From: Macrostomum lignano
Taxonomy: Eukaryota
Length of the DNA: 64,000 nt
Assembly: GCA_002269645.1 (NCBI GenBank)
Contig: NIVC01000040.1
Location: forward strand, 1,054,001-1,118,000
Direction of reading: 5' to 3'
Part shown: in pieces, positions 1 through 64,000 of the stretch
Layout of the letters: every line of letters starts with the position of its first letter
Numbering within the stretch: the first letter of the stretch is position 1
Notes under the pieces: generated by a model
Seen by the model: the letters and a program-made list of their open reading frames with translations, nothing else
Told to the model about the DNA's origin: nothing
The model's database searches: none
Program-made: the position numbers and the translations under genes

Positions 1-814
1 TCAGCATGAGGAAGGTGTCCGTGCACTGGGTCCCCTACCATCTGGACCTAAACCAGATGCGGGCTTGGGTCAAGTTCTTGAGTTTCATGCTCAAAAGTTT
101 GACGCAGGAGCTTAAAAACTGGTGGATAACATCATCACTGGTGACGAAACCTGGGTCTACTTTTACGACCCAGAAACCAAAGAGCAGAGCCGGCAGTGGA
201 TTACAAGGGAAGAGGACATGCCTATCAAGTTTTGTTGCAAGTGAAGCATTGGGAAAGTCATGGCGGCAGTTTTCTTCAGACGATGCAGCATCCTGCCACC
301 TGTGCTGCTTGAAGATGGCGCCACAGTGACCGGTGAATGGTACTCAACCATCTGTCTACCGCAAGTGCTCAAAAGTCTTGCTCAGCAGTGTCCAAAAATG
401 AGAGAATGCGGGATTCTGCTGCATCACAACAATGCACCTGCGCACTACACCAGGGTGACCCAACAGTTTTTCCAGTAGACTCAGCTGACGTTGCTGCCAT
501 ATCCAGCTTATTCACCAGACCTTGCACCCTCTGACTTTTTCCTCTTTCCCAGGATCAAGAAGAACTTGAAGGGAAAGCAATTTGGCTATTATCAAGAGCT
601 GGAAAATGCACTGAAGACTGAACTGGAGAGTGTCTTATAGCTGGAAATGAGACACTGTTTTGAAGCATGGTTTCATCACATGAAAAAAATGCATGGAATT
701 GGCTGGAAATTATGTTGAGAAATGTCATTAGGTTAATGCTTATGAAGGTAAATTTTTGGGCAAAACAGATGAGCAGAAATGGGATTTTCTGCAAACTTAT
801 TAAGCAGCCTCATA
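1..814 (+). mobile_element. Mariner (D,D34D) transposon relic, 5' end outside the window, broken transposase plus right TIR
   Basis: Fragments in different frames give WVPYHL, GDETWVY (~141-160), LHHNNAPAH and YSPDLAPSDF (~509-538), with frameshifts and stops. Positions 793-814 read in reverse as TA-TGAGGCTGCTTAATAAGTTT, resembling the mariner end at 28142. Confidence 0.85.
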
Positions 815-1804
815 AAAAATACTTTAAATATTTATTATTAATTTAAAATTTATAAAAGGTAAGTTTTCAACTTCTAAAGTTCAAAATTTTTGTTTTGATT
901 TTTTTTATTTAATGTTGATAGTTATGAATGTATTATATCTTACATAAAGTCACTTTAATACAAGCCATTTTTTACTATATGTATTGGTTTCCCAACAGAC
1001 ATTCAGACAGACATTCAGAAATTGTTGAGTAAATGTTTAACAAAATTGTGTTTTTAGTACTCAAGATAAAATGAATTTGTAGACATTTTTACACATGTCT
1101 CTACTTTAAAAAGAAACCTCAGACACGAACACCAAGACATTTTATAAGCCAATATATTCCCTGGGAATATACCAAATACTTGTATATTATAATCATTTTT
1201 TGAGAAGCCGCTTTGCACTTTGCTCTTTTTGCATGAAAATTGCACACCTGCTTTATGCATGTCTCTACTTTAAAAAGACACCTCAAACATGTACAAAGAT
1301 TTTCTTTCTAAAGCATTCTTTTGTTTTATGATCCCCTTATACTTGTCCTACAGAACATGGCACTTTTGATATCTGATCCCCTATGTAGAAGATAGGATCT
1401 TGTATGATATCAGTGCCAGTGGAGTATATTTGAAGCACAATTACTCTAATTAATTGTAAGCCACAATTTTTGGCAATAGTAGGCAATAGTGTCTCTATAT
1501 TCACTTTCATTATACAATCATTCAAATAGAGGAAATGTATGTAAAGGGATCGGATAACAAAACTTGGGCTCTTCATCAATTTCATAATACAATATTACAA
1601 TCCCCCAAGTTGAAAATGTGTTTGCAGGGGATTATGTACCTAACATATGAAATAACTCCCTGTAAAAATTTTAGCAATGGCCAATAAAAGGAATTTTCCT
1701 GGGTCATTTCATACAATTCAGTTGGAAAAGATTACTGATCTTTTGCAGCCCATGGCACTAAGGTTTCTAACTGATGACAACTGGATCCTTTTTTGGGTTG
1801 TTGA

Positions 1805-3377
1805 ATGGGTTGTTGCCTAAATCATGGCCATGTCCAACCTGTTTTGGTCCAATGACAATCATAGCCACCAAAAACACAAAAGATGGCTACGTGTTCTGAT
1901 GTAAAAAACTGGTGTCCAGTCTATATAGTGCCTATTAGAGCTGTCAAAATTAGAGATTTTATTTGAGATGAGATTTGAGACGAGAAAGGCTTATAAGTCG
2001 AGAATTTTGAGACGAGACAAGACAAAGTAAATCTAAAAAATATATTTCAGAATTGCATCTTGTCTTGCTCTTATCTTGCCTTATCTTGTCTTAAATTTCT
2101 TGATAAGATATAATTCTAAAATATATTTTTTAGATTTTCTAGAATACTTTCTTAATTCTAGTTTAAATTCTTTGCTATTTATTCATAAGAATTTATGCTT
2201 GTAGCAAATTCGTCAAAAGACCTGTGTAGATTGTCTTCAAGTCTGCTATGATACACCTTGCTGCAGAACTGAAATGATAACTAAAAGAGCGCATATGCAA
2301 TGCAAACTCGTATATATAATGACATTCGTTAAATAACTGCTCGACATTGGCTAGATTTTACCATTTGAAAATTGCCCTATCAAGCGTGTTACAACAAACA
2401 GTTGCATTTATATGAAAATTTGCTCCCCTTTTTATATCTTATCACTTAAAAGCTTTTGAAAAAAGGTATCAGAAAAATTCTTGAATCTCGTCTCAAATTT
2501 CTGGACAAAATTCGAGATTTCTCGAGACGAGAAAAATGTCGAGATCTTGTCTCAAATCTTGTCTCGTCGAGATCTCGTGACAGCTCTAGTGCCTATGAAT
2601 GATGCCTTTCAATTAGAATGAATTCTAATTTCTAAATCCAATGGACATTCTGATGTTTTGTCTAGGCTACCTGATAGAGATTTTTTTAACCCCCCCCCCC
2701 CTAACTTTCATTCTATGATCTCTGACAGCATGAAACAATGTTGTCTGTACTGTAAGGGGATCGTAAAACAAAAGTGAGGGGGTGGGTGAAAGGCATTGAA
2801 TTACATTAGGTTATTTGGCCATTTAAATTCCAGATTGCTAATGCAGATGTAATGCTTTGAAGCCTTTGCTTTGGTGCAATTTTACTTGGGACGTCATGTG
2901 TGAATGGTTCAAGCAGTCAAAAGATTTGCTGAAATTGTAGAAATTGACAAGTTAGTTTTTGATGCCAAGCTGAAATATCATCGGGGCAATTGTCAAGGTC
3001 AACAAATTTGGATTTTTGGCATTGTTGAGAAGGAGACTGGAGATGGAACAATTATTTGGCCAGTTGCTTCTTGTGACGCAGCAACACTGCTACCTCTAAT
3101 TGAGAAACTTGTTTGACCTAGAACAGCCATTTATAGTGACAGATGGTCAGCTTACCTAAATATCGAGCAGATGGATTGTGACTACTCCCATTGGGTGGTC
3201 TGCCATAAGACTGCCTTCTTGGCTAAAGTTGTTTGAAATGGAGAAAAATGCATAGTTCATACTAATCAAGTTGAAGGCTATTGGGGTAATGCCAAAGCCA
3301 AGTTTAAAAGAATGCGGAGCACTAGTTCAGCCATGTTTGCCTCCTATTTGGTTGAAACTATTTTTGTACAAAGTTAA
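1805..3377 (+). pseudogene. Merlin/IS1595-family DDE transposase pseudogene
   Basis: Zn-ribbon-like LLPKSWPCPTCFGPM..KDGYVF*C at ~1810-1900. The catalytic part at 2904-3377 reads in one frame through two TGA stops: VEID..KYHRG..WIFGIVEKETG..TLLPLI..IYSDRWSAY..H..VHTNQVEGYW. Interrupted by the MITE at 1936-2588. Confidence 0.8.
1936..2588. mobile_element. Non-autonomous hAT-type MITE
   Basis: Perfect 11-bp TIR TAGAGCTGTCA / TGACAGCTCTA and perfect 8-bp TSD GTGCCTAT (1928-1935, 2589-2596). Subterminal GAGACGAGA / TCTCGTCTC motifs are repeated in inverted orientation at the two ends. Confidence 0.9.
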
Positions 3378-4574
3378 GAAACAATGTCATTGATGCCTTT
3401 GTAGCAGAATTGACCCAACAATATCCTCTGCTTGGACTACCAATTTGATCAGACTGGAGACTTTTGATTTAGATTGGGATGCTGTCTCTATAGAATGATA
3501 GCAATAACAAATTGTATGACCTATCTTTACTTCATCTATAAGTGTGATACCTTGATTTCATTTTTGATATACAATCCCCTGCAAACAAATTTTTGACTTG
3601 AGGGATTGCATTACAAAATTAATGAAAAGCCCAAGTTTCATTATCCGATTCCTTTGCATACATTCACTCCATTTAAATGATTGTATAACAAATGTGAATA
3701 TAGAGACATCCCTCTCTTGCCAAGAATATTGTCGTTGCTTTGTTTGATTGCCTTGTTTTGGTTGAACTCCACTTCAAATAGACATCAATTAAAACTGCCT
3801 TAATGCAATACCTTTGACTCATTAATACTGTTTTGTTTGGTTTCTATTCTTTGACTGCATCTTTTACATGGGGATTGTATAACAAAAGTGCCTAGGAATG
3901 TGGATTGTAAAACAAAAGAATGCCAAAATGTCTACAAATTCATTTTATCTTGAGTACTAAATAAACAATTTTGTTAATCATTCACTTAACAATTTCTGAA
4001 TGTCTGTTTGAATGTCTATCAGGAAACTAATACATTTTTACTATCATGTCTACTAAGATACATTCTAGTATATGCAAAAACTGGCAAGTACCCTTGCTTG
4101 TTGTGCATATATATGTTGCCTTCTGAACTGTGGGGCACTATTAAGCCTACCTTCAAAATGGACTTGTTGAGTTCAAACAACTAATAAGTTTAACTTCTTG
4201 TTCATAGTTTATTACTTTATTTCCTGTTGTTTTGTTGTTAACAACCATATTGCGAAAGGTTTTCTGTGTATGCCGGACACATTTTTATTGAATTTTCTAT
4301 TGTATGCCAACAGATTTTAAATGTATGCCAACTTAAAAAATGGAAAAAAATCAACGAATATTTAAATTTAAATTTAAACTACAAAAAATTGATAACAACA
4401 TGACGATTGTTGTGACAATTCCAGTAATTAAAATGATTAGTAAATGAGGAAATAGTAGCAGAAAAAATGGTTTTTAAAATAACTTAACACAGAAAAAGCA
4501 CGAAAAATTATAATATTTTAATATTTAAAGCACGAAAAATTTTATGTTAATTTCTACACTAGTCGCTATACACC

Positions 4575-5179
4575 ACACTGTCAGTCCCTATAGGAAAAAG
4601 TTGTAAAACTGCGGACGGTGTCCGGCGCACTTTTGAAATTTTTATAAAGTGCAGCGCGCGCACAGGCGCATTGCCTGCGCGCGCGCTGCCCTTTCTTACT
4701 GGCTGCTGTTCTAGCAAATATATATACATGGAAATGGGTATAATACCTCTGTTGAAGGGGCTTATACACTCGTAATTTATTAAGCTTAGAGATGTTCCAA
4801 AAATTCAATTTCAATTTTCCAAATTTTTTTAGAGCAAATTTCAATTTTGAAAAAAATTTAGAAGTGAAAATTTTGGTAGTGTCTAAAAAGTCGCTAAAAA
4901 TAAACTAATTTCTACTACATATACATGTATTACTTTTTGGCTAAGCAGTAAATTGAAAGTAAAAAAGTAAGTGTTGGTCATACTAAACTTTTTTTCTGAA
5001 TTATGATTTTGGGAAATTTCAATTTTGATTTTGGAAAGTTAGCGAATTTTGATTTCAACGAAACTGCAGATCTTTCGGAACATCTCTAATAATCCTAAAG
5101 CGCGGTAAAATAGTTTGACTCTTTTCTAAAGTGCGCGTCCGCGGGTTTTTAACATTTATTCCAATAGGGCTGTCAGTGT
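4575..5179. mobile_element. Probable non-autonomous DNA transposon (imperfect ~55-bp TIR)
   Basis: ACACTGTCAGTCCCTATAGG..GCGGACG..GCGCACTTT at the left matches the reverse complement of AAAGTGCGCGTCCGCG..CCAATAGGGCTGTCAGTGT at the right. No TSD found. Confidence 0.5.
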
Positions 5180-5369
5180 TGCCACTGAGCATTGTGACAA
5201 AAAAAACGCTGAGAGAAAAAAATAACACAGGGCATTTTCATCGTAGATATTACTAATATATTGTAACACTAATGATTAACAACAACAATAACAGTTGAAG
5301 ACCAACCTCACCTAGAAATACCAAAGTGATAATTAACCAGTAAAGAGACTGAATAACAATTGGAATGAC

Positions 5370-6398
5370 GGGAGTAAGACGTTTGCTTGCGGGAAGTTTG
5401 CTTGCCAAAGTTTGCTTTCAGGAATTTTGCTTGCCGAGCTTTGCTTGCCGAACTTTGCTTGCAGCTTGCCAAACTTTGCTTGCAGGAAATTTACTTGCAG
5501 GAATTCTGCTTGCCAAACTTTGCTTGTGGAATTTTGATGTCTGCTTCCTAGAAATTTGCAATCACAATTGCAAGGTTTTAACTTGCCGAATTAGAATGTC
5601 TGCTTGCTTGTTTTGATTGATTGTGAAGTTGGTCCGTCAATTATTACTTACTACAGATGCTTTGCAAGTGGATTCTTATCAGCGTTGACGTAAACTGACT
5701 TGAAACTGAGCTTTCAAACTAGGCTTATAGAGTTTCATTCTAAGAATTTAGGGGTCGCAATATAAAGCTGTCATAGTGTAAGTTCGATTGTACGTCGGAA
5801 CTTTTACACTACGGAGATAGGAGCTAAGAATGATCTTATCTTAAGATGTTCTGCATTAGGGCTTTTCAAATCTGCCATATCCTTATACAAAATCATAACA
5901 CTATAGGCAACTTTCATGAATCTTAGAAAACAAAAAATAGAAATACAAGAGCTCAACAATAGGTTCTCTAAGGTTCCGCAAGAAAACTGTGGCTGGCAAA
6001 TCTCGGCAAGCAAAGTTCCTGCAAGCAAAGTTCGGCAAGGAAAATTCGGCAAGAAAAATTCAGCAAGGAAAATTTGGCAAGGAAAATTCGGCAAGGAAAA
6101 TTCGGCAAGCAAAGTTCAGCAAGCAAAGTTCGGCAAGCAAAGTTTGGCTAGCTTATGTGCAGCAAGCAAATTTCCTGCAAGCAAAATTCTGCAAGCAAAG
6201 CTCGGCAAGCAAAGCTTGGCAAGCAAAGCTCGGCAAGCAAAGTTCGGCAGGCAAAATTCCGCAAGCAAAATTCCCGCAAGCAAAATTCCCGCAAGCAAAA
6301 TTCCCGCAAGCAAACTTTGGCAAGCAAAATTCCGCAAGCAAAATTCCCGCAAGCAAACTTCGGCAAGCAAACTTCTCGCAAGCAAATTTCATAGACCC
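5370..6398. mobile_element. Foldback-like element with minisatellite inverted arms
   Basis: The left arm (~5370-5620) is an array of TTTGCTTGC units and the right arm (~5990-6398) is the reverse-complement GCAAGCAAA array. The outer ends align (GGGAGTAAGACGTTTGCTTGCGGGAAG vs GGGTCTATGAAATTTGCTTGCGAGAAG). No clear TSD. Confidence 0.65.
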
Positions 6399-6748
6399 AT
6401 TTGATTACTAGCCAATCTGATGCAAATTGTGTCAGGCACACGGCAACGTCCTGGTCTTTCTCTTGCACCTTGCGCAACCTCTCAATTGCTAGCTGAACTT
6501 CTCTTTTTACGGTCAGAATTATTCATTGAAAAAAACGCAGGAAAAAGGAATTCAGCAAATAAAAACACAAAATGCCAAAAAATGCCACTGTTAAAAAATG
6601 CCAAGAGTGGCAACACTGCATACTGTATGCCACACTGTACACAGCCAAGAAATGTATATTGGTGTACACCATGGAAATCAAGAATATGCCAGAATTTTCT
6701 GGCATATACCCCACCATCCGCAAAATGGGTTGTTAAAAACAAATTTTT

Positions 6749-8277
6749 ATATATGGGCATTTCCGCCAAATAGGGACACAAATTGTGTCCGAGTGTGCAA
6801 AGAAGAAGAAAAATGTTGAAAACAGGAAATCTAACTAGAATTTGTTATTAAATTTCTTTTTTTATCTTGTAGAAGCACAAGAAATTTTCTGGTAACAATA
6901 AAAGTTGCCGATAAAAGTTATACTGATCTAAGAAGACGATTAATACCGTAGGAGCATAAAATTTTATATTGAGGCGTAATTGCTTGCTTATAATTAACTT
7001 TCTTTCAGTCAATAATTTTTTAATTGTTTCTTAATGCTTTTAATCAACTTTTTAATTCAGATTTTGTTATTTTTGTGCATAAGTTCATACAATATTTTTT
7101 AACTTTGTCAAAATGTTTTTTTCTGCGCGATATACCGAACGTAAATCTCTAATTTTACTTTTCAGTAACTAGCCGATCACCGTAATTATTCAGAAGTTCC
7201 AGTTCAACTTTGCAAGCAGCAAGAAATGCATATGCTTCCACAATCTAGAGAAAGTTTTTCTGAAGCAATATTACAAGTAAATGTGGGGAAAATTGATTTA
7301 GTACTATGTAAATTAATATCTACATACTATAGTGCAAAATGTAAATTACATTTTTATTGATAAATAAACAAGAAATTAATGTGAAACTGTTTTATTTTCC
7401 AGCTTTTATACTTAATGATAGTCTTGTAAGACTGATTTTGAAAAAAAAACTAGCAAAAAATGAAATAAAGGGTACAACATGAAAATACATCTCGTGTAAG
7501 TAGTGTGCTTACTACATTTAAATGTTAATATTTAAGGTATTTTGACAGATTAAGGTTCAGCAGACCACTTTTTGTGAAGCTCTGTATGTCGGCAATCCAT
7601 AAATATATCGTTTTCAGCTAATGAAAAGCACTAAAAAAAATTATTGGGTACAACATGAGTACAATCTTGTGGTTAAGATGTCACATCGAAAAAAAATTAA
7701 TGTCTTAGAAAAATGTATTAAGCAAATTCTATTGCTAAAAAATATACTGATAGGGCCTACATCATCGCAAAGATGTTTTCCTTCATTTAAGCTAAAAAAC
7801 GTGTAGATTGAAAGCCTTATGAGTAAATGAGAGGGTACAACATGAGTACAAAGGATACAAAAACTTACCGTTTATAATTTTTGGTATAGCAAGAAAACTG
7901 ACAAAAATCAATGACTTCTTGCAGGTGTTGTGACGAAAAGGAATGATTTTAACAAAGTTTAATGTGTTTTTTTCATGAAACAAAGAGAATTACTATCAAG
8001 AATGTTTTTTTCGCTCTTTTATTCAATTTTGAAGTTAAAAATTGTGTGTTTGGACATCCAAAAAAGTGGCGTCTACGTAAGTTTAAAATGGTTTATTCAA
8101 CATTAATTTTGCGATTAACAATCTTTAAATAGCTTTAAATTGAGCAAAATTGGTTGTATTTTTCAGTTTAAGTCCTTGTTTGACTTCAATTAGCTGGCTT
8201 AAGCTACAATTCATCATTTTCTGTTTGTTGAAGTGTAATTTTCCGATAGTGCCTAATTGGCGGAAATGCCCATATAT
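6749..8277. mobile_element. Non-autonomous DNA transposon, ~29-bp TIR
   Basis: ATATATGGGCATTTCCGCCAAATAGGGACAC (6749-6779) is the near-perfect inverse of GTGCCTAATTGGCGGAAATGCCCATATAT (8249-8277). The interior is AT-rich and has three copies of GGGTACAACATGA. Confidence 0.6.
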
Positions 8278-9230
8278 TTAAGTTTAGCAAAGGATTCTTG
8301 AAGATAACCAAAAATTGGTAGGCCCCTATACTTTAGAAAGTCAATAATAATTTTTGTTGCTTTACAATAAAAATTTTACCATTAATTTAAAATTAAAGAA
8401 AATTATTGCTAAAAACTTCTAAGATAAGATTTTTGTTCTAGCATACATTTCTAGACAATCTAGACTCTACCTACCTAGGCAGCAGATTCAAATAGAATGA
8501 TTGCACATGAAGACTAATCTAGATTAATCTCAAGACTAATCATGCTATATAAAGAATTGCAAAGCTTTTACAAAGATTCAAAAGAGGGTAAATGCATTAT
8601 AGGCATCGCATTATCTTAGATTTTAAAGTTTTATATAATTGTATTTTTTAGAAGTAAAAAATACTTTTAGAGATCTAGAATACTTACCAGTCATGTTTTC
8701 CTATTTCATCTTCATAGAGTGCTAACACTGAATGCATTTGAAGAAACAGTAAAAAAATTAGCATGCAAAACGAAAATTTGTTCTTTTTAATCCCCATACT
8801 CAATATACTACAGTCCAGAGGTGCCTATGGGCTATGGCTATGTCTAGGATAACAAAAGTCAAAAAAGGGAAACGAATTTTGCTCTAGTAGCTAGGCTAAA
8901 GTTGGAAAATTTTCGCAACTAACAAGAATTGTAATGGCTGATCAATTTGTTAATGATTTTGATAAATGCTTTAAAATCGATGGCTAATCGCTAATCTACG
9001 CAGGGACAGGGTATGAATATGGTCAAAACGAAGATCTTATAAATTGTTTCGTAGAAAGTGACTTTAAAATCTATTTTATAAAACAGACTGAAACAAATGA
9101 AAAAGATCGTTAGCATTAGCTCTTATATTTATTGATGGTTGCCACCCCTCCCCCTTCCAATATTTTTTAAATCATTTGGCATTAATCTTTAATTATATTG
9201 CATTTCTATAACTAGAAACTAGGCAATAAG

Positions 9231-10262
9231 TGTGGCAGGCGGGATGCCACAGTGGTTGTTTGGACTCAGTTTTTAATAATTTTAAGTGCTATCAAAACTT
9301 TAATTTACTGACCCAACCACTGTCTTTTCACCCCATTTTTGTCCATCGTCTGCCCAGCTCCCTTTCCCTTCCGTGGCCTGGTCGCGTCCCTTCGCTGTTT
9401 TTTTGTCGTCCCTTTGTTGAAATTTTGTTATCCGCCCGGTGTCCCAATGTTTTTGAGCCGGTCCATCCCGTGAATTTCTGTTTGCCCAGCGTTTGCTTCC
9501 AGTACTTGTCAGCCCCTTTTCGGGTATTTAATCTGCTAATTGTGGTGCCCAGTTTTCTCTTCGTCTTTCTTCTGCTTCTTTCTTTTTGTTTCCCTTTCGT
9601 CTCCCTCGTTTTAGTAAGCTTTGATTCATTAAACTAGTGGTAATTTTTATTGAATTAATTTAGCGCCCCGGCGCCGCAAGAGCGAATTCATCTCGAGTGT
9701 CTAAATAATAATAATATTAACTTTATTCAGTTCTCGCCTGCTATTATCTTAACTAAGTTGCCATAATAAACCGACATCCTTAAATTAGCTTTAATTTCAT
9801 TCATTGAGCCATAGCTTCTCTTGAATCATTTGCCCGTGGGGCGTAAAATAACCAAAGTTCTCATCTCAAAGAAAGCTCTGAGACTTATCCGTTCCGTAAT
9901 ACGTAAATTACGGTGGTGGCAGCAACTACCCTACTGAAAGTAACCAGTTCAACACATCGGCGCATTAATTTACGGAGCCAGAAATCTCCGGCTTTTCTTC
10001 ATCGCTTTGAACGACCCGAGCCGCTAAACGACCGCTCTGCTACGATTACGACTACCCTCCCCCCGGACTTGAGAACCCGGCAGCCGGAGTAAAAGGAGAA
10101 AGATTTTCCTGTTGAGATTCGTCTGCGCGATTTTTCCGGTTTTATTCGTGCGAACTCAACATTCGGCGGAAATTCAAACGAGGAATCCGCTCCAGCTCAC
10201 TGGTGTCAGCAAATTTTCAAAACCGACCAATTTCCAAGAAAATCTCCTCCACCCCCACCTCA
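9231..10262 (+). repeat. 5' LTR (1032 bp)
   Basis: Direct repeat of 18395-19427. Starts TGTGG, ends CCTCA. By eye only one substitution (~9595) and one 1-nt indel (~10201) were noticed. Confidence 0.97.
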
Positions 10263-10263
10263 C

Positions 10264-10284
10264 TGGTGGTCAGCTAAGTGGGAT
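10264..10284 (+). promoter_or_regulatory. Putative primer-binding site (tRNA-Leu-like)
   Basis: TGGTGGTCAGCTAAGTGGGAT begins 1 nt after the 5' LTR. TGG complements the tRNA CCA end and the rest resembles the Leu-type PBS TGGTGTCAGAAGTGGGAT with extra bases. Confidence 0.6.
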
Positions 10285-10333
10285 AACGAGACGCCGAAAC
10301 CCTTTCAACGAGTCGTTCAAACGCTACATTACT

Positions 10334-11728
10334 ATGGCTTCAACTACTAATTCAACGGCCGCGGACGCGACAGCCGACGCCGCGGGCCCCGACAACTCAA
10401 CGACAAGACCGACCTACGACGAGATGATTCGCGCGGTGACCGAAGAGGTGCGCCGGCGACTGGAGCAGACCAGCCTGGGCCAGCCGCAACACTATCATCA
10501 TGTGTACCAGCAGCCCCAGCAGCAGGAGCGAGCTTCAGCGCCGAAACCGGTCAAGATTCAGCGGTATACGCAGAACCAGGAATTCGACGTCTGGATCCAG
10601 GCGCTGGAAGAGCGTTGCGAGCTCAACGGGATCACAGACGACAGACGCAAGAAGGCGGAGGTCCTAGTAAATCTGGACATCGCCACAACCTATCCCGCAG
10701 TCGTCAGGATGGAGCTGCCAGACAATCTGACGTTTGGTGAGTTCAAACAACGATTGTCTGAACGCTTTACGCATGTGGCCGACACGCTGGAGTACCGGGA
10801 GCAGTTCCGAAGCTGCCAGCAAGGCAAGAACGAGAGCGTTGACGACTATGGCGATCGACTAATTGCTCTGGCCGATAGAGCATTTCCGCATTTTACCCCG
10901 GTTCAGAAGCAGGCTGAACTGGTGGATCAGTTCACAGTGGGAGTGCGGATTGCTCAGTCGGCAAGAAAACAGCTGATCCTGGTGCGACCGCAGAATCTGA
11001 CCGCAGCGAGACGGGCCGTGCTACGCTTGGAGACAGCAGCTAGTCTGGCTCAGCGAGTAGCACCGCCGCCAGCAGCGAGACATGTCCGGGTCCTCGAAGA
11101 TGACAATGGTCAGACGCCCACTGTGGTGCAACACGACGACAAGTCATCTCGGCCCGAGGAGAACTGGTTGCGTGAAGTGATGGAACAACAAGCCGAAACT
11201 CTGCAGGAGCAGCGACGCCTACTGGAGACATTGAGTAACGAGATGCGAGAATTCTACTCACGGGGATCGCGCGACAACGACACCCCGGAGCCATTGGAGC
11301 CTCGCCACCAGCCGCGGGACTCGTGGGGCCAACGCTCCAGATGTCTGGTACCCTCGACTCCTCGCCGCAGCGCCGACGGAAGCGCCCAATTTACGACACC
11401 CGGCACGCGAATGGTGCCGCAGCAACCGTTCCATCGACTTCAGCAACCTCGAGACGGCAGCAATCCGCCACCGAGAACGCCGCCAGCAGGAGGTCAACGT
11501 CAGCAGCAGCAACAGCAGCAGCAGCAACAGCCGAGTTCAAGGCCGCCGCCTTACCAGCTGCGGCGACAAAGCGCAATGTGCTACAGGTGCAATCGCGAGC
11601 ATCGTGCCGATGAGTGCCCGCACCGGCGGTCGGCCAGCACCGCGTCCCAGCGCAACGGCAGCTCGGGAAACGGGACGGCTGGACGCGCCATCGGGGGCAG
11701 CGCCATCCAGCAGCCGCGCCAGCACTAA
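10334..11728 (+). CDS. gag: Gag polyprotein (464 aa from the first ATG after the PBS)
   Basis: Capsid-like retrotransposon gag motifs (FDVWIQALEERCELNGI, FRSCQQGKNESVDDYGDRL), a Gln/Pro-rich linker and a CCHC-type knuckle CYRCNREHRADEC. Confidence 0.92.
   Translation: MASTTNSTAADATADAAGPDNSTTRPTYDEMIRAVTEEVRRRLEQTSLGQPQHYHHVYQQPQQQERASAPKPVKIQRYTQNQEFDVWIQALEERCELNGITDDRRKKAEVLVNLDIATTYPAVVRMELPDNLTFGEFKQRLSERFTHVADTLEYREQFRSCQQGKNESVDDYGDRLIALADRAFPHFTPVQKQAELVDQFTVGVRIAQSARKQLILVRPQNLTAARRAVLRLETAASLAQRVAPPPAARHVRVLEDDNGQTPTVVQHDDKSSRPEENWLREVMEQQAETLQEQRRLLETLSNEMREFYSRGSRDNDTPEPLEPRHQPRDSWGQRSRCLVPSTPRRSADGSAQFTTPGTRMVPQQPFHRLQQPRDGSNPPPRTPPAGGQRQQQQQQQQQQPSSRPPPYQLRRQSAMCYRCNREHRADECPHRRSASTASQRNGSSGNGTAGRAIGGSAIQQPRQH
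11665..11711 (+). promoter_or_regulatory. -1 programmed ribosomal frameshift signal
   Basis: Slippery heptamer G GGA AAC (11665-11671) is in the correct gag phase. A 6-nt spacer follows, then a GC-rich stem GCTGGA..GCGC/GCGC..TCCAGC (11678-11711). Confidence 0.8.
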
Positions 11729-14700
11729 AGTCCCCGCCGAGGACTTTAGTCGCTCAGCAGGCCACTGCTGAGACCGCCTCCGCCGCACCTGTACAGAACT
11801 CTGCACCCAAGCGACCTCGAAGGGATCCGTTTTTAACTGGTGAGATTCAAGGCCGTTATTTTGCTTTCTTGCTTGACACCGGCTCCAAGTGCGAAGTCCT
11901 AGGATTCAGCACCTGGCACCGCCTATGTACTGACGACCCGACCCTGCGTGGCCAAATTGAGCCTTGCCTGCAGCGTATCGTGACCTACAATGGTGAACCA
12001 ATTCAAATGGCAGGCCAACTAACTATTAAAGTGAAGATTGGTAATTTCGAGCCAACAGTTAAGTTTCTGCTAGCGAAAGGATCGCACGACAACATCCTGG
12101 GCTTCGAGTTCCTAGAGAAGTACAGCACATCACTAGATCTCGCCGCCGGGATGCTGTTTTTCAAGGACGGCACTGCCGCGCCGCTTCGCTACACGCGAAC
12201 TGAGGCCACCACGTGCAGAATCTACACAGCCGAGAGCACTACTGTGCCACCGCTATCATCAGCCCGAATTAAGATTAAGCTAGCTAAGGGACGAGAAGAA
12301 AACCAGGGTACACCCGCTGTGATCGAGCCGTTAAAACCGGCTCGGCGCGAAGAAGATGTGCAGCATCTGGACGCTGCGCCTGCACTAATATCTATGGCTA
12401 ACGGAGAAGGCGCTATCGAGATGATTAATCGAGGAACAACATCGATCAAAGTACGGGCGAATGCCCTAGTTGGGATTGCTAGACCAATCAGACTGCCCGA
12501 GCTACAGTTCTTCCCGCTGCTGAAGCCAGAAGACTCTGTCAATCAAATTCAAAATGAAGATCCTGACGCTTGGATCAAGGAGATCGACATCAGCGAAGAC
12601 CTGTCCAGTGATCAGCGTGCTCAAGTCATCGAGCTATTGAAGAAGTACAAGACCATCTTCTCTCAAGGGCCACACGACCTCGGCCGAACTCATCTGGTCA
12701 CCCACAGTATTGTGCTAAAGGACACTAATCCGGTGCATCTCCCGACGCGAAGGATCCCGCCGCATCTGCTGCCCAAAGTGGATCAGCTACTCGACGATCT
12801 ACTTGCCAAAGGCGTGATTCGACCGAGCTTCTCCAGCTACAACACCCCGCTGGTGATCATCCCGAAGAAGGACGGCAGCCTGCGAATTGTGCAAGATTTT
12901 CGGAGTCTGAATCAAAAGTGCGAGTACTTTCCGTACCCGATACCGAACATCCAAGAAGCATTCGCCAGTCTCGAAGGAAGCCAGCTATTTAGTACATTCG
13001 ATTTGAATAGCGGCTACTATCAGATTCCTCTGCGTCCGGAGGATCAAGACCTGACTGCCTTCGCCACGCTGCACCGCGGACAGTTCGCCTACAATGTTAT
13101 GCCTATGGGATTAAGTTCAGCTCCAGCCAGCTTCATGCGCCTCATGAACGCTGTGCTCAACGGGATCGCCTACAAAAGTGCAATAGCCTATCTGGATGAC
13201 GTAATTGTCTATTCTAAGAAATTCAATGACCATCTGCAGCAGATGGAGGAAGTATTCAAGCGAGTCCAAGAAGCCAACTTAAAGTTCAAAGGCAAGAAGT
13301 GCCATCTATTTCGGGCAAGCCTCAACTACCTGGGACACGTGGTAACCAAAGATGGGATCAAAACTGACCCGGCGAAAATCGAAGCTATTCAAACCTGGCC
13401 AAGGCCAAGAACAGCCCGACAACTCAAGAGTTTTGTCTGCACGTGTGCCTATTATGCTAAATTCGTACCTGGCTATGCAGAACTTGCTGCTCCGCTCCAC
13501 GATCTAATCAAGGAGAAGAAGATCCGAAATTTCAATTGTCTATGGGGAAAAGCCCAGCAAGACGCGTTCGATCAGCTCAAAGCAGCCATGACTTCGACAT
13601 CAGTGCTCGCGTATCCGCAGTTCAGCGAGGATCCGGAAGTAATGTTTATCCTGGACACGGATGCTTCTGCGACCAGAATCGGAGCCTGCCTGAGCCAACG
13701 CCAAGCTGACGGAGTTGAGCGCCCAATCGGCTATTTCTCCCGGCGACTCAAACCGGCCGAAGCCCGGTATCCGATCACTAAACAAGAACTATTGGCAGTT
13801 GTAGACGGAATGCGACACTTCCGATTCTACCTGCTGGCCAAAAAGTTCATCTGCCGAACCGATCATGCCGCATTAACCTGGATCCTAAGGCGAACTCAAC
13901 AAGAAGGAATATTCGGACGATGGCTACAGCGCCTCAGTGAATTCGAGTTCGAGATCCAGCATCGAAAGTCAAGTCAGCATCAGAACGCCGACGGTCTCTC
14001 AAGACGGCCTGAGGACGACGCTGAATGTTTGGAGGAGGCTCAGCGAGAGGCCGCCGTCGAGGACCAAAGTAAGCAGCCAGCCGCGATAACTGGCGCAGCG
14101 GCGCCGAAGGTCCACGACAGCAGCCACCCTAGTCCTCCACCGAGCAAGAAGCGACCGACCCGCCGTCACCGACGAAAGCCGCCGACGAAATCAACTGAGT
14201 CCAACGGCGAGACTACGCCGCCCGCAACACCGACAGCCGACAGCAAGCCGCTGACAGAGCTGCATCCGCCGGCGACGAAGTCGAGGCCATCTGCCAGTCG
14301 TTATCGGGACTCACAGAGGTCGCCCACCAGCTTTAGCAGCACGACATGTTGCCCGTCAAGGAGCCGCCGGCTACTAGCTGAAGGCGACGAGGATAGCGAC
14401 CACAGTGCAGCCAGCAACGACAGCTGCCAATCCGTTCGCCGTCCTGTGTTCAAGAAAGTGAGATTCAGCCTCGATACCGACAGCTCTGCTGACTCACCCT
14501 CATCTGCTGACGAATCCAATTCCGACAAAAGCGACGCCGAAATGTCCGACGAGGATCGGCCTTCAAATTCTGCATCGACCCGGCAACCGGCCAGAGTAGC
14601 GATCGTGCGGAGGGAGCTCCAGACCCCGAATCATGCCGCCACAGCCGAAGCCGCGCCGACTAATTCGACTAACAGACGCCAAACATTGAACTTAACTGAT

Positions 14701-16251
14701 CACAATACGAGACCAGTCACACGTGAGGAGCTCCAGACCCATCAGCGTGCTGACTCCGCCATCGCGATGATGATCAACCTAATTGAAAGTCGACAACCGA
14801 AGCCGCCGCTGAATCAGCGATTAAATCTGACAAGAGATGAGAGAAATCTACTAGCGTTCTATGAGCAACTGGAAGTCCGAGACGACGGACTATTAGTCAT
14901 TCATCTCAACGATGATGGCGAGGAGGATAATGCGAGGATCGTCCTGCCGAAGAGTCTCGACGCAGCCGTGTTTGCCGACCTGCATGGTTCACCCTACTGC
15001 GGACACATGGGCCGAGATCTCACCATCGCGAAAGTGCGCGAAAGATTCTGGCGACCGGCCCTGGCCAAGGCCGTGTCCGACTATGTCGCTTCCTGCCAGA
15101 CCTGCACTCAGAGCAAAGGACGGCGACGCATCCCAGCGCATGTACAATCGTTTCCGGTCTGCGAAATCTATGGGCGATGCGCAATCGACATCATGGGCCC
15201 CACTGGAGACCCGACAGACCGAGGCAATAAGTACATCCTGACCTACGTCGACACTACGTCGAAATATCCATTCGCCTTCGCCATGAAGAATCAGCGGGCC
15301 AAGACGATCATAACTCTGCTGCAGGAACAAGTCTTCCCGATCACCGGAATCCCCGCGTGGATCCATTCGGACCAAGGCAAACAGTTCACAGGGCACGAGT
15401 TTCGACATTTCTGCGAAGTCTATGGCATCCGGCAGACAACGACGCCGCCATACTCGCCCTGGGCCAACGGTCAAGCTGAATCGTGCAACAAAAACATCAA
15501 AAAGGTGCTCACTTGCCTCCTTGAAGATCATCAACAGTGGGACAAGATGCTGCCAGCCGCTCTGACAGCTCTGAGATCAGCCGTCAATCGTACGACGGGA
15601 TTCTCGCCGCATTACGTCATCTACGGAGTGCCCTACCGGTATCCGATCGATAACACCCTAGACCGCCTGGACGTATCGCCGGACCTCCCCGAGTACATCG
15701 CAAAGCATCAGCGTAGACTGGCCGAGACCGAAAGGATTGTGCGACAGCGCTTGCGAGCTGAGATCCAACGCCGCGAAGAGTACTACGAGAACCGACCCAA
15801 GCCCGTGGAACTGCAGCCCGGAGACCTGGTTTGCCTGGCCAACCCGAAGCTCGAGTTGGGCGAGCTGCCGAAGTTTCACCGGCCGTACAAAAGCATGTAC
15901 AAGGTCAACAGAAAGGTCGGCGAAGTAGCCTACTGGATCCAGCCTGCAATAGCCCGACGTGGACGTCCAGCAGAAATACTCGTGCATCGCAATAACATCA
16001 TCAAGGTGCCGCAGATGATGGCAGATCGACCGCAGGAGCCGCCGCACCAAACTGAGCGGCCAATGCTGCCCTTCGAGTCGAGTGACGAAAGCGAAGTCGA
16101 CCCAGCCGATCAGCCCGCTCCAGAACAGCCAGCCGCAGCTCAGCCTGACCTGCGCGGCAGCCAATTGTTCGAGCCGAGCCTCCGCCATCCGGAAGTGCTG
16201 CCTGAAGGCGACCCGGATCTGCCTGACATCGGCATGGAGCTCGAGATCTAA
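11665..16251 (+). CDS. pol: Pol polyprotein (protease, RT, RNase H, integrase), -1 frame relative to gag
   Basis: Protease LLDTGS; RT FDLNSGYYQI, MPMGLSSAP, YLDD; RNase H DTDAS..TKQELLAVV..TDH; integrase HGSPYCGH..CQTC, IDIMGP, SDQGKQF, NGQAES. No internal stops. Confidence 0.97.
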   Translation, partial: GKRDGWTRHRGQRHPAAAPALKSPPRTLVAQQATAETASAAPVQNSAPKRPRRDPFLTGEIQGRYFAFLLDTGSKCEVLGFSTWHRLCTDDPTLRGQIEPCLQRIVTYNGEPIQMAGQLTIKVKIGNFEPTVKFLLAKGSHDNILGFEFLEKYSTSLDLAAGMLFFKDGTAAPLRYTRTEATTCRIYTAESTTVPPLSSARIKIKLAKGREENQGTPAVIEPLKPARREEDVQHLDAAPALISMANGEGAIEMINRGTTSIKVRANALVGIARPIRLPELQFFPLLKPEDSVNQIQNEDPDAWIKEIDISEDLSSDQRAQVIELLKKYKTIFSQGPHDLGRTHLVTHSIVLKDTNPVHLPTRRIPPHLLPKVDQLLDDLLAKGVIRPSFSSYNTPLVIIPKKDGSLRIVQDFRSLNQKCEYFPYPIPNIQEAFASLEGSQLFSTFDLNSGYYQIPLRPEDQDLTAFATLHRGQFAYNVMPMGLSSAPASFMRLMNAVLNGIAYKSAIAYLDDVIVYSKKFNDHLQQMEEVFKRVQEANLKFKGKKCHLFRASLNYLGHVVTKDGIKTDPAKIEAIQTWPRPRTARQLKSFVCTCAYYAKFVPGYAELAAPLHDLIKEKKIRNFNCLWGKAQQDAFDQLKAAMTSTSVLAYPQFSEDPEVMFILDTDASATRIGACLSQRQADGVERPIGYFSRRLKPAEARYPITKQELLAVVDGMRHFRFYLLAKKFICRTDHAALTWILRRTQQEGIFGRWLQRLSEFEFEIQHRKSSQHQNADGLSRRPEDDAECLEEAQREAAVEDQSKQPAAITGAAAPKVHDSSHPSPPPSKKRPTRRHRRKPPTKSTESNGETTPPATPTADSKPLTELHPPATKSRPSASRYRDSQRSPTSFSSTTCCPSRSRRLLAEGDEDSDHSAASNDSCQSVRRPVFKKVRFSLDTDSSADSPSSADESNSDKSDAEMSDEDRPSNSASTRQPARVAIVRRELQTPNHAATAEAAPTNSTNRRQTLNLTDHNTRPVTREELQTHQRADSAIAMMINLIESRQPKPPLNQRLNLTRDERNLLAFYEQLEVRDDGLLVIHLNDDGEEDNARIVLPKSLDAAVFADLHGSPYCGHMGRDLTIAKVRERFWRPALAKAVSDYVASCQTCTQSKGRRRIPAHVQSFPVCEIYGRCAIDIMGPTGDPTDRGNKYILTYVDTTSKYPFAFAMKNQRAKTIITLLQEQVFPITGIPAWIHSDQGKQFTGHEFRHFCEVYGIRQTTTPPYSPWANGQAESCNKNIKKVLTCLLEDHQQWDKMLPAALTALRSAVNRTTGFSPHYVIYGVPYRYPIDNTLDRLDVSPDLPEYIAKHQRRLAETERIVRQRLRAEIQRREEYYENRPKPVELQPGDLVCLANPKLELGELPKFHRPYKSMYKVNRKVGEVAYWIQPAIARRGRPAEILVHRNNIIKVPQMMADRPQEPPHQTERPMLPFESSDESEVDPADQPAPEQPAAAQPDLRGSQLFEPSLRHPEVLPEGDPDLPDIGMELEI

Positions 16252-16431
16252 CAGGTATTTACCTATGAATTTGTTATTGCGCCAAGTTGCTAACTTTTGA
16301 TGCGCATTACTAATAGTAGTTGTATCTGCGAACGCGTTCCAATTCTAATTTTGCTGTAAGCTTTCTCTGCACCTGTTTTGTGCTGGAAGCCGATTTTAGT
16401 TTTCCATTTAAGTTGCCGTTTTGTCATTTCT

Positions 16432-16972
16432 CCTTATGCTTTCCGGATAAAAGCAGGCGTCAAACTTCAAACTCAATGTACTTTTCCTTATGCTTGAGGG
16501 ATAAAAGCAACAATTTTCCAATTTGCTGTTCAAACTCTGTACTTTTCCTTATGCTTGAGGGATAAAAGCAACAATTTTCCAATTTGCTGTTCAAACTCTG
16601 TACTTTTCCTTATGCTTGAGGGATAAAAGCAATAATTCTCCCCTTTTTGCTGTACTTTAATTTTCCTTATGCTTTCTGGCTAAAAGCAGTGTATATATTT
16701 GAGCAGTTTCCGTGCTCATGTATAGTCTGCAATGTTGCTATTTACCCAACGCGATTCATTAATCAGCACCTCTGCGCTTCGTATTTATCCTTAAGCTTTC
16801 TGGCAAAAGCCCGCACCAATGCGACCATTTTATTCAACGCATTCAATATTTAATCAATGCGATACAGTATTTGTGTCTCATCTGATTTTGCGAATTCCCG
16901 TTATTGTAAACTTCTTTGCACACGATCAAAGTGCAGAAGTACCCCCTCTTTCCTTATGCTTTCGGAAAAGCA
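16432..16972 (+). repeat. Seven copies of a CCTTATGCTT-loop-AAGCA hairpin motif, including a 61-bp tandem repeat (~16477-16640)
   Basis: Copies start at 16432, 16486, 16547, 16608, 16665, 16789 and 16952. Each keeps a (T)GCTT(T)/(A)AAGC(A) stem while the loop varies. Confidence 0.85.
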
Positions 16973-17746
16973 AATTAATTATTGTACACCTTCTAGTTCG
17001 ATTAAAACGGAAGGTCCCCTCCCCCTTTTTCTCTACTATTCTGTGAGCCCGCTGTCTTAGGGCCAATTCGTCTGTGCCCCGTTCAGGTCAAGCGCCCCGG
17101 ATCCAGGCCTTGTCCTCAGCGGAGGGTTTTTTTGAGGTGACTCCCCCCCCCCCTGTTCTTTGTTTGTTTTGCTCGAGCCTGGGAACCTTGTGAGGGCCGC
17201 TAATTTTGGCTCCCCCTCTCCCAGTGCCAGTTGGTGCCCCTGTTTCATTGCAACTCCTTACGAAGCCTCTGCATGCCATATCGGAAGCTAACCTACTTTA
17301 TTATAACATTATTATTAGTACGGAGCCCGCCTTTGCTCCTTTACTAATTTTATTTCAACTGTTGTTTGTGTGCTAACCAGCCTTTTCTTAACCGCCCCAT
17401 TTGATGTGAGCCGTTCAAGGCGCCCCAATTCATTCTAAGTTAGACCCCCTGCTGCGGTTAGCTATCTGTTTTATTACTCCGCGATTAGTCACCCACCCCA
17501 CCTCCGTGCCCACCATAGAGTGCATGCGGGGCGGTGACTGGTGCCCTGTTCCAATGCGTGATTTTCCCCCTCATTCATCGCTTGGGCAGCCGCTCGCGTA
17601 TTTAAGGCAGCCAAGTGCCCCCCCACTGTCGTTAATTTTCAAATTTTTCTCCGTGCGCTTAGCAAAGTCCAATTCGCCTCCTATATATATTTTAGTTGTT
17701 TTCCATTGCTGCCTTAATTGCTTATCGTTGGTCGAGCTGCTACGTA

Positions 17747-18355
17747 ATGTCCGGCAACCCGACGTCTGACGGCGCTACCGGCCGGACACCGGACCTCGAT
17801 GCCACCCTCGCTAGAGCCCCATGGTTCCGGCCCGAAGAAGTGCCAACCCTGCGCGCCCTGACTTCCACCGCCGAAGGCGAGGCGCCGGCCCGAATTCGGT
17901 TTCAACAGGCGTTCGACGCGGCCGTGGACCAGGCTGTGCGCAAAGGCCGAGTTAGAATTGACGCGCAATGGCGGACCATGTGCGGCCTGATGCAGCCGTC
18001 TGCCGCCCAGGAGTTACTGAGCAGCTACCTGGCCAGCGCGGAGGAGAGCCTCCGCCAAGGGCAGAGCCGCCGACCAGCCCTAGCTTTATTATTGACTCTC
18101 GCCTACATGGAGGCCGGCCTCCTCAAGAATGGTTGGGACCTCCGCCTAAAGGCGTACTGGGACGCCACCATGGAGTGGTATCCCGAGAGACTACGGCTCG
18201 TCGACGGCCAGCTGCGCGTCTACGGCTGGCCCCCAGCTCCGAATCCGGCCCCGCTAACTCATGCGCCCAGGACCAACCGCCAGGGCGATACTGGCGCCGC
18301 CAACCGAGGCGGCCACCATTCGGCTGGCAGAGGATGCCACCACGGCAGCGGCTGA
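17747..18355 (+). CDS. Third ORF of the retrotransposon, 202-aa protein of unknown function
   Basis: A GC-rich, coding-like ORF (MSGNPTSDG...HHGSG) between pol and the 3' LTR. It is preceded by TATATATA (17682) and TTTTAG (17695). No signal peptide. Confidence 0.65.
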   Translation: MSGNPTSDGATGRTPDLDATLARAPWFRPEEVPTLRALTSTAEGEAPARIRFQQAFDAAVDQAVRKGRVRIDAQWRTMCGLMQPSAAQELLSSYLASAEESLRQGQSRRPALALLLTLAYMEAGLLKNGWDLRLKAYWDATMEWYPERLRLVDGQLRVYGWPPAPNPAPLTHAPRTNRQGDTGAANRGGHHSAGRGCHHGSG

Positions 18356-18394
18356 CTGCCTATTTTCTTCTGTTGCGTAGGGCCGCCCCGCGCA

Positions 18395-19427
18395 TGTGGC
18401 AGGCGGGATGCCACAGTGGTTGTTTGGACTCAGTTTTTAATAATTTTAAGTGCTATCAAAACTTTAATTTACTGACCCAACCACTGTCTTTTCACCCCAT
18501 TTTTGTCCATCGTCTGCCCAGCTCCCTTTCCCTTCCGTGGCCTGGTCGCGTCCCTTCGCTGTTTTTTTGTCGTCCCTTTGTTGAAATTTTGTTATCCGCC
18601 CGGTGTCCCAATGTTTTTGAGCCGGTCCATCCCGTGAATTTCTGTTTGCCCAGCGTTTGCTTCCAGTACTTGTCAGCCCCTTTTCGGGTATTTAATCTGC
18701 TAATTGTGGTGCCCAGTTTTCTCTTCGTCTTTCTTCTGCTTCTTTCTTTTTGTTTCCCCTTCGTCTCCCTCGTTTTAGTAAGCTTTGATTCATTAAACTA
18801 GTGGTAATTTTTATTGAATTAATTTAGCGCCCCGGCGCCGCAAGAGCGAATTCATCTCGAGTGTCTAAATAATAATAATATTAACTTTATTCAGTTCTCG
18901 CCTGCTATTATCTTAACTAAGTTGCCATAATAAACCGACATCCTTAAATTAGCTTTAATTTCATTCATTGAGCCATAGCTTCTCTTGAATCATTTGCCCG
19001 TGGGGCGTAAAATAACCAAAGTTCTCATCTCAAAGAAAGCTCTGAGACTTATCCGTTCCGTAATACGTAAATTACGGTGGTGGCAGCAACTACCCTACTG
19101 AAAGTAACCAGTTCAACACATCGGCGCATTAATTTACGGAGCCAGAAATCTCCGGCTTTTCTTCATCGCTTTGAACGACCCGAGCCGCTAAACGACCGCT
19201 CTGCTACGATTACGACTACCCTCCCCCCGGACTTGAGAACCCGGCAGCCGGAGTAAAAGGAGAAAGATTTTCCTGTTGAGATTCGTCTGCGCGATTTTTC
19301 CGGTTTTATTCGTGCGAACTCAACATTCGGCGGAAATTCAAACGAGGAATCCGCTCCAGCTCACTTGGTGTCAGCAAATTTTCAAAACCGACCAATTTCC
19401 AAGAAAATCTCCTCCACCCCCACCTCA
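18395..19427 (+). repeat. 3' LTR (1033 bp)
   Basis: Near-identical to 9231-10262 and followed by TSD TAAG. Confidence 0.97.
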
Positions 19428-19660
19428 TAAGCCTCTTCACGGCAATCGATTCCAGAACCAGAATCGGTTCGGATTTCCAAGAAAAAAAGCAGTATACTCG
19501 TAACTATTTAACTTTGTTGAATGTTTAAGTGCCCTAACAGTAACAGCCTCACTTTGCACAATTTTTCACTTTCTTCTTGGCTATTGGCATTCAATAATCA
19601 CAGTTTTAAAGCACTAATATCCCTCTAGTTTAGGAGACAAAAAGTTATACTTTACAAATT

Positions 19661-20453
19661 GGCTCATTCCATATAAGATGGACATTTTTGGAAAATAGAA
19701 AAAAGTCAATATTTTTGCTTGCCATTGCCTTATCAGCCAATTTTTTTACCAAATGTTTTTTATGTGTAATATCTACAATCTAAGAATAAATGAATGATAA
19801 AATGTTAGATTAGTATGCTATCAAGTGGCAAAAAGTCATTTTTGTAAAAATTTGGACATTTTTCTAAGCAAAAGACATCATTAAGTTTGTGTACCTTTTA
19901 AAAACAAATAGAAAGCTTTGGAAGGTTGAAACAAACTATAGATAAAAGTATAGTACTTGCATCATCAGATAAAAGTATTGGTGACCAAATAATCTATTAT
20001 ATTTTTAATATATTGGTACCTTAAAGTTACTGAATTGACAGAAAAAATATGTTACGACCATAATGTTACGACCATAAGGCTGCCTTTTCTTTTGTATCTC
20101 TGTTGCCTTTTTGAGTTTATATATTCTACAAAAAGAGTATGATTACTGAAGATGTTCTTAGTCAAATTTTAAAAAATGTATTGCAAAATGTCAAAAATAA
20201 AAATGTTATAACTATAAGACTTTTACCTTTTAGTTTCTATATGTCAAAAATCCTGTTTTTACGACCATAAGTGCCATTCAAGGTTTAATAGCATCTATAC
20301 TAATGATGATATCTACATGAAACTCATATACAAATATTTTTGACAAAATTATCTTTCATTTAAAATATTGGTTTAGTATATTCTATTATTATATTTCATT
20401 TTATAAGTAAAAATAGCCTGTCATGTTACGACCATGCTTATATGGAATGAGCC
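19661..20453. mobile_element. MITE with 17-bp TIR and AATT target duplication (Sola-like)
   Basis: GGCTCATTCCATATAAG / CTTATATGGAATGAGCC, flanked by AATT on both sides (19657-19660, 20454-20457). Internal (G)TTACGACCAT motif occurs four times. AATT is palindromic, so the TSD call is not independent. Confidence 0.75.
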
Positions 20454-21772
20454 AATTGGTTCTGGTTTTAGAGCCAGAACAAGCAATATGAAGAGCCTCA
20501 ATGTATCAAATCACACTCCCGAAATGATTAGGCCTACTAGGCGCCAGGGCCTATCTTGTGTAGCTAGTGACTACTGGCGCTAGCCTAGGCACTAGGCTTA
20601 GGCTTAATATGTTTGTTTACATCTAAGTTATGTCATTACAATTGCAATATTACCAAAAGTAGGCCTATTGCTTTTTCCTTTTCATTTAATTCAAGCATAT
20701 CTAGCTTGTACAATTATTTTTATGTATAAGTAAGAATAGGCTTATGAATTTCTATAAGAATGTGTAAATATGCAATAGGCCTATATGTATTAGTGATGGA
20801 CCAAATATAAATTTTTGCAAGTTTCATAATAGCAGTTGTTATTTGTCTGGTAACACAAGCTAACACAAGTATCTATTTGTTTTGTGATGAATAGTCTAGA
20901 TTTTTAAGACCTTTTGTTGTATACTGTGTAGTAGTGCTTTGATATGTCAGGGGTAATTAAACTAAGTTGAAAATCCTACAAATGACACCAAGTTGTTCCA
21001 GGGGATTCTTCTGCCTATTCAAAATCCCATCACTATTACCAATTTGTTGTAGGCCTATTAAAGTTTTATGCTTTATCCTAACTACTGTTGACACCAAGTT
21101 GTACTAGGGGAGGGGGACCTTTATTGTTCTATAAATTCCACAAAATTAGCTATTAAATTCCTCAAGAACTATTAAAATACAGTGTCACAAAGTTGAGATT
21201 ATGGGCTTTCATATAAGCAAGGATTGTCCTAGTAGCGTGCAGTGCCCAAGCAGCGAGATACTGTTTAGCTAGTGGGGGGGGGGTGACTTGTGACTAAGTC
21301 CTCAAGTAGTGCCCTCCAATGGATCGAGTTTGCCTAGTGAATTTCAATTTCCTCTTATGGATTTGCTCATGTTATATACAACTTCCCATTGGCAGTTTGG
21401 TTCAAATGGTTTTATTGGGATATTTCTCTGTCATCAATTGGCTAAATTATGCCTCTGCTCTTTGCAAGTAGGCTATTGGCTGTTAGACTGTTTCTCTTGT
21501 ACTCTTGGTAATTTTTACTTTTTGTCCAATAAGCATTCACTCTCAGCTTTTAGCAAATAAGGAAAGGCTTTGAAAGATTCTTTAAATTTTGCTAGGCAAA
21601 TGGCCTACAAACTAAGGATCAATAGAAGAAAACTTGGTTGCCTTTCTAGGCACAAAACTTGCTTCTATTTATATGAAAATTGGGGTGGGGGACAAGGTGC
21701 ATTTAAACTAAAATTCTCAAAGTTATGCTTCAGAAAATTAGATAAAGAAAAACTTTAGCCTTTTGATGAATT

Positions 21773-22401
21773 GAAAGCTTAATATCAACATTTGAATATG
21801 ATTTCAATTTCTAACAACTTCAACGCGTTTCGCACGCCATGGTGCATTGTCAGGATTTTATTAGAATGATTTGAGAAATTAAGATTGAAGCGATTGATTA
21901 AATATTGGTTTTTGCAACGTACACAGGTAAGGAGGGTAAGATTAAAAACAATTGATTACAACTTGGCTTTAACAACATACATAGGTATAGTAGGTAGGAG
22001 AGAGAATTATAGATTGAGAATGAAAGTTAAACCAAATGTACACAATTCTTGTCCAGTGGTCAAAAGGCAGAATCAGGGGCGGTAGCTAGCTTAGGTAATT
22101 GAACGTCAAGCTAAGTGTACACAGCGTGCACAACTGTGTCACTCACTATTCAGAAAACGCGTAGAATGTGACCTGCACCACTATGTTGTAATTGGGTGTT
22201 GAGATTTGGGGTCTGAGCTTTTATGTGCAGGGCCTCGAGAATTCTAAGTTTGGTGTCAGTATGGCTTTGGTCAATGATTTTAAAGTGTTCTTCTGGTTTG
22301 CAGTCATTGCAGTTAGTGCATTCAAGGACGTCCTTGAAATGCGAAACGCGTTGAAGTTGTTAGAAATTGAAATCATATTCAAATGTTGATATTAAGCTTT
22401 C
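21773..22401. mobile_element. Inverted-repeat element with perfect 62-bp arms
   Basis: 21773-21834 is the exact reverse complement of 22340-22401. An 18-bp perfect palindrome TTCAAGGACGTCCTTGAA lies at 22321-22338. Confidence 0.75.
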
Positions 22402-22757
22402 TATTTATTCTTCTCGCCAAGCGAGCGACTCTACCAGCATTTTGATGAATTATATTTCAAATTTTAATTATTTTTAAAATTTTAATTATTGGCTATAAAA
22501 ATGATTAGGAAAAAAATAATTTATGCTTTTGTAATCAAGTTTATTAGCTAGGCTTAGAAGTGTTGTTTTGTCCAGCCTTAAGCCTAGATACAGTTTTCTT
22601 GCAATAATATTTTTCCAAAAAATTAAAAGGAGGATAACATATTTTTGTTAAATAAAAATTACATCTGTGCTTTCTGTTGCTGCTAATTATAATTTGATTT
22701 ATTTAATCTATATTAACCTTGTAATACCTTTATGCTATTGCTCATCAGATAATACTA

Positions 22758-23975
22758 ATGACTGGTCCAGCATCTACATCTTCAACAGGCACCGCTGCAT
22801 CAGTGGCTGATAATGCAAAAACTGGCACTGTAGTAGCTATTAACTCGGCTAATTGCAGTCTGAACGACTCAGTCACAGATGCTGAAAGCATCGTGATGAA
22901 GCTGCAACAATATAGAAGCGATATTGTTCGACAGGTGAGTTGGACTATAATACGTTGCTATGTTGCCTACTGTTACTGCTTCTGAGTGACTTTAGCGACT
23001 CTGGGGTGGTCGCCATTCAAGTCTCCCAGAATCCAAGAATGATTGTGTTGGCGCTGAACTTTCGCTAGAGATGTGACTCTTTAATTCATCAAGCGACACA
23101 AATGCGCTTCAAGCGCAACTCGGAGATTCTACAGCCACTCTGGCACGCCTCAAATATGACTCAAGAAACCGTGCAAATCAACATAATTTTGGGTAAACGG
23201 CAGGAGTAACTATGACTGTATTATTGAAGCTAAATACCTCGTCAGCTAAGTAGTGACTGGGCCCTCGGCCGGGTGCTGCGCATGTATGTTCAAAGTGACT
23301 TGGCCGACTCTTTAATGACCTTTTTTCGACTTGTGTCGTGAGATGTCGTTGTTTTAGAGTCGTCTAGAGTCACTTCTTTCATATTTCATAAAAATTGTTA
23401 CTTGCAATCACTCTCGGAGCGCTTCTTTGTCTAGATACCGCTTTCACTGAGTATAACAACAAATTTCACAGGTAGGCGACATTTGCACCCAACGGGCCCA
23501 GCTGCTCGAACAACAACGGCGTCAATGCCGCGAATGCGTCGACAGAGAGCGCAGCCAGCTGCCCGGCCGTCAGCTGGCGCTAAACTACGCCGATTATGTT
23601 CGCAGTGTGCAGCTGCCAAGCCTCATCCAGCAGGGCGTCACGTTGCCCGGCGGGATTCAACTGGATGGCGTCGGCGCCGGCGGGGGAGACGCCCGAGGCG
23701 CCACAGCCGGCGCTGCCAGGGGTAAAACGGCAACAGCTCGAGGCGGTCGAACCGCTCGAGGCCGCCAAGCTGGCGCCGCAGCCGCCGCCGCGTTAGCCGC
23801 CGCCGCCGCCTCGTCGACGCGCGGCCGACCAGCCAAATTGCAGATCGTCAATCCGTTCAAATTCAGTCCCGAAGATCTCGAACGAATTGATCCGCGCGAG
23901 GTGCAGAAATTGCGCGAACTATTCGACAAATTGGCCTGTCTGTTTGGATCCGATTCCGGCGTCGGGTCGCGCTGA
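22758..23975 (+). CDS. Orphan two-exon gene (22758-22934, 23472-23975), ~226 aa, unknown function
   Basis: Donor CAG|GTGAGT and acceptor TTTCACAG|GTA are both phase 0. The join gives one open frame ...DIVRQ|VGDICTQRAQLLEQQRRQC...KLRELFDKLACLF..., with GC-rich coding-like sequence. Upstream exons are possible. Confidence 0.65.
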
Positions 23976-24969
23976 TTGCAGCTTGTTTTTCCCCTAACTA
24001 TCTAAACTACTGCTAGCGATGCATGTTCAAGTAGTATCGAACACATTTTACTTTTGTTCTATCATCTATTTTACTAAATTACTTCGTTTATTTTTTCTAC
24101 TAGCTCTGTAGTAGTATAGACAGGTTATTGTCCGATTTTTTTGCTTGACACCTAATAAGCCCGTGTTTAAATGCTAACTTGTATTGACTCAGTTTATCAT
24201 TCATAAAAGAAATTATTAACGCAATAATTACTACTGTAAGTATATTCGCTTATAGTTAGGACTGTACTTTGCATTTTGGTCTATTTCTCAATCGATTCGT
24301 TTTAATTAATGCATTTCGATTCATGTTTATTTAAAAAAAGTACATGATGTGCTGCAGCGAGGGTAAAACTTCTCATTAGGAATAGTTCTGAACAAGTATA
24401 TATTAATATATTATTTTTATATCAAATACAACACCAAATCGCTAACGGCTGCGATGCTAAACTGAATAGTGATGTGTGCCGCATTTTTCTAATGTGTAGC
24501 TTGTGCATTAGACACTGTCGGTGCTTGTGTGCAAATTTATTCATTTAAATATTCAATTGTCAATTCAGGTTTCTTTGTTATTTCAATAATAATAGCGTAG
24601 TTAGGTTATAAAAGTTATTAACTAGTCAAATCTATTCACACTTGATGGCAGCTTGACAGTTGAAGCAGCTGGGTTACACTTCTCATCCTGTATCCGCGTT
24701 TTATCAGACAAGCTGCTGAAAAATTCAGATCAGTGTAGAAAAAAGCTTTGCCTTGCTAGTGACAGATCGTGGTCTGTCTCTTTCTTGCACATCGAGTTCA
24801 AGCTGACACAAATCTCCGTTATCTAGATCACTCAACACGGAGCAAAGCAAAGGCTCTGGTTTTTTTGTTGAAAAATTTGATTCGATGCAGACATGTTTTC
24901 TAAAGCATAAGGGGTGGTTAACGCGTCCGAATCGCGCCACTGTGCGAAGGTTTTAACTCTGTGTGTGCC

Positions 24970-25112
24970 AACTGAGTCACTGAGTGATTTTTCGGTCTCT
25001 CACTGAGTGCTTGTCTGGCCTCTTACTATGTACCTCTGTGGCCTCACTGGAGTGCTTCCCTGGCTTCTCACTGAGTGCCTCTCTGGCCCTCACTGAGTGC
25101 TTCTCTAGCTTC
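24970..25112. repeat. Degenerate ~20-bp tandem repeat (CTCACTGAGTGC core)
   Basis: About six imperfect copies visible. Confidence 0.6.
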
Positions 25113-25559
25113 TCAAAATTACTTTAATCAGGTCTCAATTTCAAGCAATGTACTTAGTCAATTATAAGCGCAAAGGATTGTATCCGCGGGGGTTTAATTG
25201 TGACGTATATGCCTGACGTTGAGAACGTATGTACGAACCAACGGATGCCCGCTTGCGTGCTCAGGGGTTCACTCAGAGAATTTTTTGTAACAAGTGAAAA
25301 CCTGCAGCTTTCGAAGAAATCGTGATAGTCATACAGAATTTCCAATTATAATTTTATCTGCCTCAGTCGGTACGTGACTTCAAGTGACGATTTTTACAAC
25401 AAGACGGGCTGCAGAAATTCAAATCCTGCATGATAAATGAAGTATTTATAGAAAAACCTCTATGTCAATTGTCTTGCTCATTTTCAATCAAACCTGGGCT
25501 AGGGTGCATAACCTTTGCCTACCTAGTGACAACCAGCTGCTACGAGCTGATCGGTTCTT

Positions 25560-26963
25560 CTACATCACTTTGTCGAGTTCGAATCTTTCAGCAGCCTCCT
25601 GTCCAATCATGCCGGGCTCAATGAGCGCCGTAACTGCGGTGCGCGCGCTGTTGTCGAAAACGGCGCTATTATAGTCGACGTTGACTTCTTGGTCGGCTGC
25701 GTCGCGCCTGACGACGCACTCGAAGTTGTTGTCAGTTTCAACTCTGCGTCCGACGGCGACGCCGCTTCTGCTGAAAGTTCCGCTGCCTGCGGCTTCGTTC
25801 CGAGCCCGACGACGGCGGCAGAAGCAGAGTCCGCTTGCCAGCGAGCGCAGGGCGACGGCCAGCGATTTGCGGAACGAGGCGGACACCAGGCAGTAGAAGA
25901 TGAAGTTGATAGCGCAGCCAGTTACCTGGCTTAGCGTTGTCAGACTGGTCAGTCTCTGCAGTATATAATATGTTCGAATCGCTGCGAATTCGGAGCTCTT
26001 GAGGCGGATGAGCAAAGTGTTGCTAATGTATCTCCTGCACAGCAGGTTGAGTATCTGGCCTGGACTGATTAGCACAAGGAACAGCAAGGTGACGGTCACC
26101 AATAACGGTGTCAGATTATCTGTCTGCTGTACAGCTCCGGCACCGTTGCCTTGCAAACGCGTTGTAGCATCTTCTTGATTGCCATTCTGGGCGTTCAGCT
26201 GGTTGCGCTGTCGCAGACTGGACCTGTAGGCCAGGATTAGGCGGATGTTGCAGACTACGATGCCGAGTAGAGGCAACGCGTTTACTAGCAAAATAGTGGC
26301 CCAGTAGTAAATATAAGCGTGCCATTTCATGCCAGGGTCCAGCTCTTTCCTCCGGTTGAAAGTGTAGCACGAGTTACTGTTGATCGAGTTGTCTATTGTC
26401 GCTTCGTATTTAAAGAAATCAGGGAAATGCAACACAACAGCGGCGACAAAAACGATGCCAATTGAGACGCGCAGTTTTTTCCGGTTGAGCCAGTTGCGCG
26501 ACTGCAGCGGCCGCCAGACAGCCAGATAGCGGCAAACCGTAATTGTTAAAGTGAGCCACACGCTAGACGCCATGAAAATGTTGGCGAAAGCCTGGCCAAG
26601 AATCTGCGAATAAAGCAGACTCAAAGATGAGCATTGCGGTCTGGTCTTGCTGATCGGCAGCGAGCTCAAACAGATGCACAAATCCGACACGGCTAGGGCC
26701 ATCAGCGACTGCGACATGGAGCTCTCCAGCCTTGCTGGTCGGCCTCCTAAACCATCTCCGCTAGCTACGCCGCCGCGCTGTTGTCGCTTGCAGGGCTTAG
26801 CGAAGGCTAAAACTGTGAGCAAGTTGCCAGCGATGCCCAGCAGGCAGACGGACCGGAGACCGATGCCCAGACAGACTGATTCGAAATCACGGAAATTCCG
26901 TATGGCGGCGGCCACTTGTTTGACAAAATCGCTGCTGTCATTCTTGCCGCCTGACTCGAGCAT
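25560..26963 (-). CDS. Intronless rhodopsin-class (class A) GPCR, FMRFamide/peptide-receptor-like, ~467 aa
   Basis: Seven hydrophobic helices with class A motifs: GIAGNLL (TM1), LAVSDL (TM2), TVCRYLAV (DRY variant), LLFLVLISPGQ (TM6), AINFIFYCLVSASFR (TM7/H8). Start set at MLESGG; the upstream extension in the ORF track is AT-rich and probably non-coding. Confidence 0.9.
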   Translation of the reverse strand: MLESGGKNDSSDFVKQVAAAIRNFRDFESVCLGIGLRSVCLLGIAGNLLTVLAFAKPCKRQQRGGVASGDGLGGRPARLESSMSQSLMALAVSDLCICLSSLPISKTRPQCSSLSLLYSQILGQAFANIFMASSVWLTLTITVCRYLAVWRPLQSRNWLNRKKLRVSIGIVFVAAVVLHFPDFFKYEATIDNSINSNSCYTFNRRKELDPGMKWHAYIYYWATILLVNALPLLGIVVCNIRLILAYRSSLRQRNQLNAQNGNQEDATTRLQGNGAGAVQQTDNLTPLLVTVTLLFLVLISPGQILNLLCRRYISNTLLIRLKSSEFAAIRTYYILQRLTSLTTLSQVTGCAINFIFYCLVSASFRKSLAVALRSLASGLCFCRRRRARNEAAGSGTFSRSGVAVGRRVETDNNFECVVRRDAADQEVNVDYNSAVFDNSARTAVTALIEPGMIGQEAAERFELDKVM

Positions 26964-28143
26964 TGCGATTTTGGAGTAAAATCTGTGAATTGGTGAGTTG
27001 GTATGGAGCTTGAGCATCTGGATTGATTTGTTTTTCAAGTTCAAATAGATGATTGTGTGGTGATTCCTAATCAAAATGATTTTAAACTTTTTTTCGCCGA
27101 TTAAATTGATGAATCGAATATTGGACATTGGATTCTGGATACTCGTACGCAGGCACAGTGGACTCATTTTTTGATTTTCACGCATTGTCAAGGACTCTTG
27201 TCAAATCGAAACCGCGCGGATTTGGACGCGTTAATTAATCGTTGAACTGATGTTTGTCCAAAAATAGGAGCAAGCGCCTGGCATGTAGTTGTCCAAAGTC
27301 AATGCCAAACCAAGGCGCACTGAAAGCTGTCTTGAAAACTTTTAATCAAAAGGAAAGCGGATTAGCTACAGACCGGGAACTGGGACTGCAGCTGTACGTA
27401 GGAAGTCCTATTGATTAGTAGAATAAACCTTAAATAGTCGACGCTAGTTTATCTAGTTCAAAGCGGCGAAAACCGATCTAAAATGGTACAATCTTGGCTG
27501 TACAATTCCGTTTTCAGTAAGCCAACATCAAAGTATTTTAAGTAAGAGATGCATCGGAATCGCCCAATAGTTATGCAGGATTATGAACCAACTGTGCGGT
27601 AAACGCAGTCACAAGTTAGTTTCGAGCGTAGTTTAAATACGAGTTTGAATCGTAAGACGTCTATGCAAAAGTGTGACTTTAATATTGAATATTGAATTAT
27701 TTTATTTAATAACTTCATTTAACAATAAGGCTAGCGCAGACTCGTGACAAGGTTAAAAAACTACCGCAGATTTTTGCTGTAGAACTTAATTAACTGTAAT
27801 GACTTACCAGCGTGCCTATAAGCAGGGAATGTGTTGTTTCGAAAGTTGGCGGTAATTAAAAATTTTTGCTCCTGCTTTTCCACGACTGTATTAACTTTAA
27901 CTTTATCCATTCAGCTTTACATGTTAGCAAAAACATATAGCTTATCTAGTGCTCAGTTATTGGCTGTGCAGGAATTCTTGTTGGCTGATCTGTCAATCCA
28001 ACCAATCGCACATCGAACTAGGAGTTGTCGCCTTGTTTGATTTTGCTGAAGCATTGAATCCATCTTTTCTAAGCATGTTCTATGAGAGTTCAGTTTGACA
28101 GTCTTATCAAATCAACGTCAGCCAACTTTTAAAAAATTATTTA

Positions 28144-29329
28144 AAAGGGGCACTAGATAAGTTTTTAGCCGCGGTCAAACTGTTTATTCAAATTAGGCCA
28201 TATTTTCTGAGCATATTTGAATAAGAAGTTTTATCATGATCCCCAAAGTTTCATGCACCTATTTGTCACCATTCTCTCACTGTCGCATTTTATCTCAACA
28301 AGGTCTGTGACTCTTTCAGCGCTGTAATGGAGCTAAATCGTGAACACTTTCACGCCATGATTTTCTACGATTTTAAGAGCGGCTTGACATTTCACCAGTG
28401 CCACGAGCGCGGCTGTCTGCTGCCTTTCCTAACCTTGCACCGTCCACCGTCACCGCCTGGTTCCGGGAGTTCAAGCGTGGCCAAGACAGCTTGAAAGACG
28501 AATTTCGAACCGGCCGACCTGTTTCAGTGACGACTCCTGAAACTTCGACCGCGTGCGACGCATGATTGAGGCTGATCGGCGAGTGACGTATCAAACGATT
28601 GAGGCATTTCTTGGTAGCTCATCGCCGACAGTCGCTTCTATCCTTCGTGATCACCTCGCTGTCCGCAAGCTGATCAGTCGCTGGGTGCCGCATTTGCTCA
28701 CCACCGAGCAGAAGCAGGCCCGTATGAGCTGGTGCCAGGAAATGCTGGACAGGTTTGGCGGAGGGACGTCGAAGTCTGTCACAGACATTGTCACATGTGA
28801 CGAAACGTGGGTGTATTGCTACGAACCCGAGCGGAAATGCCAGTCGCGTGTGTGGGCTTTTGAAGATTAAGCCCCGCAGACCAAGGTTGTCAGGGGTCGG
28901 AGCACTGGCAAGCAAATGGTGGCAATTTTCTTCTCCGAAAGACTGGCACTGCTCCGTCTGCCTGCCGCGTGTCATCAGCAGCCTTGAAGAGGCGCGGCCA
29001 AAGTGCGGCGTTCGAGGTCTCTGGCTGCACGAGGACAACGCCAGTGCGCACACGGCGAATTGAACTCGAGAGTTTCTACAGACGGTGGGCTTCCAACAGC
29101 TCAGTCATCTACTATATTCACCTGACCTGGCACTGTGTGACTTTTGTTTCCATCCATCAAGAATTCCATGCGAGGGTGCCGATTTTCCTCCGCCGAAGAG
29201 GCTGTTGATGCCTATAGATCGGCCGTTGAGGGGGTATCCCACTCAGAGTGGCGCCACTGCTTTGAAACTTGGTTTGAGCGGATGAGGCGGTGTATCCAAG
29301 CTGATGGAGAGTACTTTGAAAAGCTCTGA
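28144..29329 (+). mobile_element. Mariner transposon relic (pseudogenised transposase 28327-29329)
   Basis: TA plus left end AAAGGGGCACTAGATAAGTTT. Motifs MELNREHFHAMIFYDF, WVPHLLT, TCDETW, LHEDNA, YSPDLALCDF and the C-terminus GEYFEKL are split by frameshifts and a stop. No right TIR found. Confidence 0.88.
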
Positions 29330-30808
29330 AAGTTTCATCTTTATCAGTAGAAAGACCATGGGGGTGTATTTCAAATACACATTTTTCATTTGTCTGGATC
29401 TCGAAGAATATTCAACAAATTGACATGAAAATCCAGAACACGGGCTAAAATTTTCCGCTTTATTCGATGGAGCAACTTCGAGAATCACGAAAAATCTGCA
29501 TCGTCAAGATATTCAACGATTCTCCTCGGGGTGTCAGGTGGCAAAAACCACCAACATTGGCAATTTTTTCTGCTCACAAAATTTCATCATGAAACCACGT
29601 CGTCTCAACAAACTATGCAAATCAGTCGCAGGGACTTTTGCTTTCAGCATCCCAGGCACCAGGGTCCCATTCATCTCCGTCTGGAGCATCGGCGGCGACC
29701 GTCGGGACCTTCAAAAAAAGCACCCGATCGGCATCTCAGAGACGGCTGCGTTCCCAAAACTGAAATGGAATAATCCTCTTCTGCATGCAGCATTCAGTCA
29801 GTAGACATAATCGGTGAATGAAATCGACGATGGCGACCCTTTAGGCTGACCTGTAGACATACAGGCGACCTTCGGGACCTTCAACGGAGTGCTACCTTAC
29901 AGCCCCGATGAGCCAAACAACGATGCAAACACAAAAGCCAAAAAACTAAGCCTACATAAGAGAGGCTGAAGCCTCCATAATCCAGCAAGCACAAGCACTA
30001 ACAAAGCCTGTTTACTCTTTGAAAAACAGTCGAGTTTTTGTTTAAATAATATAAAAAGTGGATACGGTAATATGCGCATGCATGTGCATTAACGAAATTG
30101 CATCTGCAGATACGGCACAAAATGTTAGTCTTGTTTACTCTTTTGAAAAAGACCAAATCTAGCTCTTTGTCTTGCGCTGATTAAAGAAAACTATGCATGC
30201 ACATCAGTAGATATAGGTGTAGGTTTAGGCCAACTAAAAAATTCAAGTCACTGCGAGGGCAAAAAGAAAAGAATTCGCGTAGCAGCTAAGCACTCGCTTG
30301 TTGACCCTGGCACTGTTTAAACTGTCAGACCTTCTTTCACCCACACAAGCGCTGCTCAAAAGCTGAACAAAAATAAGAGAGTTTGAGTGCACGGCCGTTT
30401 TTCTGTCTCTCATCCCATCGCACGCGTTGGCCCTATAGCTGCTATTCAAGTCAAGATCTGCTGCTAGATTTAAAGAAAAGATTAAGCGGTTCTATTTGCG
30501 GGCCTGATGACCTGCCGAGCCCCCCTGGCAGCTACTCGTAAGGAGAGTAGAGAATAGGTATAGAGAGAATGAATTGAAATGCAAAAACGAGAGCAAAATC
30601 GCGAGGCCGCCCACTGAGCTCCATTCAATTAATTTCTATCTGTACATTCTCTTTTGTAGCCCTAAATCCTGAAATACGAGCTACCAAGCCTGAATTATTT
30701 TTAGTAAAGCTCTGCACACCTGAGCGTTAACGAGTGTATAGCTACACGCTAACCGTATCGAGCAACCTACAAGAATCAACCGACAACCTGCCAATCGAAG
30801 GCAGATCG

Positions 30809-47532
<16,724 letters not shown>

Positions 47533-48121
47533 AGAACTTTAACTATATTCTCGAATATGTTCAAGTACAGCATGCTTCACTTAAATATGCTTAGTAGTTT
47601 TTCTTTTTAAAGTTTGCAAAAGATTAGAGAAGGCTAATTATTTATTATTACTTTTTGTTAGGGAATTAATCAAGAATATCAGAATTTTCTTATTTTGTTA
47701 AAGAAAAAAAATCAATAAAAATTTTGTCTATTTTTCTCTTTAATAAAAATATACATGCATATTGATTGCAGCATGCATCGATCATTTTCATCCACAAAGC
47801 GTTTTATGTAATCAATGAATTTTATTTTTTGCAAAATATCTGCGCATTTCTTGGCTTGCAAGGCAAATGGCTTTTTAATTGGGACAAAAGGGATTTGATA
47901 GTGAGTTCTATTTTCCTACTAGACTAGTTCATGCAATTTTCCCGTTTCGGAGCTGCCTCAATCAAGCATTTTTGAGTGCGACTCAATAGGCCTCTGTAGA
48001 GCATGTATGAACCGTTTATTTGTTCATTTTTTTAATTGAAAAATAATTGCGGAGGCTTCTACTGTTTGCTGTCGGTTAAATTTTATGCAGGAATAATCTA
48101 GTGTCACGTGCTTGCCGCGTG

Positions 48122-48392
48122 TATGTGTGTTTCACAATGACTGCAGATGTGTATTTCACAATGACTGCAGATGTGTGTTTCACAATGACTGCAGATGTGT
48201 GTTTCACAATGACTGCAGATGTGTGTTTCACAATGACTGCAGGTGTGTGTTTCACAATGACTGCAGATGTGTGTTTCACAATGACTGCAGATGTGTGTTT
48301 CACAATGACTGCAGATGTGTGTTTCACAATGACTGCAGATGTGTGTTTCACAATGACTGCAGATGTGTGTTTCACAATGACTGCAGGTGTGT
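48122..48392. repeat. 24-bp minisatellite (TGTGTGTTTCACAATGACTGCAGA), ~11 copies
   Basis: Direct reading. Degenerate copies also occur at ~48590-48700. Confidence 0.95.
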
Positions 48393-49144
48393 GCGTGTGT
48401 TGTAAATAGCATCAGTTTCGCTCTCGCGTGCGCGTGAACTTATGTGTTTTATGCTCAGTGTGCAATCGCTAGTGTACATGCAAAATCAAATATAAAATAT
48501 CTCGCTTGGCTTTAGCCACTTCGTGTTTTCTCGGACTAGCTCAAGCCTGCCTTTTGCCTAGTTTACAGTGGTTAACAATGATTTGAAATGTTTGTGTGTT
48601 TTACAATGACCTCGAATGTTTGTGTTTCACAATGACTTCAAATGTTTGTGTGTTTCACAATAATCATAGATGTGTGTGTTTCACAATGACCGCTATAGTG
48701 TGTTTCCCACCAGTGACGGCCGCTTGTGTCCTTTTAACTACCAGAACACTATGGTTGCATATTTTTGTTATTGAAATTGATTTGAAATTTCTTTTAGCTG
48801 TTAGAGATAAACCACACACAGTCTTGATAACGACCTCAATCAAGGGAGAGAGAGAGTGTGGAGAGCTTAAGATTGTCTGAGTCTGAGATAAGGGACACCC
48901 GAGCTCTGTGGCCTGATCCAAGTGCTGTCACCTTTGAACCAATTGACTCAACAGAATGATTGAGCAGCCTTTTAGCGACTAGAAAACTATCTATATTAAC
49001 CCGAGCCTTGCACTGGTTCTGCTCAGATTTCAACTCACCTGAGGTTGGCTGTTGTCTATTCTCAGAAATATTTTTTCAATCTGTTTATTAATTGATTGTA
49101 TCGATCTTGCCTTCAGCTTGACATCCAACAAGACTCGTTTGAGA

Positions 49145-52100
49145 ATGCCGCCGATCAAATTGGCCATAGTAACGCTTTTGTTGCTGCTGCCGAGTCTTGT
49201 TGTCACCTCGCCAACAGAGAAGGCAACTAAAAAACAGCCGAACATCCTCATATTGCTGGTGGACGACTTGGGCTTCGGCGACATCGGTGAGTCCTTCTTT
49301 TTTGTAGAAATGTTTTTAAGGCCGTCCTAAAAGAAAAAATAATTAATTTAATTAATTTTCATTTCTCAATTCTTGAATGCTTTAAATTTATTCTAAGATA
49401 GTTTAACGTCTTGCCAGTGGCATGTCAGGCCGGCGCACTTAAAGCGACATTGTCACACAACTGGCAAGAAGCATTGCTGCCCCCATTCCGCCGACTCCCC
49501 TGAGCAGGCACACAAGCGCGCGGATACGTACGCAGTCATACGCACAGGCACACTCACACAGGAGTGTACAGCGGCCCTAACTTTATTGATCGTTAGGCAT
49601 GTACACTTCACAGTGCCTTGGGGGTTGGCCCTCAAGCTGGGCATTAATTGCACGAGCAGAGCCAAGCCGAGATCCCAATCTAGCCCAAAAATAATGCGAC
49701 TGCACTTGGAATCGAGCCTGGGCCGCTGGCACACCAGAGTGCCGCGCTGGACGACTAGGCTACGGCCGACCTTATTCGAATATTACTTTAGCTTTGTTTG
49801 CAAAACGGTTCAATGCTTTACCAAAAATTTCCTTCTAACCTCGCAGGCGCCAACGGTAACACCACAATTCGAACGCCGAATGTTGACAGAATCGCCAAGG
49901 AAGGCGTCCGGCTGTCGCACCACCTGACAGCCGCGCCAGTTTGTACGCCGAGTCGGTCGGCACTGCTGACGGGAAAATATCCCATTAGGATGGGCATGGT
50001 GCCCAGCATCCAGATGCAGGTGTTCCCGTTCACGGCTAGCCAAGCCGGTTTGCCAACTAATGAGACCACTTTTGCCAAGGTGGCTCAGCGGTCTGGCTAC
50101 CGCACCGGACTGATTGGTGAGCGATCGACCGCTTAGGGTCTTCATGCATTTTTTGTTGTAAATTTTAATTATTGGGTTTGAAGAGATTGTGCTGTGGGGA
50201 CTTGTTTTGCGTGCTGAGTGTGAGGGATTGTTTTGCGGTGGTGGGTGTGAGGGCTTGTCTTGGGGTGATGGATGTGAGGGGTTTGTCTTGGGGTGGTGGT
50301 TGTGAGGGGTTTGTCTTGGGGTGGTGGTTGTGAGGGGCTTGTCTTGGGGTGGTGGGTGTGAGGGGCTTGTCTTGGGGTGGTGGGTGTGAGGGGCTTGTCT
50401 TGGGGTGGTGGTTGTGAGGGGTTTGTCTTGGGGTGGTGGTTGTGAGGGGCTTGTCTTGGGGTGGTGGGTGTGAGGGGCTTGTCTTGGGTGGTGGGTGTGA
50501 GGGGCTTGTCTTGGGGTGGTGGGTGTGAGGGGCTTGTCTTGGGGTGGTGGGTGTGAGGGGCTTGTCTTGGGGTGGTGGGTGTGAGGGGCTTGACATGTGT
50601 CACGTAACGTACATGTATGCATTGTGTGCCCGATCCGCCACTATTGCGCAACTACACAACCAGGAAAGTGGCATTTGGGCGCCCACTGCAGCAACAGCAA
50701 AGACTTCTGCCACCATCCGAACAACCACGGCTTCGACTATTTCTACGGCTGCCTGCTGACTCTGTTGAAAGATTTCAGCGGCCTAGGCGAGTCGATCCTA
50801 CATTCGCGATTTCCTCACTACTACAGGAACATCAGCCTCACACTGCTGGCTACATTGGCTTCTCTCGGTGTGGGCTACAAAATTGGCATCCTGCCCAGAA
50901 AACTCTGCATATTCTTAGCTTTGCTGGGCGTCCTTGTTACCGGATTCCTATTCTGCCTGCCGGGTTACCTAGTCCGCACCGTGAACAGCCAGCTTCATCG
51001 GCAAACCGAGCTGGTTGAACAGCCAATTCGATTTGAGAAACTGACCCAGCGGCTGGTCTGGGAAGGCGAAGAGTTCCTTGACAAGGCGGTGGACGAGGGA
51101 AAGCCGTTTCTGCTATTCATGTCTTTCCTTCAGGTTCGGAGCTGACTAATTTTACTAGCTTTTGCCTCATTTTTCATTGGGGTAGCGGTGCTCAAGAGGT
51201 GTGAGCTATCCGATTGAGTCTGGGGTAGCGGTGCTCAGGAGGTGTGAGCTATCCGATTGAGTCTGGGGTAGCGGTGCTCAGGAGGTGTGAGCTATCCGAT
51301 TGAGTCTGGGGTAGCGTTGAATTTCAAATAGTTAATGCTTGGCCCCCGTTCTTCCAAAATGCCGCAGGTGCACTCCCCGTTGTACAATTCGGTACCCGGA
51401 TATCGGGGTCGCAGCGCCCACGGCTGGTACGGCGACAACATCGAAGAGATGGACTGGTCCGTCGGCCAGATCCTCGACGCTCTGGACAAGCGCGGCCTGT
51501 CCGACGACACCATCGTGTACTTCAGCTCGGACAATGGCGGCCACATCGAGGAGACGACGCACACGGGCGAGCGGGCCGGCGGCCACAACGGCATCTATCG
51601 GGGCAGCAAATGTCAGGGCGCCGTTGACGGCGGCATCCGCGTGCCTGGACTGCTGCGCTGGCCTGGCGTCATCCCGGCTGGCAGTCAGAGCAACGCGCTG
51701 ACCTCCCAGATGGACATCTTCCCGACTCTGCTGGAGGCCATGGGCCAGCCGGTACCGTCGGGCATCGACGGTCGCAGCATCACAAAGCTCCTGCGCCAGC
51801 CTCAATCAACAAAATCGCCTCACGACTTTCTGTTTCAATACTGCGGCACCTTGCTGCACGCGGTGCGTTGGAACTCGCCCGAGGGGGTGCTCAAGCTGCG
51901 GCACTACTCCCCCAACTGGCTGCCCGGCACTGAGGGCTGCCGCTACATCTGCGGCTGCATGGAAGGCCTCGGCAGCGTTCGACACTCGGTGCCGCTGCTG
52001 TACGACCTCAGCACCGACGAGCGCGAGACCGCCATCGTCCCCGCCGACTCGGAGCGCTACCGCCGTCTGGTGCCGCAAATTCTCGAAGCCGAGAGGCGTC

Positions 52101-52234
52101 ATCAGGCGAGCCTGAGCTCAGTGCCGAGCCAGTTCACCTTCGCCAAGCTCATGTGGCGGCCCTGGCTGCAGGACTGCTGCAATTTCCCCCTCTGCAACTG
52201 TCGGGACACCAAGTACGACAGTAGGCCAGCCTAG
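49145..52234 (+). CDS. Steroid-sulfatase/arylsulfatase (STS/ARSD-H-like) gene, 4 exons, 582 aa
   Basis: Exons 49145-49286, 49847-50116, 50664-51133 and 51368-52234 join in phase (1749 nt). Signal peptide, PNILILLVDDLGFGD, formylglycine motif CTPSR, GKWHLG, GFDYFYG, a two-helix hydrophobic insert, SSDNGG, DIFPT. Confidence 0.93.
50240..50592. repeat. G-rich 27-bp intronic minisatellite (GGTGGGTGTGAGGGGCTTGTCTTGGGG)
   Basis: Direct reading, in sulfatase intron 2. Confidence 0.95.
51178..51317. repeat. 43-bp tandem repeat, ~3.3 copies
   Basis: GGGGTAGCGGTGCTCAGGAGGTGTGAGCTATCCGATTGAGTCT, in sulfatase intron 3. Confidence 0.9.
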
Positions 52235-54705
52235 GGGAGTCTTTGTTCTCGGCCTTCCAAATACTGATAAAGACATGAACATCTAAAGTACTTCCATTTA
52301 TGTAGTTAATGTCTGTTTCTATTAATTTTTCTCCGTGATATAGATTTCTGCGACGACCACGATGAGATTCTCTGAATAGAGATTCTTATGGTTGAGATTC
52401 TCAAAGGTGAGATTCTTGATCTTGAAAGTGCGAGCATGGAAAGGTTTGTGGAGTTATTTATCGTCTATGGTCGAAATTATGAGCTTTACGTCAACCAAAT
52501 AAATAATGCAGACACGCAATAAATACATTCCGCCTTCAGGCAGCAGTGCGCACTTTCAGTTGGATTTAAAATATGGAGAGTAGGGCGGCAGCTGCGCGAC
52601 TCGTTGGTTAGGCTATACTGTTACAAACACTAGAACTCAAAATTTAACTATAGCGTTCCTATATATGAGCTATGTTGATATATATATTGAGCTTGACCTG
52701 GAATGAAAAATAAATTGAATATATATACTGAATTAAAATTCTCTCAGTCGATATTTTCGATTCTGAGTTTCTTATAAAATTGTTTTTGACGGGCATTCCG
52801 TTGCAATTACATATTCCTGAAGTCTATATACTAATTTTGCGCTTTAACAATGAAATAAATAATATATGAAAAAATGAATGTAAGTACTACAAATAGAAGT
52901 TAACAGAGGGTCCTTTGAAACTTCACAATAGCCATCCGGGGCGCTCATGGTTTGTCCACCTCATCTCATATATCCACTCACCTTCTATCCGCTTCCATCT
53001 TGTCTCATCTATCCTCTTAGTTATCCAACTGAATCAGAAATTCTTTGTTGCGCATCGATTTTACGCATTAATGTGTTTAAGACGCGTTTTGCATACATTT
53101 AGCACGTGTATTAGAAGTGCTTTAACAGAGACCTTGAACTAATAATACAAGCAACAGATTCACCTGCTGTAAAACAGCTCACCGTCTCACCTGCCCTCTA
53201 CAGCTACAGCAAAAATAATTCGGTCATAAATAATTGGATAAGAACGCCTGGCACATCCTCTTCTCTCTTGACTGTCAGCCTTCCTCTTTGCCCTGCTGCG
53301 CCAAAGAGAACCGCCGTCTCTCTCTCTGTCCCTACATGTGTATCTGGTCGGCTTAGTCTCTGGTTCGTTTATATCTCTCTCTGTTAGTTCGCTTCTCCGC
53401 AAATGAGGAAAATATATTCTCCAAGCAGTGTTGTTTAGTTCGGCAGTTGACCCACTTGGGCCGGAACTGTGACGACTCTGTCTGTCAGGGGAGCAAATTT
53501 GTGCTCGACAAAGGAAATTAGGTGGGGAGTTGCAATAATAAAAAAATGCGCATATATAATTAGAGATGAGATAGGCATTGGATTATAGCTATGGTGTACT
53601 TTTGTAAGTGTCAAAGACTAGCTGCTCTTGTTGATCAGACTGATAATAATAGCTAATTTCTAATTCCCAGTGTTTAGGGATTAGGCTGAGTTAGCCATCC
53701 ATTTCATTCATTGATTGATCCCTTAGGGAGAGTAGCAATCCATTCTATTCCTTCCCTGATGATAGTAGCAACTGCAGAATCGGTGAGAAAACATGCACAG
53801 CAATCTGCGTACATTTTGCTTCAATTTCATTTTCATTTTCTGCACGCCAATGCAAAATGCTTTCAGACAAGAAGGCATCGAAATCGCTCTAAACTCTCGC
53901 CTAAATTTCTAGCAGGATGCGGGAAGTACATCTGTGAGGCAAGGATTTTCGCATGCACAGCAATACCGCGGTTCTCCGGCCCATGATTTATTCATGCAGC
54001 TCATGCATAGCGACGGCTGGGTTGAAGAAACGAAGGACAGACAAAGGGGTAAAACGATTGAAATTCTGTCAAGCTTGAAGCAGCAAAAAAGGGAGTCTTA
54101 TAGCAGCTCCCTCTGTGGCAGCCAGGCCTGCATCTATTGCTAGCTAGCTGTGTTTTCTAATTTCACTAATGGGCCCGGTGCCTTTCTGCCCCGACATGAT
54201 TCAGCTGTCAGGAGATGCTCCAGAGCCTTTTGAAGGGTGGTGTTTGGGATTAATTTTTTGCAGCAGCAGCGTGCTGCCACACAGACACACAGAGCAGTGC
54301 AGTTGGCTTTTCATGGGGAAATTAAGTCTCCGAAATTTGGAATTTTGTGTGTGTGTGTGTGTGTGTGTTCATTGTCCAAAATCGTTTGCGTTGGTCACGT
54401 GATGCTTAATGTTAATAGCTTCTGATAATCGTTGGAGCCGTTGGAATGGCTCATGTGTCCTTTCTGCAGGCAATTCCAATCTACGCTTTAAGGACTCTGT
54501 TGCAATTTGAGCGAATCACAGGTTTTTTGGAAATAAAGTGCTTTCGTGCGAATTGAGAAGGCCACGAAATGGGGGCATTCATCAGCCTGACTGTGTAACT
54601 GGTGGCCTGATTATGTTACATTTTTGTTTTTGAAAACTGTGGCTCTGCGGTTTATGAACCCTCAGATGAAAAATGTGCTTACAGAATTTTTGTCTCTCTT
54701 CTCTG

Positions 54706-55825
<1,120 letters not shown>

Positions 55826-55937
55826 ACTGTACTGTAAATTATGAGACTGAAAAATTCGCCCACAGTAAAGAAACTTGTTTGGTTGATCTTCGACGTTAAT
55901 TATGATATTATCTAGTTTATAATTTCTAATTAGACAG

Positions 55938-56012
55938 GATCACAAGAACAGCCATGACCCAAGGCGAGCAACGATCACAAGAACAGCCATGACCCAAGGC
56001 GAGCAACGATCA
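55938..56012. repeat. 35-bp direct repeat x2
   Basis: GATCACAAGAACAGCCATGACCCAAGGCGAGCAAC occurs twice in tandem. Confidence 0.85.
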
Positions 56013-56360
56013 CTTTGATCAGCGGTGGCCATCATCGACATACCCTTAATCACCAGCTTTAATCCCAAACCATATACCGTTTAGCCATCTATGCGTTCCC
56101 TATTGGCAGTTTAGATGAGGCTATATGTATGTAATTACGCATAAAAATTTCCTTGCATTTTTAGAATTGACCTCATCCGTTTTTGACAACAACAGCAGCA
56201 GGCTTGTGTTTAGCAAATTGAATTCGCCAATATGAAATTAAGTACATTGCGTCGCCGTTAAATATAGATAGAACATTACCGTCCAACATCCGATCATATA
56301 GTCTTATAGAATAGCTGATTTTGATTCTTTCGACTTTTATTATCTAATATAATACTGAAC

Positions 56361-58091
56361 AATGGGGAGTGAAGGGAAGTCACAGTGGGGAGTGAAGGGA
56401 AGTCACAGTGGAGTGAAGGGAAGTCACAGTGGGAGTGAAGGAAAGTCACAATGAGGAGTGAAGGCAAGTCACAGTGGAGTGAAGGGAAGTCACAGTGGGA
56501 GTGAAGAGAAGTCACAATGAGGAGTGAAGGGAAGTCACAGTGGAGTGAAGGGAAGTCACAGTGGAGTGAAGGGAAGTCACAATGAGGAGTGAAGGGAAGT
56601 CACAGTGGAGTGAAGGGAAGTCACAGTGGGAGTGAAGAGAAGTCACAATGATGAGTGAAAGGAAGTCACAATGAGGAGTGAAGGCAAGTCACAATGAGGA
56701 GTGAAGGCAAGTCACAATGAGGAGTGAAGGCAAGTCACAATGAGGAGTGAAGGGAAGTCACAATGAGGAGTGAAGGGAAGTCACAGTGGAGTGAAGGGAA
56801 GTCACAGTGGAGTGAAGGGAAGTCACAATGAGGAGTGAAGGGAAGTCACAATGGAGTGAAGGGAAGTCACAGTGGAGTGAAGGGAAGTCAAAATGAGGAG
56901 TGAAGGGAAGTCACAATGAGGAGTGAAGGGAAGTCACAATGAGAAGTGAAGGGAAGTCACAATGAGGAGTGAAGGGAAGTCACAATGAGGAGTGAAGGGA
57001 AGTCACAATGAGGAGTGAAGGGAAGTCACAATGAGGAGTGAAGGGAAGTCACAATGAGGAGTGAAGGGAAGTCACAATGAGGAGTGAAGGGAAGTCACAG
57101 TGGAGTGAAGGGAAGTCACAGTGGAGTGAAGGGAAGTCACAATGAGGAGTGAAGGGAAGTCACAATGGAGTGAAGGGAAGTCACAGTGGAGTGAAGGGAA
57201 GTCAAAATGAGGAGTGAAGGGAAGTCACAATGAGGAGTGAAGGGAAGTCACAATGAGAAGTGAAGGCAAGTCACAATGAGGAGTGAAGGCAAGTCACAAT
57301 GAGGAGTGAAGGCAAGTCACAATGAGGAGTGAAGGGAAGTCACAATGAGGAGTGAAGGGAAGTCACAGTGGAGTGAAGGGAAGTCACAGTGGAGTGAAGG
57401 GAAGTCACAATGAGGAGTGAAGGGAAGTCACAATGGAGTGAAGGGAAGTCACAGTGGAGTGAAGGGAAGTCAAAATGAGGAGTGAAGGGAAGTCACAATG
57501 AGGAGTGAAGGGAAGTCACAATGAGAAGTGAAGGGAAGTCACAATGAGGAGTGAAGGGAAGTCACAATGAGGAGTGAAGGGAAGTCACAATGAGGAGTGA
57601 AGGCAAGTCACAATGAGGAGTGAAGGGAAGTCACAATGAGGAGTGAAGGGAAGTCACAATGAGGAGTGAAGGGAAGTCACAGTGGAGTGAAGGGAAGTCA
57701 CAGTGGAGTGAAGGGAAGTCACAATGAGGAGTGAAGGGAAGTCACAATGGAGTGAAGGGAAGTCACAGTGGAGTGAAGGGAAGTCAAAATGAGGAGTGAA
57801 GGGAAGTCGCAATGAGGAGTGAAGGGAAGTCACAATGAGAAGTGAAGGGAAGTCACAATGAGGAGTGAAGGGAAGTCACAATGAGGAGTGAAGGGAAGTC
57901 ACAATGAGGAGTGAAGGGAAGTCACAATGAGGAGTGAAGGGAAGTCACAATGAGGAGTGAAGGGAAGTCACAATGAGGAGTGAAGGGAAGTCACAATGAG
58001 GAGTGAAGGGAAGTCACAATGAGGAGTGAAGGGAAGTCACAATGAGGAGTGAAGGGAAGTCACAATGAGGAGTGAAGGGAAGTCACAGTGG
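56361..58091. repeat. 21-23-bp minisatellite (GAGTGAAGGGAAGTCACAATGAG), ~1.7 kb
   Basis: Direct reading. Longer blocks of variant units repeat as higher-order units. Confidence 0.97.
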
Positions 58092-58413
58092 GAATAATAT
58101 TGAAATATGAAAAAACCTTGGCGCAGTTGAGTAGCTGTCGCTCAGAAACGGAGCAGAATAACACTGAGCTCTCAGCAACCAACTGGGGAAGAGTCGTTAA
58201 CTCGGAATACTCAAAGCAGCCAATCGCAATTTCCGAAGAGTTAGAGACAAGTACGGAAACAGGAGAATGAAACTGAGCTGCCAAATTCGCAATTCGCCTT
58301 TTGCAAAAGGAAAGAGAAATAACCTAGGGAGTTAGCAAAGGATTGACACTGACAACTGGAGAATCAGAAGCTACAGTTCAGCCCAATCTTATTTTTTAAC
58401 AACGAACAGCAAC

Positions 58414-59129
58414 ATGCAGCCGCGCACCGGGGTTGTCATGGCAACCGTCGCTTTAGCCATGCTGACTGTCGCGCTGGCGCGTTTGGACAACGGCGGCGTC
58501 GATTTGGCCGACTGGCTGGAGGAGCGATCTTCGTCGCAGGGTAAAACTACTGTCAACAAGGGCTTAGAAGGGTTAGGAAAGTACAATTGCAAATAATGAA
58601 AATAGAGATCTGAGAGAGTGTCCTAGATGACAGTTGAAAAAAGAAGATTAAAATAATAAAAAAATGGTAGAAATTTGCATACAGACAGGCAGACACAAAG
58701 ACACATGAACGGGGGTGGACACAACTGACACCAAAGCATTGGATGACTTGCACACATAATGCATACTAGGGCATTGTGCACTGGACACTGAGACAAGGAA
58801 GAAAGCAATTTTTGCTTTTAAAAAAATTTCTAACGGAAGATTACCCACTGCCAGCAAACTTTGTTCCACCATTATCTCCATTATCCCCAATTGCCATCTC
58901 AACCGGAGCAGACCGACTGGGTCCGAGCGAGTCCCGCCGCGACTCGCTGGAAATGTTGTCGGCCACCAGGCGCAACGATTTGCGACTGCTCCGGCTTGCC
59001 CGACGACTGGCCAAGGAGCTGCGAGAGGCGACCGAAGCGGCGGCGACTGCTGCGGCGGGCCACGACTCGGGCCTAGCAACAGTTTTCAAGCGGTGTCGCC
59101 TCGGCCGGTTCTCCTGCCCGATTGGCTGA
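58414..59129 (+). CDS. Secreted neuropeptide-like precursor, 2 exons, C-terminal KR-CRLGRFSCPIG
   Basis: Exon 1 (58414-58540) encodes a signal peptide and ends at a phase-1 donor G|GTAAAA. Phase-1 acceptors lie at 58854 (with CTAAC upstream) or 58911, giving 133 or 114 aa. RR/KR sites, two Cys, terminal Gly then stop. Confidence 0.75.
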
Positions 59130-61379
59130 ATTGTCGATATGTCTGTCGCATCCTGCATAGCTACTAATGGCATATTAACTGTGGAGATCTTTGAGATGAA
59201 ATGAACCGAGAAAAAAACCTTACAACGCTGCAACAACCCCGATTGATGGCTCCTCATCTTGAACTCGATTTTGGTCGAAAATATACAGTTACATCAAGTC
59301 AGTCCCGATCCGCCTATACAGGCTGTTTGCGCGCGGTGTAAGGAAGGCACTCTGAATGAACTTTTTCAAATGATGTTCATAGTTTAACAATATCGCGAAA
59401 TTTGCTGTTCGGATCATAAATCAGCGTCACAGGGCGCGTTTCACAGCTTCACAGCGCAGTGGCGTAGCCATCCATGCAAAAGGGTCAAAGAGGGCCGTGC
59501 ACGGTCCTCCCTATATGCTGGCAGAATGGGGTCATCAAGCAGGCGGTCGACGGTTGGTCGCCTAACCGCGTTAAGGTTTCAGGGCGCTGATAAAGCGACG
59601 GTACAACATGCGATCTCAGAATGGTTTAAGGACGATTCTCGAGAGTTTTCTTGACAAATCGACACGTCATGAATTAGGTTCTTGTTACGATTCCCAAGAT
59701 AGTCTGTGGGTGGTTTTAAGGATGGCCCAGGGATAATGCAAAAACAGCCCGATCTTGAATTTATCCAGCATCTCGACCACCGCGTTAAACAACGTCCGAT
59801 CGACTGCGCTACGATGTCGCAGTTCGTCGTTGGAAACTTCGGTTGGTAAGCAAGTCGTCGAAGAAGACGAGGTTCCTTGATCTGCCTGTCAGCGCGCGTT
59901 GAACACGAGGACGACGCGTTAGCAAAGGAATTTGAAAACGAATGGTGAAATAGAGTTTCTTGCTATTGGCGATATGCAGATAAAGTAATGTCCTACGCCA
60001 ATTTACCAAGGTTCTTTTATAACTAAACGTGTTTCGCCCTCGGTGGAGCATCTTTAGGTTTATTTTATTTAAGATTTCAAAAGTTAATCATCAGTGTTAG
60101 CATTTTGAAAAGGCAGAGAAAGCCAAAAGAAAACTTCATTAACTTTATCTCTACAAAACAAAATTTTAACTTCTAGATTTAATCTCAGTTTGTTAAATTC
60201 GCGCTACGGTTTCTTTCAACCATCTACTGTACTGTACTTGTACATCGCTCGACAAATTTCCCGGCGAGGGAAGGCAGAAGCTGGCTTGCATTTTTCACGC
60301 TGTCTGCAATCTTTAATATGTCGGAATTGTTTTGAAACCTCCAGCAGTGCAGAGTATAAAAAAGGTAAAAGTATTGTATCATAAAAAGTGCGATGGCACG
60401 TGTACTGGAATCCTGCAGTTTAGTCCTGAAAGTCACTAAGATGTCAGAGACTGACTTGGTCTAAAAAATCACGCATGTACCTGTTGCATTAACTGTCTAT
60501 ATTATTTTGCGAAGCAGCAGGCATAATCATGGCTGCATCTGTATAGCATATCTATACCCAAAGCTTGAGAAGCAAACAATCATAGACTCAAGCAAAATCA
60601 TTTGTTGAAGCGCAAAGCAGTTTACACTCCCAACTCCATTATCGCAATATCTGTGGCAGTTCAACCAGAACGTTCGATCTGCACGAGCGGCCTGCCAACC
60701 ATGACTTTTACAGCACAGGCATATGGTATAGGCAGTATATCCGTATCCCTAGCTTTTTGTATATAGATTCATGCATTGGATTTTTTAAAGCTTGCTTTTT
60801 AAGCCTTCTAAAAGCTGTACAGTCGGATTTCAATTCTCTACTATGTACATACATGTACGCACATAGGTATATAGCTCGTAGTAAGCAAGTCACGAGACAA
60901 TAATGGATTACGTAAGCTATTTACACCTCATTAAACTACTACAGTGCTTACCATTCAGTCACTCAGCCTTAAAAGTAAATAGTTCATTCAGGTTATAGCC
61001 AGGAGTCTACATGTACGCTCATAAGCACTTGGCGCTACATTCAAAACTTGTCAAGACTTTGACGTATATTTGTAAACTTCTTAAAGACAGATATTTTACG
61101 ATTTGATGCATAGGTAGTAAGAATTTATAAGGTAAACCATAATCTCAAGCACTCTCTGAACGTACGAGTGGCTGCATGTCTGTTTACAGTATATTTGGGA
61201 AGTGAAAATCGCGGACTTTCCCGATCCCAGGATTCCACAACATTAAATGCAATTGATGACGTCAGTTAGTTTCACTATTGGACTGTATATTTGCATGGCA
61301 TGACAGGACTTTAATCTAAAAATTACAGGAAGTCACTAAAAGTCCTGTCAAAGTCTTGCGCAGCCAGTCGCCACACACA

Positions 61380-61560
61380 GCCTCAATTAGCCCAGCTAAT
61401 GTGGCACCCATTTTACAGCTGGCTGAAAATAAGACACGCAGAGTCAAGTGTCTTGCTCAAGGACACAAATTGTTCCGAGTGGGTCGAGAATCGAACCTCC
61501 GACCTTTCTGACCTCCTCCTGAATTTTAAGGTTGATGCCAAACAGAAAGCCCCACAATGC
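61380..61560 (-). mobile_element. tRNA-derived SINE relic (CORE/Meta-like)
   Basis: The minus strand has a B-box GGTTCGATTCTC (61486-61497) followed by GTGTCCTTGAGCAAGACAC (61448-61466), a motif similar to the CORE-SINE start. Boundaries approximate. Confidence 0.6.
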
Positions 61561-62559
61561 CTAGCGGATGCGATAGATAAGATATATTTAGCCATATAGC
61601 TACTGAAAATAGTTTTAGCAATTTTTTACAAACTCTTCCAATGACTGAAAGGTCTGATCCCACGTCAATTCAGACAGAAACCTGCTTCCTGTAAAGACAG
61701 CAATAATCGGTAGAGATGTATTGTTTCTGGTTAGTTTAAAACGATATGCAAATGTAAGAAAAGCTATATTAAGCTTGTATTTTCTATGGGGAGAGAAGAA
61801 GAGATCAAAGGCAGCCCTATAGCTACGAGCTAAGAATCGGCACAGACAGGCTTCTACGCGTCGAAGCTGCAAAAAGTTCCATTCGATGTAGTTTTGAGCT
61901 CAACCAGACCAAGCGTGAATAACTTGAGCTTGATAAATCCAATTGAGGAATCCTTACTTATACATGCAGTGCACCAGAGAATAGCAACTTCCTTGCGTTT
62001 TTTCGTGATTCTACTCGTATAAACAGCATGAATTTTCGAAGCTATAAAGACCCAAGTTTGTAACTCCACATACGTATAATAATCTCAAAAGCTACTTGTA
62101 GTTTCATCACTAAAATGGCTAAAAATTCTTTAAATTTCATGAAAGCTATAGACTCAATGCGAACAGGCTGAACTGCTAATGCAACGACATGGGTTCGAAT
62201 TTTAATCATGAAAAATAACTATATAAAAGCCTTTTCAACCAAGCAAAGCAGACTTGACTTGAGAAAAGGAAAAAGAAATTAGAACTCAATCAACTTTCAA
62301 TAAACCATTTCGACTTTTGAAGATCGTCCAAGCTTTTAGACACACGGCAGATTTTGTCTGCATTGCATTTTGCCTCTCCATGCTTAGTAAGTCTTATTAC
62401 GTTCTGGTGGGTGACTGTATATCAAATTCATTCTTTTATTGCGGGAGAAGTTTTCATTTCTATATACATGCAGGGGTAAAATGTACCCGGTACATACATA
62501 AGAATCGGTGAGCTATTAATACATGAATATTCCATGTCGCATTTGTCCCCTACATCTGG

Positions 62560-62790
62560 GGGGATTGCTGAGATGTCAAGGCTCATAGGGGAATTGCTGA
62601 GGTGAGATGAAAGGCTCACGGGGGAATTGGTAAGATGTCACAGAGGCTCACGGGGGAATTGGTAAGATGTCACAGAGGCTCACGGGGGAATTGGTGAATG
62701 TCGCATCTTACGGGGTAATTGCTGAGATGTCAAGGCTCATGGGGGAATTGCTGAGATGTCAATAGGCTTACGGGGAAATCGCTGAAATTC
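62560..62790. repeat. Degenerate ~31-33-bp tandem repeat (GGGGAATTG..AGATGTCA..GGCTCAC)
   Basis: About seven imperfect copies. Confidence 0.8.
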
Positions 62791-64000
62791 TGTGACCCAT
62801 GGGTTACTGAGTTGCAAAAGATTAATTGGAGGTTGTTAGTAGCCAAAGCATCAAGGGGGGAGAGGTTTAGGGTTAAGTCATGGCTTTAAAGGGAATTTAG
62901 ATTATATTTTAGGCTATACAGGTGGCTTTCAGGTCTTATGCTTTTTTGCTTTAAACATCAGTCTCCTTAGGGAACTAACAATAGTGACCATACAAGGTCA
63001 AAAGCTGCATGTGATGTGATTTATTGATTAAGATTGCTAGTCCATATTTTTAAACCACCGTCTAGATTGCAACTCACTGCAAGGTTTCCATACGAGACTA
63101 TATCAATAAATCTTGAATTTTTACACCTATGCCCTAGAGATTCCACTAAAAGCTAACAATTATTAGCTTAAAAAAGCTCTTGAATCATTAAGAGTAAACA
63201 AATTAGATTTTTAAGTAGGCAAAAGCTTAAACAAAGAGTGCATAGTCATATAGGTGTAATATAGCCGATTAAATATGATTTATGGCCAATGAAAGGCACA
63301 GAATCGCCCAATGGTAAAAACACCAAACTAGTACAAAACTGCGCCACTTAGAAGTCACAATACAAAAAAATCGAATGACAGAAAAGGAAACACTGCAGCA
63401 ATGACAAAATAAATCAAACAAGGCAGTTATTAAAATTATCAACTTAGAAATAACAGCAAGCATTATCTATGCAGTTAGTATAACTCTGAAAATTAAAAAG
63501 ACCATGCCAATCAATCTTACAACAATTTTCTTTCAACAACAGCCCTCTTGACTGTTCAGTCTCATAATCGTCCCACAGGATATGCTTCGTAATAGCTAGA
63601 CGAAGCGGAGGTAAACTGAGAGTTTAATTAACCAGTAGCTTAGATTTTCTGTATGACAACCATATCGATATTCACTATTCAGATTGGATGCAACTTACCG
63701 AAGAGGCAAAACTAATAAACATGCAATCATTGATCGATTCGAAAAGACCTGATAATCAATGAACAAAACGACACGAGGGGAAATTAATAACAATATGTTC
63801 AATTCATAAAAAAATTACAAGAATACTTTTGTGTGTGCGGGATTTTACCGAGAGGCATTTAGTTGCAAAGATTGTATTCCATAGAACACAGTTGTTGCAG
63901 TCAATTTGGTAACAACAGCCAGTCAAAATGATTGCGCTAATTTTGTGAAATTATACAGGTTGGTGCATAAGTAGCCGAACGCAATTATAAACACAAAAAT

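What the first reader, a model, noticed from the sequence alone, without database searches (positions are those of the whole stretch)
17747..18355. Extra non-Env ORF3 carried by the retrotransposon
Seen: a 202-codon GC-rich ORF at the position where errantiviruses carry env. It has no signal peptide or clear TM anchor, one hydrophobic stretch (ALALLLTLAYMEAGLL), several Trp residues and an RGG/His-rich tail. A TATA-like run (17682-17690) and a possible acceptor (TTTTAG, 17695) precede it. I recognise no homologue. Inference: an accessory protein made from an internal promoter or a spliced subgenomic RNA, possibly for RNA binding, silencing suppression or spread, or a captured host fragment.
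Basis: partly seen in the sequence, partly recalled or inferred. Interest (0 to 1): 0.75.

Follow-up and report, generated by a model that had tools for sequence, protein, structure and literature searches.

The report
Orphan helical gene on flatworm retrotransposon
An intact, recently inserted retrotransposon, likely from a Macrostomum flatworm, carries a third gene that lacks envelope-protein features and encodes a conserved, predicted soluble helical protein of no recognised family, which likely serves as an accessory factor acting inside the host's stem cells.

Summary
The 202-codon ORF (17747-18355, +) is real. It lies 1,495 nt after pol and 39 nt before the 3' LTR of an intact Ty3/Gypsy element (LTRs differ by 1 substitution and 1 indel; 4-bp target duplication). 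They share a 141-residue core at 50% and 45% identity, with 5 of 6 Trp invariant; both tails vary. The core is predicted to be a soluble five-helix bundle plus a beta-hairpin, with no Pfam, PDB or viral-fold match. It fails the sequence tests for Env and for sORF2/FAST fusogens, and a weak Scabin hit vanishes with a profile. Both homologues come from RNA-based gene models, and one is labelled neoblast-strict (405 of 58,669 rows carry that label). A TATA box 65 nt upstream is mildly non-random (P 0.03-0.04); the proposed acceptor is unremarkable. Still untested: whether the homologues sit in retrotransposons, dN/dS, a transcript of this copy, and function. Verdict: a new, selected, non-Env accessory ORF family. 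Known kind of arrangement, unrecognised protein.

The parts
9227..9230 (+). target-site duplication TAAG, left copy (right copy 19428-19431)
9231..10262 (+). 5' LTR, TG...CA, 1032 bp
   Evidence: 1 substitution and 1 single-base indel against the 3' LTR
10264..10283 (+). primer-binding-site-like sequence starting TGG, 1 nt after the LTR (tRNA-Leu-like by recall, not tested)
10334..11728 (+). gag, 464 aa, with one Cys-His knuckle
   Evidence: Retrotrans_gag E 6e-5 (just under the Pfam cut-off)
11614..16251 (+). pol, PR-RT-RNaseH-IN, stop-free for 1545 codons, in the -1 frame to gag; candidate slippery heptamer GGGAAAC at 11665
   Evidence: the frameshift itself is inferred
16252..17746 (+). T-rich non-coding spacer; 54-61-nt tandem units at about 16422-16690
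   Evidence: no Rfam match at E<=1
17529..17690 (+). candidate internal promoter: GC box 17529, CCAAT 17551 and 17669, TATA box 17682-17690
   Evidence: TATAWAW within -150..-30 of the ATG in 4.0% and 2.6% of 3000 shuffles; function inferred
17690..17695 (+). candidate 3' splice acceptor TTTTAG, in frame with ORF3 (the frame is open from 17696)
   Evidence: rank 11 of 64; weak
17747..18355 (+). ORF3, 202 aa
17813..18235 (+). conserved core, residues 23-163; predicted five helices plus a C-terminal beta-hairpin over residues 45-160
18236..18352 (+). variable low-complexity tail with one RGG, predicted disordered
   Evidence: pLDDT under 50 for 166-202; 6 of 39 columns invariant
18395..19427 (+). 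3' LTR, 1033 bp; AATAAA at 18929

Best explanation
ORF3 is a conserved protein-coding gene on an intact Ty3/Gypsy retrotransposon, and it likely encodes a soluble helical accessory protein that would bind a host or element partner inside host cells, probably stem cells, rather than act as an envelope. Shown: the intact element, the ORF, a conserved core shared with two M. lignano protein clusters, no membrane anchor. Predicted: a five-helix bundle with disordered tails. Inferred: (1) a short mRNA from an internal TATA promoter that ends at the 3' LTR poly(A) signal, because ORF3 has 17 upstream ATGs in the spacer alone and could hardly be translated from genomic RNA; (2) a non-enzymatic adaptor role, with the conserved Trp/Pro-rich N-terminal motif and the bundle as binding surfaces; (3) a benefit to the element in neoblasts, the dividing stem cells (recalled: they also found the germ line), most plausibly by blunting host control. 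Rough odds: real selected gene 0.97; soluble non-Env 0.9; element-borne family rather than passenger 0.65; internal promoter 0.5; host-control antagonist specifically 0.25.
For: Element intact and young. phmmer over 1.84 billion representatives gave 2 hits, E 8.5e-31 and 7.9e-29, both M. lignano hypothetical proteins. Core identity is 71 of 141 and 63 of 141, with 53 of 141 invariant, including Trp 5 of 6, Pro 7 of 9, Cys 1 of 1, but Ser 0 of 7 and Thr 0 of 6; the N-terminal 22 residues have 2 invariant and the tail 6 of 39. AlphaFold2 with 4 sequences gave mean pLDDT 64, with blocks of 71-91 over residues 51-160. Hydropathy maximum 1.16; 0 sequons and 0 furin sites in 4 of 4 proteins. Core divergence (45-50%) matches the integrase-region divergence between this element and its two closest named M. 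lignano pol clusters (41% and 45%), as co-inheritance with sister elements would give. The GenBank gene set was built from RNA-seq (PMC5730564 passages). Mlig017912.g1 and .g4 are labelled neoblast-strict (both rows trace to one transcript), a label with 405 occurrences in 58,669 rows. Mlig013834 has baseMean 147.5 in another RNA-seq study. TATA placement.
Against: The DNA around the homologues could not be read, so they may be host genes. The GenBank set was filtered against repeat overlap, though pol proteins got through. 0 of 11 table rows for three related pol genes carry a neoblast label. ORF3 codon use tilts slightly toward two host ORFs (log-likelihood +3.8 over 191 codons). The neoblast label concerns a 42-45% identical homologue, not this copy. 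The TATA P-value is modest and was tested after the motif was seen. No dN/dS was obtained. The adaptor role rests only on generic helical-repeat resemblance (best Z 7.9).
Confidence: 0.5

Rival explanations
1. ORF3 is a host gene captured by one sub-lineage of the element and carried as a passenger or mild helper; the two homologous clusters are ordinary lineage-specific Macrostomum genes.
For: Slightly host-like codon use (C3 0.47, against 0.29 and 0.33 in gag and pol and 0.40 and 0.53 in two host ORFs). The homologues passed a repeat filter. One gene model joins the P0122 sequence to CHMP2a, so that locus lies beside a host gene. Three loci of Mlig017912 would fit the duplicated genome.
Against: ORF3 is only 45-50% identical to both clusters over the core, so it is no recent copy of either, and it stayed open with a conserved core. 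No relative outside M. lignano among 1.84 billion representatives. The repeat filter is leaky (pol proteins).
Confidence: 0.27
2. ORF3 is a nucleic-acid-binding regulator of the element itself: a transactivator of its own promoters (like spumavirus Tas, made from an internal promoter; recalled) or an RNA export or packaging factor using its Arg/Gly tail.
For: Position next to U3 with a candidate internal promoter. An RG/RGG-containing tail in 4 of 4 proteins. Drosophila MDG1 sORF1 is a nuclear accessory ORF with a predicted helix-turn-helix (PMC11952523 section 7).
Against: Net charge is +4, +1, -7 and -8. Only 4 of 16 core Arg and 1 of 3 core Lys are invariant. There are 1-2 RGG per protein and the tail is poorly conserved.
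Confidence: 0.13
3. ORF3 is an Env substitute that spreads particles between cells.
For: Env-like position. If the host spliced leader, which ends in ATG (PMC8629364 passage), were joined at 17695, it would add 18 residues in frame, including a short hydrophobic run.
Against: No transmembrane segment, sequon, furin site or Cys network. No Gly at position 2 and twice the length of sORF2 proteins (63-107 aa). The homologues start with polar, acidic residues.
Confidence: 0.05
4. The ORF is a chance open frame in GC-rich DNA.
For: GC 0.665; stop-free runs of this length arose in 1.9% and 3.4% of shuffles.
Against: Homologues at E 1e-28 or better with a residue-specific conservation pattern; strong GC3 bias and a sharp compositional border. 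A neutral model expects about 7-8 stops at this divergence (inflated because only open frames enter protein databases).
Confidence: 0.02

Closest known systems
Non-Env ORF3s of bdelloid rotifer LTR retrotransposons (Juno, Vesta, TelKA; PMC5408684, passages seen)
   Same: Animal Ty3/Gypsy-type elements with a family-specific third ORF after pol that is not a canonical Env; some are 210-230 aa.
   Different: Those ORF3s are GDSL esterases, DEDDy exonucleases, coiled-coil or transmembrane proteins. This one matches no Pfam family and has no transmembrane segment.
Errantivirus Env, F-type or gB-type (PMC13524379, passages seen)
   Same: Position between pol and the 3' LTR.
   Different: No signal peptide, anchor, furin site or Cys network, and only 202 aa. 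That paper reports flatworm env elements as GAG-ENV-POL with gB-type Env.
Drosophila MDG1-group sORF1 and sORF2 (PMC11952523, passages and section 7 seen)
   Same: Small accessory ORFs on env-less Ty3/Gypsy elements; sORF1 is a soluble nuclear protein.
   Different: They lie upstream of gag and are about 110 and 70 aa; sORF2 is a transmembrane FAST-like protein. I did not compare their sequences with ORF3 directly.
M. lignano hypothetical proteins BOX15_Mlig013834g1 and Mlig017912g1/g3/g4
   Same: The same 141-residue core at 50% and 45% identity; RG-containing tails.
   Different: Uncharacterised, with unknown genomic context. P0122 has an extra region of about 90 aa that does not score as a second copy of the core.

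Membership tests
Ty3/Gypsy LTR retrotransposon (host element) | Paired TG...CA LTRs with target-site duplication | tested here: met
Ty3/Gypsy LTR retrotransposon (host element) | gag, then pol in the order PR-RT-RNaseH-IN | tested here: met
Ty3/Gypsy LTR retrotransposon (host element) | Polypurine tract before the 3' LTR | tested here: not met
   no run of 11 or more purines in 16252-18420; the bases before the LTR are GC-rich
Gmr1/Osvaldo clade (suspected from recalled RT motifs and LTR length) | RT groups with reference Gmr1/Osvaldo elements | not tested
Errantivirus Env | C-terminal transmembrane anchor and N-terminal signal peptide | tested here: not met
   best Kyte-Doolittle 19-mer 1.16 against 2.1-2.3 for the GPCR control; polar N-terminus; hydropathy only
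Errantivirus Env | Furin site, sequons, conserved Cys bridges | tested here: not met
   0 furin sites, 0 sequons, 1 conserved Cys
Errantivirus Env | F or gB fusion-protein fold | tested here: inconclusive
   no match above background; an unlisted family is not excluded
sORF2/FAST fusogens | Short protein (63-107 aa in insects) with one transmembrane segment after a ~30-aa ectodomain, usually with an N-myristoylation motif | tested here: not met
   202 aa, no transmembrane segment, Ser at position 2
GDSL esterase or DEDDy exonuclease ORF3 (bdelloid type) | Sequence match to these enzyme families | tested here: not met
   no Pfam family at E<=1 for P0001, P0122, P0123 or P0125; no PDB hit with the profile; no such NCBIfam family
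Scabin/pierisin-type ADP-ribosyltransferase | Match over the catalytic domain with the conserved Arg | tested here: not met
   the match covers only Scabin residues 11-78, and ORF3 Pro84 faces Arg77 (catalytic role recalled); 0 hits with the profile; 16.3 bits against a cut-off of 250, 1 of 4 members
RGG-box RNA-binding protein | Clustered, conserved RGG/RG repeats (definition recalled) | tested here: inconclusive
   1-2 RGG and 2-4 RG per protein, poorly aligned
Element-borne accessory ORF family | Homologues lie between pol and a 3' LTR in sister elements, with dN/dS below 1 | not testable with these tools
   no genome held; DNA of the homologues not retrievable

The most novel reading that the evidence does not exclude
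Several Macrostomum Ty3/Gypsy lineages share a dedicated accessory gene with an unrecognised helical fold. It is made as its own short mRNA, from an internal promoter or by borrowing the host's spliced leader, in neoblasts, where it binds host machinery to let the element escape stem-cell silencing. That would be an animal retrotransposon's counter-defence protein in a genetically tractable stem-cell system.
Probability: 0.2. Interest if true: 0.78.

Novelty: new variant of a known kind. Interest (0 to 1): 0.47.

Why it matters
Non-Env third ORFs are known in rotifer, insect and plant LTR elements, but few have a function, and those described in the papers I read are enzymes, coiled-coil, membrane or small nuclear proteins. 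This one defines an unnamed soluble protein family and ties two anonymous M. lignano genes, one neoblast-enriched, to a mobile element. M. lignano has transgenesis (PMC5730564) and, from my own knowledge, RNAi, so localisation, partners and knock-down effects are directly testable. If the homologues prove to be host genes, it is instead a case of gene capture or domestication between element and stem-cell genome.

Tried and rejected
Sequence and family searches with no hit for ORF3: Pfam, PHROGs, word-index search with the single protein (it missed even the two true homologues), word-index search with the profile (only the same two clusters, and only 8000 candidates scored), ESM Atlas twice, viral and metagenome contigs. 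The core profile found nothing in 6 of 6 distant RT loci (five are under 1.4 kb) and nothing else in the window, so ORF3 is no detectable copy of gag or pol.

Fold searches: Foldseek gave 0 matches at E<=0.001 in PDB and in BFVD. VIA-align gave 0 of 48,161 chains at Z>=8 (best 7.9, rmsd 2.8, 104 aligned) and 0 of 941 in the second look (best 5.7). No fusion-protein, lysozyme-like or ADP-ribosyltransferase fold was among the listed rows, which does not exclude them. Five cullin-containing entries at Z 5.0-6.4 and three CTD-interacting-domain proteins at Z 5.4-5.7 were judged generic helical matches.

Ideas rejected: Scabin-like ADP-ribosyltransferase. A second core copy in the P0122 extension (score -0.7 bits; shuffles reach 6.9). 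Element-flanking inverted repeats around ORF3 (nothing above short chance pairs).

Reads: no RNA holder listed. Laying 4 of 24 listed runs, all contigs, gave no dN/dS because only 40 of 4,121 variant rows were shown and none lay in ORF3. No joint into 17695-17747 was among the 15 of 147 joints shown. Run X14 had almost no cover over ORF3, and the RNA label of X13 and X14 is a guess. Summed depth cannot rank parts, so I did not use it as evidence.

Orthogroup membership of the homologues in other Macrostomum species: no row in the held part of the table, but that file was cut, so inconclusive; six further supplements were too large to read. Supplements of PMC12801592, PMC5816591 and PMC5730564 had no rows for the homologues. 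Earlier scan findings: 4 look-ups, nothing.

Full report
Observation. The ORF runs from ATG 17747 to TGA 18355 and gives 202 aa. It has GC 0.665 and GC3 0.74, and the best codon fit to gag+pol of its six frames. An ATG ORF this long arose in 0.9% of 2000 dinucleotide shuffles of the pol-to-LTR region and 0.15% of 2000 shuffles of the GC-rich part.

The element. The LTRs are 9231-10262 and 18395-19427, TG...CA, and differ by 1 substitution and 1 indel; TAAG is duplicated on both sides. gag (10334-11728) overlaps pol (11614-16251) in the -1 frame, with GGGAAAC at 11665 as a candidate slip site. The order is protease, RT, RNase H, integrase, so this is Ty3/Gypsy. Among the 120 listed of 1,377 RT-RNase H hits, the closest by identity are Macrostomum lignano proteins at 58-60%; all others are 47% or less. 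The host is therefore likely Macrostomum. No genome was held, and 0 of 7 window proteins were in the collection letter for letter, so the species is not fixed. The clade was not tested; PMC12801592 (first sixth of the text, passages and supplement 1 seen) lists Mag, CsRN1, Gmr1/Osvaldo and Mdg3 for M. lignano and does not use the word ORF.

Homologues. phmmer over 1.84 billion representatives found 2 proteins (E 8.5e-31 and 7.9e-29). Both are M. lignano hypothetical proteins, Mlig013834g1 and Mlig017912g1/g3/g4. Over ORF3 residues 23-163 they are 71 of 141 and 63 of 141 identical, and 82 of 141 identical to each other. Invariant columns number 53 of 141 in the core, 2 of 22 before it and 6 of 39 after it. 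Trp (5 of 6), Pro (7 of 9) and Cys (1 of 1) are kept; Ser (0 of 7) and Thr (0 of 6) are not. This is the pattern of selection on a folded protein. A neutral model would expect 7-8 stops, though that figure is inflated because databases hold only open frames. A profile search added nothing. dN/dS among close copies could not be computed.

What the protein is not. The hydrophobic stretch reaches 1.16 on a 19-residue Kyte-Doolittle window against 2.1-2.3 for a GPCR control. There are no sequons or furin sites in 4 of 4 proteins, and one conserved Cys. That excludes Env as described in PMC13524379 (passages) and sORF2/FAST as described in PMC11952523 (passages and section 7) on sequence features. 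A Scabin hit (E 1.8e-4) covers only Scabin residues 11-78, vanishes with the profile, and scores 16.3 bits against a cut-off of 250. No Pfam or PHROG family matched.

Structure. The single-sequence model was poor (pLDDT 47). With 4 sequences it reached mean pLDDT 64 and pTM 0.56, with five helices (45-66, 73-81, 84-103, 110-122, 132-144) and a hairpin (149-158). The hydrophobic stretch is the fourth helix, likely buried. The conserved N-terminal motif (residues 23-31) has low confidence, as a binding motif might. The best structural match had Z 7.9 (rmsd 2.8, 104 aligned), and the list is dominated by helical-repeat scaffolds. By the tool's own calibration this is background for helical bundles. 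It shows neither a known nor a new fold.

Expression. ORF3 has 17 ATGs ahead of it in the spacer alone, so a separate mRNA is inferred. TATAWAW falls within 150-30 nt of the ATG in 2.6-4.0% of 3000 shuffles; a GC box and CCAAT words lie upstream; and there is no ATG between 17555 and 17746 (7.2% of shuffles). AATAAA at 18929 in the 3' LTR would end such an RNA. The acceptor at 17695 ranks 11th of 64. The host uses spliced-leader trans-splicing widely (38.8% of genes; PMC5730564 passages), and its leader ends in ATG (PMC8629364 passages), which would be in frame at 17696. But the enriched YTNCAG motif, found at 9,551 of 21,754 host sites, occurs 0 times in the spacer. The internal promoter is mildly favoured; trans-splicing is not excluded.

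Expression of the homologues. The GenBank gene set was assembled from RNA-seq. In a supplement of PMC7336406 (searched rows and passages seen), Mlig017912.g1 and .g4 are neoblast-strict and Mlig013834.g1 is socially down-regulated. The neoblast-strict label has 405 occurrences in 58,669 rows, and both labelled rows trace to one transcript. In a supplement of PMC12896417 (one row seen) Mlig013834 has baseMean 147.5. Against this, 0 of 11 rows for three related pol genes carry a neoblast label; two further pol ids had no row. That fits either a separately driven ORF3 or a host gene.

Element-borne or captured. For co-inheritance: the core diverges as much as integrase does between this element and its two nearest named pol clusters (41% and 45%), and the family was found only in M. 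lignano. For capture: codon use tilts slightly host-like, the homologues passed a leaky repeat filter, no listed contig length is shared with the pol clusters, and one homologue lies upstream of CHMP2a in a gene model. I put element-borne at about 0.65.

Mechanism. Most likely a soluble helical adaptor made from an internal promoter and acting in dividing stem cells to the element's benefit. The gene, its conservation and the lack of a membrane anchor are shown; the fold is predicted; promoter, adaptor role and stem-cell action are inferred.

Comparison and novelty. Non-Env ORF3s are a known kind (PMC5408684 passages). This protein family matches none of the described types. Full-text searches found no paper naming the homologues (0 papers) and none combining spliced leader, trans-spliced, LTR retrotransposon and subgenomic (0 papers). 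Searches listed nothing on a Macrostomum ORF3, judged from listings and abstract starts; PMC13269885 passages added nothing. The library lacks most subscription papers, an earlier M. lignano LTR classification cited by PMC12801592 was not read, and unread supplements may bear on this. Verdict: new variant of a known kind, interest 0.47.

Noticed in passing
window 18365-18394: No purine-rich tract precedes the 3' LTR (no run of 11 or more purines in 16252-18420), although the LTRs are 99.8% identical and the element must have replicated recently. Plus-strand priming here is unexplained.
   Followed up: partly
window 18352-18380: A branch-point word, pyrimidine tract and TAG lie just after ORF3's stop. 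This is rank 3 of 64 acceptor-like sites in the element, above the one before ORF3. An ATG at 18392 opens a T-rich frame of about 136 codons into U3, probably non-coding.
   Followed up: partly
window 9914, 10201, 10264: PBS-like words recur inside the LTR, one preceded by the same CTCA as the LTR end, as if U5 grew by duplication; the single indel between the two LTRs sits at this spot.
   Followed up: no
window about 14000-14750 (pol residues 800-1040): A low-complexity Ser/Thr/Pro/Arg-rich insert of about 240 aa lies between RNase H and integrase; it does not align with the closest M. lignano pol proteins.
   Followed up: partly
window 16422-16963: Tandem units of 54-61 nt with a 15-nt core seen 7 times, in the 3' spacer; possibly a packaging or recombination signal.
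   Followed up: no
window 9231-18394: Summed contig depth in run X1 is 780-1760 over gag-pol but 39-48 over ORF3 and 114 over the first LTR bin. The tool says depth cannot rank parts, so this is only a lead that most gag-pol relatives carry a different 3' region and U3.
   Followed up: no
window 16108 to 17488 and 17705-18222: One X1 contig joins the end of pol directly to the region upstream of ORF3, skipping the spacer. One X20 contig (other organism label) covers 17705-18222 with 74 other letters and 24 gap letters: a diverged ORF3 copy whose frame could not be read.
   Followed up: no
window 9231-18394: C>T and G>A places outnumber T>C and A>G by about 2.2-2.8 fold in 4 of 4 runs, suggesting deamination-type decay of sister copies.
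   Followed up: no
P0124: A 1217-aa gene model fuses the P0122 homologue to CHMP2a/Snf7; probably an annotation chimera, but it places that homologue upstream of an ESCRT-III gene.
   Followed up: partly
window 40751-46414 (+): A 1887-codon ORF with long 14-residue tandem repeats and no clear Pfam family.
   Followed up: no
window 25560-27185 (-) and 51335-52234 (+): Ordinary host genes: a rhodopsin-family GPCR and an arylsulfatase segment.
   Followed up: no

What the first reader, a model, noticed from the sequence alone, without database searches (positions are those of the whole stretch)
58414..59129. Candidate cyclic neuropeptide CRLGRFSCPI(G): vasopressin/oxytocin-like tail, expanded ring, no neurophysin
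Seen: a signal peptide, an acidic/helical spacer with RR sites, then KR-CRLGRFSCPIG-stop. Known: VP/OT peptides are C-X4-C-P-X-G-amide followed by neurophysin; allatostatin-C/somatostatin-type peptides are C-terminal disulfide rings (AstC is C-X6-C); vertebrate MCH contains RCMLGRV. This peptide has a C-X6-C ring, a VP/OT-like CPxG tail, an MCH-like RCxLGR start and an SST/AstC-like precursor layout. Inference: a divergent flatworm VP/OT-type peptide or a new cyclic family. It should be compared with the reported flatworm platytocin, whose sequence I cannot confirm from memory.
Basis: partly seen in the sequence, partly recalled or inferred. Interest (0 to 1): 0.8.

Follow-up and report, generated by a model that had tools for sequence, protein, structure and literature searches.

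The report
Orphan cyclic-peptide prohormone candidate, Macrostomum
This is a real, already annotated but uncharacterised two-exon gene of the flatworm Macrostomum lignano whose small secreted protein is built like a hormone precursor ending in a ring-forming peptide; it is not a vasopressin/oxytocin relative, and whether it acts as a neuropeptide is untested.

Summary
Window 58414-59129 is a two-exon gene (exon 1 58414-58540, phase-1 intron, exon 2 58912-59129). It encodes a 114-aa protein: signal peptide, helical spacer with three RR sites, then KR-CRLGRFSCPIG-stop. The window is Macrostomum lignano contig NIVC01000040.1. The 58911-acceptor model equals GenBank PAA92798.1 (hypothetical protein Mlig011990.g1), whose annotation is RNA-seq-derived. 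Three further loci encode a 94%-identical paralog with the same peptide block. The 58854 acceptor is rejected because a 7-nt insertion in the paralogs breaks its frame.

The VP/OT interpretation is not supported. Platytocin, retrieved here, is signal peptide|CFIRNCPPG-GKKR-neurophysin. The candidate has the wrong ring size and the wrong position, no neurophysin and no profile similarity. M. lignano is also reported to have four canonical VP/OT precursors. MCH-type criteria fail too. Only generic SS/AstC layout features are met.

No homolog exists among 1.84 billion representative proteins, and I found no expression data. dN/dS between copies is about 0.9 from 15 substitutions; the peptide block carries one change, synonymous.

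Best reading: a lineage-restricted orphan prohormone candidate predicted to give c[CRLGRFSC]PI-NH2. It is plausible, unproven and of an ordinary kind.

The parts
58414..58540 (+). Exon 1 coding part (ATG to donor G|GTAAAA); codons 1-42 plus the first base of codon 43
   Evidence: Identical to the gene model of PAA92798.1.
58414..58479 (+). Signal peptide MQPRTGVVMATVALAMLTVALA, predicted cleavage after Ala22 (VALA|RL)
   Evidence: Hydropathy and the -3/-1 rule. UniProt names the paralog 'Secreted protein'. Cleavage site is inferred; SignalP was not run.
58541..58911 (+). Intron, phase 1, 371 nt, GT...AG, 38% GC; pyrimidine-rich tract at 58855-58905 ahead of the acceptor
   Evidence: The paralogs use the same donor and acceptor with a 370-nt intron.
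58851..58854 (+).
   Evidence: In frame in this copy. In the three paralogous loci a 7-nt insertion directly after it would shift the frame. It is not the annotated junction.
58912..59129 (+). Exon 2 coding part including the stop TGA (59127-59129)
58935..58940 (+). RR51-52, possible convertase site
   Evidence: conserved in the paralog. Use of the site is inferred.
58968..59039 (+). Basic amphipathic helix RRNDLRLLRLARRLAKELREATEA (includes RR62-63 and RR73-74)
   Evidence: muH up to 0.82; AF2 helix 49-105
59088..59093 (+). KR102-103, predicted prohormone-convertase cleavage site
   Evidence: identical in all four gene copies. Cleavage is inferred.
59094..59126 (+). Predicted mature peptide CRLGRFSCPIG: Cys104-Cys111 ring (C-x6-C), Pro-Ile tail, Gly114 as amide donor
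   Evidence: Amino-acid sequence identical in all four copies, with one synonymous Cys111 change TGC/TGT. Disulfide and amidation are inferred.

Best explanation
A real, transcribed, two-exon gene of Macrostomum lignano (Mlig011990.g1 = PAA92798.1; paralogs Mlig019832.g1-g3) encodes a 114-aa preproprotein that enters the secretory pathway.

Predicted processing steps, all inferred:
1. The signal peptide is removed after Ala22.
2. A PC2-type convertase cuts after Lys102-Arg103.
3. The C-terminal Gly114 is used by peptidylglycine alpha-amidating enzymes.
4. Cys104 and Cys111 form a disulfide.

The product would be a cationic cyclic decapeptide, c[CRLGRFSC]PI-NH2 (monoisotopic M 1147.574), which would act as a peptide hormone or neuropeptide, most likely through a GPCR.

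The precursor layout (a single ring peptide at the extreme C-terminus after a helical spacer) works like somatostatin/allatostatin-C/MCH-type precursors. By sequence, however, the gene is a lineage-restricted orphan and not a demonstrable member of any of these families or of the VP/OT family.

Shown: gene structure, annotation identity, coding constraint on the reading frame, the prohormone-like motifs, and the lack of homologs. Inferred: cleavage, amidation, disulfide, secretion from neurons, and signalling.
For: - Gene model and splice phase. The protein is identical to PAA92798.1 and the window is identical to NIVC01000040.1.
- The annotation is RNA-seq/transcriptome-derived (PMC5730564).
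- Reading frame preserved: 0 versus 17 indel events, P about 0.004; GC3 0.76. Exon/intron GC contrast.
- Signal peptide features and the UniProt name 'Secreted protein' for the paralog.
- KR plus CRLGRFSCPIG-stop is identical in four copies. All 10.5 non-synonymous differences lie in the spacer, and the only change in the peptide block is synonymous.
- The last 9 residues are non-helical after a long helix.
- The C-terminal single-copy ring-peptide layout is the stated hallmark of SS-type and MCH-type precursors (PMC5627052; PMC4772807).
- A C-terminal Gly as an amidation signal, plus two Cys, is the standard criterion used for orphan candidates in neuropeptidome surveys (Arn24/Arn25 in PMC4772807; PCNa/CCAa and others in PMC3890597).
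Against: - No expression, localisation or peptidomic evidence was found.
- No homolog outside M. lignano: only the paralog among 1.84e9 representatives and in the 5.8e9-cluster word search; 0 hits in metagenome contigs. Conservation of the Cys pair and KR in other species is therefore untested.
- dN/dS over the whole CDS is about 0.89. The absence of non-synonymous change in the 13-codon block is not significant (P about 0.3 by my estimate).
- The bare C-terminal motif is common by chance (11 in the window's six frames).
- The Arg/Leu amphipathic helix could itself be the functional part.
Confidence: 0.45

Rival explanations
1. A lineage-specific secreted protein that is not a signalling peptide. 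The functional part would be the cationic amphipathic helix (residues about 62-85), or the whole 92-aa mature protein. Possible roles are a gland or epidermal secretion, or a membrane-active, antimicrobial-like product. On this reading the C-terminal Cys pair is only a small structural loop.
For: - Strong amphipathic moment (muH 0.82) in an Arg/Leu-rich helix.
- An acidic pro-region followed by a basic region, as in many host-defence peptide precursors (general knowledge).
- dN/dS about 0.9, typical of fast-evolving secreted proteins.
- No homologs and no neuronal evidence.
Against: - The most conserved segment among the four copies is the KR-flanked C-terminal block.
- Ending in Gly directly after a dibasic-flanked, Cys-bracketed peptide is the classic amidated-peptide signature.
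- The helix region carries substitutions between copies (N64H) and three internal RR sites.
Confidence: 0.22
2. A highly divergent flatworm ortholog of the somatostatin/allatostatin-C family. It would have a C-terminal single-copy C-x6-C ring peptide acting on an SS/AstC-type (gamma-rhodopsin) receptor.
For: - Position at the precursor C-terminus after a dibasic site.
- AstC-like C-x6-C spacing and Ser before Cys2 (Manduca AstC and AstCCC sequences are from general knowledge).
- An amidated AstC-type peptide (AstCCC) exists (PMC5627052).
- AstC is widespread in other spiralians (PMC8557429; PMC3890597), and none of the flatworm sources read here reported one.
Against: - None of the ring residues apart from S-C match.
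- The Cys-fixed shuffle fraction is 0.02-0.13 before correction for 14 comparisons.
- No Pfam somatostatin hit and no detectable precursor homology.
- AstCCC amidation is thought to be arthropod-specific.
- Whether M. lignano has an SS/AstC-type receptor is unknown.
Confidence: 0.1
3. A divergent VP/OT-type peptide or an MCH-type peptide.
For: - The SCPIG tail is identical to that of octopressin (CFWTSCPIG, general knowledge); 0.001 of Cys-fixed shuffles score as high.
- R-C-x-L-G-R-hydrophobic..P resembles the MCH sequence RCMLGRVYRP.
Against: VP/OT:
- Wrong ring size, wrong position in the precursor, no neurophysin, no GKR after the Gly.
- No profile similarity.
- M. lignano is reported to have four canonical precursors.

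MCH:
- The ring is 6 residues rather than 8 or 10.
- Arg rather than Met/Ile follows Cys1, and Phe rather than a basic residue sits at -2 of Cys2.
- Cys2 is out of register in the alignment.
- The family may be unique to deuterostomes.

The two resemblances also exclude each other.
Confidence: 0.03
4. A transcribed but functionless ORF: a young or decaying gene, or an ORF in a non-coding transcript duplicated along with its genomic block.
For: - dN/dS about 0.9.
- Exon identity (94.5-96.3%) is barely above that of the 5' flank (96.0%) and the intron (92.3%).
- No homologs anywhere.
Against: - The frame is kept free of indels while neighbouring non-coding DNA has 17 events (P about 0.004).
- GC3 periodicity, an intact signal peptide, intact splice sites and an intact stop in four copies.
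Confidence: 0.1

Closest known systems
Somatostatin / allatostatin-C-type precursors (e.g. insect AstC, AstCCC; echinoderm SS-type)
   Same: - Small precursor: signal peptide, spacer, dibasic site, then one disulfide-ring peptide at the extreme C-terminus.
- AstC ring spacing C-x6-C, with Ser preceding Cys2.
- AstCCC is also amidated.
   Different: - No shared ring residues beyond S-C, and no F-N-P or F-W-K core.
- A two-residue Pro-Ile-amide tail instead of a single Phe.
- No detectable precursor homology.
- Receptor unknown.
Melanin-concentrating hormone-type precursors (vertebrates, echinoderms, hemichordates)
   Same: - C-terminal ring peptide after a dibasic site.
- Local letter match R-C-x-L-G-R-hydrophobic.
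   Different: - Ring of 6 residues, not 8 or 10.
- Lacks Met/Ile after Cys1 and the basic residue at -2 of Cys2.
- CP instead of PC.
- Amidated tail.
- A protostome source, whereas MCH is so far known only from deuterostomes.
Vasopressin/oxytocin-type peptides, including flatworm platytocin (CFIRNCPPG-NH2) and octopressin (CFWTSCPIG-NH2)
   Same: Cys-Pro-x-Gly at the C-terminal end of a disulfide-ring peptide; SCPIG is identical to the octopressin tail.
   Different: - Ring C-x6-C, not C-x4-C.
[quoted passage not shown]
- No GKR and no neurophysin.
- The Gly is predicted to be lost on amidation.
- No profile similarity.
Orphan Cys-containing amidated candidate neuropeptides from in-silico neuropeptidome surveys (e.g. 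starfish Arn24/Arn25; Platynereis PCNa, CCAa, QDNa)
   Same: Identified only by signal peptide, dibasic site, Cys pair and C-terminal Gly; lineage-restricted; family assignment uncertain.
   Different: A different sequence. This one has not been listed in any flatworm neuropeptide catalogue I could search.

Membership tests
Vasopressin/oxytocin-type | Six-residue ring, Cys1-x4-Cys6 | tested here: not met
   The candidate ring is C-x6-C; platytocin is CFIRNC.
Vasopressin/oxytocin-type | Nonapeptide lies immediately after the signal peptide and is followed by G-K/R-R | tested here: not met
   The peptide is residues 104-114 of 114 and is followed by the stop codon. Platytocin precursors read SP|CFIRNCPPG-GKKR.
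Vasopressin/oxytocin-type | Neurophysin domain (PF00184, 14 Cys) in the same precursor | tested here: not met
   No Pfam hit at E<=10; only 2 Cys in the whole protein; hhalign against VP/OT profile A1 gives probability 0.14%.
Vasopressin/oxytocin-type | C-terminal Pro-x-Gly-NH2 | tested here: inconclusive
   The letters C-P-I-G are present. With no further Gly, the Gly would be the amide donor (Pro-Ile-NH2) or remain as a free acid. The chemistry was not tested.
Vasopressin/oxytocin-type | No other VP/OT ortholog already present in the species | not tested
   PMC8896804 reports four canonical M. lignano precursors (PAA85176.1, PAA50340.1, PAA46766.1, PAA87831.1) and no clear receptor. My searches did not retrieve them.
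Somatostatin/allatostatin-C-type | [quoted passage not shown] | tested here: met
   KR102-103 followed by the last 11 residues; criterion from PMC5627052.
Somatostatin/allatostatin-C-type | Two Cys with family spacing (AstC C-x6-C; SS CxxxFxxxxxxC) | tested here: inconclusive
   The AstC spacing is met; the SS spacing and the central Phe motif are not.
Somatostatin/allatostatin-C-type | Conserved ring/tail residues (AstC ...C-[YA]-F-N-[PA]-[IV]-S-C-F) | tested here: not met
   Only S-C is shared; alignment scores are not distinctive after multiple comparisons. The AstC sequences come from general knowledge.
Somatostatin/allatostatin-C-type | Cognate gamma-rhodopsin SS/AstC-type receptor present and activated | not testable with these tools
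   No taxon-restricted search of the M. lignano proteome was available, and no assay.
MCH-type | Ring of 8 (vertebrate) or 10 (invertebrate) residues between the Cys | tested here: not met
   6 residues; criterion from PMC4772807.
MCH-type | Met/Ile after Cys1 and Lys/Arg two positions before Cys2 | tested here: not met
   Arg after Cys1; Phe at -2 of Cys2.
MCH-type | Peptide at the precursor C-terminus after a dibasic site | tested here: met
Generic secretory prohormone (neuropeptide precursor) | N-terminal signal peptide; small size; no globular domain | tested here: met
   hydropathy, A-x-A; no domain; UniProt 'Secreted protein' for the paralog. SignalP itself was not run.
Generic secretory prohormone (neuropeptide precursor) | Dibasic cleavage site and C-terminal Gly amidation signal flanking a short peptide | tested here: met
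   KR and Gly-stop, by sequence only.
Generic secretory prohormone (neuropeptide precursor) | Mature peptide more conserved than the spacer across relatives | tested here: inconclusive
   0 non-synonymous and 1 synonymous change in the 13-codon block, against 10.5 non-synonymous changes in the spacer. Only one 4%-diverged paralog is available.
Generic secretory prohormone (neuropeptide precursor) | Expression in neurons or endocrine cells; processed peptide detectable | not testable with these tools
   No hits for the gene IDs in papers or in the supplements held.

The most novel reading that the evidence does not exclude
The gene encodes a genuine new flatworm neuropeptide, c[CRLGRFSC]PI-NH2. 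It would be either the long-missing, highly derived platyhelminth representative of the SS/AstC (or wider SS/AstC/MCH-like) group of C-terminal ring peptides, or the founder of a macrostomid-specific cyclic peptide family with its own GPCR.
Probability: 0.12. Interest if true: 0.55.

Novelty: new member of a known kind. Interest (0 to 1): 0.3.

Why it matters
If validated, it would add a cyclic amidated peptide to the poorly sampled neuropeptide repertoire of an early-branching, genetically tractable flatworm. It would also give a concrete ligand for deorphanising flatworm GPCRs.

As it stands it is one more unvalidated, lineage-restricted prohormone candidate of a kind that every in-silico neuropeptidome survey produces. 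It does not change the picture of VP/OT evolution in flatworms, because platytocin-type precursors with neurophysin already fill that role.

Tried and rejected
1. Homology searches
- Word-indexed search of 5.8e9 clusters with the full precursor and exhaustive phmmer against 1.84e9 representatives. Only the M. lignano paralog was found.
- Pfam scan at E<=10. Only a sub-threshold DUF834 hit on the signal peptide. No neurohypophysial, neurophysin, somatostatin or pro-MCH match.
- Short-peptide search with a relaxed E-value.
- Degenerate back-translated pattern of KR-C-x-LGRF-S-CP-x-G-stop against JGI metagenome contigs: 0 hits.

2. Literature
- Peptide strings and gene/protein identifiers: 0 papers.
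- Supplements of three M. lignano papers: none held, or no occurrence.
- Collins 2010 planarian peptidome, the Fasciola GPCR paper and the marine flatworm review: no comparable peptide and no AstC/SS/MCH system described for flatworms.

3. Retrieval of M. lignano's own VP/OT precursors
- Reached the polyclad platytocins but not the M. lignano entries. Their existence rests on PMC8896804.

4. Selection analysis
- Too few substitutions to discriminate.

5. The upstream acceptor 58854
- Rejected.

6. The GPCR gene 31 kb away as a possible cognate receptor
- No evidence. It is a divergent rhodopsin-type receptor with only weak PDB matches.

7. Structure search of the AF2 model
- Not attempted. A low-confidence all-helical hairpin would give meaningless matches.

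Full report
**What is there**

- An ATG at 58414 opens a 127-nt exon that ends at a G|GTAAAA donor (58540|58541).
- Both proposed acceptors (exon start 58855 or 58912) restore the frame (phase 1).
- The frame closes at TGA 59127-59129 with ...ATVFKR-CRLGRFSCPIG.
- Exons are 65-67% GC and the intron is 38% GC.

**Identity of the locus**

The 114-aa product made with the 58911 acceptor is identical to GenBank PAA92798.1, 'hypothetical protein BOX15_Mlig011990g1' of Macrostomum lignano. Window 48414-64000 is base-for-base identical to contig NIVC01000040.1 of assembly GCA_002269645.1.

A 94%-identical paralog (P0001 = PAA46943.1/PAA58986.1/PAA67221.1, Mlig019832.g1-g3; UniProt 'Secreted protein') is encoded at three further loci with identical CDS.

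The GenBank annotation of this assembly was derived from a genome-guided RNA-seq transcriptome (StringTie/TACO/TBONE; PMC5730564). The spliced model therefore reflects transcript evidence, not an ab initio guess. The gene stands alone, between a sulfatase gene about 6 kb upstream and a sulfotransferase gene about 6 kb downstream on the other strand.

**Which acceptor**

The window and the paralogous loci are collinear at about 90% identity over several kb, including the intron and flanks. In the paralogs a 7-nt insertion sits directly at the upstream 'ccag' site, which would put that acceptor out of frame. The 'gcag' at 58908-58911 and its pyrimidine tract are conserved, and all paralogs use it with a 370-nt intron. 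The 58854 alternative is therefore rejected.

**Is it coding, and is it constrained**
- Against the paralog there are 17 indel events in 1055 nt of flank and intron, and none in 345 nt of exon (expected 5.6; P about 0.004).
- GC3 is 0.76 in the predicted frame.
- Substitution data are weak. There are 15 differences, dS 0.049, dN 0.044 and dN/dS 0.89. Exon identity is hardly above that of the 5' flank.
- All 10.5 non-synonymous differences are in the spacer. The KR+CRLGRFSCPIG block carries one change, a synonymous TGC/TGT in Cys111. With 13 codons this is not significant.
- By itself the C-terminal motif is not unusual. A generic dibasic-C-x4-10-C-x0-6-stop pattern occurs 11 times in the six-frame translation of the window, against 4.2 +/- 1.9 in shuffles.

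The case rests on the combination: transcript-based model, signal peptide, preserved frame, and motif.

**Protein anatomy**
- Residues 1-22 form a textbook signal peptide: positive n-region, h-region 5-22, VALA|RL.
- Residues 23-50 are acidic (net -4).
- Residues 51-101 are basic, with three RR pairs and a strongly amphipathic Arg/Leu helix (muH up to 0.82).
- AlphaFold2 without an alignment gives helices 4-42 and 49-105 and a non-helical last nine residues, at modest confidence (pLDDT 67).
- KR102-103 precedes the 11-residue C-terminus.
- The predicted product is c[CRLGRFSC]PI-NH2 (M 1147.574) or the Gly-extended acid (M 1205.580). This prediction uses the usual rules of convertase cleavage after KR, a C-terminal Gly as amide donor, and oxidation of the Cys pair. 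Those rules are established knowledge of prohormone processing, and the planarian peptidome work relies on them (PMC2953531).

**Relatives**

None were found beyond the species.
- Exhaustive phmmer against 1.84 billion representatives found only the paralog.
- The word-indexed search of 5.8 billion clusters gave the same result.
- Pfam gave nothing.
- A degenerate DNA pattern for the peptide block found nothing in metagenome contigs.
- The peptide string and the gene and protein identifiers occur in no searchable paper.
- The supplements I could search held no expression data.

**Vasopressin/oxytocin hypothesis**

I retrieved the real platytocin precursors (sequences). Both read signal peptide|CFIRNCPPG-GKKR followed by a neurophysin with 14 Cys. 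That is the canonical VP/OT architecture.

The candidate differs in every structural criterion:
- a ring of six rather than four intervening residues;
- the peptide at the C-terminal end rather than after the signal peptide;
- no GKR;
- no neurophysin.

BLASTP against platytocin gives E=2.1. hhalign against a 13-sequence VP/OT profile gives probability 0.14%. The platytocin paper states that M. lignano has four canonical VP/vasotocin precursors and no clear receptor (PMC8896804). The only similarity is the tail letters S-C-P-I-G, identical to octopressin. Even there the chemistry would differ, because the Gly is followed by the stop codon.

**MCH and SS/AstC hypotheses**

Semmens et al. (PMC4772807) define MCH-type peptides by four features: the Cys pair; Met/Ile after Cys1; a basic residue two positions before Cys2; and a ring of 8 residues in vertebrates or 10 in invertebrates. 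The candidate has Arg, Phe and a ring of 6. In the best local alignment (RCRLGRFSCP against RCMLGRVYRP) Cys2 is out of register. MCH may be unique to deuterostomes (PMC5627052).

For SS/AstC-type peptides, two features are met: the single C-terminal copy and the AstC-like C-x6-C spacing. The ring residues are not, apart from S-C.

The peptide resembles three incompatible families about equally well. It is also built from Arg, Leu and Gly, which are common in this GC-rich coding sequence. The resemblances are best treated as convergence. The authors of the starfish and Platynereis surveys explicitly raise this risk for similar orphan candidates.

**Verdict**

The feature is real and correctly described.
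- Most likely (about 0.45): a lineage-restricted orphan prohormone giving a cyclic amidated decapeptide. It works like SS/AstC/MCH-type precursors in layout, but it is not a demonstrable member of any known family.
- Main rival (about 0.2): a secreted protein whose amphipathic helix is the functional part.
- A functionless ORF is unlikely but not excluded (about 0.1).
- VP/OT or MCH membership is effectively refuted.

Interest is modest. The gene model is already in GenBank, the kind of candidate is ordinary, and the decisive evidence (orthologs in other Macrostomum species, neuronal expression, the peptide by mass spectrometry, a receptor) lies outside what these tools can reach.

Noticed in passing
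window 25563-27200 (-): A single long open frame encodes a rhodopsin-family GPCR (PF00001 6e-20; Srw-like 1e-7). It lies about 31 kb from the peptide gene. It is very divergent: the best PDB matches have E about 1e-6 (bradykinin B1, 5-HT2B, CCK-A, galanin R2, neurotensin R1). It may be a flatworm-specific orphan peptide receptor. Nothing links it to the peptide gene.
   Followed up: partly
window 10073-16248 (+): An apparently intact LTR retrotransposon: a gag-like ORF (551 aa, PF03732) overlapping a 1545-aa pol ORF with aspartyl protease, reverse transcriptase, RNase H and integrase domains.
   Followed up: partly
window 40541-46411 (+): A 1957-codon open frame with no Pfam match. It runs through two 42-nt tandem-repeat arrays (41651-42754, 26 copies; 43130-43713, 14 copies). 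It is either a repetitive protein or a frame kept open by in-frame repeats.
   Followed up: no
window 56359-58087: A 23-nt satellite (ACAATGAGGAGTGAAGGGAAGTC, about 77 copies, with a 314-nt higher-order period) ends about 330 nt upstream of the peptide gene's ATG. The paralogous loci carry the same satellite in a much shorter array. The window is generally satellite-rich: (TCTG)n 54702-55835, (AACT)n 35476-36273, and a 14-mer in about 106 copies at 32732-34181.
   Followed up: partly
window 58388-58413: A T-rich tract followed by ...AACGAACAG|CAAC directly precedes the ATG. This could be a spliced-leader trans-splice acceptor, since 38.8% of M. lignano genes are reported as trans-spliced. No TATA-like box was found in the 300 nt upstream, and no canonical AATAAA/ATTAAA in the 770 nt downstream of the stop.
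   Followed up: no
window 49127-52234 (+); L004 16923-20353 (-): The peptide gene is flanked by a sulfatase gene (PF00884, Sulfatase_C) and, just beyond the window end, a sulfotransferase gene (PF03567).
   Followed up: no
L001-L003 versus window 53000-63700: The whole block around the gene exists in at least four copies in the assembly. Three are nearly identical to each other in the gene region, and this window's copy differs from them by about 10%. This fits the known duplicated, neopolyploid M. lignano DV1 genome.
   Followed up: partly
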